Source: a virus
IMG/VR virus record: IMGVR_UViG_3300045988_046933
Span: 1-64,000 of that record
DNA length: 64,000 bases
Direction: 5' to 3' (one strand)
Position 1 is the stretch's first letter. The number at the start of each line of letters is the position of its first letter. The position numbers and the translations under genes are program-made. The notes beneath the pieces are model-generated. The model saw only the letters and a list, made by a program, of their open reading frames with translations, did no database searches and was not told the DNA's origin. Below, one piece after another: positions 1 through 64,000 of this stretch.

Positions 1-1
1 T

Positions 2-2146
2 AAAGAATTTAAAACTTCTATAGACCCAAAGAATATTGAGTTTATTACAACTTTATTATCATCTAATCTATATTCTAATCCTGAGCAATCCTTTATCAGA
101 GAAATTGTCAGTAATGCTTGGGATAGTCATGTAGAAGCAGGAACAACAGACATCCCTGTTATTATTAAGTTTACTAAGATAGCTTATAATAACTATGAAA
201 TAACCATTAGAGATTTTGGTACAGGGCTAAGCCCTGAAAGATTTAAAGAAGTATATTGCAATATTGGCAGTAGTACTAAAAGAGAAAGTAATGAACTAAT
301 AGGAGGCTTCGGCATAGGCAAATATTCGAGTCTAGCATGTACTAATACAGTATTTATAACTTCTTACTATAAAGGAATTTCTTACCTTTACATAATGGTA
401 AAAAGTGGTAACACTATTACCACTAACTTAGTAAATGAAATACCTACAAAAGAGAAAGATGGAGTTGAAATAACTATCAAGAATATATCAAATATAAGAC
501 CTTATATAGATGCTTTAAATTCTATAGTATTTTTCCCTAATATATACATAGATGGCATTTCAAATGTGATAAATAATAGTAAGATTAAGAGATTTAACAA
601 TTTTGCTGTATCTTCTATAACTCTAGATAATAAAATTTTATTAGGTAATGTATTATACCCATGTGCTACAGAGAAGTTTATTCCAGAAGTTAGAGAATTC
701 CTATATAATATATCACATTCAGGTATTGTAGTTAAATTTGATATAGGAGAATTAAATATAACTCCTAATAGAGAAAACATTATATATACAGAAGATACTA
801 TTGATAAAATTACTGATAGAACTTTAGCAGCTAAAAAAGAACTTGAAAATTTAATTGCAAACAAATTTAATAAAGATTATAATAATTTATATGAATATTG
901 GAGATTAACTAGACAAAGTATGAAGTATAATCCATTAACTAATGATTATATTTCATGCTCTAGTAGATATGCTGATTGTGTAGGATATTTTACTAAGGTA
1001 GTTCCTACTAATATAACTTTTAAAGGTTCTACAATACTAAACAAAAGTAGTTGTGCAGAATTTTTATATTTATTTTTTAATGCACAATTGCCATTCCTGA
1101 AAGGACTTTTTTATAATGATAGATTTTATCAAAATAAAATACCTTTAAGTGCTGAAGAAAGAGCAAGAATGAGTACTCCCTTTATAGTATCAATCAATAA
1201 TACAAGATTAACAGCAGCAGCTAAAGCATGGTTAAATAAAGTGTATGATGGATATACTATAATTACAGAATTTGATAAAGAAGCTTTTAAACTTTATGTA
1301 GAAGACAATATAATACAACATAAAACTTTTTATAAAAAAGATGAGATTATTGACTATATGTATGAGTATCTTACCTCTAAAATAATAAAGGTAAATTTAG
1401 ATACAAATACTGATTTCTTAAAGTTTAAAGAGAACTTAAAGAAAAATAAAACTCCTATTAAAAAGATTAAAGATGTTATTATATATATTCAAGAAACTGA
1501 ATCTTATAGAAATAGAATTATATTCTCATCAATAGAAGAATGTATTAAGTATATCAAAACTTTAAAGAAAGGAATTATTCTTACAGGTTTACAAGATAGT
1601 GATGGTTGGATAGATATTGCTGATGCTAGAAAGCTACTTGTTATAAGAGCTAGAAAAGAAATAGTGGAAGCTTTGAAAGAAGCTAATCCTAGTTTTCTTG
1701 TTGATAAGCAGTACATGATTGAAAGAGACCCTACAATAGTTAAGTTTCACACTATAATAAAGGAATTTAATGATGTACAATTTGGTGTACCTACTGCCTA
1801 TAGTAGCAAAGATTTTTTATCAACAGTTCCATCTTCTTTACATAAAAAATTTCTCGATATATTAACTTTCTATTATGCACATAATAAGGCAATATACTAT
1901 AGAATGGCTGAAAATGAGAATATCCCAATAGATTCTTATACTCAGTATATATGTAGAAAATTTATAAAGTATTACAGTTCTTATATTAAACTTGTAAATG
2001 AAATTGATTTTCCTGCAAATAAAAGCTCTTTAGAAAATACTCTCATAGGGGCAGCTATTCTTAAAAGAAAACTCTACAGAGTAAATTATAAAATGTATGA
2101 AAATATTAAATGTAATAAACTTATAAAAATATTATGCGAAAAATAA
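2..2146 (+). CDS. GHKL (Bergerat-fold) ATPase, HSP90/MutL-like N-terminal domain. The 5' end is cut by the window edge.
   Basis: The frame of the 395..2146 ORF is open back to nt 2. The upstream part translates to FIREIVSNAWDS (ExxxNxxD N-box), RDFGTGLS (DxGxG) and GGFGIGKYS (GxxGxG), in the HSP90-like order. Confidence 0.6.
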   Translation, partial: KEFKTSIDPKNIEFITTLLSSNLYSNPEQSFIREIVSNAWDSHVEAGTTDIPVIIKFTKIAYNNYEITIRDFGTGLSPERFKEVYCNIGSSTKRESNELIGGFGIGKYSSLACTNTVFITSYYKGISYLYIMVKSGNTITTNLVNEIPTKEKDGVEITIKNISNIRPYIDALNSIVFFPNIYIDGISNVINNSKIKRFNNFAVSSITLDNKILLGNVLYPCATEKFIPEVREFLYNISHSGIVVKFDIGELNITPNRENIIYTEDTIDKITDRTLAAKKELENLIANKFNKDYNNLYEYWRLTRQSMKYNPLTNDYISCSSRYADCVGYFTKVVPTNITFKGSTILNKSSCAEFLYLFFNAQLPFLKGLFYNDRFYQNKIPLSAEERARMSTPFIVSINNTRLTAAAKAWLNKVYDGYTIITEFDKEAFKLYVEDNIIQHKTFYKKDEIIDYMYEYLTSKIIKVNLDTNTDFLKFKENLKKNKTPIKKIKDVIIYIQETESYRNRIIFSSIEECIKYIKTLKKGIILTGLQDSDGWIDIADARKLLVIRARKEIVEALKEANPSFLVDKQYMIERDPTIVKFHTIIKEFNDVQFGVPTAYSSKDFLSTVPSSLHKKFLDILTFYYAHNKAIYYRMAENENIPIDSYTQYICRKFIKYYSSYIKLVNEIDFPANKSSLENTLIGAAILKRKLYRVNYKMYENIKCNKLIKILCEK

Positions 2147-3096
2147 TTGCAATAGGAAATAAAATTACTGTCATCTTTGATGACGGAAGTATTATAGATA
2201 AAGAAATAACTAAAGAAGAGTTTAAAAAGCTAATTGAAATTCAAACTGATAATGAAGTAAGAAAACTTCTATGTCCTGAATACAAAGAAGCAGTAGACAA
2301 ACGTAATAAAACAATGTCTTTCATTGATAAAGTTAAAGCTTCAAATATTCTTGCAATAAGGGATAATACTATTTATTGGGAAGAAGTTTCTTCTCTTTCT
2401 GTACCACAGGATTTTGCAGAAGTTGTTATAACAGCAGAAGAGGAAAAGGATGAACTAAAAATTTCAACTTATAAAAACTTTTGGACTCTTATGTCACTTA
2501 ATCCTAGTGAAGAGTGTAGAAAGAATCTTTATTGGTTCTTGCAGCTTCATGGATTAAAGTTGGCTAAATGTGGGTTTTTTGTAGCTTATAGAAATGTAGA
2601 TACTACAGAAGAAAAAGATGTTTATACTGACCATCATAGTCATTCAACTAGAATCAAAATAGGAGAAATGGTTACTATACCAAGAGAAAAGTGTGATTGT
2701 GATAGCAATAATGAATGTAGTAAAGGATTACATTGTGCCTCAGTTAAATGGCTTAAAAAGAATTATTTTGGAGATGTAGGACTAGCTTGTTTAGTAAATC
2801 CTGCTGATGTTGTAGCAGTGCCTCATAACTCAGAATATGGTAAGCTTAGAACTTGTGCATATCTTCCTATGGAAATTATTCACTATGATAAGAATAATAA
2901 TGTAATTCCTTTAAATGTGGAAGATGGTTTTGATTGTAGTTATGTTACTAAAGTAATTTATGAAGGTACTATGGGAACAGAACAAGATTCTACTTACAGA
3001 ATTAACATTCCTATTATTCCAGGCACTACTCCTGAAAGTTTACAGGATACACTTCTTGAAATTGCTAAAGACTGTATTGTATGTAGAGAAGTATGA
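2134..3096 (+). CDS. hypothetical protein with a C-terminal Cys-rich 'GLH' module
   Basis: 320-aa ORF that overlaps the previous gene by 13 nt. The C-terminal half reads CDCDSNNECSKGLHCAS...LVNPADVVAVP. No catalytic motif was recognised. Confidence 0.6.
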   Translation: MRKIIAIGNKITVIFDDGSIIDKEITKEEFKKLIEIQTDNEVRKLLCPEYKEAVDKRNKTMSFIDKVKASNILAIRDNTIYWEEVSSLSVPQDFAEVVITAEEEKDELKISTYKNFWTLMSLNPSEECRKNLYWFLQLHGLKLAKCGFFVAYRNVDTTEEKDVYTDHHSHSTRIKIGEMVTIPREKCDCDSNNECSKGLHCASVKWLKKNYFGDVGLACLVNPADVVAVPHNSEYGKLRTCAYLPMEIIHYDKNNNVIPLNVEDGFDCSYVTKVIYEGTMGTEQDSTYRINIPIIPGTTPESLQDTLLEIAKDCIVCREV

Positions 3097-3773
3097 CAAT
3101 AAATGAGTATTTTGGAGATTGGATGAAAGTACTAGATAGAAATGAAACTATAAAGATAATGAATTGGTTAAAAACAACTGATTCTTCTACTTTATGTCCT
3201 TCTATAAAGAATGTGTTTAAAGCTTTTAAATTATGTTCTTACAATGAATGTAAAGTTATCCTTGTAGGGCAAGACCCATACCCTCAGAAAGGTGTAGCAC
3301 AAGGAATTCTATTTGGTAATTCATCTGATACTCCAGAAGATAAATTATCTCCTTCCTTAAAAGTTGTTAAGGAATCAGTAATAAATTTTGATATTCCACA
3401 TAATTTGATTACCTTTGACCCCACTTTAGAGAGTTGGGCTAAACAAGGAATATTAATGCTTAATTCAGCTTTAACTACAGAAGTAGGAAAAGTAGGAATA
3501 CATACATTAAAATGGAGACCTTTTATAGGCTCTTTCTTAAAGAATATGTCTGAAAAGAATCCAGGCATTATATATGTATTCTTTGGAAGTCAAGCTAAAT
3601 CTCTAGCTAATTACATTAATAGTAATAATAATTATAAACTATTTATTGAACATCCTGCTTATTATGCTAGATTAAATAAAAGAATGCCTAGTGATATATG
3701 GTATACTGTACAAAAACTAGTATATAATATTTATGGTACTTCAATTGAATGGTATAAAGAAGAAACTTTTTAA
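3093..3773 (+). CDS. ung: uracil-DNA glycosylase, family 1-like
   Basis: VILVGQDPYPQ (GQDPY water-activating loop), ILMLNSALTT (LLLNxxLTV-like) and a C-terminal EHPAYYA (HPSPLS position). ATGA overlap with the upstream gene. Confidence 0.8.
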   Translation: MTINEYFGDWMKVLDRNETIKIMNWLKTTDSSTLCPSIKNVFKAFKLCSYNECKVILVGQDPYPQKGVAQGILFGNSSDTPEDKLSPSLKVVKESVINFDIPHNLITFDPTLESWAKQGILMLNSALTTEVGKVGIHTLKWRPFIGSFLKNMSEKNPGIIYVFFGSQAKSLANYINSNNNYKLFIEHPAYYARLNKRMPSDIWYTVQKLVYNIYGTSIEWYKEETF

Positions 3774-3784
3774 AATATAAAAAC

Positions 3785-4318
3785 ATGAAGAGATTTTTTG
3801 TAAAGAGTACAAACAAAGAAGTAAAAATTGGTGATACTGTCACACTTGAATTTGTAACTGATACACCTTTTGGTGAAGTTACTGCAACTAAGACACTTAA
3901 AGTTAATGGTAAAGTACTTGAAGCTCTTATTAAAGATGATAAGGTTATTGTAAAGGAAGTAAAGCCTAATCATAATATAATTGTAGCAGCTGCTTTAAAT
4001 AAACTTGCAGGTAAATTTAAATGTAGTGAAGCAGAAATGCTGGAAATTCTACATACAATTAAAGAAGTTAATCCTTGGGCAGCAGTACAATTACTTCTTA
4101 GAGAAATTGCTATAGAGTTGAATACACAGTATTCTAACCATATTAGTAATAGTGAAGAGTTCTATTGCCTCTCTCCTCAAGATATTGAGATACATAAAAT
4201 GGATAAGAAGTCTTTTGTAGTTTTTGGTTATGCTCCTTTGTTTAGAACTATGGAAGATGCACAGATTGCTAAGAAAATTATTACACAATTTTTGACTTTA
4301 CATCCTAAGAATGCCTAA
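3785..4318 (+). CDS. hypothetical protein
   Basis: 177-aa ORF, same strand, tightly packed. No motif recognised. Confidence 0.6.
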   Translation: MKRFFVKSTNKEVKIGDTVTLEFVTDTPFGEVTATKTLKVNGKVLEALIKDDKVIVKEVKPNHNIIVAAALNKLAGKFKCSEAEMLEILHTIKEVNPWAAVQLLLREIAIELNTQYSNHISNSEEFYCLSPQDIEIHKMDKKSFVVFGYAPLFRTMEDAQIAKKIITQFLTLHPKNA

Positions 4319-4808
4319 GAAGAATAATAAGAAAATAAGAAATGCTACCATTTGTAAAAGTGGTAGCATTGTTTTTAAATCACAGTTAGAAAAAATGGCT
4401 TATAATACCTTGCTAGAATATGGATTTACTCCTCAGTATGAACCTAAAAGGTTAATTCTAGTAGAAGGATTTAAGCCTACTGTGCCCTTCTATGATAAGG
4501 AAACTCCTACTCAATATAATAAAAGAATTGAGAATGGAGCTGATATTACTTGTAAATTATTAACTATACAGTCAAGTAAGGTACTTCCCATAACATATAC
4601 TCCAGACATTTATATTAATTATAATGGCATAGATGTATGGATAGAAATGAAGGGTATTGAAAATGACTGCTATTATTTAAAGAAGAAACTTTTTAGAAAG
4701 TACTTAGATGATTTGTACAATACAACAGGTAAGAAAAGTATTTTCTTTGAGGTTTATAGTAAGAAACAATTATTGCAGGCTATAGAAATCATCAAACAAT
4801 ATGAATAA
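4311..4808 (+). CDS. PD-(D/E)XK nuclease, T7 endonuclease I-like (candidate junction resolvase)
   Basis: TYTPDIYINYNGIDVWIEMKG gives PD...ExK spacing like T7 endonuclease I (YTPDF...ExKG). An upstream acidic residue sits in SQLEKMAY. Confidence 0.55.
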   Translation: MPKKNNKKIRNATICKSGSIVFKSQLEKMAYNTLLEYGFTPQYEPKRLILVEGFKPTVPFYDKETPTQYNKRIENGADITCKLLTIQSSKVLPITYTPDIYINYNGIDVWIEMKGIENDCYYLKKKLFRKYLDDLYNTTGKKSIFFEVYSKKQLLQAIEIIKQYE

Positions 4809-5850
4809 AAGTTTATATGATATATCATGGAAAGTAGATGAACCTACTTATAGAGCAGACCCTGCCTTATCATATAGTACACTTGCAAGATATGAAAGAG
4901 AAGGATTTAATAATCTAGATAAATTATTTGATAGAATAGAGACTCCTTCTCTTGTTTTTGGTTCTTGTGTAGATACTCTTATTACTGGTAATGAGGAAGA
5001 ATTTAATCAGTTATTTATGGTAGCTGAACTAGATAATAATATATCTGATACTTTAGTTATTATAGTTAAAAGATTATTTGAAACCTTTAAAGATAAATAT
5101 TCTTCATTGAAAGATATTCCTAATGATGATGTTATCTCTTGTATTGAAGATATACAATGGAATAATCATTGGCTACCAAAAACAAGAGCTAATAAAATTA
5201 AAGAAGATTGTGCAGGGTATTATGGTCTACTGTATATAGCAAATAATAGAACAATTATCAGTACTAAAACTTACAATGAAGTAATAAAAGCAGTAGATGC
5301 ACTAAAAACATCAGACTCCACTAAGTTCTATTTTGAACCTAATAGTATGTTTGATGATGATATACAGAGATTCTACCAGTTAAAGTTCAAAGCTACATTT
5401 AACAATGTAGAGTACAGATGTATGATGGATGAGTGCTTAGTAGTACATAGTAAAAAGCTTATAGTTCCAATTGATTTGAAGACTTCAAGCCATACTGAGT
5501 GGGATTTTGCTGAAAGCTTTATTAAATGGAATTATATGATTCAAGGCAGGCTTTATGCTAGATTACTTAAAGCAACTATAGAAAAAGATGAATATTTTAA
5601 AGATTTTACTATAGCTCCTTATAAGTTTATAGTAGTAAACAGAAGCACTCTTACTCCATTAGTATGGAATTTTGAAGATACTTTTAAAGAAGGAGACCTT
5701 ATATATGGAAAAAATAATCAATATGTATTTAGAGACCCATTTATTATAGGAGAAGAGTTATTTAAATATTTAAAAGATAGACCTAAGATACCTAATGGTA
5801 TTAATCTTAATAAACCTAATTCATTAACAGAATGGCTTAATAAACTATGA
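4801..5850 (+). CDS. PD-(D/E)XK (RecB/Cas4-like) exonuclease
   Basis: FGSCVDTLI, LIVPIDLKTSSH (D-x-K) and YMIQGRLYARLL (QxxxY), in canonical order. Confidence 0.6.
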   Translation: MNKSLYDISWKVDEPTYRADPALSYSTLARYEREGFNNLDKLFDRIETPSLVFGSCVDTLITGNEEEFNQLFMVAELDNNISDTLVIIVKRLFETFKDKYSSLKDIPNDDVISCIEDIQWNNHWLPKTRANKIKEDCAGYYGLLYIANNRTIISTKTYNEVIKAVDALKTSDSTKFYFEPNSMFDDDIQRFYQLKFKATFNNVEYRCMMDECLVVHSKKLIVPIDLKTSSHTEWDFAESFIKWNYMIQGRLYARLLKATIEKDEYFKDFTIAPYKFIVVNRSTLTPLVWNFEDTFKEGDLIYGKNNQYVFRDPFIIGEELFKYLKDRPKIPNGINLNKPNSLTEWLNKL

Positions 5851-8009
5851 AAGTAATAAAAAGAGTAAAGAAAGGTAATGGAAGTCAGCTTGAAGAGTTT
5901 GATTTAAATAAAATAATCAATGCTGTTAAGAAGGCTTATTCTTCTCAAGACAAAGAAATTGATGAAGAAGTACTTAAAGAATTGAATTATATTCCCTCAT
6001 ACCATGAAGGAGCTAGTACAGTAGATGTGGAAACCATACAGAATGAAGTAGAAAAGATTCTTATGGACTTAGCTCCTTATGATGTAACTAGAGCTTATAT
6101 TGTATATAGAGAAAAGCATAATGAAAGCAGATTAATCAGAGAAAGAATTGATTATATGAATAGTTATAGCTCTTCTTCTAAGAATGCTTCATCATCAAGT
6201 GAAACAGATGCTAATGCTAATGTATCTATGAAGAATGTTGCTAATCTTGAGGGAGAAGTCTATAAAACTACTAATAGAGTAATTCAAAGACAAAGAATGA
6301 AGGATAAACTATATGAGCTTTATCCTGATATAGCAAAACAATATGAAGAAGATTTAAACAACCACATTATATATACACATGATGAAGCCAGTACTCCTGT
6401 ATTAAAGCCTTATTGTATGGCAGTAACTCTTTATCCTCTTATGACAGAAGGAGTAGGTAATATTGATGGAGTAACTCCAACTGCTCCTAATGATATTGCT
6501 TCATTCAGTGGACAAGTTACTAATCTTGCTTTTCTTTTGTCTTCTCAATGTAAAGGAGCAGTAGCTTTTGGTGATTATTTTGTAGCTCTTAATTATTATG
6601 TAGTAAAAGAATTTGGGGAAATTTGGTATGAAAAACTTGATTGTACAAGTACCTCAGAACATCATATTATATCTAGAACTATTAAGGATAGTATAGAAAA
6701 AGGAATGAAACAATTTATTTGGGGGGTAAATCAACCTGCTGGTAATAGAAGCTATAATTCTCCATTTACAAATGTTTCCTGGTATGACAAGTATTACTTT
6801 AAATCATTATTTGAAGATTTCTATTATCCAGATGGAAGTAAACCTAAGTGGAAACAAATAGATACTTTGCAAAGAATGTTTATGGAACTAATGAGAAAAA
6901 TTAGACTTATTAAGCCCATAACATTTCCTGTAACTACTATGGCATTAGTACACAATGATAAAGAATATCTTGATAATGACTATAAAGAATTATGTGCTGA
7001 AGAGTGGTCTAAAGGTGGTAGCTTTTTCTGCTATAATAGTGATAATCCTACATCATTGGCTAGCTGTTGTAGAGTTTTAAATGAAATGTCTGATAATACC
7101 TTTAGTTCTACTACAGGTATGACAGGAGTTATGACAGGTTCTTGTAATGTGATTACTCTTAATATTAATAGAATTGTGCAAGATTGGGCTAGACAGCCTG
7201 CTAAAGATGGAGTAAATGTTCCTAGATATACAGGTCTCAAAGAATATCTTATTTCGATTCTAGAAAGAGTCTATAAGTATCATATAGCTTATAAAACAAT
7301 GCTCTATGAACTTGAAGATAAAGGTATGTTAGCTGCATCTAATGGTGGGTATATTTATATAAAGAAATTATATTCTACTATTGGTGTTATAGGATATACT
7401 GAAGCTGCTCAATTCTTAGGACTGGAAATTAATAATAACGAGAAATATAAAGAGTTCTTACAGCTTATTCTAGGCACTATTAAAGAACAAAATAAAATAC
7501 ATTCTATTAAAGATAAGAAAAGACCTTTCCTATTTAATAGTGAAGCTGTCCCTGGAGAAGGATTAGGAATTAAATTATATAATTGGGATAAAAAAGATGA
7601 ATATTATGTTCCTGAAAATCAGAACTTATATAATTGTTATTTTTATAATCCTTGGACTACAGATACTTCTGTTTTAGATAAAATAAAGTTACATGGCAAA
7701 GATATAAACAATTATACAGATGGAGGTCAAGCATGTCACATTAACTTAGATACTCATTTAAGTAAAGAACAGTATCTTAAACTTCTTGATGTAGCTAAAG
7801 ATGAAGGATGTAATTACTTTACATTTAATATACCTATTAGTGAATGTAAAAAGTGCCATCATGTAGTAAATGCCCCAATAAAGAGATGTCCTATTTGTAA
7901 TAGTGAAGATATTAAATATTATACAAGAATAATTGGATATTTAACAGCTGTAGATAATTGGAGCATGGATAGACAAGAAGAATTTAAACATAGAAAATAT
8001 TATCATTAA
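5847..8009 (+). CDS. nrdD: anaerobic (class III) ribonucleoside-triphosphate reductase
   Basis: N-terminal ATP-cone-like VIKRVKKGNGSQLEEFDLNKIINAVKKAY. C-terminal Zn ribbon CKKCHH...CPICNS, followed by the glycyl-radical motif TRIIGYL. 720 aa. Confidence 0.9.
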   Translation: MKVIKRVKKGNGSQLEEFDLNKIINAVKKAYSSQDKEIDEEVLKELNYIPSYHEGASTVDVETIQNEVEKILMDLAPYDVTRAYIVYREKHNESRLIRERIDYMNSYSSSSKNASSSSETDANANVSMKNVANLEGEVYKTTNRVIQRQRMKDKLYELYPDIAKQYEEDLNNHIIYTHDEASTPVLKPYCMAVTLYPLMTEGVGNIDGVTPTAPNDIASFSGQVTNLAFLLSSQCKGAVAFGDYFVALNYYVVKEFGEIWYEKLDCTSTSEHHIISRTIKDSIEKGMKQFIWGVNQPAGNRSYNSPFTNVSWYDKYYFKSLFEDFYYPDGSKPKWKQIDTLQRMFMELMRKIRLIKPITFPVTTMALVHNDKEYLDNDYKELCAEEWSKGGSFFCYNSDNPTSLASCCRVLNEMSDNTFSSTTGMTGVMTGSCNVITLNINRIVQDWARQPAKDGVNVPRYTGLKEYLISILERVYKYHIAYKTMLYELEDKGMLAASNGGYIYIKKLYSTIGVIGYTEAAQFLGLEINNNEKYKEFLQLILGTIKEQNKIHSIKDKKRPFLFNSEAVPGEGLGIKLYNWDKKDEYYVPENQNLYNCYFYNPWTTDTSVLDKIKLHGKDINNYTDGGQACHINLDTHLSKEQYLKLLDVAKDEGCNYFTFNIPISECKKCHHVVNAPIKRCPICNSEDIKYYTRIIGYLTAVDNWSMDRQEEFKHRKYYH

Positions 8010-8170
8010 TGGAAGATTATATAATAATTGGTTGGTCTGACATTCAGGCATATATGGACTTGGAAGGATTTGAAGAGAATAGTGCTTTGATTACTCCTAA
8101 TGATAACATGGGAATAGGCAGTTCAACATATCTTATTAATAAAGAATGGTATGATTCAATAAATTTATAA
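8009..8170 (+). CDS. small hypothetical protein (53 aa), below the ORF-track cutoff
   Basis: TAATG overlap with the nrdD stop. Its stop lies 1 nt before the next ATG. Translation: MEDYIIIGWSDIQAYMDLEGFEENSALITPNDNMGIGSSTYLINKEWYDSINL. Confidence 0.5.
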   Translation: MEDYIIIGWSDIQAYMDLEGFEENSALITPNDNMGIGSSTYLINKEWYDSINL

Positions 8171-8171
8171 T

Positions 8172-8417
8172 ATGGATAATATAGCAGTAAACTTAGTAAA
8201 AGATTATATTATATCTAATATCAATAAAAAGGATATAGTTCCTAACTTTAAACTCTTTATAGTTTGGAAATGTAAAGTATTACAGAACTGGAAATACCTT
8301 ATATCAAGTACTATACCTGATGGTATGTACTATGAACTTACCTATAACGGAGATAGAGAAGAATGGTACCTTGATGCCTATAAGAAGTTTGATAATAAAT
8401 GTATAAAAAATGCTTAA
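8172..8417 (+). CDS. hypothetical protein
   Basis: 81-aa ORF packed between neighbours. Contains ...YELTYNGDREEWYLDAYKK. Confidence 0.55.
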   Translation: MDNIAVNLVKDYIISNINKKDIVPNFKLFIVWKCKVLQNWKYLISSTIPDGMYYELTYNGDREEWYLDAYKKFDNKCIKNA

Positions 8418-8889
8418 ATATGTAGATACATTAGTGGGTTTTGCAGAAATTCCTGATGAGATAACTTTATGTATTAATGTAAGTAACTGCCCTTGTCATT
8501 GCGAAGGTTGTCATTCTCCTTATCTTGCAGAAGATATAGGAGAACCTCTTGATTTACAACACTTGACCAGCCTTATAGATAGTAATAAAGGTATAACTTG
8601 TGTATGTATTATGGGAGGTGATGCTAATCCAAGTGAAGTGGATGATATTGCACAGGATATTAAAGAATATTATCCTAATCTTAAAGTAGGATGGTATAGT
8701 GGCAGAGATTATATTAGTGAAGATATTAATCTAGAGAATTTTGATTATATTAAGTATGGTCATTATGATAAGGATAAAGGACCTCTTAATAGCAAAACAA
8801 CTAATCAAGTAATGCTTGAAATAAGTGTTGTACATAATAGAATATTTAAAAAAGATATTACGTCTAAATTTCAGAATGTTATGTATTAG
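8410..8889 (+). CDS. nrdG: anaerobic RNR activating enzyme (radical SAM)
   Basis: SNCPCHCEGCHSP contains CxxxCxxC. The size (159 aa) and the position next to nrdD fit NrdG. Confidence 0.8.
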   Translation: MLKYVDTLVGFAEIPDEITLCINVSNCPCHCEGCHSPYLAEDIGEPLDLQHLTSLIDSNKGITCVCIMGGDANPSEVDDIAQDIKEYYPNLKVGWYSGRDYISEDINLENFDYIKYGHYDKDKGPLNSKTTNQVMLEISVVHNRIFKKDITSKFQNVMY

Positions 8890-8909
8890 TACCAAAGAAT
8901 ATGCAGAAG

Positions 8910-8947
8910 GTAATAGAGCTATTTATAGTATCTCTATTACTTTTTTT
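8910..8947 (+). terminator. rho-independent terminator after nrdG
   Basis: GTAATAGAG (8910-8918) pairs with CTCTATTAC (8932-8940), followed by TTTTTTT (8941-8947). Confidence 0.65.
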
Positions 8948-9044
8948 GGTATATCTATATATAAATCTATAAGAGAAACAACAAATAATAATGTGGTAAA
9001 TGCACTTACCACTAAAAGTAAAATAACAATTAAAGGTTTTAAAA

Positions 9045-9593
9045 ATGAAGATTAAAGTAAAAGAATTTATAAGAGGTCTTTATACAGAGGCTAAAAATGA
9101 GAAGGGTAATTTGGTTTCTTTCATAAATCCTAAAGGGGACTGTATTGACCTTAGAGCAGCAGAGGATTATAACTTTGAAGCTCCTCAAGCAGGAATACTT
9201 CATCAAAAAGATGGAATTAAAACAAGAGATGTAAAGTTTGATGAAAAGATGATTAAGCTTGGAATTGCTATGCAATTACCTAAAGGCTTTGTGGCTAAAG
9301 TAAGGCAGAGAAGTTCTACTACTATGAAGTTTAAACTAGTAATGGCATCATCAGGACTTATTGATAATTGTTATAACGGAGATACTGATGAATGGAAATT
9401 TTATTGTTATGCAATAGATAAAACCTCTATACATAAAGGAGATAGAATTTGTCAGTTTGAAATTTGCCTTAGTCAATATGCTACTATTTGGCAGAAAATC
9501 AAATGGATGTTTACAAAGAAGCTTGAGTTTGAGTTTGTAAGTCACCTTGATAATAAATCAAGAGGAGGACATGGAAGTACTGGTGTAAAGTAG
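9045..9593 (+). CDS. dut: dUTPase (trimeric type)
   Basis: All five motifs in order: GDCIDLRA, RQRSST, GLIDNCYNGD, GDRICQF, SRGGHGSTG. Confidence 0.85.
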   Translation: MKIKVKEFIRGLYTEAKNEKGNLVSFINPKGDCIDLRAAEDYNFEAPQAGILHQKDGIKTRDVKFDEKMIKLGIAMQLPKGFVAKVRQRSSTTMKFKLVMASSGLIDNCYNGDTDEWKFYCYAIDKTSIHKGDRICQFEICLSQYATIWQKIKWMFTKKLEFEFVSHLDNKSRGGHGSTGVK

Positions 9594-9601
9594 GAGGTTA
9601 A

Positions 9602-10111
9602 ATGGTAATATTAAATATAATACTAATATTTTTAATAGTTATTTTTATTGCTGTTTTCATAAATATAATTGAAGGCCATAAAGACTATAAAAAGATTTCA
9701 TTTAAAGAAACTATGGATTTACTTAATATCCCTATTATAACTTTTGTTTGCAATAAGAAAAAATTGCATTTTTTGTTTGACTCAGGAAGTTCATACTCTC
9801 ATATAAGCCCAGAAGCAATAAGTTACGTGGGAGAAAAGCCAGAAAATGCTGAAAGAAATATTCAAACTATAGGAGCAGGTGGGACATTAAATAATAATAA
9901 ACATTGTACTCTTAAGTTAAGTTATAATGGAGAATTTTATAATTCTGATTTTATAGTTACAGAGCAGCTTGCTCAGCAATTGGAAGCTATAAAAAAAGAT
10001 TTTAATATTGAGATACACGGAATCCTTGGAGGAGATTTTCTTAATAAATATAATTATGTTATAGATTTTAAAGAACTTATAGTTTATTCTAAAAAGAATG
10101 CAAAGAAATAA
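9602..10111 (+). CDS. membrane-anchored retropepsin-like aspartic protease
   Basis: N-terminal TM segment ILNIILIFLIVIFIAVFINII. LHFLFDSGSSYSHI carries the D-S-G catalytic triplet (D60, nt 9779-9787). The flap region reads IGAGG. C-terminal HGILGGDFL is typical of clan AA. Confidence 0.65.
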   Translation: MVILNIILIFLIVIFIAVFINIIEGHKDYKKISFKETMDLLNIPIITFVCNKKKLHFLFDSGSSYSHISPEAISYVGEKPENAERNIQTIGAGGTLNNNKHCTLKLSYNGEFYNSDFIVTEQLAQQLEAIKKDFNIEIHGILGGDFLNKYNYVIDFKELIVYSKKNAKK

Positions 10112-10355
10112 AATAAAGCTACCTAATAGATATAATGATGAAGTATATCTTGAAGAAGTTGAAAATAATAAATACAAATTGATACATAATTCTCCTTATA
10201 TAAGGAGGAGAACTATTGACAAAGAAAAAAATCAACTTGCTTTTATTGATATTGAAGGAGGTCCTATGATATCTTTAGAAGATAAATTGCCTATTGGAGT
10301 AGTTAAATCTATTAACGATATTGATGGAGATTATATAATAGAAGTTGAAACATGA
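10098..10355 (+). CDS. hypothetical protein
   Basis: 85-aa ORF overlapping both neighbours. Same strand. Confidence 0.5.
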   Translation: MQRNKIKLPNRYNDEVYLEEVENNKYKLIHNSPYIRRRTIDKEKNQLAFIDIEGGPMISLEDKLPIGVVKSINDIDGDYIIEVET

Positions 10356-12385
10356 TTTACTTAGTAACCAATCAAAAGGAATTGTTTAAAAATGAAGTTT
10401 ATAAAATTATAAGTGTTGAGGAATCCCTAAAACTCCTCAACACTTTAACTATTGTAGGCTTAGATACTGAAACTGAAGGATTAGACCCTTGGACAAAAGG
10501 ACTGAAATCTATTCAGTTGGGTAATTATGAATTTCAAATAGTAATAGATACTACTACTATTTCACCTTTAGTATATAAAGAATATTTAGAATCTGATAGA
10601 CTTTTTATTGGATGGAATTTAAAATTTGATTTAAAATTCTTATTTAGGCAAGGAATAGTTCCTAAAAGAGTTTGGGATGGCTACTTAGCAGAGAGATTAA
10701 TGTGGTTAGGCTATCCTCCAGGTATTCATTCTTTGAGCTTAAAGTCCGCAGGAGAAAACTATCTTGGCATAGAATTAGATAAATCTGTTAGAGGTAAAAT
10801 TATATATGCTGGATTGACTGAAGATGTTATAGTTTATAGTGCTAATGATGTAAAGTATTTGGAAAAAATAATGAGACTTCAATATGAAGAACTTGTTAAA
10901 AAGGGTCTAGAAAGAGCTATAATATATGAAAATAAATTTGTATTACCTTTAGCTTATTGTGAATATTGTGGAATAAAATTAGATGTCAATAAATGGAAAG
11001 CTAAAATGCAAAAAGACGAAGATAGAGTTAAGAATGCTTTAGCTAAATGTAATGAATGGTTTATAAAAAATGAACCTAAAAGTAAATATATCTTTATTGA
11101 CCGTCAGGGAGATTTTTTTAATGGTTTTAATCTGGAGCCTCAAGTAACTCTAAACTGGAATAGTGCTAAGCAGCTAATTCCTATATTTAAGAAATATGGA
11201 GTAAATGTAACTACGGAAGATAAAGAAAAAGGAGGTGCTAAAGACAGTATAGATGCTAAAAGTTTGAAACCACAAAAAGACAAATGTGACCTCATTTCTT
11301 TATATCTAGAATATAAAGAAGCTGTTAAAGTAACATCTACTTATGGAGAAAACTTTCTTAAACAAGTTAATCCTGTTAGTGGCAGGGTTCACACAAATTA
11401 TCAGCAATTGGGAGCAGATACTACCAGACTAACTAGCGGAGGTAAGGACAAAGCTACTAAAACTGAATATGTCAATCTCCTAAATCTGCCTGCTAATGCA
11501 GAAACAAGAGCTTGTTTTGTAGCAGAGAAAGGTAATAAATGGATTAGTATAGATTATTCAGGTCAAGAAACTTACCTTATGGCTTCTATAGCTGGTGATG
11601 AAGCTATTATAAAAGAGCTTACAGAGGGTAGTGGAGATATTCATTCTTTAACAGCTTATATGAGTTACCATGAAATACCTAGAGATACACCAATAAAAGA
11701 TATAAAAAAGAAATATCATAATTTAAGACAGGAAGCTAAGGGTATTGAGTTTGCCATAAATTATGGAGGAGATGCTAATACTATTAGTAAGAATAAAGGA
11801 ATCCCAATAGAAGAAGCTAAAAAAATCTATAATTCATATATGTTAGGTTTTAAGGGGTTAAAAAAATATCAAGACTTTAGAAGAATAGATTGGTTCAATA
11901 AAGGATATATATTATTAAATAATCTCACAGGTCATAAAGCATATATATATGATTATAAAGAACTGCTAGAAGATAAAGAATGGATGGCTTCTTTAGATTG
12001 GAATTATTACAGAGAAATGAAAAGTTGCTGCCCTGAATGTGATACTGTTCAGAGGGTTAGACACTTTTTTAGAAGAAAATCTGCTTCAGAGAAGCAATCA
12101 ATTAATTACCCAATACAAGCTACTGGCAGTATGTGTTTGCGAGTAGCTATGATAAATTTCTTTGAATATTTAAGAACAAATAATTTGTTATTTAAAGTGT
12201 ATATATGTGTTACTCCGTATGATGAGATTAATTGTGAGGCACCTGAAGATATTGCTAACAATGTAGCTAAAGTATTATATGATTGTATGGTTAAAGCAGG
12301 AAGCTATTTCTGCACTAAATGTAAATTAGATGCAGATATAAGCTATGATGAAAATGGAAATTTGCCAACATATTGGATTCATTAA
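10352..12385 (+). CDS. family A DNA polymerase with 3'-5' exonuclease domain
   Basis: Exo I is VGLDTETEGL. Pol motif A is IDYSGQETYLMA, motif B is RQEAKGIEFAINYGG and motif C is TPYDEINCE. Confidence 0.9.
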   Translation: MIYLVTNQKELFKNEVYKIISVEESLKLLNTLTIVGLDTETEGLDPWTKGLKSIQLGNYEFQIVIDTTTISPLVYKEYLESDRLFIGWNLKFDLKFLFRQGIVPKRVWDGYLAERLMWLGYPPGIHSLSLKSAGENYLGIELDKSVRGKIIYAGLTEDVIVYSANDVKYLEKIMRLQYEELVKKGLERAIIYENKFVLPLAYCEYCGIKLDVNKWKAKMQKDEDRVKNALAKCNEWFIKNEPKSKYIFIDRQGDFFNGFNLEPQVTLNWNSAKQLIPIFKKYGVNVTTEDKEKGGAKDSIDAKSLKPQKDKCDLISLYLEYKEAVKVTSTYGENFLKQVNPVSGRVHTNYQQLGADTTRLTSGGKDKATKTEYVNLLNLPANAETRACFVAEKGNKWISIDYSGQETYLMASIAGDEAIIKELTEGSGDIHSLTAYMSYHEIPRDTPIKDIKKKYHNLRQEAKGIEFAINYGGDANTISKNKGIPIEEAKKIYNSYMLGFKGLKKYQDFRRIDWFNKGYILLNNLTGHKAYIYDYKELLEDKEWMASLDWNYYREMKSCCPECDTVQRVRHFFRRKSASEKQSINYPIQATGSMCLRVAMINFFEYLRTNNLLFKVYICVTPYDEINCEAPEDIANNVAKVLYDCMVKAGSYFCTKCKLDADISYDENGNLPTYWIH

Positions 12386-12843
12386 AATATGATATTATGA
12401 TAAAAAAAGGTGACAGATTTAAATGTATTAAAACAGTAATCATGGATAATAACCCTAATGATATTGCCTATCGTAAGGGAAAATTCTATGTAAGTGACTA
12501 TGATGGATGTATAACTGATGAGAATGAATTTAAAGGTCATAGCTGGTCAGAACATGAGCTTTCAAAATACTTTATAAAAGTAGATAATATTAAAAAGGAA
12601 AGTAAAGTGGAACATCCCCGTCATTACACTTGGCTTAAAGATTTATGTGGCATAGAGGTTATTGATATTACTAGACATATGAACTTTAATCTAGGTAATT
12701 GTATTAAATATGTGTTAAGAGCTGGACATAAGTCTGAAGAAGGATATACTGAAAAAGATAAAACTATTGAAGATTTAGAGAAGGCTATATTTTATATTAA
12801 AGATGAAATAGAAAGGATAAAAAATGACAAAGGAGGAGTATGA
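12373..12843 (+). CDS. DUF3310-family protein
   Basis: EHPRHYTWL...IEVIDITRHMNFNLGNCIKYVLRAGHK matches the hPxHY...GNxxKYxxR signature as I recall it. The start may instead be Met9 (nt 12397). Confidence 0.6.
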   Translation: MDSLKYDIMIKKGDRFKCIKTVIMDNNPNDIAYRKGKFYVSDYDGCITDENEFKGHSWSEHELSKYFIKVDNIKKESKVEHPRHYTWLKDLCGIEVIDITRHMNFNLGNCIKYVLRAGHKSEEGYTEKDKTIEDLEKAIFYIKDEIERIKNDKGGV

Positions 12844-13063
12844 ATTATCTAAAAAAGTAGTACTAGATAAGTTAAATCACCAGCTTCATGTTGGTGATTT
12901 AATTATATGTAATGTTTACAGTAATAATGTAGATGTATATAGAGTACATAAAATATGTAAAAAGAAGATAATAGCTGAAAGAGTTGAAAGTCCTAAGTGG
13001 TTAAATTATTTTTATCCTAATAGAGTAATTAAAATAAAAGAAAATGGAATATCAGAAGATTAA
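12824..13063 (+). CDS. hypothetical protein
   Basis: 79-aa ORF overlapping both neighbours. Confidence 0.5.
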   Translation: MTKEEYELSKKVVLDKLNHQLHVGDLIICNVYSNNVDVYRVHKICKKKIIAERVESPKWLNYFYPNRVIKIKENGISED

Positions 13064-13736
13064 TACTCTCTTTTTGAGAGATGAAAAGAAAGTTATAATT
13101 CCTTCATCATTTACTTGTGATGAATTTGAGTATTTAAAGGACTGTAAATGGGAGTGTACTGAAAAGATTGATGGTACTAATATAAGAATTTACATCTCAA
13201 GAGAATATGATGGAGAAGATGATTGGCTATATGGTGTATCATTTATGGGAAGGACTAATAAGGATATTATTCCAGAGCATTTAAACCTTAAGCTTCAGCA
13301 GATATTCTATAGAGTAGATTGGAAGACTGTGTTTCCTTCATTAATGCCTGGAGATAGTGTATGTCTTTATGGTGAAGGTTATGGTAATAAGATACAGAAA
13401 GAAGGAAGTTCTTATATTTCTAATGATGTAGACTTCATACTATTTGATGTAAAATATAATGATTGGTGGCTTAAGAGAGAAGATTGTGAAGATATTGCTA
13501 ATAAATGTGGTATTAAAATAGTTCCTATTGTAGGCTATATGACTATTCCCGAAGCAATAGATTTAGTAAAGAAAGGCTTCAAGTCTTCTATATCAGAAGA
13601 TAAGAATCTTATTGCTGAAGGATTGGTACTTAAAACTCCACAAGGTCTATTATTAAGAAATGGTAAGAGAATTATTACTAAAATAAAGCACAAGGATTTT
13701 GTAAAATTTAAAAATGTTTATGGACAAGACTTTTGA
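13044..13736 (+). CDS. ATP-dependent RNA ligase-like nucleotidyltransferase (stand-alone adenylyltransferase domain)
   Basis: Motif I is TEKIDGTNIRI (KxDG). Later motifs are CLYGEGYG, DFILFDV, AEGLVLK (EGhV-K) and ITKIKHKDF (KxK). At 230 aa it is too small for a DNA ligase with an OB domain. Confidence 0.65.
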   Translation: MEYQKINTLFLRDEKKVIIPSSFTCDEFEYLKDCKWECTEKIDGTNIRIYISREYDGEDDWLYGVSFMGRTNKDIIPEHLNLKLQQIFYRVDWKTVFPSLMPGDSVCLYGEGYGNKIQKEGSSYISNDVDFILFDVKYNDWWLKREDCEDIANKCGIKIVPIVGYMTIPEAIDLVKKGFKSSISEDKNLIAEGLVLKTPQGLLLRNGKRIITKIKHKDFVKFKNVYGQDF

Positions 13737-14184
13737 ACCAAAAAGAATAATTAAACATACTCCTATTAGCTCTGTACCAGATAGAGAAGGATATGTAGCT
13801 AAACCTGAAGAAGATAAAATGAATACACCAATTTTAACTAGTTCTGAGGAGCACATAGCTCCTTGGAATGATAAAGAACTTAATCCTGAAGAAGTAGAAG
13901 TAACTGTATCTATTACTCTTAGTAAAACTTTTAAGATTAGAGTAGATGACTATAAGGAAGAAATAGAAACAGATGAAGATGGGAATAAGGTTATTAGCTA
14001 TGATTTTACAGACTGTGATTTAAAATCAGCTGTAAAGGACCAAATATATCTTCCCAATGAAATAGGAGAAATATTAAAAGATAGAGACAGATACCCACAT
14101 CTTTATGCTAAAATATTTAAGAAACTTACTAAAGATGCTTTAGATTGGAATGTTGATGATTTTGAAGTAATTTTGGAGGATTAA
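13714..14184 (+). CDS. hypothetical acidic protein
   Basis: 156-aa ORF. No motif recognised. Confidence 0.55.
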   Translation: MFMDKTFEPKRIIKHTPISSVPDREGYVAKPEEDKMNTPILTSSEEHIAPWNDKELNPEEVEVTVSITLSKTFKIRVDDYKEEIETDEDGNKVISYDFTDCDLKSAVKDQIYLPNEIGEILKDRDRYPHLYAKIFKKLTKDALDWNVDDFEVILED

Positions 14185-14188
14185 ATTA

Positions 14189-14263
14189 ATGTTTATAATT
14201 TTATATATTATTATATGTTTAGGTATTATAATGTATATGAAGTATTTAACTAAAATAAAATAA
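14189..14263 (+). CDS. candidate 24-aa hydrophobic micro-protein
   Basis: MFIILYIIICLGIIMYMKYLTKIK. It starts 5 nt after the previous stop, and its own stop lies 1 nt before the next ATG. Confidence 0.25.
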   Translation: MFIILYIIICLGIIMYMKYLTKIK

Positions 14264-14264
14264 T

Positions 14265-14408
14265 ATGACATTTATAATTCACTTTAAGGATGGTCATAGG
14301 GAAACCTATAGTAACCATTATGATGAAAATGAAGAGCATGAAAGAGATGCAGCATGGGATGATGCCTATGTTACATTTCCTGAAGCTGATTATATAGAAG
14401 CATTTTAA
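14265..14408 (+). CDS. candidate 47-aa acidic protein
   Basis: MTFIIHFKDGHRETYSNHYDENEEHERDAAWDDAYVTFPEADYIEAF. It lies on the strand of every neighbouring gene and fills the gap better than the antisense 14250..14435 ORF. Confidence 0.4.
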   Translation: MTFIIHFKDGHRETYSNHYDENEEHERDAAWDDAYVTFPEADYIEAF

Positions 14409-14417
14409 TATAAAAAT

Positions 14418-14747
14418 ATGGAAACAGTTAAACAAATTGACGACATAGTATCTTCTATGTTGGAATGGGTATCAATTTTAACAGATGAATTAATTTCTGA
14501 ATCAGAAAAATATCCAAAAGAAGAACAGAGGGCATTTATAAAAGGTGCTGCCTGGATGTTGTATCGGCTTGTTAAAAACCGTGGACAACGTCATGTTTAT
14601 ATTGAAAAGGATATGTCTCTTGAAGAAGCAATTAGGCATTGCGAAGAAGTTCTTCCTATTGCAGAAACATCACAATGTGCAAGAGAACATTTACAACTTA
14701 GAGATTGGTTAATTGAGTTAAAACAATATAAAGAAAATAAGCAATGA
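14418..14747 (+). CDS. hypothetical protein
   Basis: 109-aa ORF. It uses locally more G/C-rich codons (CGG, CGT, CCG). Confidence 0.55.
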   Translation: METVKQIDDIVSSMLEWVSILTDELISESEKYPKEEQRAFIKGAAWMLYRLVKNRGQRHVYIEKDMSLEEAIRHCEEVLPIAETSQCAREHLQLRDWLIELKQYKENKQ

Positions 14748-14854
14748 AATACGAATCACCAGATACTGCCAAATCAGAAATTACATCAGACTTCTCATAC
14801 TCAACTTCCTCAGATGAGTATATTGATAATAAAATTAAAAATGTATTAGGATAA
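14744..14854 (+). CDS. candidate 36-aa protein
   Basis: ATGA overlap with the previous stop, and it ends 2 nt before the thyX ATG. Translation: MKYESPDTAKSEITSDFSYSTSSDEYIDNKIKNVLG. Confidence 0.3.
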   Translation: MKYESPDTAKSEITSDFSYSTSSDEYIDNKIKNVLG

Positions 14855-14856
14855 AT

Positions 14857-15771
14857 ATGAAACTTATAAATCAATCATTTGAAATACTTGAACAAAAAGA
14901 CTTCACTATTACAGGAATAAAGAAGTTTATTGAAAGATGTGGTAGAGTATGTTATAAATCTGAGGATAGAATTACAGAGGATTCCTATGAAAAGTTTGTA
15001 AATATGCTTGAAAGTAGAGGACATGACCGCCCGTTAGAATTTGGAACAGTACATCTTAAAATGATACTTCCAGATTTTGAAGGATTTATACATAGTTTAC
15101 TTATAGTTGGTATGCTTAATAATATTTGGATTAAACATGCTTATAAGGGAGATGTTATATATATAACTACTAATTATAGATACTATTTAGATATTATTAA
15201 GTACTTTCCTAATGTTAGGAAGTATCTTACAGAAGAAGATAATGAATATTATCCAAAAAGATATACTGTTCATTTTATTACTTCTAGAGGTATAATGGAT
15301 GAATTTAGAACTCATGTAGGACTGTCTCATTTAGCAGAAAGTACTCGCTATTGCAATTATTCCAAAGATAAGTTTAATAATGAGCTTACATTTATTATTC
15401 CTTGTTGGATGGATATTCCTGAGGGTAGTATAAATTTAGGAAATTATGATAAAACATCTGCTGGATATAGCGATGGAAATATTCATATTATTGATAATAA
15501 ACCACCTTATGTTGGAGTTGATTTTATTAGAAGTCTATGTGAAGCAGAATATAGTTACTTAAGTATAGTAAGAAATGGTTGGACCCCACAACAAGCTAGA
15601 GAAGTACTTCCTTTGGCAATTAAATCTGAATTGATTTCATGTGGTTTTGAAGATGCTTGGAAGAACTTCTTTTATAGAAGATGTGCTAAAGATGCACATC
15701 CTATGGCAAGAGAAATAGCAAATAAATTACATGAAGAATTTACAAAAAGACAAATATTAAAATCTAAATAA
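14857..15771 (+). CDS. thyX: ThyX-family (flavin-dependent thymidylate synthase-like) protein with an atypical signature motif
   Basis: N-terminal CGRVCYKS...RGHDRPLEFG. The central motif is TSRGIMDEFRTHVGLSHLAESTRY, and the C-terminus reads AREVLPLA...RRCAKDAHPMAREIANKL. The overall ThyX layout is present, but RHRxxS reads (R)THVGLS. Confidence 0.65.
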   Translation: MKLINQSFEILEQKDFTITGIKKFIERCGRVCYKSEDRITEDSYEKFVNMLESRGHDRPLEFGTVHLKMILPDFEGFIHSLLIVGMLNNIWIKHAYKGDVIYITTNYRYYLDIIKYFPNVRKYLTEEDNEYYPKRYTVHFITSRGIMDEFRTHVGLSHLAESTRYCNYSKDKFNNELTFIIPCWMDIPEGSINLGNYDKTSAGYSDGNIHIIDNKPPYVGVDFIRSLCEAEYSYLSIVRNGWTPQQAREVLPLAIKSELISCGFEDAWKNFFYRRCAKDAHPMAREIANKLHEEFTKRQILKSK

Positions 15772-15772
15772 T

Positions 15773-16231
15773 ATGTGTTGGGTAAGCTACAAACCTCCAG
15801 TTAAAAGAGTTGCTGAAGAAGATATATTAGTTTATAAAATTGTCAACTACAAACCACATACAGATGAATGTCGTGCATTCTTTTTTAACTTTTTATATAA
15901 ATTTGGAGTAATATATAATACTGATGTAAAAATAAAGTATATTGATAATGGAAAAGATAAACATATGTGGATGGGGAATGAGGGATTTCATTCACTTAGT
16001 AATAAAAAAGCAGCTGTATATGAATCTGAGGTTTATATAAAAAAGTATTATAGTACTATAGTAAAATGTGTTATTCCTAAAGGTTCAGACTACTATATAA
16101 ATGAATATGATGAAGTTATATCTAACAATATCGTAATTTTAAGTAAAGAACCACCTTTACAAAGAATACTAAATTATTTAGATAAATGGAAGTTTAGAAT
16201 TTTAAAATGGCATATAACAAGAAGATTGTAA
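15773..16231 (+). CDS. hypothetical protein with a 'GFH' module
   Basis: 152 aa. GNEGFHSLSNKK...IVKCVIPKGSDYYINEYDEVISNNIVIL resembles the C-terminus of ORF 2134..3096. Confidence 0.5.
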   Translation: MCWVSYKPPVKRVAEEDILVYKIVNYKPHTDECRAFFFNFLYKFGVIYNTDVKIKYIDNGKDKHMWMGNEGFHSLSNKKAAVYESEVYIKKYYSTIVKCVIPKGSDYYINEYDEVISNNIVILSKEPPLQRILNYLDKWKFRILKWHITRRL

Positions 16232-16256
16232 TAAATGCAATAAAACTTAAAGAAAT

Positions 16257-16889
16257 TTGAACATGATAATCAATAATCTAGAACTAATAGCTCCTCTTTT
16301 GCCTAAGGATAATCCAGAAATATTTTGCCATATGCAAATAGTATGTAGAGCAAAAGACCATAAGGATGAAAAAGTAAAAGAAGGAGCTATTAAAACTTAT
16401 TTTATAAGAAATAAAGAACAGCTTAAAGAATTAATGCCTGAAGTAATTCTTCTCTGTGAGCACTATGGAGCTAGAGCTTATATTAATGTAAGTCCAAAGA
16501 GCTTTGAAAAACTTCAAAGATTTATGCTATTAAAGTTAGCTTCATTGGTATGTGAAGGTAATATTCAAAATCCAAGAAAAACTCTTAATAGTGTAGCTGG
16601 ATTCTTAAATTCAAAGAATCCTGTATGGATTGTAGACATTGATAATGTAGAGATTCAAGAATCTGTATTAAAATGGCTTGATGAATACTTTAAATTAGAT
16701 GTAACATTACCATTTTATAATACCAGAGAAGAGGTTTATTTGTCAGGTATTATTCCTACAAAACAAGGTTATCACTTACTTGTAAGACCCTTTAATCTTA
16801 AAGAGTTTAGTGATAAGTTTCCTGATATAGATGTTCATAAGAACTCTATGGGAACTTTATTGTATTATCCTAATAGTATATCAGTATAA
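16257..16889 (+). CDS. hypothetical protein, possibly a minimal archaeo-eukaryotic primase (AEP/PrimPol)-like fold
   Basis: Three ordered motifs: VWIVDIDN (DxD), PTKQGYHLLVRPF (sxH) and DIDVHKNSMGTLLYYPNS (hD...pgS-like). The assignment is from memory of AEP motifs only. Confidence 0.3.
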   Translation: MNMIINNLELIAPLLPKDNPEIFCHMQIVCRAKDHKDEKVKEGAIKTYFIRNKEQLKELMPEVILLCEHYGARAYINVSPKSFEKLQRFMLLKLASLVCEGNIQNPRKTLNSVAGFLNSKNPVWIVDIDNVEIQESVLKWLDEYFKLDVTLPFYNTREEVYLSGIIPTKQGYHLLVRPFNLKEFSDKFPDIDVHKNSMGTLLYYPNSISV

Positions 16890-16891
16890 CA

Positions 16892-17671
16892 ATGAGAACG
16901 AATTTAATCAAAAAGAAAGAAGCACCTAAGGTAGAAAAGGAAGTAGTAGATGGAATGCTTGATATGGTTATAGCATTTGATACTACAGGCTCTATGTATT
17001 CTTACATTGAGGCAGTGAAAAAACATGTTATAGACTTAATACCAAAGCTATTTACAGCTAATCCTAAATTAAAGGTTAGTATAGTAGCATTTGGTGATTA
17101 CTGTGACATGGAAAGTAAAGATGAGTTTGGAAAGGCTTATCAGGTTATTAATTTAACTGATAATGAGAATAAACTTATAAAGTTCATAAAAGAAGCTAAG
17201 AATACTGGTGGGGGAGACTGGGAGGAGTTCTATGAACTTGTTATAAAGAAGATTGTGGAAGAGACCTCTTGGAGAGAAGGTTCTACTAAGTCTGTTTTGC
17301 TTATAGCTGATGCTGACCCACATCATATTGGCTATACATATATTAACTATTTGCAAGAAACCTTCATAAGAGATAATCAAATTGATTGGAGAGAGGAAGC
17401 TAAGAAAGCTGCTGCTAAAGGTATTAAATTTGATACTATGCAGTGTGGGAAAAGCACAAAACGGTTTAAAGAGCTATCTAAGATAACTGATGGTATAAAC
17501 TTGCCATTTAAGACAGATAGCAAGACTTCTCAAGTAATTGAGGCTGCCTCTTATGCAAGAGGCGGAGAAGCTACTAAAGAACTATTTAAAGCAACTATGG
17601 ACAGTGCTTTAACTAGTGGTGATACAGAAATTAGTGCTGTTTATGCAGCTTATTCAAAAGAATTAGTTTAA
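16892..17671 (+). CDS. von Willebrand factor A (vWA) domain protein
   Basis: MIDAS-like VIAFDTTGSM (DxTxS), followed by VAFGDYCD, GGGDWEEFYE and LLIADADPH. Confidence 0.65.
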   Translation: MRTNLIKKKEAPKVEKEVVDGMLDMVIAFDTTGSMYSYIEAVKKHVIDLIPKLFTANPKLKVSIVAFGDYCDMESKDEFGKAYQVINLTDNENKLIKFIKEAKNTGGGDWEEFYELVIKKIVEETSWREGSTKSVLLIADADPHHIGYTYINYLQETFIRDNQIDWREEAKKAAAKGIKFDTMQCGKSTKRFKELSKITDGINLPFKTDSKTSQVIEAASYARGGEATKELFKATMDSALTSGDTEISAVYAAYSKELV

Positions 17672-17682
17672 CAAATACAACA

Positions 17683-18309
17683 ATGAAAGTAAATATTAAA
17701 GAAATTGAAGTTGGTGATATCTTCTCAGAAGAATCTCACTATGTAGTAAACAAGGTAGCTAAGGATAAAGTAGAATTCCTTCACCTTGAAAGTGGTAAGA
17801 AAGTTTCTCTTAGTAATGAATATGTTGCTAATCTGCTTAATACTTCTGACCAGTATGACAATGAGGTTAAAGTAGGTAAGGAAGACAAGAAGGATGGTAC
17901 TCCAGGAATCAGAACTATCTTTGAAAGCATTAAATCTTCAGAGGTATTTACAGTAGTCTTTAAGAAGCAAGACAAACCAAAAACTAAAAAGGCTGTTGAA
18001 GCTGAGAAAGAAACTCAGAGAAATGAAGCTGTAGCAATTATTGATAAGGCTAAAAAAGCTAAGAAGTCAATGGCAACAGCTTATAAAGAAGCTCTTGAAT
18101 TCATTCAGAACAATCCTATAAAGGATTATATTGAAGGTGAAGAAAGAGTTCTCAGAGGATATAAGATGCAGTTTGTATCTAGAGATGGCAAGTACAGATG
18201 TATGGATATGGACATTACTAGAACAGATAAAGAAACAGAAGAGAGACTTGTTAATATTAACACTATCTCTCAGCTTATTTATAATGGTACTAAATATATT
18301 GTAGATTAA
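17683..18309 (+). CDS. hypothetical Lys-rich protein, last gene of the replication block
   Basis: 208-aa ORF with a central KKQDKPKTKKAVEAEKE...KAKKAKKS stretch. A strong terminator follows directly. Confidence 0.55.
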   Translation: MKVNIKEIEVGDIFSEESHYVVNKVAKDKVEFLHLESGKKVSLSNEYVANLLNTSDQYDNEVKVGKEDKKDGTPGIRTIFESIKSSEVFTVVFKKQDKPKTKKAVEAEKETQRNEAVAIIDKAKKAKKSMATAYKEALEFIQNNPIKDYIEGEERVLRGYKMQFVSRDGKYRCMDMDITRTDKETEERLVNINTISQLIYNGTKYIVD

Positions 18310-18314
18310 TCATT

Positions 18315-18348
18315 AAGGGAAGGGTTTATACTCTTCCCTTATTTTTTC
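18315..18348 (+). terminator. rho-independent terminator
   Basis: AAGGGAAGGG (18315-18324) pairs with CTCTTCCCTT (18331-18340), including one G-T pair. The loop is TTTATA and the tail is ATTTTTTC. Confidence 0.8.
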
Positions 18349-18377
18349 TTAATATATACAACTTTTGCTCTTATTTG

Positions 18378-18409
18378 TTTGGAAAAACGTATAAATTTAT
18401 TTAACTTTG
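18378..18409 (+). promoter_or_regulatory. Bacteroidota sigma-A type promoter (-33 TTTG, -7 TAnnTTTG)
   Basis: TTTG (18378-18381), a 20-nt spacer, then TAACTTTG (18402-18409) followed by CA. It lies 24 nt upstream of the 18433 ATG. Confidence 0.65.
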
Positions 18410-18432
18410 CACTAAAATTTTAATTATACTAT

Positions 18433-21400
18433 ATGGCAAATTTTTGTTATATCCCACAAAAGGGAATAGATGATGTGTTAGCAATTAAATTAGGATGGAG
18501 AGGTAATGCTAGTGATAAGTTTAATCCTTTCAGAGTTGCAACTCTTAGAGGTATGTATGATGAAGTTCATCAAAACAGTCCTCTAGATACAACTAATCTT
18601 GATGAGGCTGCATTAACTCTTGCTAAATTCAGACAGGAGATTAAAATTGGACATCAAGCTGAAATTAAAAGTATTGGCAATAATTTAGCTCCAAGCTATA
18701 AGCGTTTGAAAAAGACATTTACAGCAGAAGAACGCTTTAATAGAGTCAATATGATTGCTGCTATGTTCTCTGCTGTTGTAGATGAAATCCAAAGAAATAA
18801 TCCACAGCTTAGTAGAAGAGCCATTATTGATACAAAAGTTAGGGAGTTCAATTTATTTGAGAAAGTCTACAATCAGATAATGCAGATGCAGTCTATGTTT
18901 AGAGCTAAAGGTGACATGGAGAAAGCTGCAAAGTTCAACCAAGTTCTCTCTAATTGGTCTGCCCTAACATCATTTGCTAGAATGAAGCTCAGAGACACTG
19001 AGGGAATTAAATTAGGTAATAAGATAGAGTTTGCTGATGAAACAGACGAACTTAATTATGGAGATAATGACCTATCTCAGCTATTTGACCCAAGTGAATC
19101 TGTTAGAGAAGCTTGGCAATCATCTAATGGTTTGGAATCTGCATTTGGTTCTGTAGGGCAGCAAGTAAGAAGACTTCTTAGCTCTTTACCTATTATGGAG
19201 ATAGCAGATGTAACTACTGCTGATGGTAGAGTAGTGCAAAAACCTCAACCTAAAAGAGATGACCTTGGATTTACACAGACATTAGACCCTATCAAAGTAC
19301 ATCAAGCTCTTATGGAGTTACTGAGAGGTATTACTTCAGAAGACCAAATGATGAAAGCTTTTAGAAACTCTAGAACTGGACAGGCTAAATCTGTATGGAT
19401 GATTCCAATTTTAGATGCTTTAACAAAGAATCCTCAACTTAGAACACAGTTCTTTAGAGATTTCAAGAAGAATTTCCAACCTTATTCTATTCTTATTGAG
19501 GATAAGGAAGCTTCTAGGAAAGGTCTTAGAAAGTATAAGACTAAACTCCTTAACAGAGTTGAAGATTTGTTAGGAGGTTCCTTTATGTCTGTAATTATAC
19601 TTGGAAAGCCTCTTAATGAGAAAACTTCTGTATTTGATACTAAAGGAAATATTAATGTATCTAACTTAAAGAATACTCTAAGCCAGATAAATGAATGGCT
19701 TGCTCAGCCTAAAGAAGATACTGGAAGTATCTTTGATAAGCAGAAAAAATATGGTATTGATAAAAGTAAGTTTAGAAGTAAGGATATTTCTTCTATAGAA
19801 AAAAGAGAGTTCCTTAGAACTAGTTTAGAGTCTCTTGGAGTAGAAGTAGATGCTGACACTCTAGATGAGATAATGAACCATTCTAAAGACATTAGAAAAG
19901 TTACTAACGCTCTTCAAGAATTGGCTCAATATGGTGTATCAGAGAATCAGTTGAAAAAACTTGAAGCTGGTGAAAAGATTTCATATAAGTCATTAGTTAG
20001 AGCTAAAGGTCAGAACTCTAGAAAGGAAGGTGTCTTTGAGGAGAAAATCAGAAAGATACATGAAATGATTACCAAGAATAGAGAGGGCTTGAGACTTGAG
20101 TCTAGAGTAAGACATAAGGACAGCAAGGGTAACAATATTACTCTTTTCTCTAATGTAAATCCGTCTTTTATGGGTGATAAATTTGATGAGATTCAAAGCT
20201 ATGTTAAAGCAAATGACAAAGCTGGTCTTAGGTCTTTCATTACTAATGAATATCTTGATTCTCCTTTCTTCTATTACAATGGTAAGGTATTAAATAAGTG
20301 GCTTGAAGAGTTACTTAAATGCTGTGATACTCCTACTAATGTGAGCCTAGAAGATACATTTGCTGCTCAATTTGATTATTTGAGATTCTTAGGAACCTCT
20401 GATATGAGTTTTGAGAACTTTACCAGTAAACAGCACATGATTGATATGCTTACAGAGTTCAGAAGTGACAAGGAACTTAGTAATAAAGCTGATACTGCAT
20501 TATATCCTGTATTCATTCTTGGTGATAGTGGTGTAAGTAAATATATTAGAGCTAAGAGGTATAGCAATGAGGAGATTATGAATGGTCTCTATAATGCTTA
20601 TGAACAGGAAAGAAGAAGACAAGAGTTAGTTAAAGCTACTAATGAATGGCTTGACTCTAGAAACTATAGTAAAGTAGAAAACTTCTCTAATAGTGAAGAT
20701 ACTTTTAGTATTCTTGGCTTCCTTAATAAGGACTACAAGGCATCTGATGGTACAGTAGGAAAATATTCTAGTATGCTTAGTGATAGACCCACTGAGACAG
20801 AAGTTAAGAAGGCTATATCTGCATATTTATCTGATGCTCTTAAAGATTTCAAGAAACAGTTAAATAACTTAGGTCTTCTTGAGACTGTAAAAGTAAAAGA
20901 GGTAGATAGGAATAATAAACAAGTAGAAGTTGAAAGATATACTTATCTAGGAGAAGATGTTACATCTGAAAACTTAGATGAAAAACTTGCAGAGTTCTAT
21001 AACAATGTTAAGTTTGCTACTATTAATCAGCTTCAACTTATGACTATTGATACTTCATTCTATAAAGGTACTAAAGACCTTCAGAAGAGATATAAAGAGG
21101 TTCATGCTCCAGGTTCTATTCTTGACCTTATGGCTATTGATAAGAATGGTAAGAAATTCTCTGAGGATGGTATTGAAAGATGTGTTTATTTTGATGATAT
21201 TAATGTAAATGCAGAACAGTCAAATCCTGAATTTATGGAAGCTATTGCTGCTGTTCATGGGAAAGATTCTGATGTATATAAAGCATATAAGAAGAATACT
21301 TTAACTGATGGACAGGGTTATAGAACTCTTAGGTCATATAGAAAAGTAATGGGTATGGCAGGACAATGGACTGAAGAAATGCAGAAAGTATATGAGGCTA

Positions 21401-24400
21401 TTGAACAGCTTAAAGTTGATTATAATGGAAAGTCTATTCCGTCAGAAAAACTTGCTGAAATAGCATCTATGGCAGTAGTGTTTCAGCCTATTAAACCTTA
21501 TATGTTTACTCATGAAAAACTTGCTCTTAATGGCAAGGATAAAGTTATTATTCCAGTTCAACATAAATATGCTGAGGCAGTATTAATTCCTGAACTCTTA
21601 CCTGAGGGTAGTAAGCTTAGAGATATGGCTTATTGGATGGACGACAACAATGTAGACCTGGTTGGTTCTACTAAGATTGTTAAGGTTGGTGGATTTGGTT
21701 CTACTGCTATAGATTATGAAACCAATGATGAAAATCTTTATGTAGATTCCAATGGTAATGTCATACCTGTAGCACCTGGAAAAGCTCTTACTAGAGAAAA
21801 TCAAATGAAAAATGATAACTTTTCAAAGCTTGCTGTTCCTATTAAGGGCTTAGATAAGTTACATTCAAATTTGAGTAAAGCTTATATTCATCAATTAAGC
21901 TATGGTGATTACAGAATACAGACTAATGTTCCTGAGCATATTAATAGCTCTCAGCTCTTTGGTACACAGGTTAGAAAGCTTATTATGGCAAATATTATGA
22001 TGGATGACTATCATTACATGAATTATATTGGTGGTGATGGTACTGTAAATCTTGGTGGAAATCATGGTAGGGTTAAACTCAATGGTAGAAACCTAGTATC
22101 ATTCTATAATGGATTAATAGTTGCCAACATCTTGGAATCATTTGATAGCTTTAAAGGAGGTATTTCAGATACTAATAAACTTAGTGAGAAACTAATTCAA
22201 GGTGTTATTAATAACAGCAGAGAGTCTATGGACAATGTTCTAGCTTATGCTGTTAATGATGGTAAGTTTGCTATGCCTTTGTTTGAAGGTGGTTTGGAGC
22301 ATGATGCTGCTGCTATGGCTTTTAGTATGTTCAAGAAAATTGTTAATAAGCAGCAAATCAAGGGAGGTTCTGCTGTTCAAGTTTCTGCAATGGGTATTAA
22401 AGGCTATGAAGAAGATGGAGATTTACAGTATGTAACAGATGGTAATGGAAATATTCTTTATGCAGAATGTGAGATTCCATTTGATATATCATATAAAGAT
22501 AGTGAAGGTAATGAAGTACATCTTGATTTCAATGAGTATTGTAATCCTGATGGAACTCTTAAGATGATTGAATCTGAGGGTAAAAAGATTTCATTACTTG
22601 AACATAGATTTCCTGGTTCTACAAGTTTTGTAGCATATAGAATTCCAACTGAGAGAGACTATTCAATGATTAATCTTAGAGTTAAGAGGTTTAGTCAAAA
22701 GACAGCAGGAGGCACTATTAAAGTACCAGCTCAAGGAACTACTATTGCAGGATTTGACTTCGATATTGATAAGCTCTACTTCATGATGAGAGAGTATAAA
22801 GCATTGAAGAAACAATCTACAGATGAAGCTACTGATGCACTACTTTCTGCTGTATTCTCAGATGACACTTCTCAGCTTCTAGATTTTGAAGAATATGACT
22901 TTAATAAGCCTATTATGTCTTATACTGATAAGAATGGCAACTTCATAGAAGGTAATACTAGAGCTGCTAGAAATAATATGCTTATTACTCTTATTCAACA
23001 AAGATTGATGGACCCAGAAACTATGAAGCAAAGAACTACTCCAGGTGGTTTTGCTAATGCTTCTAAGTCTGCTAGAATCATGAGAGAGTTACTATATGGT
23101 AGTACTGAGGATATTATAGATGATAATAAGAAGGTTAATTGGGAAGTTCTTAATAATAGAGCTAAGGATGAATCCAGTGACCCAGAACCTAATTATGACC
23201 CTTCTGACCCTATGACTATGATTATTTATAATCAGCAGAATCAAGTAGCAAGCAAGCTTATTGGTATATTTGCTAATCAAAATACTAATCATGCCTTTGC
23301 TAGTCTTATGAAGACTTTTAAGATTTCTAATCCTATTGAATTTGCGGGTCATAGTTATGGTGATGGTAAGTTTAGTGATTTCCTTCATGCTCCTAAAGGA
23401 GTTGATGTAGACTTGAATGTGGCTGAATTTCTGGCTGCTTCTGTGGATGCTGTAAAAGACCCTGTTCTTAACTTTATGAATCTTAATACTCTTACTGCTG
23501 ATACAGGTGCAGTTCTTGCTAGAATTGGTTATACTACTACTGAAATTGGTATGCTGTTTAATCAGCCTATTATCAAAGAGGTATGTGAGTATAGCTTTAA
23601 TAATAGTGTAGGAATTGATACTGCTATTAGAGAGATAAGAGAGAAATATAAGAATCAAGGTGCATCTGTTAGAAGTAGAAAGGACCCTTTAAATCCTGAG
23701 CATTTCTCTATGGATAAACTTGCTAAGAATATTTTGTATGATAGAGTTCTTAAAGAGAAAGGTAGTAATGCTATGGATAGCAATACATTTGCTACTGACC
23801 AACTTGAAGTTCTTGATTTATTCAATGATATTTCAGCAGTCGCTAGTGATGTATCTAAGTTTGTGACATCAACAAAGTTTACTGCATCTAATGCAGTTGG
23901 CTCTACATTTGGTGACCTTTATGCTCAGCAGCTTAAAGTTCAAAGGTATCTTAATGAAGTTGGTACTGAAGCAAGTCATGTTGAGATGGAAGTAACAGAC
24001 AATCTTAATTCTCCTATTATGGGTGATAAAAGTCTTATTACTATGAGTAATTCAGATTACCTTGATACTATGATGGGTAATCCATTTGCTTATGAGCAGG
24101 CTATGTTTGATGCTAATAGAAAGTCATTAGAGATTTTAAGTAAATATTTCCCTTATAATAAGAGGGCTTATGTTAATGCCAGAAATACTCTAAATGAACT
24201 TGTCAATTATGGAAGTCTTGATGCTGATACCATAAATAGTATTCATAGTGATATGATGGTCTATTTGCTAAGTAATCAAGAAAGAAGTGAATTTAATGGT
24301 TCTCTTCCTAAGCAAACTCAGCATGGTTTAATGACTACAAGAGAGTATTATACTAAATGGTTTGCAAAAGATTTGCTTAATCATTTAGAGACTAATCCTC

Positions 24401-25467
24401 AAATGAAGTCTATGCCTATATTTGCTTATATGCTTCCTGAAGTTAAAGAAGTTAAGAATCCTGCTACTGGTGAAAGTACTGATGAAATTAGTATTAATAT
24501 CCAAGGTATTGGAGGATTAGCTCCTTATATGAAGGATGAAATTAGAGAAAGCTGGGCAGACTTAGCAAGAAATCCTGAGACTTCACAGATTGCCACTGAC
24601 TTGTTCTTATATAACTTCTATAAGTTAGGTTTTAATTTTAGCCCTAAAGCTTTTATGAATCTTGCTCCTACTGAAGTTAAAGAGATGATTAAAGTACCAA
24701 CTACTGAGGGTGATAGAAGTTATGTAGACTTTATGAATGAAATAATGGAAGATAAGTTTAACATCAATGCTGAAACATTTGCTAGACAGTATATGCTTAA
24801 TCACTTGGATAATAAGAGATTTGGCTTAGATGCTAGGAGTAAAACTGTTCTAAATATTCTCAAGCCACTTGCTATTCAGGCTGGTATTGCTAGAAATGAA
24901 TTTACTTTAGATTTATCAAAAATTGATAAAGAAAATGGTAAGTACTTCATTTTGAAAGAGAATAAAATGGCTAAGTCAAGACAATTTGTTCCTATGATTA
25001 AAATTAATACTGGTCAAGGTCAAATTGTTTACATGGCAGATAGTTTTGGTGAAACAAAAACTTCTGTAATGACATATCATAAGGTAGATAAACTTGGTAC
25101 TAAGGGTCAATCTCTACAGTATTTTGGTGATAATATTTCTTCAGATATAGTAGAGGATACAGAAGTATCTGAAACTTTTGAAGAAGGTTCAACATCAGAA
25201 AGTTCTGAAGAGAGAGAGCCTACTGTAGAGGGTTTTGATAGAGAAGCTGTCATAAATGAAATAGCAGAAGAAATGAGCAAAGCCTATGAGAAAGCAGGTA
25301 TTAGGGATAGCCAAGGAGAACTTTATACAGCAAATGCTCTTAAGGCTGCTTTAAGTAATACTGAAGAGGCTGATTTAAAAGCTTCTGTAGAAGAGCTTAG
25401 ACAAGCTTGTAGAGTAGATGGTGTTGTGGTTCTTGATGAAAATGGTAATCCAATGAAAGCATGTTAG
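18433..25467 (+). CDS. crAss-type virion-packaged RNA polymerase (two-barrel, DxDxD class), giant multidomain protein
   Basis: 2344-aa ORF. GTTIAGFDFDIDKLYFMM places DFDID at nt 22756-22770 (residues 1442-1446). This is the metal-binding motif known from the phi14:2 gp66-type virion RNAP. The size and genomic context fit. Confidence 0.75.
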   Translation: MANFCYIPQKGIDDVLAIKLGWRGNASDKFNPFRVATLRGMYDEVHQNSPLDTTNLDEAALTLAKFRQEIKIGHQAEIKSIGNNLAPSYKRLKKTFTAEERFNRVNMIAAMFSAVVDEIQRNNPQLSRRAIIDTKVREFNLFEKVYNQIMQMQSMFRAKGDMEKAAKFNQVLSNWSALTSFARMKLRDTEGIKLGNKIEFADETDELNYGDNDLSQLFDPSESVREAWQSSNGLESAFGSVGQQVRRLLSSLPIMEIADVTTADGRVVQKPQPKRDDLGFTQTLDPIKVHQALMELLRGITSEDQMMKAFRNSRTGQAKSVWMIPILDALTKNPQLRTQFFRDFKKNFQPYSILIEDKEASRKGLRKYKTKLLNRVEDLLGGSFMSVIILGKPLNEKTSVFDTKGNINVSNLKNTLSQINEWLAQPKEDTGSIFDKQKKYGIDKSKFRSKDISSIEKREFLRTSLESLGVEVDADTLDEIMNHSKDIRKVTNALQELAQYGVSENQLKKLEAGEKISYKSLVRAKGQNSRKEGVFEEKIRKIHEMITKNREGLRLESRVRHKDSKGNNITLFSNVNPSFMGDKFDEIQSYVKANDKAGLRSFITNEYLDSPFFYYNGKVLNKWLEELLKCCDTPTNVSLEDTFAAQFDYLRFLGTSDMSFENFTSKQHMIDMLTEFRSDKELSNKADTALYPVFILGDSGVSKYIRAKRYSNEEIMNGLYNAYEQERRRQELVKATNEWLDSRNYSKVENFSNSEDTFSILGFLNKDYKASDGTVGKYSSMLSDRPTETEVKKAISAYLSDALKDFKKQLNNLGLLETVKVKEVDRNNKQVEVERYTYLGEDVTSENLDEKLAEFYNNVKFATINQLQLMTIDTSFYKGTKDLQKRYKEVHAPGSILDLMAIDKNGKKFSEDGIERCVYFDDINVNAEQSNPEFMEAIAAVHGKDSDVYKAYKKNTLTDGQGYRTLRSYRKVMGMAGQWTEEMQKVYEAIEQLKVDYNGKSIPSEKLAEIASMAVVFQPIKPYMFTHEKLALNGKDKVIIPVQHKYAEAVLIPELLPEGSKLRDMAYWMDDNNVDLVGSTKIVKVGGFGSTAIDYETNDENLYVDSNGNVIPVAPGKALTRENQMKNDNFSKLAVPIKGLDKLHSNLSKAYIHQLSYGDYRIQTNVPEHINSSQLFGTQVRKLIMANIMMDDYHYMNYIGGDGTVNLGGNHGRVKLNGRNLVSFYNGLIVANILESFDSFKGGISDTNKLSEKLIQGVINNSRESMDNVLAYAVNDGKFAMPLFEGGLEHDAAAMAFSMFKKIVNKQQIKGGSAVQVSAMGIKGYEEDGDLQYVTDGNGNILYAECEIPFDISYKDSEGNEVHLDFNEYCNPDGTLKMIESEGKKISLLEHRFPGSTSFVAYRIPTERDYSMINLRVKRFSQKTAGGTIKVPAQGTTIAGFDFDIDKLYFMMREYKALKKQSTDEATDALLSAVFSDDTSQLLDFEEYDFNKPIMSYTDKNGNFIEGNTRAARNNMLITLIQQRLMDPETMKQRTTPGGFANASKSARIMRELLYGSTEDIIDDNKKVNWEVLNNRAKDESSDPEPNYDPSDPMTMIIYNQQNQVASKLIGIFANQNTNHAFASLMKTFKISNPIEFAGHSYGDGKFSDFLHAPKGVDVDLNVAEFLAASVDAVKDPVLNFMNLNTLTADTGAVLARIGYTTTEIGMLFNQPIIKEVCEYSFNNSVGIDTAIREIREKYKNQGASVRSRKDPLNPEHFSMDKLAKNILYDRVLKEKGSNAMDSNTFATDQLEVLDLFNDISAVASDVSKFVTSTKFTASNAVGSTFGDLYAQQLKVQRYLNEVGTEASHVEMEVTDNLNSPIMGDKSLITMSNSDYLDTMMGNPFAYEQAMFDANRKSLEILSKYFPYNKRAYVNARNTLNELVNYGSLDADTINSIHSDMMVYLLSNQERSEFNGSLPKQTQHGLMTTREYYTKWFAKDLLNHLETNPQMKSMPIFAYMLPEVKEVKNPATGESTDEISINIQGIGGLAPYMKDEIRESWADLARNPETSQIATDLFLYNFYKLGFNFSPKAFMNLAPTEVKEMIKVPTTEGDRSYVDFMNEIMEDKFNINAETFARQYMLNHLDNKRFGLDARSKTVLNILKPLAIQAGIARNEFTLDLSKIDKENGKYFILKENKMAKSRQFVPMIKINTGQGQIVYMADSFGETKTSVMTYHKVDKLGTKGQSLQYFGDNISSDIVEDTEVSETFEEGSTSESSEEREPTVEGFDREAVINEIAEEMSKAYEKAGIRDSQGELYTANALKAALSNTEEADLKASVEELRQACRVDGVVVLDENGNPMKAC

Positions 25468-25477
25468 TTTATAAGAT

Positions 25478-28400
25478 ATGAGTAATAGTTGTTCAATTAT
25501 TGGTCATGTCAAAAACTCTAAAGGTGAAGTGGTTGAAAGCAGGTTATGGAATGACCTGCTTCACCACCTCTCTGATAGAGGTTTGACAAAGGAGTTTTAC
25601 AGAGTTGGCACTGATAAAAACTTCCTAGACAAAGTTAGAGATAAAGCCAAATTTGATGAAAATGGTGAGATAACATTTAACTCACTAAGAAAACTTGCCA
25701 AGATAGATGTTAAGCAAGAAAAGCTACTATCAACTCTAAATAAAGATATTGGTAGTGGATTAATGGAGTATAATGATGCCTTAGGAAAACTTACAAGTTT
25801 TAATAGAGATAGCCAATTTAATGATGAATATATGGCTACTATTAAGAAGGTAGGTAATCAGTATGAACTATCAGTAGTTCCTAAAACTAATGCTAATCAA
25901 GCTGCTCTTGAGCAAGAAATTGCAAATAGGACTCTTAGAGACCGTCTAATGTATCATCTGAATAAAGCAGGAGTTTCTGTTGAGTTCTTTAATAATGATG
26001 ATAAGGTAGATGGAAGATATAGTACTGTAAATGCAAAGAAAGCTGCTGATGGAATGTATAATCTTATTAGGGTTGCTCATGGAGAGCACATTACTCCTGT
26101 ATTAGCAGAAGAGGCAGGTCACTTTGCAGTAGCATCTCTAGGCAATAGTCCATTAGTAGAAAGACTTACTAATCTTCTCACTCCAGATGTACAAGAAAAG
26201 ATATTTGGAGAAGAGTATAGTAGTAAAGTTATGGGTGCAAATAGTAAAAGAGAAACTGCTGGGCATCTTGTTGGTCAAGCTATAATGGATGAAGTGGATA
26301 AGACTACTCCTTGGGGAAGACTTGCTGATAGAGTTGTTAGTCTTGCAAAAAAGGTATTCTATTCATTCAAAGGTAATGATATTGCTAAAGCAACTATAGA
26401 AGCAGAGGATATTGCTAGGAGGATTGCAAGAGATTTTATGTCTGACAATCCACAAGGCAACATTGATAATGCTCTTGAAATAAGAGAAACCCTGTATAGT
26501 GCTAATAGTTCCCTTAATACAAAGGTATTTAGAACTGTTGTTAATAATTTAGCTTTAACAGCTGCTAAGCTTAAAGCCATAAGTAATGATGCTCTTACAG
26601 CCAAAGTAAGTGCCATATTAGGTGTAGCAGAGTCAGGAAGATTAACTACAATTAATGCTGCTTCTAATACTACTTTATCTGATAATATGGCACTTGATGG
26701 AATAGCAGAAGCTCTATCAATGGTAAGTGATATGATAGGACAAGGCAAGGAAATTAATAATCTATTGGATTCTGTTGATTTTCTTAACACTGCTGATTTC
26801 TATAATAATATGTCAGATAATGGTAGAAAACTTAGACAAGTTCATACTTTTGTAAGTGCAAGTCTTAATCTACAAAGATTAGTCACTGAAGCTATAAAGG
26901 TATTGCCAGGTAAAGAATCACTAACAGGAGATGTTGGTAATATACAAGTTACAGACTCTGTTGGTAATATTCAAACAATAGATTTGACTAAGGTAGTAAG
27001 AGAACTTAGTGATGCTAATGAATATTTGGTATCAGAGTTAATGACAAAGGAAAAGCAATTTTTTCTTAAATTCTGTGAAAGTACTTTAGGCTCTAAATAT
27101 GTATATAGAGCATCTAAAGTTATATGGAATATGAAATATCAAAAAAAGAATTCTGAAGGAAAAACAAGAAGAATATTTTTACAGAAAGGTGGAAGAGTAG
27201 ACTTAAGCTCTGTACTAGAAAGTATGGAGAGTGACATTAATATGTTTGAAAGATTTTTAGGTTCTATGTCTAATAATCCTGATATTATAGGTCAAATTGC
27301 AGATAAAGCTACTAAGATGGCTAATAGGCAAGCTGATAACCTGACTAATCTTGCTTGGGATGAACTTAGAGTTCTAGAAAAGAGATTTAATGCTATTGAA
27401 GGAGTAAAGCAGTCAGACCTTTTTGAAAGATTTGATGATGGAACTCTTACTGGAAATATAATTTCAGAGTATCATTGGGGGGAATACGAGAGAGATTGGA
27501 AAGAATTTAAAGATGCTGAATTTGAAAATTTCAAGAAAAGTATTCCTAATATAGATGACCTTACAGAGTTTGAGAAAGCTCTAAGATGGGACACATATTT
27601 TAGACCTCTAGCTAAGGATTGGCATAAAGCAAATAGTGTGTGGAGTAATGTTGATGGAAAATACATTCCTAATGACCAATATAAAAATTATGATTTTGAT
27701 AGGTTAATGCAGTCTCATCAAGGGCTTAAAAGCTGGTATAATGACTTTATGACTCTGAAATCTGATTTAGATGCTAGATTACCTGAAGGTAGTACATTGG
27801 CAGTAAGAATGCCTCAATTCAAAGGTACTTTTACTAATATTGTCAGAAATCAGAATAGTGGAATTAGTAAGGCAATAGGTAGTGCTCTAAGAAGTAAACT
27901 AAGAGATACATTCTGTGAAAGCAGTGAAGATACTGATTTTGGTAGTGACCAAACATATAATTCTGAGGAGGAGGAAAGATTTGCTAATACTCTAGCCCAT
28001 GAGAAGGAAAAGATACATAGGCTTCCTATTTATGGTGTGAATAAACTGCAAAATATGAATGAACTTTCTACAGATATATTTCATTCTACCCTAGCTTATG
28101 CTGGCATGGCTAATACCTATTTAGCAATGAATCAAGTTGTAGATACTCTTGAAGTTGGTAGGGAAGTTTTGTCTGAAAGAAAAGTAGGAGGTGACAAGTC
28201 TGAAAAAGAAAGAACCAAGGAAGAAGGTACTTCTAAAGCATATAATAGATACTTGAAATTTCTAGATAAACAAGTCTATGGTGTCAGTTCTAGTAAAACT
28301 AAGATATTTAAGGGTATAATAGTTGAGAAAGTTATTTCTGCTTTATCTAACTTTGCTTCTAAATATTTCTTGGGTGGTAATGTTGTAGGTGGTACTGTTA

Positions 28401-29890
28401 ATACTATGACTGGTTTTAATGAGATATTCAAGGAAGCAATAGCAGCTGAATATTTCAATCTGAAAGAGTTTGGTATGGCAAATAAACTATATTTTAGCAG
28501 CTTTGGAAAGAATTGGTGGAACTATGGTAAAGAGTTTAAAGAAGATAAAGTAAACCTTTTCATAAGGCATTTTAATGTATTAGGAGAGAGCAGAACTAAA
28601 CAAAGAGATTGGCATACTGTTAATGCTAAGTCTAGGAGGCTCTATAATATGTTTAATGAAAGCATATTCTTACCATATAAGTCAGGAGACCATTATATGC
28701 AATCTATATCATACTTGGCAAGTGCATATAAAACTAAAGTATATGATGCAAGTGGTAAGAGAATATCCTTATGGGAAGCTTATCAAGTTGTAGATAATAA
28801 GGATACTCAAGGTAATAAAGGTGGTAAAACATTAGCTCTTAATGGCACTTTCTATAAGAATAAAGAAGGAGCAAAAGAATATAAGTTAATTACATCTATA
28901 TTATCTCAATTGCAACAAAATTCAGCAAGTGCTGGACCATTTGGAGCAATAATACATCTTACTCAAGAACAACAGGATTATCTCAATAGAAAAGGCTATA
29001 ATATAGCAAATACTGAAAATACTATACATTCATTGGAAGATGATGCTTATAACTTAACATGGAATATTGATGATGAATCAGCTTTTATGGATAAGTGTAG
29101 AGAAATTAACAATAGAATGCATGGTATCTATAATAATCAAGATAAGGTTGCTTTTCAACAGAATTGGTTTGGTAATGCTGTCTTAGCTATGAGAGGTTAT
29201 GCTCTTGGTATGATTGAAAGAAGGTATGCACCTGGTCATTATAGTGTTGCCTTAGGACATGATGTAGAAGGCTCTCTTAATACTCTTGGTAAAGTTATTT
29301 GGAATGGTTTTACTGATAAAGGTGGTTTTATGATGACCATGAGAGCAATATGTCTACCTATGACAAAAAGAGCTAAACTTGATATGTATAGAGCAGGATT
29401 TTCTGAGAACCAAGTTGCTAATATGAGAAGAAACTTTGGTGATGCTTTATTAATCAGTCTACTAGTATTACTGAAAGCTCTAACAGCTAAGGGAGATGGT
29501 GATGATGACGATGATGATGAAGATAATCAGGTTGCAGGTATTCTCTATTACTTTGCAAACAGATTAAATAGGGAGCAACAAGCATATAATACTCCTATGG
29601 GATTATGGACTGAATCAACTACTATTACTGATTTAACTCCTGTTGGTATGTCAGCACTTGTTGATATAACTAAAATGGGTATACAGTTTGGAGGTCTTCC
29701 ATTTGCTGATGAAGACGACTCTTATTTCTATTACCAATCTTCTAAAGAAGATAGATATGATGAAGGAGATGCAAAGGCTTATGTTCATTTCTGGAGAATG
29801 TTTCCATATCTTAGAAGTGTATATACATTACAACAACCTTATGAAGCAGCCAAATCATTTGATTATGGTCAGAACATGAGAGCAAGATAA
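25478..29890 (+). CDS. giant virion/ejected protein (1470 aa), function unknown
   Basis: It is coupled 10 nt behind the RNAP gene. It contains hydrophobic LLISLLVLLKALTA followed by GDGDDDDDDEDN. No catalytic motif was accepted. Confidence 0.6.
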   Translation: MSNSCSIIGHVKNSKGEVVESRLWNDLLHHLSDRGLTKEFYRVGTDKNFLDKVRDKAKFDENGEITFNSLRKLAKIDVKQEKLLSTLNKDIGSGLMEYNDALGKLTSFNRDSQFNDEYMATIKKVGNQYELSVVPKTNANQAALEQEIANRTLRDRLMYHLNKAGVSVEFFNNDDKVDGRYSTVNAKKAADGMYNLIRVAHGEHITPVLAEEAGHFAVASLGNSPLVERLTNLLTPDVQEKIFGEEYSSKVMGANSKRETAGHLVGQAIMDEVDKTTPWGRLADRVVSLAKKVFYSFKGNDIAKATIEAEDIARRIARDFMSDNPQGNIDNALEIRETLYSANSSLNTKVFRTVVNNLALTAAKLKAISNDALTAKVSAILGVAESGRLTTINAASNTTLSDNMALDGIAEALSMVSDMIGQGKEINNLLDSVDFLNTADFYNNMSDNGRKLRQVHTFVSASLNLQRLVTEAIKVLPGKESLTGDVGNIQVTDSVGNIQTIDLTKVVRELSDANEYLVSELMTKEKQFFLKFCESTLGSKYVYRASKVIWNMKYQKKNSEGKTRRIFLQKGGRVDLSSVLESMESDINMFERFLGSMSNNPDIIGQIADKATKMANRQADNLTNLAWDELRVLEKRFNAIEGVKQSDLFERFDDGTLTGNIISEYHWGEYERDWKEFKDAEFENFKKSIPNIDDLTEFEKALRWDTYFRPLAKDWHKANSVWSNVDGKYIPNDQYKNYDFDRLMQSHQGLKSWYNDFMTLKSDLDARLPEGSTLAVRMPQFKGTFTNIVRNQNSGISKAIGSALRSKLRDTFCESSEDTDFGSDQTYNSEEEERFANTLAHEKEKIHRLPIYGVNKLQNMNELSTDIFHSTLAYAGMANTYLAMNQVVDTLEVGREVLSERKVGGDKSEKERTKEEGTSKAYNRYLKFLDKQVYGVSSSKTKIFKGIIVEKVISALSNFASKYFLGGNVVGGTVNTMTGFNEIFKEAIAAEYFNLKEFGMANKLYFSSFGKNWWNYGKEFKEDKVNLFIRHFNVLGESRTKQRDWHTVNAKSRRLYNMFNESIFLPYKSGDHYMQSISYLASAYKTKVYDASGKRISLWEAYQVVDNKDTQGNKGGKTLALNGTFYKNKEGAKEYKLITSILSQLQQNSASAGPFGAIIHLTQEQQDYLNRKGYNIANTENTIHSLEDDAYNLTWNIDDESAFMDKCREINNRMHGIYNNQDKVAFQQNWFGNAVLAMRGYALGMIERRYAPGHYSVALGHDVEGSLNTLGKVIWNGFTDKGGFMMTMRAICLPMTKRAKLDMYRAGFSENQVANMRRNFGDALLISLLVLLKALTAKGDGDDDDDDEDNQVAGILYYFANRLNREQQAYNTPMGLWTESTTITDLTPVGMSALVDITKMGIQFGGLPFADEDDSYFYYQSSKEDRYDEGDAKAYVHFWRMFPYLRSVYTLQQPYEAAKSFDYGQNMRAR

Positions 29891-29903
29891 TAACTATAAA
29901 GAT

Positions 29904-29946
29904 AAAAGGGTAGAGAGGTTAATCCTCCCTACCCTTTCTTTTTTTT
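29904..29946. terminator. bidirectional rho-independent terminator at the convergence point of the two blocks
   Basis: AAGGGTAGAGAGG (29906-29918) pairs with CCTCCCTACCCTT (29924-29936) with one mismatch. The loop is TTAAT. TCTTTTTTTT follows on the plus strand and TTTTATCTTTAT follows on the minus strand. Confidence 0.8.
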
Positions 29947-29954
29947 CAAAAGCT

Positions 29955-32900
29955 TTATAATTTTAAGCATTTTAGTTTATGCTCCATTTCTTCATCTTCA
30001 AGTGAAGACCAAGAAGTCTCATTAAAACCTTGCATTTCAATTCCTTCTCTTTGTTCCTGAGTTAAATTATTCCATTGGTATTCCTCTGGTACAGGTGTAG
30101 ACCTAGTTGTAATATCCATATTGAAATTATTTAGTTCAATAGAATCTACTCCAAACATATCCCCTAAATAACTATCATTAAATTCAGTTCCTAAAATAGG
30201 GTCTACAGTTTCAGTTGAAGACTCTGAAGGTATAGCTTCTGTTGGTCTAGCTTCATCATTGGTCTCTGCTTTGACAGCATTTTCAACCTCACCAAACATT
30301 GCTCTTTCTTCATTTGTCATTTTCTCCCAAACTATATGAGGTTCTGTATAATTTACTGCAATAATAGGTTGTAATTCAGGGTTTGCTCCTGTGTAATTTT
30401 TACCATCAATAAGTAATTGATTAGGTTTTTCAGGAGATACTGAGTAATCTGCTGAACCATTCTTCCAACCTGATGGAGGTGGGTATTCAACACCAATAGG
30501 AATTAAGTTAAGTGATTTAACTTGTATTCCATATTTACTTTCTAAAAACTTCTTATATAATGATAGCTGTCTTGAATACTTCTCTTGTTTATGTTGGTCT
30601 ATACCACTTCTATTTGTCTTCATATCAAAGATAAAGAAGTTTCCATTTCCATCATAAGCAAGTAAGTCAAGTGTACCTGCAACATCTACTGTATGTATCT
30701 TACCATTTGAATCCAATACATCTAATGAACCTGTAACTGTTACATCTCTTGGAATTATTGTAAGACCATTTGATATAAAGTTATTTCTAAGACCCATTAA
30801 CTCTTCTCTAAACTTTTGTAAAGCTTCTTCAGTAGCATTAGGATATTTTTCTGATAATTCTGTTACAACATTATTTGATACTTTATCTTGGAATGTATTG
30901 TTTACTGGATTATATCCTTTAGTAAAGTCTCTTATTGTTAAATGATTAAAGTCTTCTAAAGTAAGATTATCTAAATCTTCTTTACTCCATGTACCAAAGG
31001 TTTCTCCTAGAGTTTTCCAAATATCTAATAACCAATCTTTAAGTTTACTAATAATATTAGATTGTCCCTTTTTATTAGCTAACTCTTTGAGTAAGGCTTC
31101 CCCTTCTGTTCCTGTAAGTCTTGCATGAACTTCAGAAGCAATTAAATTATCTAACTTCTTTCCATTTATGCCTAACTGTTGCCAAGCTTTACCATAATGT
31201 TCACTATTTAGAATTTCATTCCACAAAGTTGTTTGCTTCATTAATTCTACACCTCTATTCCACAACTTTGAATTTTTCTGTTGTACTATTCTATCCCAAA
31301 GATGAGTATATTCATGTATAGGATGTTCAGGAGAAATCTTAGTTTCATCAAGATAAACATTACCTTCTTTATCTACAAAGCCATAAACTTCTCCTTGAGG
31401 AGTTGTATAAGTAGTTATATCATCATTAGTTCTGGAGAATGTTCCTACATTGTCTGTAGCTGATTTAATTTGATTGGGTGCTATAAAACTATAAGAAGTT
31501 CCTCCTTTTTCTGCTTTATTTTCATATTTTGTACCATCATATCCTAAAGAAAGCATTAAGTCTCTTAATTCTGAATTAGATATTCCTCTAAGTGAAGAAT
31601 ATTTATCTCTAGAAATAATACCTTGTTTATATAATTCTGATAGCATAGAGCTTACAGTTTCATGTACAAAATCAGGAGTTTCTAATGGATTTCCTATATT
31701 AAGAAATAAAGCAAATTGAGTGCCTTTAATTTTATTAGCAGTTTCTTGTGTACCTACATGACCAAAGGGTTCTGATGTCCAAGGCATAATCCTTGATTTA
31801 TGGTCCATATCAAATATACCATTAAATTCAAATGGTGTATTATGATAAACAACTAAAGGCTCACCATTTTCATCAACTACTTTAGAAGCTTCTGAAGGAT
31901 TATTTTCCCAATCACCAAACCAATCTTTAAAAGCTTTAGTTCTAACTTGAAGCCATTGTCTTTCTGTAAGATTAGTAGGCTTGCCATTAGGAGCTTTCAT
32001 AAAAGTACCATCTGCTATAGCCCTTTTCTTAATTTCATCCATTTCTTTTTGGACTTCAGGACTCTCTGTAGCTTGTTGAACTGATTGCAAATTATGAGTT
32101 CTTAGAAATTCCTGCATTCCTCTACTACCAGAAACTGATAATCCTATATTTTGTAAATGATTCCAAAGTTGAGTAGCAATTGGAGAGGTTGTAATACTAT
32201 CTAGTTTTCCAGCAAAAAAGTCTCTAACAAATTCATCAAATCCTGTGCCTATATTAGTAGAAGGTACAACCCAAGGACTATTAGGGTCAAATCTTTCTCC
32301 AGCTCTTTCATCAGCATTAATCATTGATGTAACTCTAGCTAAGAACTTGCCTGTTCTAGTATCTCTATAACCAGAATCATCTGCTAATTTTTCAATATGT
32401 TTTGAATCATCTTCTATCTGAGCTGCTATACTAGCAGCTTTTTCTCTTGCAGGATTAGTAGGAGTACTAGGCTTACCATCAAGAACTACACCAGTATCAG
32501 TAACTATAGCATTACCTGATTTTACCTGACCTTCTGCAATAGTGGGAGTAGTAATAGGCTGTTGAGGTTGTGCATTTACTGCATTAGCAGTTTCTGTAAA
32601 TGCAGGAGTGCCATCAGCTTTAAATGGATTTTGAACTGCAATACCTTGTATTCTATAATTAAAAGTTGTAGCAGCAGCTCCTAATATACCATCCTCATAT
32701 ATATCACTAATATTATCAGCAGCAGCCCTACTTTCAGATGTTTTTTCAGCATCAGAATATAGAACATTCCATTTAGCAAATGAGTCATTAGAGTTAGCCA
32801 TTCTAACTTTTCCACTATCATCTAGTATCAAGTTTCTGATGAAATCATCTTTAAAATCTTTAATATCCTGCTCCGTCATTCCACTATTAAATGTAGCTAA

Positions 32901-35900
32901 TGGAATTACCTCGGAGGTATTAGTATTTACAAGACTTAAATCCATTATTCTATTATCACCATCAACTTCAGATGTAGGAGTTATTCTATATTCCCACCCA
33001 TCTTTTATAGGAATATTAATGAAATTATCAATCTTTTTTTGAAGATTACTAGCCATAGTTTGCAATGCTTCAGCAGTTGCTTCTGTAGGTACTACTTGTC
33101 CATCAATTTCTTCATAGACTAAATCATCTGAATTAAAACTTTTAACAAAAGTTTCTAATGCTTTAGCAGCTCTAGATGTTCTACTATTGAAGTTTACAAT
33201 ATCTCCATCTCTAGCTTCATCTTCAAAGATATTATCAGAATTTCTAGCAGTACTTTCGTTAATAGGACTTACAAATATTTCTATTTGATTAAATCTTCCA
33301 TTCAAGGTTGGTTGATTAAACACTAATGCTTTTCTACCACCTATCATCTTAGTTCCAAGTCTTTTTAAGAAGTTTCTCTTTGCCTTCTGATATGCAGGAT
33401 TTCTTCTTCTTTGCTTCTTATCTTGTGACTCTAGTGAAGTTCTTTCATCTTGATTTAGGTCATTTATTGCAACATCAATAACATTATTTCTACCTCTATA
33501 ATTTATATCTGCTGAATAAGCTTTTGGCTTTCCATAAGCTTTAGTTACAATAGGCTTACCATTAATAGATATTAATTGAGTTCCAGTATTACTTTGAGCA
33601 GCATTCCTAATAGGAGCCATGTGTGTAGAACCTGCACTTCCTAAGTGATTAGTTGAAGCCATCACACTAATAGGCTGATATTTTTTATCCCCAATAACAA
33701 CAGGACCATTCTTAGATTCTACCACTGCAATAATTGGCATATATACTCCAGGATTATAGGTGTATCCATTGGATTCCATATCTTGCTTTACTACATTAGA
33801 AAATTCTTCATCTGTGATAAAGAATATATCTGGATTACTATCTAATATTCCATTTCTTAAAGCTTCTTCTATATTATACTTCTCATAGTATTTTATAGTA
33901 GGACTATTAGGAAATCTTTGTCTAATGTTATCAATGTTTACACTAGCTATAAAAGACGAGCTATTGTTTGCAGTAGGATACATATTATAGTTAGAGTTCA
34001 ACTGTCTATTAGTATTATCTAACTGCTGCCTTTTTTTATCAAAAAGAGGTGACTTAGATTTCTTTTCCTCTGTTACAGATTGTTCAGAAACTTTAGCTGC
34101 CTTAACCTTTGCAGCTATCTGCCTTAATAAATCAGCTCTTGGGTCTGTTCCATCTTCAGAGTTAGTCTCTCTTGTATTAGCTGAGGATATAAGAGCATCT
34201 ACAAAGTCTTCTACATTTTCAAATGAATTTGTACTTAAACTTTCAATAAATTGTCTTACATCATCTTTTACAATAAATGCTTTATCAGGTTGATTTTTAG
34301 CTACATTAAGAGCTATCTCTGCTGCTTTAGCAACATCTTCATTACTATTATCAGCAAAAGCTTGTATTATTGGATTTCTTCCTTCAGTACTAGTAGTATT
34401 ATTAGTAGGCTGATTACCTACTGTTTCAGTTTGTGCTGTTCCAATAGGTATATCTTCATTACTAATTACTGAACCATTTTTATCAATATAACCACCTTCA
34501 GGAGTACTACTTCCTGCTATATCAAAGATACTCTTAGTCTTAGTTTCTGTTGCTCCCTTTTGTACTACTGGCTCTGGATTAGCAGTAGGAGCAGACTGTT
34601 CTGGTGTAGTAGGAGTTACTTCTATAGGAGCTTCATTAGCTTCTCTTTGAGCATTCTCCTTATTGTAAGTAGCCATTACATCATTAAAGTTCTGTATAGC
34701 TTCTCCAATACTTGTAAAGGCTGTTTGTTCTGCTTCAGGTATAGTAGAATTAACTTCTTCCACATATTTTCTGAACTCAGATACACCATTTTCATCTACT
34801 GCTGACAGAGCATTTACTACAGCTTGATTATCATTAAAGTCAATTCCTTTATCAGATAAGTAAGTTATAGTATGAGCAAACATTTCTTTATCATTATCTG
34901 ACATGTTTTTGTGATTATCAGAGTCAGAAACTTGCTCTATAAGGTCTTGAAGCATTTGTCTCTCTTGACTATACCTTTCAAAGTTAGCATTATCCTTATT
35001 TCTGAAAGCTCTTGTAATTAATGATTGCTCTCTAAATGAACTTTCATTATACATTTTGTCCATTTCTCTAGCAAAAGTAGCATAATCTTGAATATTATTC
35101 ATTGCTTGGTACTTTCTCCTAGAGGCTATATCAGCAGCAGATTGTCTAGCATTATAGACATAGTTATTGAAACTATCTGGGTCACTTAATATAGCTTGAT
35201 ACTGAGCATTAAATGTGTCAATAGAGTTCTTAATTCTTCCAGCATCTATTATCTTATCAAGAAAATTTTCATCCTGTGCAGTTCCTTGATTGACAAGATT
35301 ATCTATTACAGCTTGCTGTTCTTCACTATAGAAAGGCTTCTCTTCAGCCTTAACAGCATCAAGTTCTTTCTGAGCTTTAGATATTTCTACATCTAGCTTT
35401 TGTACTTGTTTATTATGTCCCTTCTTTACTCTACCATTGTCTTTTATATATTTTGATTTCTGTTCATTAAGAGACTCCAGTCTAGCATTAAGTTCATCAA
35501 CTCTTCTATTATATTCTTCTCTGCCACCATGAGTAGCTACATAAGTCTTTTGCTTGCCCTTTCTAAGCATTATAGACCTAGATATGGGGTCAAGATTCAT
35601 AATTTCTTCTTCACTAAGAACTTCAGAAGTACCTTCTTCAATATCATTGATTGCATCAAGTCTTTTAAGTTCTTTCTCAAGGGATTTACTCTTAACTTTT
35701 TTATCCTTTAGGATATTCCTTTCATTGTCAGTAAGATTCTTCCTACTAGTAATATTCTTAATATCCTCATTAATAGAATTAAGGCTTTTCTGAATTTCAG
35801 CCTGTCTCTTTTTAGCTTCTGCAATAGAGTTATAAGCAGCTAAGATTTCTTTCTGTTTTGCACTTAATGCAGAACTATGCTCTACTGAATTTCCTATTTG

Positions 35901-38384
35901 AATATTAGCAAGCTCTTCTTTCAGCTTTTGTTCTCTCTGATGCCAATCTTTAAGCATCATTTGACCATATATAAGAGATTGTTTAGTATCCTCATCAACA
36001 TTACCAAGTAATTTATCTACTCTATCCGATTCTTGTTGAATAATATCAAGAGTAGATAACATCTTATTTGCATTTGATTTTAAAGTTTTAAGAATTTCTT
36101 CATCACTTTGTTTTTCATCAGAGGTATTAGCATTATCCCTCATTGCAGATATATATTTTTCTGCTAGTTCTGAACCTTCTTCAAGGTTTGCAATCTCTGT
36201 AAGCTGATTAAGGTAAGTATCATAATATTGAGTACCTTGAAGCTTTTGTAACATAAAAGCATCACTAATAGTCTTACCTAAGGCACTATTTCTATAGCCA
36301 AATTCATCACTGCCAAGACCTGCATCACCCATAGATTTAGCCCAGTTAAAAGTTCCAACTAGACCATCAAATTTACTCTTATTGTCAGGGTCTCTAAGCC
36401 ATTCTTGTAATACTTGAGCAGTCTCTTCAGCTTGATGTTGTTGAATTTGATTATCTCTATGAGCTTGAAATAGACCACTTCTCCAAGGAGTAATTCTTCT
36501 AAGTCTCTCCCAATTAGATTCTAGTTCACCTTTTTCATTAAGACCTCTACCAAAATAAGTAGTTTCTGCTTTACCATCAACTATTCTACCTGTTCTAGTT
36601 TTGTGACCTAATGAAGGAGTTCCCATTATAGAAGATATAGCTCCATATATACCAGATTTAATAGTTTCTTTATCCAGAGTAGAACCTGTAAATGCTGTCC
36701 AAGCAGCTCCCCAATCACTTGAGAAATTATCTCCTACTGCTGCACTACCATCACCTTTATATTTATTGTCAATAAACTGGTGTATATTGTTTTCTGCACC
36801 ACCTCTCATAGTAGCATCAGAAATACTCTGCATATACTCTTCGCCAAATTCACCAAGAGGCTCCTTAATTAGATTCCAAGCTTTCTTACCTATGCCAAAT
36901 CTAGGAGTTACAGTTGTTGTAGCTCCACTACCTGTAATAGTAAAGTTAGGTCTAGGTTGTGCCCAACCAAATAATTTAGACTTAGATAGTGCATTTCTAA
37001 CAGAAGGTGCTTGTAAACCTGCTTTCAAGGTACTATTTACCATACCATTGATAAGAGAGTTTACATAAAAATTATTTATTCCTGCTTTTGTTGCAGCATA
37101 TTCAACTTGCTTTAGAGACTCCTCATATTTAGGAGAGTATTCATCCCATACTTGCTGATAAATCTGGTTAATATCATATAGTTTACCAGTCTTCTTATCT
37201 TTGTATTTAACTACTTGTCCAGTATTATCAGCACCATCTTTTATCATTACCTGGTCATATTGTCCAAGTCTTCTATTAACTTCAGCACCTACCTCTTGTT
37301 GATGCATCTGTTGTACAGCTCTTATACCATCTTCTTCTGCTTGTTGCTTGGTATTAAGACCCTCAGAAAGACCTTCCATAGTACCTACCATACCTGGTAT
37401 AATAAACTTATTAGTAAAGTTCTCTGCTTTCTGTAACTTAGTAAGAGCACTTGTTAATGCTTCACCTGTCTTAATTGCTTTAGTTGCTGTACCTAAGCCT
37501 TTAAATAATATAGAAGCAAGCTTAGCTTCTCCTACTCCTACAAACATTGATGCAAGAGTGAAACCACCTGATTGTAGTGCTACCCAAGGACTAGCTGAAC
37601 TTAGTAAACTTTCTTGTTGGTCTCTAGTCTCAGCAATTTGTAAAGCTGACAATCCTGTTTCTTTCTGCTTTGCTATGTTCTCAGGAAGTATAGCTCCATA
37701 TTGAACTATATCATTACCATATCTAGTCCATTCATTATCCATCACAGAGTTCATAAAGTTATCCCAACCATCAAGGTCTGGATTATCTTTATAAGTTCCA
37801 TCAAAATAATTTATAGCACCTTTCACTGAACCTGCTAAACCAACTATAGCACCAGCAGCAGATGCTCCTAATCCTCTAAAACCATTCCATGCTTGCTCAT
37901 ACCAAGGTTGATTCTTAGCTACATTATCCTGTATTGTGCCATTAAGATAATTATTAGCTTGCTCTGTGCCATAAGCATCATTTATAGCTTGATACTGTGC
38001 AGCTATCTCTGCCCAATCTTGGTCATTAAAACTGATTTTATCAGAGTTCTTAAATTCTTGATACCAATTAGATACTTTACTAGCTAGATTTCTAATATCT
38101 AAGGATGCTTTATTATTTCCACCCCAACCAACATGTAATTTATCTTGGTAATCCTTTAGAAATTTATTGTAAGATAATTCCCTTTGAGCAAGATTAGATG
38201 CCATATTCTGTGCCATCACTGTCTTAGGGTCAATATAACTACTATCAATATTTACATTGAAATTATATGATGGAGCAGTAGCAGTACCTCCACTTATTTG
38301 GTTAAGGTACTGCTTATCTGCTGTACTTCTATCAGAAGCTTTTAGTCCTCTTAGACTACTATTATCAAAATTTAATACTGGCAT
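29955..38384 (-). CDS. giant polyvalent virion/ejected protein. It has an N-terminal Gly/Ala-hydrophobic and coiled-coil region. The C-terminus carries an ART-PolyVal-like module, an HExxH metallopeptidase module and a PD-(D/E)XK nuclease module.
   Basis: 2809-aa uninterrupted ORF. KAFKDWFGDWENN..VVDENGEPLVVYHNTPF...NQIKSATDNVGTFS spans about nt 31413-31937. PIHEYTHLWD has HExxH at 31302-31316. LDLLAYDGNGNFFIFDMKT...YSRQLSLYKKFL spans about nt 30470-30800. Confidence 0.7.
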   Translation of the reverse strand: MPVLNFDNSSLRGLKASDRSTADKQYLNQISGGTATAPSYNFNVNIDSSYIDPKTVMAQNMASNLAQRELSYNKFLKDYQDKLHVGWGGNNKASLDIRNLASKVSNWYQEFKNSDKISFNDQDWAEIAAQYQAINDAYGTEQANNYLNGTIQDNVAKNQPWYEQAWNGFRGLGASAAGAIVGLAGSVKGAINYFDGTYKDNPDLDGWDNFMNSVMDNEWTRYGNDIVQYGAILPENIAKQKETGLSALQIAETRDQQESLLSSASPWVALQSGGFTLASMFVGVGEAKLASILFKGLGTATKAIKTGEALTSALTKLQKAENFTNKFIIPGMVGTMEGLSEGLNTKQQAEEDGIRAVQQMHQQEVGAEVNRRLGQYDQVMIKDGADNTGQVVKYKDKKTGKLYDINQIYQQVWDEYSPKYEESLKQVEYAATKAGINNFYVNSLINGMVNSTLKAGLQAPSVRNALSKSKLFGWAQPRPNFTITGSGATTTVTPRFGIGKKAWNLIKEPLGEFGEEYMQSISDATMRGGAENNIHQFIDNKYKGDGSAAVGDNFSSDWGAAWTAFTGSTLDKETIKSGIYGAISSIMGTPSLGHKTRTGRIVDGKAETTYFGRGLNEKGELESNWERLRRITPWRSGLFQAHRDNQIQQHQAEETAQVLQEWLRDPDNKSKFDGLVGTFNWAKSMGDAGLGSDEFGYRNSALGKTISDAFMLQKLQGTQYYDTYLNQLTEIANLEEGSELAEKYISAMRDNANTSDEKQSDEEILKTLKSNANKMLSTLDIIQQESDRVDKLLGNVDEDTKQSLIYGQMMLKDWHQREQKLKEELANIQIGNSVEHSSALSAKQKEILAAYNSIAEAKKRQAEIQKSLNSINEDIKNITSRKNLTDNERNILKDKKVKSKSLEKELKRLDAINDIEEGTSEVLSEEEIMNLDPISRSIMLRKGKQKTYVATHGGREEYNRRVDELNARLESLNEQKSKYIKDNGRVKKGHNKQVQKLDVEISKAQKELDAVKAEEKPFYSEEQQAVIDNLVNQGTAQDENFLDKIIDAGRIKNSIDTFNAQYQAILSDPDSFNNYVYNARQSAADIASRRKYQAMNNIQDYATFAREMDKMYNESSFREQSLITRAFRNKDNANFERYSQERQMLQDLIEQVSDSDNHKNMSDNDKEMFAHTITYLSDKGIDFNDNQAVVNALSAVDENGVSEFRKYVEEVNSTIPEAEQTAFTSIGEAIQNFNDVMATYNKENAQREANEAPIEVTPTTPEQSAPTANPEPVVQKGATETKTKSIFDIAGSSTPEGGYIDKNGSVISNEDIPIGTAQTETVGNQPTNNTTSTEGRNPIIQAFADNSNEDVAKAAEIALNVAKNQPDKAFIVKDDVRQFIESLSTNSFENVEDFVDALISSANTRETNSEDGTDPRADLLRQIAAKVKAAKVSEQSVTEEKKSKSPLFDKKRQQLDNTNRQLNSNYNMYPTANNSSSFIASVNIDNIRQRFPNSPTIKYYEKYNIEEALRNGILDSNPDIFFITDEEFSNVVKQDMESNGYTYNPGVYMPIIAVVESKNGPVVIGDKKYQPISVMASTNHLGSAGSTHMAPIRNAAQSNTGTQLISINGKPIVTKAYGKPKAYSADINYRGRNNVIDVAINDLNQDERTSLESQDKKQRRRNPAYQKAKRNFLKRLGTKMIGGRKALVFNQPTLNGRFNQIEIFVSPINESTARNSDNIFEDEARDGDIVNFNSRTSRAAKALETFVKSFNSDDLVYEEIDGQVVPTEATAEALQTMASNLQKKIDNFINIPIKDGWEYRITPTSEVDGDNRIMDLSLVNTNTSEVIPLATFNSGMTEQDIKDFKDDFIRNLILDDSGKVRMANSNDSFAKWNVLYSDAEKTSESRAAADNISDIYEDGILGAAATTFNYRIQGIAVQNPFKADGTPAFTETANAVNAQPQQPITTPTIAEGQVKSGNAIVTDTGVVLDGKPSTPTNPAREKAASIAAQIEDDSKHIEKLADDSGYRDTRTGKFLARVTSMINADERAGERFDPNSPWVVPSTNIGTGFDEFVRDFFAGKLDSITTSPIATQLWNHLQNIGLSVSGSRGMQEFLRTHNLQSVQQATESPEVQKEMDEIKKRAIADGTFMKAPNGKPTNLTERQWLQVRTKAFKDWFGDWENNPSEASKVVDENGEPLVVYHNTPFEFNGIFDMDHKSRIMPWTSEPFGHVGTQETANKIKGTQFALFLNIGNPLETPDFVHETVSSMLSELYKQGIISRDKYSSLRGISNSELRDLMLSLGYDGTKYENKAEKGGTSYSFIAPNQIKSATDNVGTFSRTNDDITTYTTPQGEVYGFVDKEGNVYLDETKISPEHPIHEYTHLWDRIVQQKNSKLWNRGVELMKQTTLWNEILNSEHYGKAWQQLGINGKKLDNLIASEVHARLTGTEGEALLKELANKKGQSNIISKLKDWLLDIWKTLGETFGTWSKEDLDNLTLEDFNHLTIRDFTKGYNPVNNTFQDKVSNNVVTELSEKYPNATEEALQKFREELMGLRNNFISNGLTIIPRDVTVTGSLDVLDSNGKIHTVDVAGTLDLLAYDGNGNFFIFDMKTNRSGIDQHKQEKYSRQLSLYKKFLESKYGIQVKSLNLIPIGVEYPPPSGWKNGSADYSVSPEKPNQLLIDGKNYTGANPELQPIIAVNYTEPHIVWEKMTNEERAMFGEVENAVKAETNDEARPTEAIPSESSTETVDPILGTEFNDSYLGDMFGVDSIELNNFNMDITTRSTPVPEEYQWNNLTQEQREGIEMQGFNETSWSSLEDEEMEHKLKCLKL

Positions 38385-38387
38385 ATT

Positions 38388-39971
38388 TTATTTATATTCA
38401 TTGTTTTGGAATATTATATAACTATCCTTTGGATTATCTCTACCAAATAGTTCAGAAGATTTTCCAGGTACCTTATATATCACATAAGGTTGACCAGGCT
38501 GCACGCCTGCATCTATTGCAGCTTGTGAAATACTGGCTTGTACATCAGGGGGGAGATTTGCAAATGCTGCATCAGGCATATATTCAAGATTCTTTGTTGG
38601 ATACTCTATATTACCCCAAGAGTTTACAGCTTCACTTTCTGTACTTCCAAATAGTGCTCTTTTTCCTCCTATAGTCTTGTAGCCTTTGGAAGGATTCTTG
38701 GCATCTGCCAATATAGGTGCTCCTGTTTTTTCTGATATAGCAAGTCTTCTATTATCTCCCATACCTAAATCATTTCCTTTCTTACCCCATTGGTAGCTTC
38801 CGTTATGTGGGATAACTGCCATTACAGGAGTAAGTCCTTGAGCTTTTATTTTGTCTAAGTCAGTTGCTGATGATAGGGTTTTAGGAGTAGCTCCCGCAAC
38901 GTTTAACTTTGTATCAGAATCATCTTTTCCGTTTTTATAACTTTGAGTTCCTACCTTTGAAATATTTCCATTTTGTCCATGCATTACTCTACCATTTTTA
39001 TCAACTATCATTCCAATCTTAGGGTCATAGTAACTACCTGTACCCTTTCCATCAGCACTAATTATTTCTCTGGGTGCAGTTTGTTCTCTTTGAAATTTTT
39101 GTGTAGCTTCTCTTTCGCTCTTTTGGAACTCTTGAGCTGCCTTCTGTCTAGCCATAGCATGAGCATTACTTAAATTTTCTTGTGCTCTCCAGTTATTAAC
39201 TAACTGAACTTCATCTTGACCTACAGCATTCCATAATCCACGTCTTGCATAATCATATGCTTGTTGTATAGTAGACTTACTCCCCCAATCTTTTACTCCT
39301 ATAGCATCTATGGCAGACTCTACTAAATTAGTCAGTACAGGAGAAGCGTCTGGATTATTCATAACAGCTGCAAGAACTGCTTGACTACTGAAACCTCTTT
39401 GTTTAACATACTCATAATAGTCATCTCCTACAAGTTTTCTCATCCCTTCAGGGTCATCTCTGAACTGCTTAGCTAAAGCAGAAGCACTTGCTGCTACTTC
39501 TGAAGTCAAAGCTTTCTTACTATAACTGTTACCATAAGTAACATCAGGATTCTCCATTAATTCATCAATACTAATATCTGCTGCCTTTCTCTGCCAAAAT
39601 CTTGGGTCTTGCAGCTCCAGTTTTCTTTGTTCTTCCATCAGTTCTTTCTTTCTAGTAGCTGCTTTACCTATAGGCATTATATCACTTGCATATCTTCTTT
39701 TTAAGTTAAGGAGTTGATTTCCTGTTTGCAAAGTCATTCCCCTACTAAAATCATCTGCTGCTTTATTTAGAGCATCTTCATATTTATGAAACATTTCATA
39801 AGCTTTAGGGCTTTGTGTTCTGTTAGCAACATCCTTCCACTGTTCTGTTTGTACAGCTAATGAATTATAATCTTCTTCTGCTTTATCATAAGCTTCTTTA
39901 TATATTGCCATAGGCTTAAGAAGTTCATCAAAAGAGAAAGGTCTAAATTTACTTGTAATTCTTATATTCAT
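38388..39971 (-). CDS. virion/ejected protein, function unknown
   Basis: 527-aa ORF, separated by 3 nt from both neighbours in the same unit. Confidence 0.6.
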   Translation of the reverse strand: MNIRITSKFRPFSFDELLKPMAIYKEAYDKAEEDYNSLAVQTEQWKDVANRTQSPKAYEMFHKYEDALNKAADDFSRGMTLQTGNQLLNLKRRYASDIMPIGKAATRKKELMEEQRKLELQDPRFWQRKAADISIDELMENPDVTYGNSYSKKALTSEVAASASALAKQFRDDPEGMRKLVGDDYYEYVKQRGFSSQAVLAAVMNNPDASPVLTNLVESAIDAIGVKDWGSKSTIQQAYDYARRGLWNAVGQDEVQLVNNWRAQENLSNAHAMARQKAAQEFQKSEREATQKFQREQTAPREIISADGKGTGSYYDPKIGMIVDKNGRVMHGQNGNISKVGTQSYKNGKDDSDTKLNVAGATPKTLSSATDLDKIKAQGLTPVMAVIPHNGSYQWGKKGNDLGMGDNRRLAISEKTGAPILADAKNPSKGYKTIGGKRALFGSTESEAVNSWGNIEYPTKNLEYMPDAAFANLPPDVQASISQAAIDAGVQPGQPYVIYKVPGKSSELFGRDNPKDSYIIFQNNEYK

Positions 39972-39973
39972 AA

Positions 39974-42592
39974 TTATCTTCTTCTTTTATTTTTTCTTCT
40001 ACTGCCTGGTGTAGCTATCTCTTCTGCTAAGGGGTGTCCTGCTGACAATCCTCCTAATGCTCCAGATTCAGCTAATCTTCTTATTATATTCATTGATTTA
40101 TTTTCATATCCCATATCTCCTAATGCTGATAAGAATTCAGATATATTAGCAGCTCTATTAGCTTCAGCAGCATCTTTAATACCCTGTCTCATTTGGGCAG
40201 CAGTAGTTAAACCTGTAAGCCTTCTACCTATAGCATTAGCATAAGCTCCTTGGTTAGCTGTATCAGCTTGTAAAGCACCTTGTGAATTATATTGATTAGT
40301 AGCTCTATTAAATTCCTCTACTTGTGCTCTTCTAGCAAAGTTTTCTTTGTCTGCTGCTATCTTAGCTTCTCCTAATCTACCTATAGTATTATAATCAGAA
40401 GCTAAAATTCCAGCTATTGCTGCTCCAGTATTTCCAGCACTTTGATTAGCTATAGCTCTTCTTGAAGCTGCTGCATCAGCATCCATTCTATTAAGAAGAT
40501 AATCAGTATCAAAAGGTCTGTACTTTAAATAATTTCCTAATCTCTCAAATCCTACAGGTTTATAATCAGCTCTACTAGCATCTTCAATTCTAGCTGCATT
40601 TTCATATTCAGGATTATTAGTAAGACCTAAAGCATCTGATATTACAGCTGCACCTAAGCCTATAGCAGGAGCATATCTAAGAGCTTCATTAGACCTTCCT
40701 AAATATAAAGGAGGTTCTTCTTTTCCTGCATCTTTAATTAAGTCAGGAGTTTTTATTCTATCATTTAGATTATTAGGAAATAGACCATTAGGCATTAAAC
40801 TGTTTGCTTTTCCTCTTTTATACTGTGCAAACATATCTCCTACATGCATTATTCCTGTATTCTTATCTACTGCCAGTTTTTTAGCAGTATTAAATAAATT
40901 ATCTGAAATAGCCCAATCATCTATAGTATTTCTATTTTCATACCATTCAGGAGAAGTATCTATAAAGTTTTGAATTGCTGCATATCTAGGAGACTTTTTC
41001 TGTTCTTCAGTTGCATTATCATAGAAGTTAAATTGGTCCTTCAAATGCTTTTTGAACATATCTACATTATACACATTATTAATAAAATCTGTATACTCTT
41101 TATTATATTCTCCTTTATCATTCATCCAAAATGGTTTGTCATAACCATAATAATTAGGTACTCCTTTATAAGGATTTATAGCCGTAGGCATCCAAGTATT
41201 ATTAAATATTGTAGGACTACTTGGATTTGGCTGCTCTAAAAGATTATTCCATAAAGGAGTCTCTCCTAAATTATTCCAATTAAAGTCTGTTTCTTTTGTA
41301 TCTCCGCCTGTTTTAAACTTATTTATCCTACCACCATAAGCAGATTTATTTTCATTTATTCTAATAGATTCATTAGCTCTTTCTGCTTCTTGTGCATTTG
41401 CTAAATCAGCTAATACTTCCATTGCAGTGTCTCTGCTAATAGAGTCATTTGGTCTTTCTTCATAACTTTTAGTAAGATATTTAACTGCATCAGCAAATGT
41501 CATATTATCTCTTAATTTATATTTCTTTCTCACATCTTTAGGTACTTGTAGTCTATTACTATAGACATAATCATTAAATACTACTTCTCCTTGCTCAACT
41601 AAATTAGGAGTTCCTTCAGAATCTGCTCCCATAGGTACTCCTTCATAAGGATTATTTTCATGGGTATCTCCATTATCAATATAAGTTAAACCTGTCATAA
41701 AATCTGAACCATTAGTATTCAGATGTCCTCCAAAAGCATGTTTCCAATGAGAAGCATTCTGAGCAAAGATTGCTCTTTTCCTAGTTAATGGATTTTTACT
41801 ATGTGTTAATTCTTCTGTAGTCTTACCAGTTCTTTTCTTAGTAGCATTAAACTTTCCTCTATTTGCTGGATTAATATGTATACTTCCACCATCAGAGTAC
41901 TTATTTATAAAACCTCCTAGTGCTGCATAATTAGATTCTAAGGAGTTCAAAATACCTGTATTAATATTATCAGCATTTAGCTCTAGAGTATCTATAGCAT
42001 AATCATTAGCATCTCTCATTTCAGCTCTTAATCTTTTAGCTTTTTTAGCTACTTTATTTGAGAACCAACCATCATCACCTATATAACTATTAGAGAAATT
42101 AGCATTTCCTAATGCTAGGTTATTAGCCATATTAGCTAGAGTATCTGTACTATTAGCATCAGCTTGTAATCCTCTTAAATTGCTTATGGTACTTTCAGTT
42201 TTATTTATATTCTCTTCATTCCATTTAGCACCAAATGCTCTATTAACTAGACCACTTGCCACATTTGTTGCAGCACTTGCTACAGCTCCCCAAGGACCTG
42301 GAATAGCTCCAGCTACATTACTTAGTCCTCCAAGAATATTTCCTGCTTTACTACCATAACCTCCTCCAATAAGATTGCCAGCAGCACTACCAAGTGCTGA
42401 AGAAGCTGCTCCTATCATATTAGCAGCTCCTGTAGACATTCCCTTAAAGGCTCCTGTAGTAATATTACCATTCTTATCAGGATTGCCTGACAGAGTGTTA
42501 TATAGCTTATTTAAGCTTCCTCCAATATTATAATAATTATTTCTATAACTTAATAGTTTGTTATATCTTTTATTACCTATTTTATTGACCAT
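39974..42592 (-). CDS. virion/ejected protein with Gly/Ala-zipper regions and a basic C-terminal tail
   Basis: 872 aa. The N-terminus reads GAANMIGAASSALGSAAGNLIGGGYGSKAGNILGGLSNVAGAIPGPWGAVASAA. The C-terminus ends in PGSRRKNKRRR. Confidence 0.6.
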   Translation of the reverse strand: MVNKIGNKRYNKLLSYRNNYYNIGGSLNKLYNTLSGNPDKNGNITTGAFKGMSTGAANMIGAASSALGSAAGNLIGGGYGSKAGNILGGLSNVAGAIPGPWGAVASAATNVASGLVNRAFGAKWNEENINKTESTISNLRGLQADANSTDTLANMANNLALGNANFSNSYIGDDGWFSNKVAKKAKRLRAEMRDANDYAIDTLELNADNINTGILNSLESNYAALGGFINKYSDGGSIHINPANRGKFNATKKRTGKTTEELTHSKNPLTRKRAIFAQNASHWKHAFGGHLNTNGSDFMTGLTYIDNGDTHENNPYEGVPMGADSEGTPNLVEQGEVVFNDYVYSNRLQVPKDVRKKYKLRDNMTFADAVKYLTKSYEERPNDSISRDTAMEVLADLANAQEAERANESIRINENKSAYGGRINKFKTGGDTKETDFNWNNLGETPLWNNLLEQPNPSSPTIFNNTWMPTAINPYKGVPNYYGYDKPFWMNDKGEYNKEYTDFINNVYNVDMFKKHLKDQFNFYDNATEEQKKSPRYAAIQNFIDTSPEWYENRNTIDDWAISDNLFNTAKKLAVDKNTGIMHVGDMFAQYKRGKANSLMPNGLFPNNLNDRIKTPDLIKDAGKEEPPLYLGRSNEALRYAPAIGLGAAVISDALGLTNNPEYENAARIEDASRADYKPVGFERLGNYLKYRPFDTDYLLNRMDADAAASRRAIANQSAGNTGAAIAGILASDYNTIGRLGEAKIAADKENFARRAQVEEFNRATNQYNSQGALQADTANQGAYANAIGRRLTGLTTAAQMRQGIKDAAEANRAANISEFLSALGDMGYENKSMNIIRRLAESGALGGLSAGHPLAEEIATPGSRRKNKRRR

Positions 42593-42611
42593 AACTTATT
42601 AAATTTATTTG

Positions 42612-42642
42612 CAAAGATAATTAAAATAAATGATTAAACAAA
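42612..42642 (-). promoter_or_regulatory. Bacteroidota-type promoter for the 872/527/2809-aa unit
   Basis: Minus strand: TTTG (42642-42639), a 19-nt spacer, then TATCTTTG (42619-12) followed by CAAA. It lies 20 nt upstream of the ATG at 42592. Confidence 0.6.
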
Positions 42643-42649
42643 GTTTATA

Positions 42650-42695
42650 AATACAAAAATAATAGGGACATAAGATTTCTCTTACATCCCTATTA
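42650..42695 (-). terminator. rho-independent terminator after the 1562-aa gene
   Basis: TAATAGGGA pairs with TCCCTATTA (42660-42668 / 42687-42695), with an inner TAAGA/TCTTA stem. TTATTTTTGT follows on the minus strand. Confidence 0.7.
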
Positions 42696-42697
42696 AA

Positions 42698-45600
42698 TTA
42701 AATTGAATATATTGAAGATATATTATGTAATATAAAATCAAATCTAGTGTCATATCTAGTATCATCTGTAGGTGTACTATTAAATGTAGGTGTACTATTA
42801 AATCCTAATTCTATTGCAGTCCAACTATCTCTTAGTCTTTGTAACTTGTTTGCTCTAGGTAGTTGAGCTTTCCATGTCCTAAACTTCTTCTGTACAGAGA
42901 CATCATCAAAGAAAGTGTTCTTAATAGAGTTAGTAAGTTTCTTTACTCCTGTATCTTGATAATCATTATAAGCCCTTATCCAATCAAATGTACTTCTTGA
43001 TGTATCCAAAGCTCCTCTATCAATAGAAGCTTTATATTCTATAGTATCAAATATCTTTGTTATTGTTGGATTTTCATTACTTATAAATGTGAATTTTGGT
43101 AACTTTACATAACCAAAAAATTCATTTGGGAATCCTTTATTATTCTTGTAGAGATTTAAAGGAGGCAGATATTCACTCTTTTCTATATTTTTAGTACTAA
43201 TAGAAATGAAATCATTTTCTATGTTATCCATAACAACATTACTATAACTCATTCTAGATGTAAAGTTTCCTAGTTTCTCAGAATAACATAAAGAGTTTTC
43301 ATTTAATTCTTCATCTTCTATTAGATTAATATACAAGTCATTATTGATATTATCATAACTTAATATTTTAGAACCTCTTTCAGGAAATTTTACATTATCA
43401 TTATGTTCTCTGAACCACCAAGAACATCCAGCAGTCTCTCCTATATTGGATAAAGAACCATTGAATAACCAAAATGACGAAGCATTATTATCAATAAAGT
43501 ATATTCCTTGAGGAGTCTCTTTAGTATGCAGTCTATCTTGGCAACCTATTTTATTACTAATTATTTGAGTACCTTGCATTTTCTGTGAGTTACCTATTTC
43601 AATAGGCACTCCATCAGAAGCAGATATTTGAACTCTATCATTGTATAGTAATCTTATTGTAGCATGTTCTTGAAAAGCTATTAACAGTTCATTGAATTTA
43701 TTTATAGAAGTTACCTTACCACAATCTCCATTTAAGTCTATACTATTAGCCAGTGTAATATGAGTCCATTCATCTACATCACTTAATGCTGTATGAGGAG
43801 ATGTCCATATTACTTGGAGTGGGTATTTATTACTTCTATATGTAAAATCATCTAATATTCTGTAATTAAATATATTATCTTCTTGACTATATGAATCATT
43901 CATTAGATTAAAATTAATAGGTGATACATGTAAATTATCTTGTTTTAATCTGTTTCTATCATATCTACCATCCAAATTAATGTAGGATTCACACATAAAA
44001 GATAGTATTTCTATAATATTATTTTCATTATCCTTATTATATGGATAAGTTTTTAAACAATCGTATCTTTGATAATATGTATCACCTCTATCATATATAA
44101 GTTCATCTGCATCAAGAGACACAGGTTCACCTCCTGGAAGCCAAAGATTATTAAGAACTGCATCCTCAGAATCTCCATTAAAAAGATTAACTGGAACACT
44201 TCTCTCTAGATTAGCTAAAAATAAAGAACCGTCTATTATACTTGAAACATTAGAGGATATTTTATCTTGATATATTTTACTAGTTGCATCATAGAAATTA
44301 TTATGGACATCCTCACTTCCTCCACTTCCTCCACCTGTATCAATAGTGCCAGCAAATAATAATAATTTTTTATTATTAACTTCTATTGCTTCCAAGTATT
44401 TATTTTTAAAAGAACCTATTATTGTTGGATATGCATCAGGTACTATATATCTAGTATTTCTATTAGGTATTACATATTGCCATCCTAATTGTCTAACTAA
44501 TCTATAATAAGTAATTTCATCAGCTATTGAACCTTTTGTTGATGAAGGAATTGCAATTAATGTAGTATTAGGAATAGAAATATTATTTTTGCGTATTAAC
44601 TGCTGACAGGCTATGTCAATATTATGGTCATTTATTCCCCCAAGTTTTAAAACCTCATCTCTAATTTTTATCCAAGGAATTAGTAAACCTAAAGTAACAT
44701 CTGTTATAGTAGTTATAATTTTAGCACTTGGAGCTTTTTTTTGTACTTCGTTAATAGCAGTTACATTAGGACGTATCCAATATGGAGTTGTGTGAGCAGA
44801 GCTTTGATAAGGAGTATTTATGCCTGCTACAAACTCTTTATTATCTATTACACCAGTTACTAACCCAGGTAAAACTACAGGGTTTTCTTTTATGTAATTG
44901 GTAGAAAATACTAGATGAGGAGATGATTTATATGAAATTCTTGTACCTGCATTATAAAAAGCATATTTACTATCAACATCAGTTGGAATTTTTATATCAC
45001 TTTTTTTTAACTCAAAATCATTTATTGGGTTTATAAATTTCTTTTGTCCTTTTACTATCTTTACAGTATCAACATTTCCATAATAATTAATATCGTCTAA
45101 ATTAGAATTACCAGGAGTATTTAATTTTACAAGGGATATATCGTTACTATTAAATAATGATACTTTTGTAATGCCTGCTGGGTATTTATAGGGAGTATTG
45201 AAATAATAATTATTGTAGCTAAATAATAGATTAGATATAGTTTTTGACTTTAAAACAGAACTTCTACTTTTTCCATCTTCCTTTGCTATATCATTATTTA
45301 TTGAACCTCCTACTTGCCAAGGATATATAAACCATCTATAAGATTCAGAATTTTCTACTATTGATGAATCATTCTTTAAAACAGAACTTTGATATAAAGC
45401 TTCATTATATAATCTGTCACCTGTAGGAATAATTTTCATAAAACCCTGAGAATTACTATTCCCAAATGTAGGTGGTGGAGTTAAAGTATCAACATTAATA
45501 TCAGATAAATATTTTATATTATATATTAATCCTGTAATACTTATATCTACAAATTCTTGTTCTATGGATGATGTGATTTCTTCAAATTCTAACTCTGGGG

Positions 45601-47386
45601 AGTTTAAAGTTAAAATAGACTGGTCAACCATATACTCAATAGATTTATTTTTTAAAGTACGTATATTCAATTTATTCAATAATAAATTACCTTCTCCTTG
45701 CACTTCTTCATTTAAATAGTTATCAGAAGGGTCTGTATCAGAGAAAGAATGTTCATGTAGTGTATAATTTAATGGCTGATAAGGTCTGGATGCTATCTTT
45801 CTTAGAGAACCATCTGAAATTGGAGTAGTATAACTATCTAACGATGAAGAACTTAAAGGTCTAAAAAACCAAGAAGCCTGTGCAAAAGGAGCATTATTAT
45901 ATCTATCATGTACTTCAAAAATAGTAGGATTTATAACTCCTTGTGTAATTATGATTCTTTCATGTGGTTTAGGCAATACTACAACTCCTCTAATTTTTTT
46001 AAATTCAGAATTTTGAGCAATAGTAATTATTCTTTTTAGTAAATCATTTTTTAAATCCAATTTTAAAGAATTTAATTCTATGTTACCATTGTTATTAACT
46101 CTGTTATTATTACTAGATATTTGAATATCCTTTAAGAATATAGGTTCTGACCATTTTCCTGTTTTATATTGAAATTGTATTCCTAATCTATAATAATTAT
46201 CTTTTCTAAAAGAAGTTATGCTTTTACATGTATTTAATTCAAATTGCTTATTTGGTTTAGTATTATTGTCTATATTTAAAGTTCTTCCAAACTCTGTAAT
46301 AGAAATACCATCTTTATGTTGTTTTATTAAATCTTTAATTTGTGTTGAAATATAAGGCTTTTTTATTTCAATATTTCCTAAAAATAAGGTATTGTCTTTT
46401 TCACAAAAACATCCTGCAATTATTTCTTCACCTCCTATAAATAGAAGCTTACTTGGGTCTTCTGTATAACCAGTAGTTCCAGTATCTGTAAAAACAATTT
46501 CTTTCTCATTTATTTCACTATTTATATCCTTTTGTAAAAAAATATCATGTACTACTTTAAATTGAGGTGTAGTATTTTGTGATGTTCTATGTATAGAATA
46601 CACTCTGAGATAATCAAATTTAGTTTCAGTATTCTTTATAGATATTGTAAAAGCATTATTAACTGTTTCTTCAGGATTACCTCCTCTATTGTAGGGAGAA
46701 ATATATAGTAATGGTGTAATGTAGAATATATTACTTTCTTGCCCATACTTATTATAATAAGTAAAAGCATATTGTATTGTACCTGGAGAAAATTGTCCTC
46801 CAACTACTTTCGACACACTTACTTCTTCATTTAATAATAAATTAGGAACAAAATCAAAGTTTCCTTCTGGATATAATTCTTCATAGTCTGTAATAGTACT
46901 AAGGTCTTTATTATATAATTTATCAGCAACTATATTAATAAATCTTGGTTGATTATATCCATCTGTCCAATATACTTTCTGTACTAAAGGACTTTCATAA
47001 TTACCTAAAGTCTGAATTAAGTGATTTCTTTTAAAGTTTAAAACACCATCAAATAATGTTTCTGAAGTATAACTATAACCATTTTTAGTTATTCTGGTAA
47101 TATAATCTTCTCCTGTATAAGTAGCTTCATCATCTGTATCTTCACTATCGGTTGTAAACACAATTAAGTATTTACCTAAAACACAATGTCCTATATAATA
47201 AGTACCTTTAATCTTAACATTTTCTACTAAGCTAGGACCTACTTCATTAGTCATTGAAAGAAAACTTTCATTATCCTTTCTAGTAAATCTAATGTTCAAA
47301 GCATCCCATAAAAAAGAACTATCTTGATTGATAGGGTGTACATCCCTTTTTATACCTTTAAATACATGATTATCTTTCTGCATCAT
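42698..47386 (-). CDS. large tail structural protein (1562 aa), function unknown
   Basis: Long ORF that ends the tail unit. It is beta-rich and low in charge, and it contains GGGSGGSEDV and a duplicated FNSTPT near the C-terminus. Confidence 0.55.
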   Translation of the reverse strand: MMQKDNHVFKGIKRDVHPINQDSSFLWDALNIRFTRKDNESFLSMTNEVGPSLVENVKIKGTYYIGHCVLGKYLIVFTTDSEDTDDEATYTGEDYITRITKNGYSYTSETLFDGVLNFKRNHLIQTLGNYESPLVQKVYWTDGYNQPRFINIVADKLYNKDLSTITDYEELYPEGNFDFVPNLLLNEEVSVSKVVGGQFSPGTIQYAFTYYNKYGQESNIFYITPLLYISPYNRGGNPEETVNNAFTISIKNTETKFDYLRVYSIHRTSQNTTPQFKVVHDIFLQKDINSEINEKEIVFTDTGTTGYTEDPSKLLFIGGEEIIAGCFCEKDNTLFLGNIEIKKPYISTQIKDLIKQHKDGISITEFGRTLNIDNNTKPNKQFELNTCKSITSFRKDNYYRLGIQFQYKTGKWSEPIFLKDIQISSNNNRVNNNGNIELNSLKLDLKNDLLKRIITIAQNSEFKKIRGVVVLPKPHERIIITQGVINPTIFEVHDRYNNAPFAQASWFFRPLSSSSLDSYTTPISDGSLRKIASRPYQPLNYTLHEHSFSDTDPSDNYLNEEVQGEGNLLLNKLNIRTLKNKSIEYMVDQSILTLNSPELEFEEITSSIEQEFVDISITGLIYNIKYLSDINVDTLTPPPTFGNSNSQGFMKIIPTGDRLYNEALYQSSVLKNDSSIVENSESYRWFIYPWQVGGSINNDIAKEDGKSRSSVLKSKTISNLLFSYNNYYFNTPYKYPAGITKVSLFNSNDISLVKLNTPGNSNLDDINYYGNVDTVKIVKGQKKFINPINDFELKKSDIKIPTDVDSKYAFYNAGTRISYKSSPHLVFSTNYIKENPVVLPGLVTGVIDNKEFVAGINTPYQSSAHTTPYWIRPNVTAINEVQKKAPSAKIITTITDVTLGLLIPWIKIRDEVLKLGGINDHNIDIACQQLIRKNNISIPNTTLIAIPSSTKGSIADEITYYRLVRQLGWQYVIPNRNTRYIVPDAYPTIIGSFKNKYLEAIEVNNKKLLLFAGTIDTGGGSGGSEDVHNNFYDATSKIYQDKISSNVSSIIDGSLFLANLERSVPVNLFNGDSEDAVLNNLWLPGGEPVSLDADELIYDRGDTYYQRYDCLKTYPYNKDNENNIIEILSFMCESYINLDGRYDRNRLKQDNLHVSPINFNLMNDSYSQEDNIFNYRILDDFTYRSNKYPLQVIWTSPHTALSDVDEWTHITLANSIDLNGDCGKVTSINKFNELLIAFQEHATIRLLYNDRVQISASDGVPIEIGNSQKMQGTQIISNKIGCQDRLHTKETPQGIYFIDNNASSFWLFNGSLSNIGETAGCSWWFREHNDNVKFPERGSKILSYDNINNDLYINLIEDEELNENSLCYSEKLGNFTSRMSYSNVVMDNIENDFISISTKNIEKSEYLPPLNLYKNNKGFPNEFFGYVKLPKFTFISNENPTITKIFDTIEYKASIDRGALDTSRSTFDWIRAYNDYQDTGVKKLTNSIKNTFFDDVSVQKKFRTWKAQLPRANKLQRLRDSWTAIELGFNSTPTFNSTPTDDTRYDTRFDFILHNISSIYSI
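42767..42802 (-). repeat. perfect 18-bp tandem duplication inside the 1562-aa gene
   Basis: TGTAGGTGTACTATTAAA occurs twice (42767-42784 and 42785-42802). It encodes FNSTPT-FNSTPT in frame. Confidence 0.9.
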
Positions 47387-47388
47387 AA

Positions 47389-48063
47389 TTAATTATATCT
47401 TAAACCTTCTCTGACATTACTAGCTTTAAATGCACTATCTCCAAGATTAGTTCTTGGAACTAGAGTATTTATCATATTAGTAAAGCTTCTCATTTCATCA
47501 ATAGAAGGCATTATTAAACTAGATTGAGCTTGTCCTACAGCCCAAGCATATTCCTGTTGTATGTTACTATAGATAGTGCTTGATAATTTACCTTGGTCAA
47601 ATAATATAGTAAACTTTATTTTCTTAATATATAATTCAAGTGCTCTAATGAAAGCTTCATTATTTACTATCATTGGATACCCTTCATCATCTATAGGAAT
47701 TGCTTTATAAGATATTTCTATCTCATCCTCTTTGTTAGATGTAAATATTACAGTTCCTTGTATTTTATAAGTTTTTCTATCTGTTTTATCTTCTGCATAA
47801 TGGAATGTATCAGTACTTGATATATACATATCATGTGATTTCTTGCTTCTTACTTGATTGATACTTATAAAGTCACAGGGTAATAAAGCTCTATGTTCTT
47901 TCACTTCAAGAGTTTCTACCTTCTCTATAAATATCTTGGGAGAGCCTACTAGTTGCATAAATCTTACAGTATAAGCAACAACTCTCTCCATAGTTAAATC
48001 CTGTAGCATAGGATGGTCTAACAGATTATCAAGTATAACTCTTATTGATATAAATTCATTCAT
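47389..48063 (-). CDS. tail-module protein, function unknown
   Basis: 224-aa ORF lying 2 nt from the downstream gene. ATGA-type overlap with the upstream gene. Confidence 0.55.
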   Translation of the reverse strand: MNEFISIRVILDNLLDHPMLQDLTMERVVAYTVRFMQLVGSPKIFIEKVETLEVKEHRALLPCDFISINQVRSKKSHDMYISSTDTFHYAEDKTDRKTYKIQGTVIFTSNKEDEIEISYKAIPIDDEGYPMIVNNEAFIRALELYIKKIKFTILFDQGKLSSTIYSNIQQEYAWAVGQAQSSLIMPSIDEMRSFTNMINTLVPRTNLGDSAFKASNVREGLRYN

Positions 48064-49631
48064 CTTCTAATATTGTTTAATAAGTTATATACTTTAAGGA
48101 AATTATCAGCAGGATTGACCTCTACAGGTCTATCCATTATTTCAGGTATTCCTGTATATTCTTCAGTTAAATTATCTATAATTGAAGGGTCTGGAGTATA
48201 TTCTATTTGTGGAATGATAGGAGGTCTATAATCATATACAGAGGGGAGACTCTGTATTAAATTCTGTGTAACTAAATTATCCCTTAAAGGGGATTGATAG
48301 TTTCCTCCAAACATAGACCTTTCTACATTTCTTCTTTTAGCTAAACCCCTAAGCTGAGAATCTTTACTAGCCCACATAGACTTTTGAACATCTTGAATAG
48401 TAGCTTCGCCATTAAGGTACTTAGTTAATACAGGTTTAACTCTTTGCCTAAATCTTCCAGCTCCTACATTATAACTATAACTATATAGACCATCTAACTG
48501 TGACTGAGAAAGTTTAGAAGTAGCTCCTTTTGGCAATGAATAATTAAAGTCTCTTGCTTCATCTTCAAAAGACCTATTCACTTTCATTGTAGAACCTTCC
48601 CATTTAGTTATCTGCTTTTTAATTCTAGATGAAGGTTTATATCCTCCTGTTTCATATTTATTGGCTTCTGTATTTAATAGACCTCCAAATTTAGCATAAT
48701 TAGTAAAGTAGGAATTTTCATTCATTGGGGAGTATGCAACTGTTTTTAGTGCTTCTTTTATACTATCCAAGTCTTGTTCATTTACATCAGAACCTCTAAT
48801 ATAATTAGATTTTAGGGAGTTTATATGATTTTGCATATCCTCCAAGTTCATAGAGTTTATATAATCATCTAATGCTTCTTTTGTTTTATTAGTACTTCTT
48901 GATATAGTCTCCCTTAGAGAAGTATTTACAGCTCTACGCTCCTTATTAAGATTAGCTCTTTTATCTCCAGAGATATTAAGAGTTCCATAAGCCTTTCTTA
49001 ATTTTTCTTTAGATTCATTATTAAAAGATAATCCAAAGGTTGAGTCTAAAGCATGACTTAATTCATGTGCTAAGTTGGCTTCTCTATTCATATTATTATT
49101 TTCTATATAATCATTCATTATAATAGAATTTTCAAATGAATTATAAGTACCTCCAACTCCTGGGTCTCTAAAATCTTTGGAACTTCCAACATTTATAGCT
49201 ACATTATTAAAAGCTTCATTAATTTCATTTTGTGTTGGAAGATTTGAAATACCTTCTTTTTGTAGTCTATATCTATAATCATCTCTATAAAAATCTCCAA
49301 CTCTCTGTGCTTCATCTCTATGTAAAGAATTATATGGCTTATTTAATCCAAATACCTCCATTTGAGTTTTCTTAGTAAGAGGCACAGGGCTATAAGTATC
49401 TTTAGGTTTTGGCATTACTATTGGAGTATCTACTTCATCAGTACCTTCTACAATAGGTATTTTAACCTCACCTAAATTAACTGCTGGTAGTACTATCTCA
49501 TCATCATCTAAATGTCCACCATTAGCATATTTATTATAACTACTCTTTATATCCTCTAAATCATAAAGACCATTTTTCACCCCTATATTTATAAGAGCTG
49601 CTTTCTCTTTTATACTTAAGTCTTTCCACAT
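48060..49631 (-). CDS. virion-associated cell-wall hydrolase candidate: HExxH metallopeptidase module plus a C-terminal lysozyme-like module
   Basis: EANLAHELSHALDS has HExxH at nt 49053-49067 (His189). The C-terminus reads ITKWEGS...QLDGLYSYSYNVGAGRF...LRGLAKRRNVERSMF, which resembles phage lysozyme (EG...QxDALxSxxxNxG...GLxxRRxxE). Confidence 0.5.
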   Translation of the reverse strand: MWKDLSIKEKAALINIGVKNGLYDLEDIKSSYNKYANGGHLDDDEIVLPAVNLGEVKIPIVEGTDEVDTPIVMPKPKDTYSPVPLTKKTQMEVFGLNKPYNSLHRDEAQRVGDFYRDDYRYRLQKEGISNLPTQNEINEAFNNVAINVGSSKDFRDPGVGGTYNSFENSIIMNDYIENNNMNREANLAHELSHALDSTFGLSFNNESKEKLRKAYGTLNISGDKRANLNKERRAVNTSLRETISRSTNKTKEALDDYINSMNLEDMQNHINSLKSNYIRGSDVNEQDLDSIKEALKTVAYSPMNENSYFTNYAKFGGLLNTEANKYETGGYKPSSRIKKQITKWEGSTMKVNRSFEDEARDFNYSLPKGATSKLSQSQLDGLYSYSYNVGAGRFRQRVKPVLTKYLNGEATIQDVQKSMWASKDSQLRGLAKRRNVERSMFGGNYQSPLRDNLVTQNLIQSLPSVYDYRPPIIPQIEYTPDPSIIDNLTEEYTGIPEIMDRPVEVNPADNFLKVYNLLNNIRR

Positions 49632-50149
49632 AACATAAAAGCGTCTAATTTTCCTTCTTTCAATTGTTTCTTCAATGTTATTTTAGCATCTCTGTTCATC
49701 TCAAAAGAATAGAAGGATTTGTTATTATATATTGCTTTACTCTTATCATAAAGCACTTTAAATATCTCTCTTTCTTCTGCTCTTATTAATGTTCTGTTAT
49801 TATAGGCATTTTTATCCTCAGACCACAAATGAAGAGTAGCATCCCAATCAATAGGGAGATTAGTTTGTATCTTACCATTATTTAAAACTATTTTAGCTGG
49901 ATATTTTCTTAAAGTTATTTCTCCCATTCTTTCAGGTAGCTTTATAGAACCTGTATGTAAAAAGCTGTTTAATAATTCCTTATTTACAGTTCTAATGATA
50001 GAATAGAAGTCATGTTCAGATATAAAGCCAACATCTAACCATTTATTCTTTCTTAGCCATTTATAGCAATCATATACTCCTAAAGAATTATTTATTTTAT
50101 GCTTTCTGCCACTATTAACTTTAAGTATATTTTTTCTAAAATCATCCAT
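49616..50149 (-). CDS. tail-module protein, function unknown
   Basis: 177-aa ORF overlapping both neighbours. Confidence 0.55.
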   Translation of the reverse strand: MDDFRKNILKVNSGRKHKINNSLGVYDCYKWLRKNKWLDVGFISEHDFYSIIRTVNKELLNSFLHTGSIKLPERMGEITLRKYPAKIVLNNGKIQTNLPIDWDATLHLWSEDKNAYNNRTLIRAEEREIFKVLYDKSKAIYNNKSFYSFEMNRDAKITLKKQLKEGKLDAFMLCGKT

Positions 50150-50871
50150 TAACTTTCTATTTGCTTTTGAAGATTAGACTTTGCATTATTTCTAATAAAC
50201 TGCATTAGAGAAGCCAAGTCATCCTGAGCATCATTAACATTATCCACAGGTTTATATAAACCTATTGATAGTATTTTTACTACCATTTCTATTAAAGATG
50301 TCTGTAAAGTTTCTTCTAATGGATACTCTCTATCAAGATAGTTACATTCTAAACCCTCTGTATCACATCTTAATTCTTCAGCCTCTACAGTATTATTAAA
50401 TACTCCTTTAATTATTACTTTATTTAACTCTAAATAATTAGGATTATTAGATTTAAGATATAAGTAATTGTTAAATTCTGTTGAATATATTATGTTGCTT
50501 AACCATTTATTATATCCAACATACTTAAATCTATCAGGAGTTACATAAGTAATTTCATTATTAACAAAGGGACTTACAGTATAAACTATAGGACTAGTTA
50601 TTATTGTAGAAGGCAGTTTAGCTTTACTAACAAGAACTTTACCACTGCATAGAATGTTATTTACTAATAGTTTACTTTCTAATTCTACACAAATTGTTTG
50701 TGTATTAGAGTCTTCTATTTTACTGTTACCTTTCTTATATTTCTGTTCTAATAGGACAGCTCTAACTTTATCCAGTAAGAACAGAATATGCTCATTAGTA
50801 TAGTAAGAATCATCACTTTTAAGCTTTAATAAATCCTTACTCATGTATATTAATTCTCTATATGTACTCAT
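50149..50871 (-). CDS. tail-module protein, first gene of its unit
   Basis: 240-aa ORF directly downstream of a promoter-like box. Confidence 0.55.
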   Translation of the reverse strand: MSTYRELIYMSKDLLKLKSDDSYYTNEHILFLLDKVRAVLLEQKYKKGNSKIEDSNTQTICVELESKLLVNNILCSGKVLVSKAKLPSTIITSPIVYTVSPFVNNEITYVTPDRFKYVGYNKWLSNIIYSTEFNNYLYLKSNNPNYLELNKVIIKGVFNNTVEAEELRCDTEGLECNYLDREYPLEETLQTSLIEMVVKILSIGLYKPVDNVNDAQDDLASLMQFIRNNAKSNLQKQIES

Positions 50872-50890
50872 AATAAAAAATCTTCTTATG

Positions 50891-50922
50891 CAAAGGTATT
50901 AAAAATCATACAATTACACAAG
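50891..50922 (-). promoter_or_regulatory. Bacteroidota-type promoter for the tail unit
   Basis: Minus strand: CTTG (50922-19), a 20-nt spacer, then TACCTTTG (50898-91) followed by CATAAGAAG. It lies 20 nt upstream of the ATG at 50871. Confidence 0.55.
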
Positions 50923-50953
50923 AAGATTACTATAAATATTGGGGTTATGTTAA

Positions 50954-51175
50954 TTACTTAGTAAATATACAATAGGAACAATTCAATGTATCTTTAATTC
51001 TATTGAATAATGCAATATCTTCAGAAGTATTAAATTCCTTTAAAGGTTCTTTACTACAGTCATCTATTAAAGATGCAATAAGTAAAGCTACTATACTACT
51101 TTCTTCTACATATCCTATTGTTTTTAAAGTGTCTAAATATTGAATTATAGAGGATGTTAAGTCATACATGGGCAT
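50954..51175 (-). CDS. hypothetical small structural-module protein
   Basis: 73-aa ORF overlapping the upstream gene by 19 nt. Confidence 0.45.
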   Translation of the reverse strand: MPMYDLTSSIIQYLDTLKTIGYVEESSIVALLIASLIDDCSKEPLKEFNTSEDIALFNRIKDTLNCSYCIFTK

Positions 51176-51690
51176 TTACTTTTGATTGTTATTGTGTTAT
51201 TTGTAAAATAATCTTTATATAACTTAGCTGCCTTATCAAATTGTCCATTCTCCATAGCCATATCTAAAGCTTTATATTTTAGATATTTAGTAGCTAATTC
51301 ATCAGGGAATTTACAATCTCTTATATTATTCAAAGCACATACAAAAGAATCATATATAGGTTTTCTATTAAATGTATATCCTATATATTCATATGCTTTA
51401 TCTTCACCACATGGAGCATCTACAGGAATTGTAGATGGCTCAACATAGAAAAATAGAGGAACATCTTTAATACTTAAGTTGATGTCTTCTGTATTTAAAA
51501 CTACTCCCTTTTTATTTCCCACATCTAATAAAACAGCTCTTTCACTAGGACCAGTACTAGATACAGTTTTTATTGTATCTATTAGTACTCTTTTTATATA
51601 AACATTCTCCAGATAAGCTTCCTTTTTAACTTCTATTATAATAGAAATCTTATCATTGATATAATCAGTATTTATTTGAGATTTAAACAT
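51157..51690 (-). CDS. structural-module protein, function unknown
   Basis: 177-aa ORF. Confidence 0.55.
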   Translation of the reverse strand: MFKSQINTDYINDKISIIIEVKKEAYLENVYIKRVLIDTIKTVSSTGPSERAVLLDVGNKKGVVLNTEDINLSIKDVPLFFYVEPSTIPVDAPCGEDKAYEYIGYTFNRKPIYDSFVCALNNIRDCKFPDELATKYLKYKALDMAMENGQFDKAAKLYKDYFTNNTITIKSKCPCMT

Positions 51691-51693
51691 AGC

Positions 51694-51729
51694 TATAAAA
51701 ATAAAAAAGGAGAGGGGTCACCTCTCCTT
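51694..51729 (-). terminator. rho-independent terminator after the 361-aa gene
   Basis: AAGGAGAGG (51707-15) pairs with CCTCTCCTT (51721-29). The loop is 5 nt. TTTTTTATTTTTAT follows on the minus strand. Confidence 0.8.
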
Positions 51730-51733
51730 ATGG

Positions 51734-52819
51734 TTAATCTAATTCTGTACCTACTTGTGACTTCTTGACAGTAACTCCTACAGCTGTAGAAATAGCTGTA
51801 ATCCATGTTTTGAATGTAGTTATTGCATCATGTGGGAATACTATTGTGAGAAGCTTTTCACTTCTTTGAACACCTACACCTTCATCAGAGAAGTAATAAT
51901 GAATATCCAGTGTGTCATATTCTTTAGAAACATCAAGCATATATTGAGTATGAATATTGTTAGGATAATTCATACCTCTGTATTGGTCACCTCTCTCACC
52001 CATGCAGAACCACTCAAGGTCAGCAAGATTCTTACTATTTGTTACATAGTCTTTAGTAACATCTGTAGTATCTGTAACAGTGCCCCAAGTTACTTCATCA
52101 CCATTAAGTGTGATAGTAGTAGGAACTACATCAAAATATACAGGTACTTGCTTCATAGTACCAAGATGCCAAGGCTGCTCTACTTCTACAATTCTAAGAT
52201 AATCAATATCCTCAACTACTTTAGCACCTGTAGACTCATAGAAGAAGTTCTTAGTTTTATTAGCTTCCTCTGTGCTTATAACAGCATTAGGAAGAACTTC
52301 TTTGAAACCTCTTGCATCAAAGCCACCCTTACTTACAGTAGCTTTTGAGTGTACTTCAATTTTAATAACCTTAGTAAGCTCTCTGCTGAAGTTCTTAGCA
52401 AGAGAAAGAGCTAAAGTCTTATAGAACATATCAGCTGTCATACCTTCAACAGCATGAACTGCACCATACTTTAAATAAATGTTAGTATCAGAATTACCTC
52501 TGAATTGTCTGAAAGATACTCTAAGAATATAATCTTGACCTGATACAGGTACACCTTTATTAGCTGTTAAAGCTACTTTATAACTCTTCTTAGCTTTTCT
52601 CAACTTTTGACCAGAAGTAAGAGTCATGCTTACTATTTTATTCTTATCAATAAGGTCACTTCTGAGTACCTCATTTAAGCCATTCATGTATGTAAAATAC
52701 AATGAATCTTCAAAAGTTTTGTAACTTAAGTCACCTGCTGTTGCAGGTGCAACACCTGCATTTTGACTTTTAGTTGCGACAAATAAATGTCTGTTTTGAT
52801 TTACAGAAAAAACTGCCAT
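51734..52819 (-). CDS. abundant capsid-associated protein candidate (auxiliary/decoration-type), function not proven
   Basis: 361-aa ORF, bracketed by an upstream hairpin and a strong downstream terminator. It is the fourth gene after the major capsid gene. Confidence 0.4.
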   Translation of the reverse strand: MAVFSVNQNRHLFVATKSQNAGVAPATAGDLSYKTFEDSLYFTYMNGLNEVLRSDLIDKNKIVSMTLTSGQKLRKAKKSYKVALTANKGVPVSGQDYILRVSFRQFRGNSDTNIYLKYGAVHAVEGMTADMFYKTLALSLAKNFSRELTKVIKIEVHSKATVSKGGFDARGFKEVLPNAVISTEEANKTKNFFYESTGAKVVEDIDYLRIVEVEQPWHLGTMKQVPVYFDVVPTTITLNGDEVTWGTVTDTTDVTKDYVTNSKNLADLEWFCMGERGDQYRGMNYPNNIHTQYMLDVSKEYDTLDIHYYFSDEGVGVQRSEKLLTIVFPHDAITTFKTWITAISTAVGVTVKKSQVGTELD

Positions 52820-52843
52820 TTTATTTTAAATTAAATTAAACAT

Positions 52844-52865
52844 AGAGTAGTTTAACGACTACTCT
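52844..52865 (-). promoter_or_regulatory. intercistronic stem-loop overlapping the stop of the 209-aa gene
   Basis: AGAGTAGT (52844-51) pairs with ACTACTCT (52858-65). The loop is 6 nt. No clean U-tract follows. Confidence 0.35.
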
Positions 52866-53481
52866 TTAACAAAGTTTTTGATTGAATTGCTAATTGCACT
52901 GCTTTATCTAATATTTCTCTATGTATAGATTCAGAAGCCTCTATTGTGGTAGATTTCTTAGATTCATTATTTATAGTTAAACCATTTGGTAAATCTACTA
53001 ATATTATAGGAGAAGGATTAGATAAATAAGTCATGGTATAACTTACTATCGGTAAATCTGTTATTAGTTTTATTTTATCTTCTGATAATCTGAGAACCTT
53101 TGATTTACTACCTCTAAAAGGATTTCCTACAGTTTCATTATATTCATCTTGAGTTATAGGAAGTACACTAACTCTCTCACTGGATTTACAGGTAGTAGCT
53201 ATATTAGCATATTCTTTTAATATATATAAAAAGTTATCAGGATAATCCAACTCTATATTAGTAATATCTTTTATAGGATAGATTTCGTCCTTTATTAATG
53301 TATTTAAATAGCTATTAAGTTCTTCAGTACCTTCATAGTTTCTATATAAGTCTTTTATAATATATTCTTGAGCCTTAGTTAGATATATACTCTTCTCATA
53401 TTCATTAAAGACTAAAGACTGAGAATTATCATAGCTATTTACAATAACATCAAACTCATTAGATAATTCTTCTAAAGTCAT
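52852..53481 (-). CDS. head-completion/connector-type protein candidate, short paralog
   Basis: MTLEELSNEFDVIVNSYDN...FNEYEKSIYLTKAQEYIIKDLY ... IHREILDKAVQLAI. Its ends are collinear with those of the adjacent 384-aa ORF. Confidence 0.4.
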   Translation of the reverse strand: MTLEELSNEFDVIVNSYDNSQSLVFNEYEKSIYLTKAQEYIIKDLYRNYEGTEELNSYLNTLIKDEIYPIKDITNIELDYPDNFLYILKEYANIATTCKSSERVSVLPITQDEYNETVGNPFRGSKSKVLRLSEDKIKLITDLPIVSYTMTYLSNPSPIILVDLPNGLTINNESKKSTTIEASESIHREILDKAVQLAIQSKTLLKSSR

Positions 53482-54632
53482 TGTTGTATTAGTTTACCTA
53501 ATTCTGTACTACTGTTTTTACCTATAGCTAATTGTGATTGTAAATCACCAAGATAATATGCTTTAGCTAATTCTACTGCTCTCTTTAATATTTCAGGGTG
53601 CATTTCATCAGGCAATTCACAAGTTGATTGTTCTCTTCTATTTCTAATAGAAAGTTCTAAATCAGTTAAGTCTGAAAGTATTATAGGTCTAGGTACTTTC
53701 ACATATCTTATTGTATAACTAACATCAAGAGGAGTTTCTTTTGGATAATATATTATATTAAAAACACCAAATGTTTTATAATTTCCTTGTAAATCAGTTA
53801 CTGCTGGTATCTCAGCTTTATATGTACCAACTTTACCAACAGATGTTATTATACCATCTGAATTTAAAGGTTTAATATACTTACTAAGTCCTTTCTTTTT
53901 AAGAGTATTAGCATCCATTAACCGGTACATATAATTGGAAATATTAACCATACCATTATTTACTGTATTACTTAAATTTAGAGTAATGTCAACAGCTTCA
54001 TTGGATTCCCTTACTACAACAAAATCATTCAGGACATTTCCATTTTTTATATTAATTTCTATATTTAAAGGTTTATGATAAATGCTTTCAAAAGTAATAT
54101 TTTTACTACTTATATCTTTATCATCTGATACATGTATTACCTTGAGAGCAGCTACTTCTCCATCAATACTGGAGTCTAATCTCCATGCCTGTCTTTTATT
54201 AGGATAAGGAAAAGGCTTAGACATTAATAGATTATAGGTATCATAAGATATAGGAAATACTATATAATTATTATCTTTAGCAATAAGATGTTCATTTAAT
54301 ATCAGAAATACATCATTAGGAATTAAAAATAAAGTATTAGCATCATTATTTAGGAGAGGTATGTCTACTTTAGTGGTTATTGTGTCATAAAAAACTATAT
54401 GTTTTAAACTCTTAATTTTAATGAGTGTGCTAAAATCATAATGTCTTTTTTGACTACCATCTAGACCTACACCTGTAGTATTATTGTTAGCTACAAAATA
54501 AGATTTAATTAATTCTTCTTGAGCAAGAGTTAATAGTACAGATTTCTCATAGTCATTAAAGCCTGGAGCTGCATTACTAGTAATGCTATTATAAAGAACA
54601 TCAAATTCTGTAGAAAACTCTTCTAGTGTCAT
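53478..54632 (-). CDS. head-completion/connector-type protein candidate, long paralog
   Basis: MTLEEFSTEFDVLYNSITSN...FNDYEKSVLLTLAQEELIKSYF ... MHPEILKRAVELAKAYY. It carries a large central insertion relative to the 209-aa paralog. Confidence 0.4.
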   Translation of the reverse strand: MTLEEFSTEFDVLYNSITSNAAPGFNDYEKSVLLTLAQEELIKSYFVANNNTTGVGLDGSQKRHYDFSTLIKIKSLKHIVFYDTITTKVDIPLLNNDANTLFLIPNDVFLILNEHLIAKDNNYIVFPISYDTYNLLMSKPFPYPNKRQAWRLDSSIDGEVAALKVIHVSDDKDISSKNITFESIYHKPLNIEINIKNGNVLNDFVVVRESNEAVDITLNLSNTVNNGMVNISNYMYRLMDANTLKKKGLSKYIKPLNSDGIITSVGKVGTYKAEIPAVTDLQGNYKTFGVFNIIYYPKETPLDVSYTIRYVKVPRPIILSDLTDLELSIRNRREQSTCELPDEMHPEILKRAVELAKAYYLGDLQSQLAIGKNSSTELGKLIQQ

Positions 54633-54638
54633 AATTAA

Positions 54639-55577
54639 TTACTTTAAATTAGTTTCCAAACTAAATTTAATAGTTTGATTTTTAGGTAGATTAAGCCATT
54701 GTGATGCTACATTTAATGTAGGTTCACCTGCATCACACATAGGAGTACTACCTTCTTTAATATAATATTGATTTCCTCTCTTAACTATAGTACCTGCTTC
54801 AATACTCTTTCTAATAAGAACCTTAGTAGGAAGCAATGGGTCACTAGCTACTTTGAGGAACATTTTGCTATTACTTTGAATAAGGTCATTAATCTTGGTC
54901 TGCAAGAAGTCTTTCTTGGTATTCTTATGTACAGTAACACCTGTAAGAGTTTCTATAACTACTCTTAATGCATCTACATCATCTTCAATCTTACCATATA
55001 GAGTATAGCATTGCATTAAAATTGTCATATTCTTCTTAGCAGTCTTTGTCTCTTCACCTTCTGCAATAATAACAAATTGATATGTTGCTTTTGGAAAGTC
55101 TTCAAGTTCCTTCATTGAAGGGGCTATAAAGTCCTTGTTAGCAAGAAGAATCTTATATTTAATATAGTCATTAGGATTACTTAAATCAAGGAAATTATCC
55201 TGCTTTCTTAAAGTAACTTTTGATATACCTACTTCATTGCTATCATCCCAAAAATTATTATTTTTTCTATATATACTGAGAGCATTTGGCTCTAATCCCA
55301 TATATTTCTCTAAGAAATTTTTTTCAGCATTAGACAATACATTAACATATCTACCAGAGGATAACATAGGAACTACAAAAGTTCTTGTAGAACCTTCAGC
55401 CATACCACCAAATAATACATGCTTAGGGTTAGTTATCATTCTACTCTGTTTAGGTAAATGTCTTATAATTATCTTTTCATTTCTTAGACAGTTAATTAAA
55501 GTTTCTCCTTCTTTAGAAGGGACTGCTTCAGTATTTTCTGTATCAATAGACACATTCTTTATATCTTCCTTTGCCAT
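54639..55577 (-). CDS. capsid-module protein, function unknown
   Basis: 312-aa ORF immediately after the major capsid gene. Confidence 0.55.
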   Translation of the reverse strand: MAKEDIKNVSIDTENTEAVPSKEGETLINCLRNEKIIIRHLPKQSRMITNPKHVLFGGMAEGSTRTFVVPMLSSGRYVNVLSNAEKNFLEKYMGLEPNALSIYRKNNNFWDDSNEVGISKVTLRKQDNFLDLSNPNDYIKYKILLANKDFIAPSMKELEDFPKATYQFVIIAEGEETKTAKKNMTILMQCYTLYGKIEDDVDALRVVIETLTGVTVHKNTKKDFLQTKINDLIQSNSKMFLKVASDPLLPTKVLIRKSIEAGTIVKRGNQYYIKEGSTPMCDAGEPTLNVASQWLNLPKNQTIKFSLETNLK

Positions 55578-55595
55578 TTCTTTTAATTTAAATAT

Positions 55596-55623
55596 AGGAG
55601 AAGAGTTAAAATACTCTTCTCCT
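55596..55623 (-). promoter_or_regulatory. stem-loop directly after the major capsid gene (attenuator or mRNA-stabiliser candidate)
   Basis: AGGAGAAGAGT (55596-606) pairs with ACTCTTCTCCT (55613-23). The stem is 11 bp and the loop is 6 nt. The downstream U-tract on the minus strand is weak. Confidence 0.45.
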
Positions 55624-55643
55624 TTTAAGTTTTTAATCAGTTT

Positions 55644-57149
55644 TTATCCTTGCAGTATAGCTGGAATAAATGACATAGTTCTTGTTGGGTCAAGTACACA
55701 TACACCAAATGTAGTCATTTTGTGTATAGTAGCACTATCCTCATCATGTGACATATAGTCATTATTCATTGCACCAGTAAAAGGATTTCTCATGCCAGCT
55801 TGGTAGCCTCTATATTCAGGAGCACCCTTAATCTGACATTTAAAGATATTAGGTTGGTCCATAGAACCAATATCCATAATATCAAATCTATATGAACTTG
55901 CAGGACCTCCTAATGGATGCTGTACTTTATTCTGTACAGGGTCATCGTAGAAATTATCTACTTCTACTTTTATAGTAACACCATTAGGTGCTCTAAACTC
56001 AGTAAACTGATAACCTGCTGCAAGAGCTGTTTGGTGTAAAGGACTGCCTGTCTTCTGTACAATATTTAATGCATCAGCATTAACTGTAAATTGAGTCCAG
56101 CCAGATACTGTATCACCTACTGCTTTACTGAATAAAGCAGCACCTCTCATACCTGTTTTAAGTACAAATACTCTGTCCTTAATATCAAGTGTACCTGCTG
56201 ATAGTTCATATAAAGCATCTTCAATCATCTTTAGTGAGAAATGATTATAATAGTGGGTATTTGCAACTTCTAATTGCTCAAATAAGCCACTGCCCATTCT
56301 AATTACTTCACCACTTTTACCAAAGTTTAAATATTCACCATTAGCATTTCTATTAGAAGTACCCCAAGCTAGAGCAATATTCTTATAGTCACTCCATTGC
56401 TGCTCTAAAACCCAGTCTACATTATGCATCCATGTGTTAGCTACGACAGTTTTACCAGTAGCTTCATCCTTCATAGGAATACCTACTGCAAGTTTTCTAT
56501 TAAGCATAGCACCTGAAACTTTGTGTTGAATTCTAATAGTAGTCCACTCATTACGCATACTTACAGGAGTGTTAAATCTTATATCACCGACTTTACGGCT
56601 TAATTCTCTTTCTACAGGAGCAAAACCTACAGAGAATCTTTCACCTGCAAGTAGTCTTTCTGAAGGAACACCTGAAGTAATACCACCCATTACTTCACAC
56701 TTATACACAGCATTAGTTCCTTCCATTCTTGCTTCACCAAGTATCCTTATAGGATATACTTGATTTAAATTACCAAAAATTACTTCACCATCAGCGAAGT
56801 AGTCCTCTGCAAATACTAAATAAAATGGAGAAGTATTAGTACCTACAGGAGAATCACCTGCAACTACAGGTGTACCATCTTCTTTTCTTGCCTCTACTAG
56901 TGGAATATTCTTTCTAGCACTAGAAATAACATCCCAGTAGTATTCTGAATCATCCTCAAATTCTTTAACAGGGAATCTGCTTAAGAAGGTATCTAGAGTT
57001 TTACCTCTCTTAGCTGCAAGTAATTCCACCATCATATTAGATGCTTTTTGAGGACCTAATTGATAGATTGCAGAGATGTGGTTGAGCTTGCTCAAGCCCT
57101 TCCAACCATCAAAGCCTACCATCTGAAACTTACCTAATTGTCCAGCCAT
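55644..57149 (-). CDS. major capsid protein candidate (HK97-fold expected)
   Basis: 501-aa ORF directly after an acidic coiled-coil scaffold-like gene. It is the second gene of a unit with a strong promoter, and a hairpin follows it. The size fits crAss-like MCPs. No motif-level proof. Confidence 0.6.
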   Translation of the reverse strand: MAGQLGKFQMVGFDGWKGLSKLNHISAIYQLGPQKASNMMVELLAAKRGKTLDTFLSRFPVKEFEDDSEYYWDVISSARKNIPLVEARKEDGTPVVAGDSPVGTNTSPFYLVFAEDYFADGEVIFGNLNQVYPIRILGEARMEGTNAVYKCEVMGGITSGVPSERLLAGERFSVGFAPVERELSRKVGDIRFNTPVSMRNEWTTIRIQHKVSGAMLNRKLAVGIPMKDEATGKTVVANTWMHNVDWVLEQQWSDYKNIALAWGTSNRNANGEYLNFGKSGEVIRMGSGLFEQLEVANTHYYNHFSLKMIEDALYELSAGTLDIKDRVFVLKTGMRGAALFSKAVGDTVSGWTQFTVNADALNIVQKTGSPLHQTALAAGYQFTEFRAPNGVTIKVEVDNFYDDPVQNKVQHPLGGPASSYRFDIMDIGSMDQPNIFKCQIKGAPEYRGYQAGMRNPFTGAMNNDYMSHDEDSATIHKMTTFGVCVLDPTRTMSFIPAILQG

Positions 57150-57164
57150 AATTTATTTATAAAT

Positions 57165-58301
57165 TTAAATATCAAGCGTATATCTACTAAATGCAGACTC
57201 AGAGTCTGAGCTAACACCACTTGTAAATTTAAGTGTACCATTTGAGTTTCTGGCAGTGTTATTTAAGGTGTGCTCTAACTCCTTTAAACTTTTGCCAATT
57301 TCTTTCTTTACTTTACCTTTAACTAAACCATCAAGTGACTTAAAACCATCAGTTAATACATAAGTTAGACCCACATACTTTATAAAATCATTATGATTGT
57401 CTGCTTCATATTTTTGAATAGCAGTGAGTCTTTCCCCTGTTTCAGGGTCAGTAAATACTGGCTTAGAAATAGCATCAAACACTCTTTGTCTAGTATTTTT
57501 ATCTAGCTCTAAATCACCAAATGGTTTTTTATCAGAAAGAATTGATTTTTTAAGAGCTTCTGCTTGCTCTTTTAGTTCTTTCTCTTCATTTGCCTTTTCT
57601 TCCTCTGCTTCTTTTATAGCATTATTATAAGCTTTATTTACTTGGTCTTTACAGCTTTGTAAAGCTTCTTTAGCATCCTCTATATCAGTACCTGCTGCTA
57701 TAGACCTTTCAACAGCTTTAATTGCTCTTTCTTTAGAAAAACCTTTCTGAATATAATCTTCATAGATAATGTTCTTTCTAAGATTTTCCCCCTTTTCTCC
57801 CTCTTCAGAAATAGAGTCTTCAGTAATACTATTCAGTATTTTCATATTATTCTCATATCTCTGAACTTGAGTAGGTTCTATTCCTGCATTAAGAGCTTGG
57901 TCAATTCTTTTCTGCTTTTCATCAAGTTTAGATTGAATTTGCTGCTCTACTAAATCTAAAAAAGATTCTGCATCACTAACCTTAGAAAGAGCTTCCTCAT
58001 TAAGGTTTTGGAAGACACCATCTTCTGCAAAGGTTTTGGCAATGGAAGAGTAGAAGTTGGGAGAAGTACCTTCTTTAGAAGAGGTATCTTCCTTTTCCTT
58101 ATTATTATCTCCACTACCTACGCTCTCTGATTCCTCAGTAAATAAATTATTTACATCAACAACCTCAGTAGTTTCTTTATTTTCTTCTTTATCCTTTGAA
58201 GTTTCTACTTCATTTTCTTCAGTAGACTCCTGTGATTCCTGACTAAAGAGGTTTGCAGCCTCTTCTCCAGTCATAATGTTATCTAATGATAAACCTTCCA
58301 T
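57165..58301 (-). CDS. scaffolding protein candidate
   Basis: 378 aa. The N-terminus is very acidic (ESQESTEENEVETSKDKEENKE). Long Lys/Glu helical regions follow. It lies immediately upstream of the capsid gene. Confidence 0.5.
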   Translation of the reverse strand: MEGLSLDNIMTGEEAANLFSQESQESTEENEVETSKDKEENKETTEVVDVNNLFTEESESVGSGDNNKEKEDTSSKEGTSPNFYSSIAKTFAEDGVFQNLNEEALSKVSDAESFLDLVEQQIQSKLDEKQKRIDQALNAGIEPTQVQRYENNMKILNSITEDSISEEGEKGENLRKNIIYEDYIQKGFSKERAIKAVERSIAAGTDIEDAKEALQSCKDQVNKAYNNAIKEAEEEKANEEKELKEQAEALKKSILSDKKPFGDLELDKNTRQRVFDAISKPVFTDPETGERLTAIQKYEADNHNDFIKYVGLTYVLTDGFKSLDGLVKGKVKKEIGKSLKELEHTLNNTARNSNGTLKFTSGVSSDSESAFSRYTLDI

Positions 58302-58329
58302 ATTATTACTTCTTTGTTAAACTTCTATG

Positions 58330-58359
58330 CAAAGGTAATAATATTAAACTTATTACAAA
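58330..58359 (-). promoter_or_regulatory. Bacteroidota-type promoter for the scaffold/capsid unit
   Basis: Minus strand: TTTG (58359-56), an 18-nt spacer, then TACCTTTG (58337-30) followed by CATAGAAG. It lies 29 nt upstream of the ATG at 58301. Confidence 0.65.
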
Positions 58360-58391
58360 AATATATAATAAAAATATTAATAATATAATAA

Positions 58392-58415
58392 AAGGGATAC
58401 TAATAAGTATCCCTT
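58392..58415 (-). terminator. hairpin terminator of the mini transcription unit
   Basis: AAGGGATAC (58392-400) pairs with GTATCCCTT (58407-15). The loop is 6 nt. TTATTATATTATT follows on the minus strand. Confidence 0.5.
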
Positions 58416-58420
58416 ATACA

Positions 58421-58560
58421 TTAAAGTTCTACAATAGAATATAAAGCTTCTTCAAGTATTAATTGAGCTAAGTTACCACTCATATGTGCAGCTTCCTCTG
58501 AATAAGGATTGAAGAGTTTAAACCTCCACCCTCAGAGTCAAAAACATAAGTTTTTTCCAT
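58421..58560 (-). other. micro-ORF split over two frames. The zero frame is 58480-58560 (26 aa). The -1 frame continues to the stop at 58421-58423, giving a 46-aa fusion.
   Basis: The zero frame reads MEKTYVFDSEGGGLN.... The heptamer T_TTA_AAC (58522-58516) is in the X_XXY_YYZ register. The -1 frame is open from 9 nt upstream of the heptamer and reads LFNPYSEEAAHMSGNLAQLILEEALYSIVEL. Confidence 0.35.
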
Positions 58561-58606
58561 AATGTTTCTTAATTTATAATTAGTAATTATTTGTAAGCTT
58601 ACATTG

Positions 58607-58614
58607 CAAAATTA
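58607..58614 (-). promoter_or_regulatory. -7 box (TAATTTTG) in front of the mini unit
   Basis: The minus strand reads TAATTTTGCAATG. No good -33 TTTG was found. It lies 46 nt upstream of the ATG at 58560. Confidence 0.4.
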
Positions 58615-58651
58615 CATATACTTAATCAAGAAACATAACGATGCTAATACA

Positions 58652-58690
58652 CAAAAAAAACACTCCTAAAGCCTTGACTTTAAGAGTGTT
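58652..58690 (-). terminator. strong rho-independent terminator ending the accessory cassette
   Basis: Minus strand: AACACTCTTAAAG pairs with CTTTAGGAGTGTT. The stem is 13 bp with one G-U pair, and the loop is TCAAGG. TTTTTTTT follows. Confidence 0.85.
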
Positions 58691-58695
58691 ACAAT

Positions 58696-59043
58696 TTATA
58701 TTTTTAGTAATGTTTTATTAGTGTGTTTTTCAACTACTTTAAGTACTTCTGCCATAATATAATCTAATAGATAAGCATCTACTTCATCATTCATTGCATT
58801 GGGAGAATATCCTATTCTAGTCCATACAGCATTTTTTACATGCAAGCACTCATGTGCTATAACTGACATATCATTAGAAGCTATAATTATTGTAGCTTTC
58901 CCATTACCGTGGTCTATAACACAAGAATCAGCTTCAATGTTTATATTAGAATTTATCTCTAAAGCTTCCTTAATATCATCTACTATTACTATTCTTAGCT
59001 TTAATCTGAATATAGGTATATTAATGTCTTTCTTTGTTATCAT
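58696..59043 (-). CDS. small HExxH zinc-metallopeptidase-like protein
   Basis: 115 aa. VIAHECLHV has HExxH at nt 58840-58854 (His64). A downstream acidic NDEVDAY could supply the third ligand. Confidence 0.45.
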   Translation of the reverse strand: MITKKDINIPIFRLKLRIVIVDDIKEALEINSNINIEADSCVIDHGNGKATIIIASNDMSVIAHECLHVKNAVWTRIGYSPNAMNDEVDAYLLDYIMAEVLKVVEKHTNKTLLKI

Positions 59044-59335
59044 TTCTTCTACCCTTTATTACATTATCTAGAGTCTTTTCCTCCCAAAATAACTCCTTAA
59101 AACCTATAACCTTTTCTCCCCTAGGTATTACTCCTTCTCTAACTAAATTATCAAACGTGGCTCTACTTACATTAAGTTTCTGACAAGCTTGGTATTTACT
59201 AAGTCTTTGTGTTTTATCTGTATAAGACTTAATAACTTTTATCATTTCCATAGCTTCATCCTCAGTAATGTTAGAATTACCACAATCTATATCATTTATT
59301 ATTTTTTCTAACAGTGATTTTATTATCTTTAACAT
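59021..59335 (-). CDS. helix-turn-helix DNA-binding protein (excisionase/MerR-like HTH)
   Basis: LSKYQACQKLNVSRATFDNLVREGVIPRGEKVIGFKELFW has the typical AlpA/Xis-type HTH pattern. Confidence 0.55.
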   Translation of the reverse strand: MLKIIKSLLEKIINDIDCGNSNITEDEAMEMIKVIKSYTDKTQRLSKYQACQKLNVSRATFDNLVREGVIPRGEKVIGFKELFWEEKTLDNVIKGRRNDNKERH

Positions 59336-59684
59336 AAAGAATCAATACTATAAATAATGTTATTCCTACTAATATATTATGTATTCTGATTAAATTATCA
59401 GTGCTAATTGGTATATTCCAATAATAGTCAACTATATTTAATATGTCATCTATTAGGATATACCAAAGGAACATTCTATGGTAAGAGTAAAACTCAAACA
59501 CAACAGAAGCTAGATATAAGAATACCCATGTTAATAGAGACACTCCTGCTATATTACTTAATGGTTCTATATAGAACATTGTATTAAGCATGTAGCATAA
59601 AGCTATTACCATTGGTATGTATTTCAATACTAACAGTAATAGCTTGTGAAGATTACTTCTTCTTGATTTTTCCACCACAACCAT
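59292..59684 (-). CDS. multi-pass membrane protein (holin candidate)
   Basis: 130 aa with 3-4 hydrophobic spans: LLLLVLKYIPMVIALCYML, IAGVSLLTWVFLYLASVVF, MFLWYILIDDILNIV and ILVGITLFIVLILYV. Confidence 0.45.
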   Translation of the reverse strand: MVVVEKSRRSNLHKLLLLVLKYIPMVIALCYMLNTMFYIEPLSNIAGVSLLTWVFLYLASVVFEFYSYHRMFLWYILIDDILNIVDYYWNIPISTDNLIRIHNILVGITLFIVLILYVKDNKITVRKNNK

Positions 59685-59757
59685 ACTTAGTTCCCTTACC
59701 TACACCTGCTTTAGGAGACATTGGTTTTGGTCTTTTCTTTGATGAACTTTTTGCCAT
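59653..59757 (-). CDS. candidate 34-aa highly basic micro-protein
   Basis: MAKSSSKKRPKPMSPKAGVGKGTKYGCGGKIKKK. It starts 2 nt after the upstream stop. It overlaps the annotated start of the membrane-protein ORF in another frame. Confidence 0.25.
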   Translation of the reverse strand: MAKSSSKKRPKPMSPKAGVGKGTKYGCGGKIKKK

Positions 59758-59759
59758 AA

Positions 59760-60215
59760 TTATATTATTTTAATTGTTATTTTATCCTTACTATTCTTTA
59801 ATATATTATAAAGCTTTTCAAAAGTAATTTTACTGTTAATTACTTTACCTTTTACTTTGTTTTCCCCTACAATTAAACATCCTGAAGTATCTAATTGTGT
59901 ATTGCCACAATGTATTAAGATACCTTCAAAACCTTTAACATTAAGAAGTCTTGGTAATTTACCATTACAAACTTTTTTATAAAAAGGAATATTGCCAAAC
60001 TTAGAACTGAATACATCTAATGTAACATCATAAGTTCCTGTAGGAATTGCTGTCATATTAGGCTTCTTTATAAGTTTAATCTGTTCTGTAGTCATAGAGT
60101 CCTTTAATCCTCTGTCTTTATCTTCTATAACTTCACAGAACTTCTTATTATCTATTGACAATATACCTATGGTATAATCACTCTTTTTCCACTTTCTTTC
60201 TAGTACCAGTTCCAT
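59760..60215 (-). CDS. DUF5675-like protein with a YkuD-like His/Cys signature (endolysin candidate)
   Basis: AIPTGTYDV...LLNVKGFEGILIHCGNTQLDTSGCLIVGEN. The H-x10-GC spacing resembles L,D-transpeptidase-fold catalytic centres. Confidence 0.4.
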   Translation of the reverse strand: MELVLERKWKKSDYTIGILSIDNKKFCEVIEDKDRGLKDSMTTEQIKLIKKPNMTAIPTGTYDVTLDVFSSKFGNIPFYKKVCNGKLPRLLNVKGFEGILIHCGNTQLDTSGCLIVGENKVKGKVINSKITFEKLYNILKNSKDKITIKII

Positions 60216-60393
60216 CCTTTTTAAAATCTTCTAATGGTATTACTACAAAAGTTTTAATTTCTCCAGATTCTAATTTTCTTAGTATAGTGTAGTCTTCCTC
60301 TTCAGAAACTAAGACCTCATTATTAGTTAGTAAATTAGCATCACCCTCTACTAGAGTTAGATGTTTCATCGAACCTATCTTTGTTTTTCCCAT
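60178..60393 (-). CDS. hypothetical small acidic protein
   Basis: 71-aa ORF. Met9 (nt 60369) is an alternative start that would reduce the overlap with the upstream gene. Confidence 0.4.
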   Translation of the reverse strand: MGKTKIGSMKHLTLVEGDANLLTNNEVLVSEEEDYTILRKLESGEIKTFVVIPLEDFKKDGTGTRKKVEKE

Positions 60394-60709
60394 ATTTCCT
60401 AATTGTTTCTCTAATTCTGTGTGAACAAGTTAAATCCATACAGATATTCATTGTTAAATTAAGTACTTGTTTTCTCAATTCTTGCACTTCTTTTTCTAGC
60501 TCATTATTTCTTTCTGTAATTTCTTCTAGTCTATTTTTATTATCATCAGAAAGTGATTTATAAAACTCTAAAGACTTCTCCATTTTTTCTACTAGATTTA
60601 AATCTACTTCTGAATTATATTTTCTTCTTGCTAAAAACCAAGTAGTCCAGCTAGAAATTATACTAGTTAATAAGCCAACTCCTCCTGTAATAAGAATACT
60701 AATATCCAT
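60341..60709 (-). CDS. type II membrane protein with a coiled coil (i-spanin-like or holin-like)
   Basis: N-terminal TM segment ISILITGGVGLLTSIISSWTTWFLA, followed by a heptad-rich LEFYKSLSDDNKNRLEEITERNNELEKEVQELRKQVLNL. Confidence 0.45.
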   Translation of the reverse strand: MDISILITGGVGLLTSIISSWTTWFLARRKYNSEVDLNLVEKMEKSLEFYKSLSDDNKNRLEEITERNNELEKEVQELRKQVLNLTMNICMDLTCSHRIRETIRKYGKNKDRFDETSNSSRG

Positions 60710-61107
60710 TATCGTAATTTAAATTTATAATACAAAAATATTATTATACAAGAGAATAATATACCTCCTAACCACATTAAAGACTTTTGCCACCAATAAA
60801 TGTGATTAACTTCTACTTGGTTTTCTACTGTTATTACTTTAGGAATTGTGTCAGTTTTTAATATAGTATCTACTTTATTTATATACTGAAACTTTGTATG
60901 CCATTTAGTAATGTATAAAGTATCTCCTTTTTGCCATCTATCTATACTATCTCTTACATAAACACTATCAATTTTAATACTATTTATATATTCTTTCTTT
61001 ATTGTTTCTACAGGTATTTCTACTACCTTTGTAGCAGTCTTACATGAAGAAATAATCATTATTAATAATAATGTACAAAGGTAATAAAAATTTCTCATAA
61101 AAACCAA
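60709..61107 (-). CDS. lipoprotein with a C-terminal transmembrane anchor (unimolecular-spanin-like topology)
   Basis: The signal peptide plus lipobox reads LCTLLLIMIISSC-K (Cys22). The C-terminal TM segment is SLMWLGGILFSCIIIFLYY, followed by KFKLR. 132 aa. Confidence 0.5.
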   Translation of the reverse strand: MVFMRNFYYLCTLLLIMIISSCKTATKVVEIPVETIKKEYINSIKIDSVYVRDSIDRWQKGDTLYITKWHTKFQYINKVDTILKTDTIPKVITVENQVEVNHIYWWQKSLMWLGGILFSCIIIFLYYKFKLR

Positions 61108-61144
61108 ATTAACTTAATTCTTTTTATTCTTTAATAGGATTTAC

Positions 61145-62863
61145 CTAATCTATTATACAGCATTTAACAAAACCGTATTGTCTATACCCATTTTCCCAGC
61201 TGCGAAAACAAGTAAGAAAAGCCAAGCCCAAGCCACATTTCGAGTCAGAGACAGCACCACCTCCAACAACAGTAGACTGTAAATCTGCATAAGTATTGTC
61301 ATTTCTATAAGAACTCATATAGTTAGTATTGTCAGATGTTTTATCAGTTATTAAATCAGCAGTTTTACCAACTACTATGTTTTTAGCCCAATTACTCTTT
61401 GGAACATCAATACTGATTATATGCTCTTTATTACTTATATCATTGCTAAAGTTATCAGGGTTATCTGTAAAATAGAAATTTCTCTTCTTAGTTGTAGAAT
61501 CATACTTTGATATAAAGTTGTCAATATACAAATAAGTATCTCCATACCAGAATGTATTAAATCCTCTATAACAAGGTACATTTAATTGTCTCTGTGTATA
61601 TCCATCATTAAAAGAATGACTAGGCTTCTGTATTATCTTGGTATTGTTACCAAACAATAGTGTATAATCTACAGGAACATTTGGTGTCTGAGTATTATAT
61701 CTATGCCAGCCATCTACAAAAATTAAACCTTCACCTAAACCACCTTGATGGTATCCTTCATCAGTTAGATTACTATTAAATGGTTTCTTTACATCAAAGT
61801 CAGCATATTCTATGAAATAACACCATACTATAGCATTCCATATTTGATAATACAACATGTGGCTACCTTTTATCTTTTGGGTATATTCTCTCATTGTAGC
61901 AAGTGGCATGGATGAAGCAGCTTTACCAAGCATTGTTCTAAAGTTGTTATCACCTAGATATTGGTCATAATCTGTGTTATTGTCGCCACCTCTGAGATTA
62001 GGTTGATAATTAACAACACTTACAGCTGTATTGGCAGATAAAGTATTTAGCCATCCCCATTTATCATCATTCATAGCTGTTCTTAACAAAGGACATCTAC
62101 TTATACCAATAAGGTGTGCTTTAACTTCTCTGGCATAGTTTACACACTTCTTCTCTGATTGCCATACTTCATCACCAGCACCATCATTATCTACAGACCA
62201 TATATAGAACTTAGGAGTATATACACTTATTTCTCCATCATAACCATTAATAGAACAACCAAATTCAAGTGTTGGTGTTATAGTTTCACCTGTTATAGGA
62301 CCATCTGTAGTAATATAAACTTCCTTATTAACTGTATCTACTTTAATAACTCTAGCTATTACACTATCATTTATCTTAATCCAAGCATATAAATACTTAT
62401 AAGTAGTTACCATTAATATTGCTTCACTATACCTAGCTAAAACACTAGGTTCAAACGCCAAAATATAATTATATGCAGAGCTTGGACTATAGTCAGAAGG
62501 TACTATATTCTTTTCAGCACTAGGACTCCACAAATATATTCTTTCATTTACAATTCTATATCCAGTATTATCTTTTCTAAATCTACTGTCATTAGGGTCA
62601 CACCAATATTTAATATCAGTACCTTGATGTATGCAAGTAGCAAACTTAGATTGTATAGGTAATGTTTTATGTAACTCAAGATTACCTATTCTTTCACAAG
62701 CTGTAGTAGCTTGACTATCAGGAACTGTGTGGTCCCATCTAATACCATAGGCATATTTATTAGGGTCTGGTAAAGCATTCCATAGAACTCTACCTTCATT
62801 ATCCTCTATTTTAGCTACTTTGCCTTCTGGTATTTCTATAGCTGTAACTTTACTAAAATCCAT
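61145..62863 (-). CDS. tail fibre/spike-like protein
   Basis: 572-aa ORF between a fibre-like gene and the lysis-like cassette. It is beta-rich and has a Cys-rich C-terminus. The call rests on context only. Confidence 0.4.
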   Translation of the reverse strand: MDFSKVTAIEIPEGKVAKIEDNEGRVLWNALPDPNKYAYGIRWDHTVPDSQATTACERIGNLELHKTLPIQSKFATCIHQGTDIKYWCDPNDSRFRKDNTGYRIVNERIYLWSPSAEKNIVPSDYSPSSAYNYILAFEPSVLARYSEAILMVTTYKYLYAWIKINDSVIARVIKVDTVNKEVYITTDGPITGETITPTLEFGCSINGYDGEISVYTPKFYIWSVDNDGAGDEVWQSEKKCVNYAREVKAHLIGISRCPLLRTAMNDDKWGWLNTLSANTAVSVVNYQPNLRGGDNNTDYDQYLGDNNFRTMLGKAASSMPLATMREYTQKIKGSHMLYYQIWNAIVWCYFIEYADFDVKKPFNSNLTDEGYHQGGLGEGLIFVDGWHRYNTQTPNVPVDYTLLFGNNTKIIQKPSHSFNDGYTQRQLNVPCYRGFNTFWYGDTYLYIDNFISKYDSTTKKRNFYFTDNPDNFSNDISNKEHIISIDVPKSNWAKNIVVGKTADLITDKTSDNTNYMSSYRNDNTYADLQSTVVGGGAVSDSKCGLGLAFLTCFRSWENGYRQYGFVKCCIID

Positions 62864-62867
62864 ATTA

Positions 62868-63803
62868 TTAACTATTAGTTGTACTTACTACTCTTATTGA
62901 TTTTGTTACTTTAGAACCATCTTCTAAAGTAAATATAAAGGATTCTTCAGGACCTATCTCAGCTAAAGTTCCATCAGAAGAAAAAACTCTATTTACAGCT
63001 CCTTCCTTGTATGCTTTTAAATATCCTAAATTACCTTTCATCACATATAATGTATATAAAAAATTACAACTTACATTATTAAGTGACTTTATATTTTGAC
63101 ACTGTATAGCTCCTGTAAATACTGCACCACTAAGTTTAGCATAACCACTTAAATCAGGAGTTGCATTAAACTCACCCATCTTTTCCCAAGCAAATTGACC
63201 ATCTGTTTGTTTAATATAGGCATATTCTGTGTACTTATTTTCCTCTCCTACTTTTGAAGAAAGTACACAATAAAGCTTTGATGTGGAAATATTCTCAGTA
63301 GGTAATTCAGTAACTACTTCAAATAAATCTGTGTTAAGATTAGTAAGGTCTATGTCAGTACTAGCTTTAGTAACTGAACCATCCTTACCTATATTATAAA
63401 TAACAGCTCTACCACTACTTGTAACTATAAAAGCTTCACCTCCTGTAGTAGGCAACCATTTAGCTGCACCATAACCATAGTCAATATCAGCAAAGAATAA
63501 ATGGTCTACTGATTGTATAGCTTGTAGTTTAGCCAAGTTATTAGCCTTAACACTTTCACTATTACCTATTTCAAGCTCTATTACAGCTTTACTGTTAAGC
63601 ACTGCTACATCTTTCTGTATATTACCTACTTCTTTATCAAGATTGTCTACCTTTTCCTCAAGTTCTTTTTGGTCAGGAGTTTCACCTCCTGCAATAGTTA
63701 TCCACTCTCCATTAACAAATACTTTAGCTATGCCTTTATTCAACCATAGACTGTCTATGCTTGGAGGTGTAGTACTCTCTACAATATTTCTCTTTCTTAA
63801 CAT
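62868..63803 (-). CDS. tail fibre-like protein with an N-terminal coiled coil
   Basis: PPSIDSLWLNKGIAKVFVNGEWITI is followed by the heptad stretch ELEEKVDNLDKEVGNIQKDVAVLNS. Confidence 0.45.
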   Translation of the reverse strand: MLRKRNIVESTTPPSIDSLWLNKGIAKVFVNGEWITIAGGETPDQKELEEKVDNLDKEVGNIQKDVAVLNSKAVIELEIGNSESVKANNLAKLQAIQSVDHLFFADIDYGYGAAKWLPTTGGEAFIVTSSGRAVIYNIGKDGSVTKASTDIDLTNLNTDLFEVVTELPTENISTSKLYCVLSSKVGEENKYTEYAYIKQTDGQFAWEKMGEFNATPDLSGYAKLSGAVFTGAIQCQNIKSLNNVSCNFLYTLYVMKGNLGYLKAYKEGAVNRVFSSDGTLAEIGPEESFIFTLEDGSKVTKSIRVVSTTNS

Positions 63804-63805
63804 AA

Positions 63806-64000
63806 TTATTTATTATTAGTTATATTCTTTTTTCTCAAAGCTTCTCTCTTAATCTCATTGTCATTCTTAGCTTTTTCTTTATCTAGATTAAGTCTTTCTC
63901 TGTCCAATTTCAATCTTTCATCGAATTGTCTCATCTTTTCCTCTAAATTAGCTTTAGCTTCTTCACTAAATTCAGGTTCTTCTATACCGTCATCTTCTTT
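63806..64000 (-). CDS. 3' end of a coiled-coil protein gene. The 5' part lies beyond the window.
   Basis: The minus frame is open from nt 64000 to the TAA at 63806-63808. It reads ...EEAKANLEEKMRQFDERLKLDRERLNLDKEKAKNDNEIKREALRKKNITNNK. Confidence 0.6.
   Translation of the reverse strand, partial: KEDDGIEEPEFSEEAKANLEEKMRQFDERLKLDRERLNLDKEKAKNDNEIKREALRKKNITNNK

Follow-up and report, generated by a model that had tools for sequence, protein, structure and literature searches.

Among the phages of the human gut, crassviruses are the most abundant. The PhiCrAss001 protein gp47 was found in virions by mass spectrometry and was called RNA polymerase (RNAP)-associated, the channel role being assigned to gp45 and gp46 (Bayfield et al. 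2023, PMC10172136). A nuclease has been listed among the proteins of the crass transcription block (Yutin et al. 2021), and some phages encode RNAP-associated proteins as fusions with the polymerase (Drobysheva preprint). The polyvalent proteins described by Iyer et al. 2017 (PMC5512222) include virion RNA polymerases of the N4 type with fused ART and HExxH peptidase-like domains; that work names neither crAss phages nor PD-(D/E)XK domains.

Three things have been reported before: polyvalent injected proteins, PD-(D/E)XK and zincin domains in proteins of the crass transcription block, and crass proteins with ART-PolyVal domains. Our literature search found no paper linking ART-PolyVal or polyvalent proteins with crAss phages. 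The names given in UniProt label crAss proteins as ART-PolyVal-like.

The window analysed here, a stretch of 64,000 nucleotides, is from a crAss-like phage. It contains an ORF of 2809 aa (29955..38384, minus strand), hereafter the focal ORF, preceded on the same strand by the genes of cargo protein 1 (872 aa, 39974..42592; Pfam crAss_CARG1, E 2e-50), which is the first of the unit, and of cargo protein 2 (527 aa, 38388..39971; Pfam crAss_CARGO2, E 1.3e-82). This agrees with a preliminary description of the same DNA, which had proposed a three-gene unit with a promoter of its own and a terminator at the end facing the convergent genes. Together with a gene matching Pfam crAss_MUZ, the two cargo genes make up the three genes upstream of the focal ORF. 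The order muzzle, cargo 1, cargo 2, focal gene converges with two plus-strand genes identified by synteny, one for a gp50-like virion RNA polymerase (2344 aa, 18433..25467) and one for a gp49-like RNAP-associated protein (1470 aa, 25478..29890). The synteny partners of the 2344-aa polymerase gene are annotated 'putative RNA polymerase', and the motif DFDID is restricted to this ORF (residue 1442), which is adjacent to the block of the focal gene. The possibility that the focal ORF itself encodes an RNA polymerase was rejected, as D-x-D-x-D is absent from it and present in the 2344-aa neighbour.

Both regulatory elements were found where they had been proposed. A Bacteroidetes-type promoter-like site, TTTG-N19-TATCTTTG (42612..42642, minus strand), is present in the 105 nt of intergenic sequence that precede the cargo 1 gene. 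A terminator-like hairpin with 15 base pairs (7 G-C) and a T-rich tail behind it is located between the convergent genes (29904..29938, minus strand), a region in which shuffled sequences gave a mean of 0.1 such sites. The TTTG-N19-TATCTTTG pattern occurs twice in the window against 0.53 expected; the case for a promoter therefore rests on position and not on count, and it is from the position that we infer a probable promoter function.

The focal protein is approximately 37% identical, over 80% of its length, to proteins of DAC15, DAC17 and Kolpuevirus. The gene order is the same as that of Kolpuevirus and of a PhiCrAss001-type phage, which identifies the focal gene as the positional ortholog of the gene for PhiCrAss001 gp47, an RNAP-associated virion cargo protein. 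When compared by BLASTP with gp47 of the PhiCrAss001-type phage, the protein gave an E value of 8e-12 for the nuclease core described below, 0.016 for the N-terminal region and 0.39 for the C-terminal tail, the similarity outside the nuclease being weak and limited to short terminal stretches. The tail (29958..30089, minus strand) carries a conserved W..L..EE.EH.L.C motif that holds the only cysteine of the protein. Similar tails are found in relatives: it resembles, in addition to the tail of the PhiCrAss001-type gp47, those of the L029 protein and of P0137. NCBIfam and PADLOC searches gave no match.

The proposal that the protein is delivered by the virion is backed by its orthology to gp47, which was detected in virions by mass spectrometry; the orthology is supported by synteny, the N-terminal region, the nuclease and the weakly aligned C-terminal tail. 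By analogy with gp47, the focal protein would be packaged and delivered with the DNA.

The N-terminal two thirds had been described as an ejection or channel protein containing Gly/Ala hydrophobic stretches and very long Lys/Glu coiled coils. The two Gly/Ala-rich stretches are present (residues 173-191 and 275-293, 37506..37868, minus strand), but they are only moderately hydrophobic, with hydropathy values (mean Kyte-Doolittle over 19 residues) of 1.29 and 1.41, and the Lys/Glu enrichment (26%) is limited to approximately residues 801-1000. The first stretch aligns with residues 92-152 of the PhiCrAss001-type gp47 (E 0.016). The channel role found no support beyond these two sub-threshold hydrophobic segments, and the literature gives that role to gp45 and gp46. 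The reading as a transmembrane channel protein was rejected, the hydropathy being under the usual threshold. The N-terminal body of approximately 1950 aa is a lineage-conserved layer of the protein.

Three enzyme-like modules, an ART-like domain, an HExxH peptidase and a PD-(D/E)XK nuclease, had been described as strung together in series. All the motifs quoted for them are present, with HEYTH (residues 2357-2361) located at 31302-31316 exactly as claimed. The arrangement proved to be a different one: the modules are nested, the ART and HExxH block (residues 2068-2503) lying inside the nuclease domain. The N-terminal part of the nuclease (residues 1975-2067, 32184..32462, minus strand), which carries the RVTS and PSTNIGTGFDEF motifs, adjoins the C-terminal core (residues 2504-2700, 30285..30875, minus strand) in homologs, and the two are directly adjacent in nearly all of them. 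In the window they are separated by an in-frame cassette of 1308 nt, or 436 aa (30876..32183, minus strand), which is a clean indel relative to five relatives (L005, L008-L011). An alignment of residues 1975-2721 obtained with MAFFT (A1) placed the insert-less nuclease rows over the cassette; for this reason a nuclease-only alignment (A2) and a cassette-only alignment (A3) were used.

The N-terminal part of the nuclease, with its GTGFDEF motif, had been overlooked in the preliminary description; it was modelled by AlphaFold2 (AF2) with a pLDDT of 80-95, and the C-terminal core with a pLDDT of 85-97. The core contains D2547, D2573, D2587-x-K2589 and Q2606xxxY2610, the last three located in the segments DLLAYD (residues 2573-2578), FDMKT (2586-2590) and QLSLY (2606-2610), and 18-20 of 20 homologs retain the nuclease motifs; for D2573, D2587, K2589, Q2606 and Y2610 the figure is 19-20 of 20. 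The match to Pfam PDDEXK_1 was marginal (22.6 bits, cut-off 22); the homolog from the IAS virus scored 35.5 bits, and many other homologs have a precomputed PF12705 assignment. When the PDB was searched with Foldseek, the top 21 matches, with modest E values (2.5e-3 to 0.2, none <=1e-3), were all RecB/Cas4/EXO5/AddAB/RecE-type nucleases, the best of them being AdnAB, Cas4, EXO5, ACE1 and AddAB with a probability of 0.94-0.98. Sequence searches of the PDB yielded just weak AdnAB and EndoMS matches for the nuclease profile (E 0.6-1.3) and nothing meaningful for the whole protein. No cysteine occurs in residues 1975-2067 or 2504-2720, indicating that the four-Cys iron-sulfur cluster of the Cas4/AddB/EXO5 subgroup is absent. 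The marginal Pfam match, the conserved motifs and the uniform Foldseek result confirm a RecB/Cas4-like PD-(D/E)XK nuclease without iron-sulfur cysteines and with putative catalysis.

The nuclease domain is probably ancestral to the group. Its motifs are clearly degenerate in the P0106 and P0092 lineage, which shows that loss of catalysis happens in this protein family. Conservation of the nuclease across the group, with or without the cassette, would also suit a role of the nuclease, or of the whole protein, in serving the phage's own DNA or transcription (end processing, recombination or handling of promoter DNA) and not in acting against the host. The location of the nuclease in a different RNAP-associated protein in the IAS virus, the polymerase fusions of some phages (Drobysheva preprint) and the listing in the transcription block (Yutin et al. 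2021) point in the same direction. Such a role is possible, although we hold it to be somewhat unlikely. The strain-variable cassette and the polyvalent company of its modules argue for functions in conflict, at least for the cassette.

The distribution of the cassette was analyzed in related genomes. The empty site was found in the five relatives L005 and L008-L011, at 92-94% nucleotide identity, and, among the 76 IMG/VR loci that allowed placement of both nuclease halves, in 74. The cassette allele was present in two independent metagenome contigs of approximately 100 kb, of which one (L087, 100 kb, approximately 92% nucleotide identity) has both junctions and the other (L086) has the same architecture. 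An exact search with the 28 nt of the left junction yielded no match among viral and metagenome contigs, and the allele was recovered afterwards by a protein-based scan. In a large protein collection no near-identical protein spanning the left junction was found; the right junction is spanned by P0001 to P0003. Other inserts occur at the same point in L029, P0137 and L079, and the occupants other than those of the window and L029 are smaller blocks. The insert of L029 is 542 aa long, carries Walker-A-like and nucleotidyltransferase-like motifs and is part of an intact ORF of 2934 aa; Pfam gave no match for the alternative inserts of L029 and P0137. These findings identify the cassette as a strain-variable accessory, at a point where distant relatives carry other inserts.

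The missing near-identical protein at the left junction, the empty exact-junction DNA searches and the empty site of most relatives could be due to a chimera of the assembly, or to an insertion that disabled the protein and killed the nuclease. We regard this as highly improbable: the length of the insert is exactly 436 codons and both of its ends preserve the frame, both junctions recur in L087, the architecture recurs in L086 and the right junction in P0001 to P0003, intact giant ORFs such as that of L029 (2934 aa) carry other in-frame inserts at the same point, and both parts of the nuclease retain their motifs and are modelled by AF2 with confidence.

It may be, though we consider it rather unlikely, that near-identical crassvirus strains exchange alternative effector cassettes at one site, the loop behind the first conserved helix of the virion-packaged nuclease. 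Strains would then differ in the enzymes that they inject, as in polymorphic toxin tips, and this would tune which Bacteroides strains or defence systems the phage overcomes. Under the same reading, the HExxH module could excise the cassette after ejection.

Within the cassette, the ART-PolyVal domain (residues 2171-2316, 31437..31874, minus strand) matched Pfam PF18760 with an E value of 4.7e-11 and 44.1 bits (cut-off 31.2), over profile positions 1-140 of 140, which substantiates the module recognised in the preliminary description. That description had defined the module by the motifs WFGD, VVYHGT and NQIKSA. All three are present, with VVYH at residues 2178-2181, NQIKSA at 2304-2309 and WFGDW at 2155-2159, but WFGDW falls outside the Pfam envelope and is not a part of the ART domain; it belongs to a separate conserved APNG...WFGDWENN element (residues 2128-2162, 31899..32003, minus strand) that precedes the ART core. 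The element was found 71 times in 54 homologous proteins, and 16 of these occurrences precede a sequence other than the ART core. A match to PHROG 30335 covers residues 2124-2187.

The triad of ART-PolyVal domains consists of a His in strand 1, a Tyr in strand 2 and an Asp in strand 5 (Iyer et al. 2017, PMC5512222). The His could be placed: H2181 of VVYH is kept in 19 of 21 homologs. The positions of Tyr and Asp fall in a poorly aligned stretch of low pLDDT, the middle of the ART model having values of 44-72 (AF2). A fold search of BFVD yielded 23 matches at E <= 1e-3, many of them annotated as ART-PolyVal; no solved ART was found with Foldseek when the PDB was searched with the cassette.

The significant ART-PolyVal match, together with a RecB/Cas4-like nuclease supported by profile, motifs and fold, bears out the claim of a multi-enzyme, polyvalent-type protein. 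The domain content of polyvalent proteins as defined by Iyer et al. 2017 is observed, and the delivery that goes with it would follow from the orthology to gp47.

The HExxH module (residues 2326-2492, 30909..31409, minus strand) contains the residues H2357, E2358, H2361, D2364 and E2418. D2364 is conserved in 20 of 21 homologs and the other four are invariant in all 21, the sequences being otherwise 39-73% identical to the window copy. An Asp three residues past HExxH is a feature of a widespread phage-type peptidase (Iyer et al. 2017, PMC5512222). The AF2 model (pLDDT 84-96) shows three strands followed by helices, with both the HExxH motif and the later Glu in helices, and hhalign matched the module to the HExxH region of the N4 virion RNA polymerase (vRNAP) with an E value of 0.0015 and a probability of 17%. 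The module is found in many proteins of the polyvalent type, where it co-occurs with Kinase-PolyVal, PBECR3, LPD3, NADAR and PIF1-type helicase domains.

The module had been described as an MPTase-PolyVal-like peptidase. Pfam searches with the module and its relatives found no family even at E <= 10, MPTase-PolyVal included, and precomputed PF18818 was present in none of the matches of the module. No solved zincin was found by Foldseek in the PDB (best E 0.73); PDB sequence searches gave nothing meaningful for the module and only a spurious designed-repeat match for the cassette profile. No Pfam zincin family was detected in the PhiCrAss001-type gp47 or in the N4 vRNAP either. The invariant metal-site residues and the polyvalent company thus sustain one part of the claim, and the assignment to MPTase-PolyVal, to another Pfam family or to a solved zincin was not borne out. 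Since the preliminary description had itself made profile or structure matches decisive and neither a profile nor a solved structure was matched, the module is not yet proven; its motif, predicted topology and weak hhalign match to N4 suggest that it is zincin-like.

To our knowledge, no peptidase activity has been demonstrated for the N4 HExxH domain. The HExxH-bearing C1 subdomain of N4 is located in an autoinhibitory C-terminal domain that dampens polymerase activity, and HExxH is also known in non-peptidase enzymes (PMC13434306). The cassette modules might in the same way not be working enzymes, but serve structure or regulation within the RNA polymerase cargo complex, or be decaying passengers; the lack of Pfam and PDB support for a peptidase fold, the incompletely placed ART triad and the precedent for loss of catalysis set by the degenerate nuclease motifs of P0106 and P0092 are consistent with this. 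We find it quite unlikely, given that 20-21 of 21 sequences retain the H, E, H, D and E of the HExxH module despite identities of 39-73%, that 19 of 21 retain H2181 of the ART and that the nuclease motifs of the window are intact. Such a pattern of residue conservation fits selection on active sites.

The focal protein is probably best explained as a gp47 ortholog, composed of a conserved body, an ancestral nuclease and an inserted ART/HExxH accessory cassette, and injected as a multi-enzyme protein. It would be made late from the cargo operon and then packaged, gp47 being one of three giant RNAP-associated capsid cargo proteins, which enter the Bacteroidales host by way of the tail before or with the DNA. 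The cassette is inserted in frame in the loop past the first conserved helix of the nuclease. After ejection the nuclease may act on DNA of the host or on DNA ends at entry; the ART may modify a host protein or nucleic acid with NAD+; and the HExxH module may cut the giant polypeptide to release the modules, or cut host proteins. A 'counter-defence toolkit', as first proposed, would be one possible reading.

The gp47-type protein of the window is a carrier of exchangeable enzyme modules, and near-identical strains differ by a whole ART and HExxH cassette. If the modules are active, they give a concrete way to test early host takeover and host range at the level of strains. No new kind of system is revealed; the focal protein is a new example of an injected multi-tool phage protein.

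PhiCrAss001 gp47 (262.5 kDa) shares with the focal protein its giant size, the place of its gene behind those for muzzle, cargo 1 and cargo 2, the convergent gp49/gp50-type genes, the N-terminal Gly/Ala-rich region, the PD-(D/E)XK core and, weakly (E 0.39), the tail. It differs in having a contiguous nuclease, no ART-PolyVal or HExxH module detectable by Pfam and BLAST, and very low identity outside the nuclease.

In another crassvirus family, Intestiviridae, the equivalent giant protein of crAssphage ctcc615 (AXF52200.1, 'putative RNAP associated protein fused to zincin protease') has an HExxH at residue 2105 and an ART-PolyVal domain 47% identical to that of the window; unlike in the focal protein, the HExxH comes before the ART, and both are C-terminal and outside any nuclease. 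No relationship between the HExxH of the cassette and the HExxH region of ctcc615 was detected (hhalign probability 0.7%).

The RecB/AddAB/AdnAB, Cas4 and EXO5 nucleases have in common with the focal nuclease the fold (Foldseek) and the order D...D-x-K...QxxxY, whereas the focal nuclease is without iron-sulfur cysteines, without a helicase partner in the same protein and split by a 436-aa insert. T4 Alt, the functional model for delivered ARTs in Iyer et al. (PMC5512222), is also a packaged ART delivered with the DNA, but it is a single-domain protein of the R-S-E clade, whereas the window ART belongs to the H-Y-D (PolyVal) family.

Like the focal protein, polyvalent proteins are giant polypeptides in which several unrelated enzyme-like domains are joined and which travel with the DNA, and they share with it an ART of the PolyVal family and an HExxH followed by an Asp three residues on and by a Glu in a later helix. 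Compared with the N4-like polymerase fusions, the focal protein is separate from the polymerase and its cassette is nested in another enzyme domain.

The window has a G+C content of approximately 30% and consists of two convergent gene blocks, which meet near position 29,900. The 2809-aa ORF described at 29955-38384 (-) proved to be real and is preceded on the same strand by ORFs of 872 and 527 aa. All the peptide motifs quoted in the preliminary description were found in it, with HEYTH at residues 2357-2361, exactly at window positions 31302-31316 as reported there. The proposed transcription signals were also located: a promoter-like TTTG-N19-TATCTTTG at 42612-42642, inside the 105-nt gap upstream from the 872-aa gene, and a strong hairpin with a T-rich tail that separates the convergent genes at 29904-29938. 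One further match to TTTG-N19-TAnnTTTG occurs in the window, at 3387-3417 (+). A hairpin with a T run (GGGATGTAAGAGAAATCTTATGTCCC TATTATTTTT) at 42650-42700 (-) directly follows the muzzle gene and precedes the promoter-like site; it may set the cargo operon apart from the muzzle gene. A search for tRNA genes across the whole window (1-64000) was negative.

Pfam searches identified the three genes upstream from the 2809-aa ORF: one codes for the crassvirus muzzle protein (E 9e-254) and the other two for cargo proteins 1 and 2 (E 2e-50 and 1.3e-82, respectively). In tblastn searches of GenBank phages, the 2809-aa protein had matches with approximately 37% identity across 80% of its length in Bacteroides phages DAC15 and DAC17, Kolpuevirus 'frurule' and uncultured Steigviridae crAss phages; in these relatives the gene is labeled 'RNA-polymerase subunit' or hypothetical. 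The order stabilization (muzzle) gene, two smaller genes, giant gene and a pair of convergent giants is common to the window, Kolpuevirus and a PhiCrAss001-type phage; in the latter two, the convergent pair is annotated as RNA-polymerase subunit and putative RNA polymerase. The DFDID catalytic motif was found at residue 1442 of the convergent 2344-aa ORF (window 18433-25467) and no motif of this type is present in the 2809-aa ORF. By gene order and the location of DFDID in the neighbor only, the gene under study is thus orthologous in position to that for PhiCrAss001 gp47. A direct BLASTP comparison with the protein of the PhiCrAss001-type phage gave alignments for the nuclease core (E 8e-12) and for the Gly/Ala-rich region in the N-terminal part (E 0.016), and a weak one for a similar C-terminal tail (E 0.39). 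The 2344-aa polymerase ORF had no PDB sequence match at E ≤ 0.01, although the structure of one crass virion polymerase (phi14:2 gp66) exists; this lack of a match shows strong divergence among these proteins.

The proteins gp47 (262.5 kDa), gp49 and gp50 were found in PhiCrAss001 virions by mass spectrometry and assigned to the capsid cargo zone, and the membrane channel is expected from gp45 and gp46, not from gp47 (Bayfield et al. 2023, PMC10172136). By analogy with this ortholog, the 2809-aa protein would be packed in the capsid and ejected into the host. The N-terminal two thirds, conserved among DAC15- and Kolpuevirus-type relatives, matched no Pfam, PHROGs or NCBIfam family. Their proposed role as a channel or ejection protein was not borne out, the two hydrophobic stretches averaging a hydropathy of only 1.3-1.4; the Lys/Glu enrichment described as very long coiled coils is present, but confined to approximately residues 801-1000. 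The C-terminal tail W..L..EE.EH.L.C (residues 2766-2809, window 29958-30089) holds the sole cysteine of the protein; tails resembling it occur in the protein of the related locus L029 and in the homolog P0137, and it may act as a signal for packaging or targeting.

The suggested RecB/Cas4-type nuclease was recovered by three approaches. Pfam PDDEXK_1 matched residues 2516-2621 with 22.6 bits, barely above the threshold of 22 (the homologous IAS virus domain scored 35.5 bits), and the same family is precomputed on many metagenomic homologs. Of 20 aligned homologs, 18-20 retain each of the residues D2547, D2573, D2587, K2589, Q2606 and Y2610. An AlphaFold2 model of residues 1975-2721, with a nuclease-only alignment as input, gave pLDDT values of 80-95 (residues 1975-2064) and 85-97 (2514-2694), and its best 21 Foldseek PDB matches were all RecB/Cas4-type nucleases, including AdnAB, Cas4 SSO0001, human EXO5, AddAB, MGME1, SduA, RecE and the Argonaute-associated Cas4-family protein ACE1 (probability up to 0.98, with modest E-values of 2.5e-3 to 0.2). 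No cysteines occur in the nuclease domain, and the iron-sulfur cluster seen in Cas4, AddB and EXO5 is therefore absent. From family knowledge, the nuclease would cut DNA; a rival reading is that it serves the phage itself, in its DNA or its transcription. In IAS virus the same domain is located in another giant protein (gp057, L004:7426-12354), after the polymerase gene and not of gp47 type; the domain has therefore moved between giant proteins. One homolog lineage (P0106 and P0092) has degenerate nuclease motifs (VLLGYD, YGIKT, LLYSY), which suggests that catalysis has been lost there. A 901-aa fragment without the insert described below (P0004) is named 'PD-(D/E)XK nuclease superfamily [Chlamydia trachomatis]' at NCBI, most likely due to phage contamination of that assembly.

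The preliminary description placed three modules in series; instead, the ART and HExxH modules form a 436-aa cassette nested inside the nuclease domain. In Kolpuevirus, cr116_1 and IAS virus, the sequences corresponding to residues up to approximately 2065 and from approximately 2492 adjoin, as do the nuclease halves in all but one of approximately 26 metagenomic homologs, the exception being P0137, with an insert of approximately 148 aa (its residues 56-202) at this point. Nucleotides 439-6200 and 7507-8430 of the gene align to a Logan contig with 92% identity, leaving a clean 1308-nt gap, at the junctions of which a TC dinucleotide is the sole shared sequence; the empty site was also found in four IMG/VR genomes (93-94% identity). 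Immediately before the insert (residues 2068-2503) stands the conserved helix PSTNIGTGFDEFVRDFF, equivalent to the first motif in nucleases of this family. An IMG/VR scan yielded 78 nuclease loci, and both halves could be placed in 76: the site was empty in 74 of these, and none of the 76 carried an ART or HExxH module there.

The insertion could in principle be an assembly artefact. Against this, a protein-based scan revealed the same architecture in two metagenome contigs of approximately 96 and 100 kb, one of which, L087, spans both junctions with approximately 92% nucleotide identity to the window; the cassette allele is therefore not an artefact. The same point also receives other sequences. 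In L029 (IMGVR_UViG_3300045988_031580, 6001-8460), an in-frame insert of 1626 nt (542 aa) occupies exactly this position within an intact 2934-aa ORF of another crassvirus; it contains GSGKT, which resembles a Walker A motif, and a GS...DLD pattern, and had no Pfam match. Locus L079 carries 141 nt (47 aa) at the same nuclease loop, and neither this insert nor that of P0137 matched any family.

Further variants of the gene were observed. L087:3345-3791 (ERZ1035027 NODE-32) contains approximately 447 extra nt in the ART N-terminal region, directly after the WFGDW element. A stand-alone 631-aa gene (P0001, L006:362-2257, ENA ERZ28613823 scaffold), convergent with a gp49-like gene, combines a new 124-aa N-terminus with the ART end, HExxH module, nuclease core and tail, 94% identical to the window, and suggests that the giant gene has been rearranged in some strains. 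In the 92% identical Logan contig (ERR10608883, L005:3273-10375), the gp47 ortholog was called as two ORFs of 942 and 1279 aa separated by approximately 430 nt, yet its DNA runs colinear with that of the window gene; a frameshift, a stop codon or recoding could account for the split.

The ART-PolyVal assignment was upheld by a Pfam match covering the whole model (residues 2171-2316, E 4.7e-11). By sequence, H2181 of VVYH, kept in 19 of 21 sequences, corresponds to the strand-1 histidine of the ART H-Y-D triad (Iyer et al. 2017, PMC5512222); the stretch that would hold the other two triad residues is variable, with poor alignment and low model confidence. Foldseek with the cassette model found no solved ART structure in the PDB; among predicted viral structures it gave 23 matches at E ≤ 1e-3, many annotated ART-PolyVal, including proteins of crAss phages cr271_1, cr116_1 and cr130_1. 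The WFGDW motif assigned to this module is present, but upstream from the Pfam envelope: it belongs to an element, APNGKxSNLTERQWLQVRTKAFKxWFGDWE (residues 2128-2162, window 31899-32003), that precedes ART-PolyVal cores. Altogether 71 copies of this element were counted in 54 homologous proteins, with as many as three in a single protein, and 16 of the 71 are directly followed by sequence other than an ART core; the element might serve as a second site of insertion or as a signal for processing.

In the HExxH module (residues approximately 2326-2492), all 21 sequences share H2357, E2358, H2361 and E2418, and 20 of them have D2364. The HExxH motif claimed as MPTase-PolyVal-like is present, but no Pfam family and no PDB entry, by sequence or structure, matched the module. 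Its AlphaFold2 model (pLDDT 84-96) shows three short strands, then the HExxH helix and more helices. The module stands alone in many proteins, alongside Kinase-PolyVal, PBECR3, LPD3, NADAR and PIF1-type helicase domains, and among GenBank phages occurs only in Tenacibaculum phage Gundel_1. The one link to a studied protein was provided by hhalign, which aligned the module to the HExxH region in the C-terminal domain of N4 virion RNA polymerase (E 0.0015, probability 17%; GEVYGFV..NVYLDE..HPIHEYTHL in the window, GNIYGWT..TIYLVS..TLIHELVHA in N4). The HExxH of the ctcc615 'zincin protease' was considered as a relative and found to be unrelated. The module is likely to have a zincin-like metal site and is a putative peptidase. 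The cassette modules might be inactive or structural. As active enzymes, judging from their families, the ART would modify a host target in an NAD+-dependent manner and the HExxH module would process its own protein or cut host proteins.

The usual model for an injected ART is T4 Alt (Iyer et al. 2017, PMC5512222), and the HExxH module shares the layout of a widespread phage-type peptidase, with Asp three residues past HExxH and Glu on a later helix (Iyer et al., PMC5512222). Already on record are gp47-type cargo proteins (Bayfield et al. 2023, PMC10172136), a zincin domain in phi14:2 gp65 orthologs (Drobysheva preprint), PDDEXK domains in transcription-block proteins (Yutin et al. 2021), UniProt names with ART-PolyVal labels for crAss proteins, a GenBank crAss protein (ctcc615) combining HExxH and ART-PolyVal, and the general concept of polyvalent injected proteins (Iyer et al. 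2017, PMC5512222). The present work documents the identity and context of one such gene, its domain content and its insertion polymorphism. New with respect to the known systems are this domain combination with the cassette nested inside the nuclease, the fact that the cassette is carried by some relatives of 92-94% identity and absent from others, and the reuse of the same nuclease site by other inserts.
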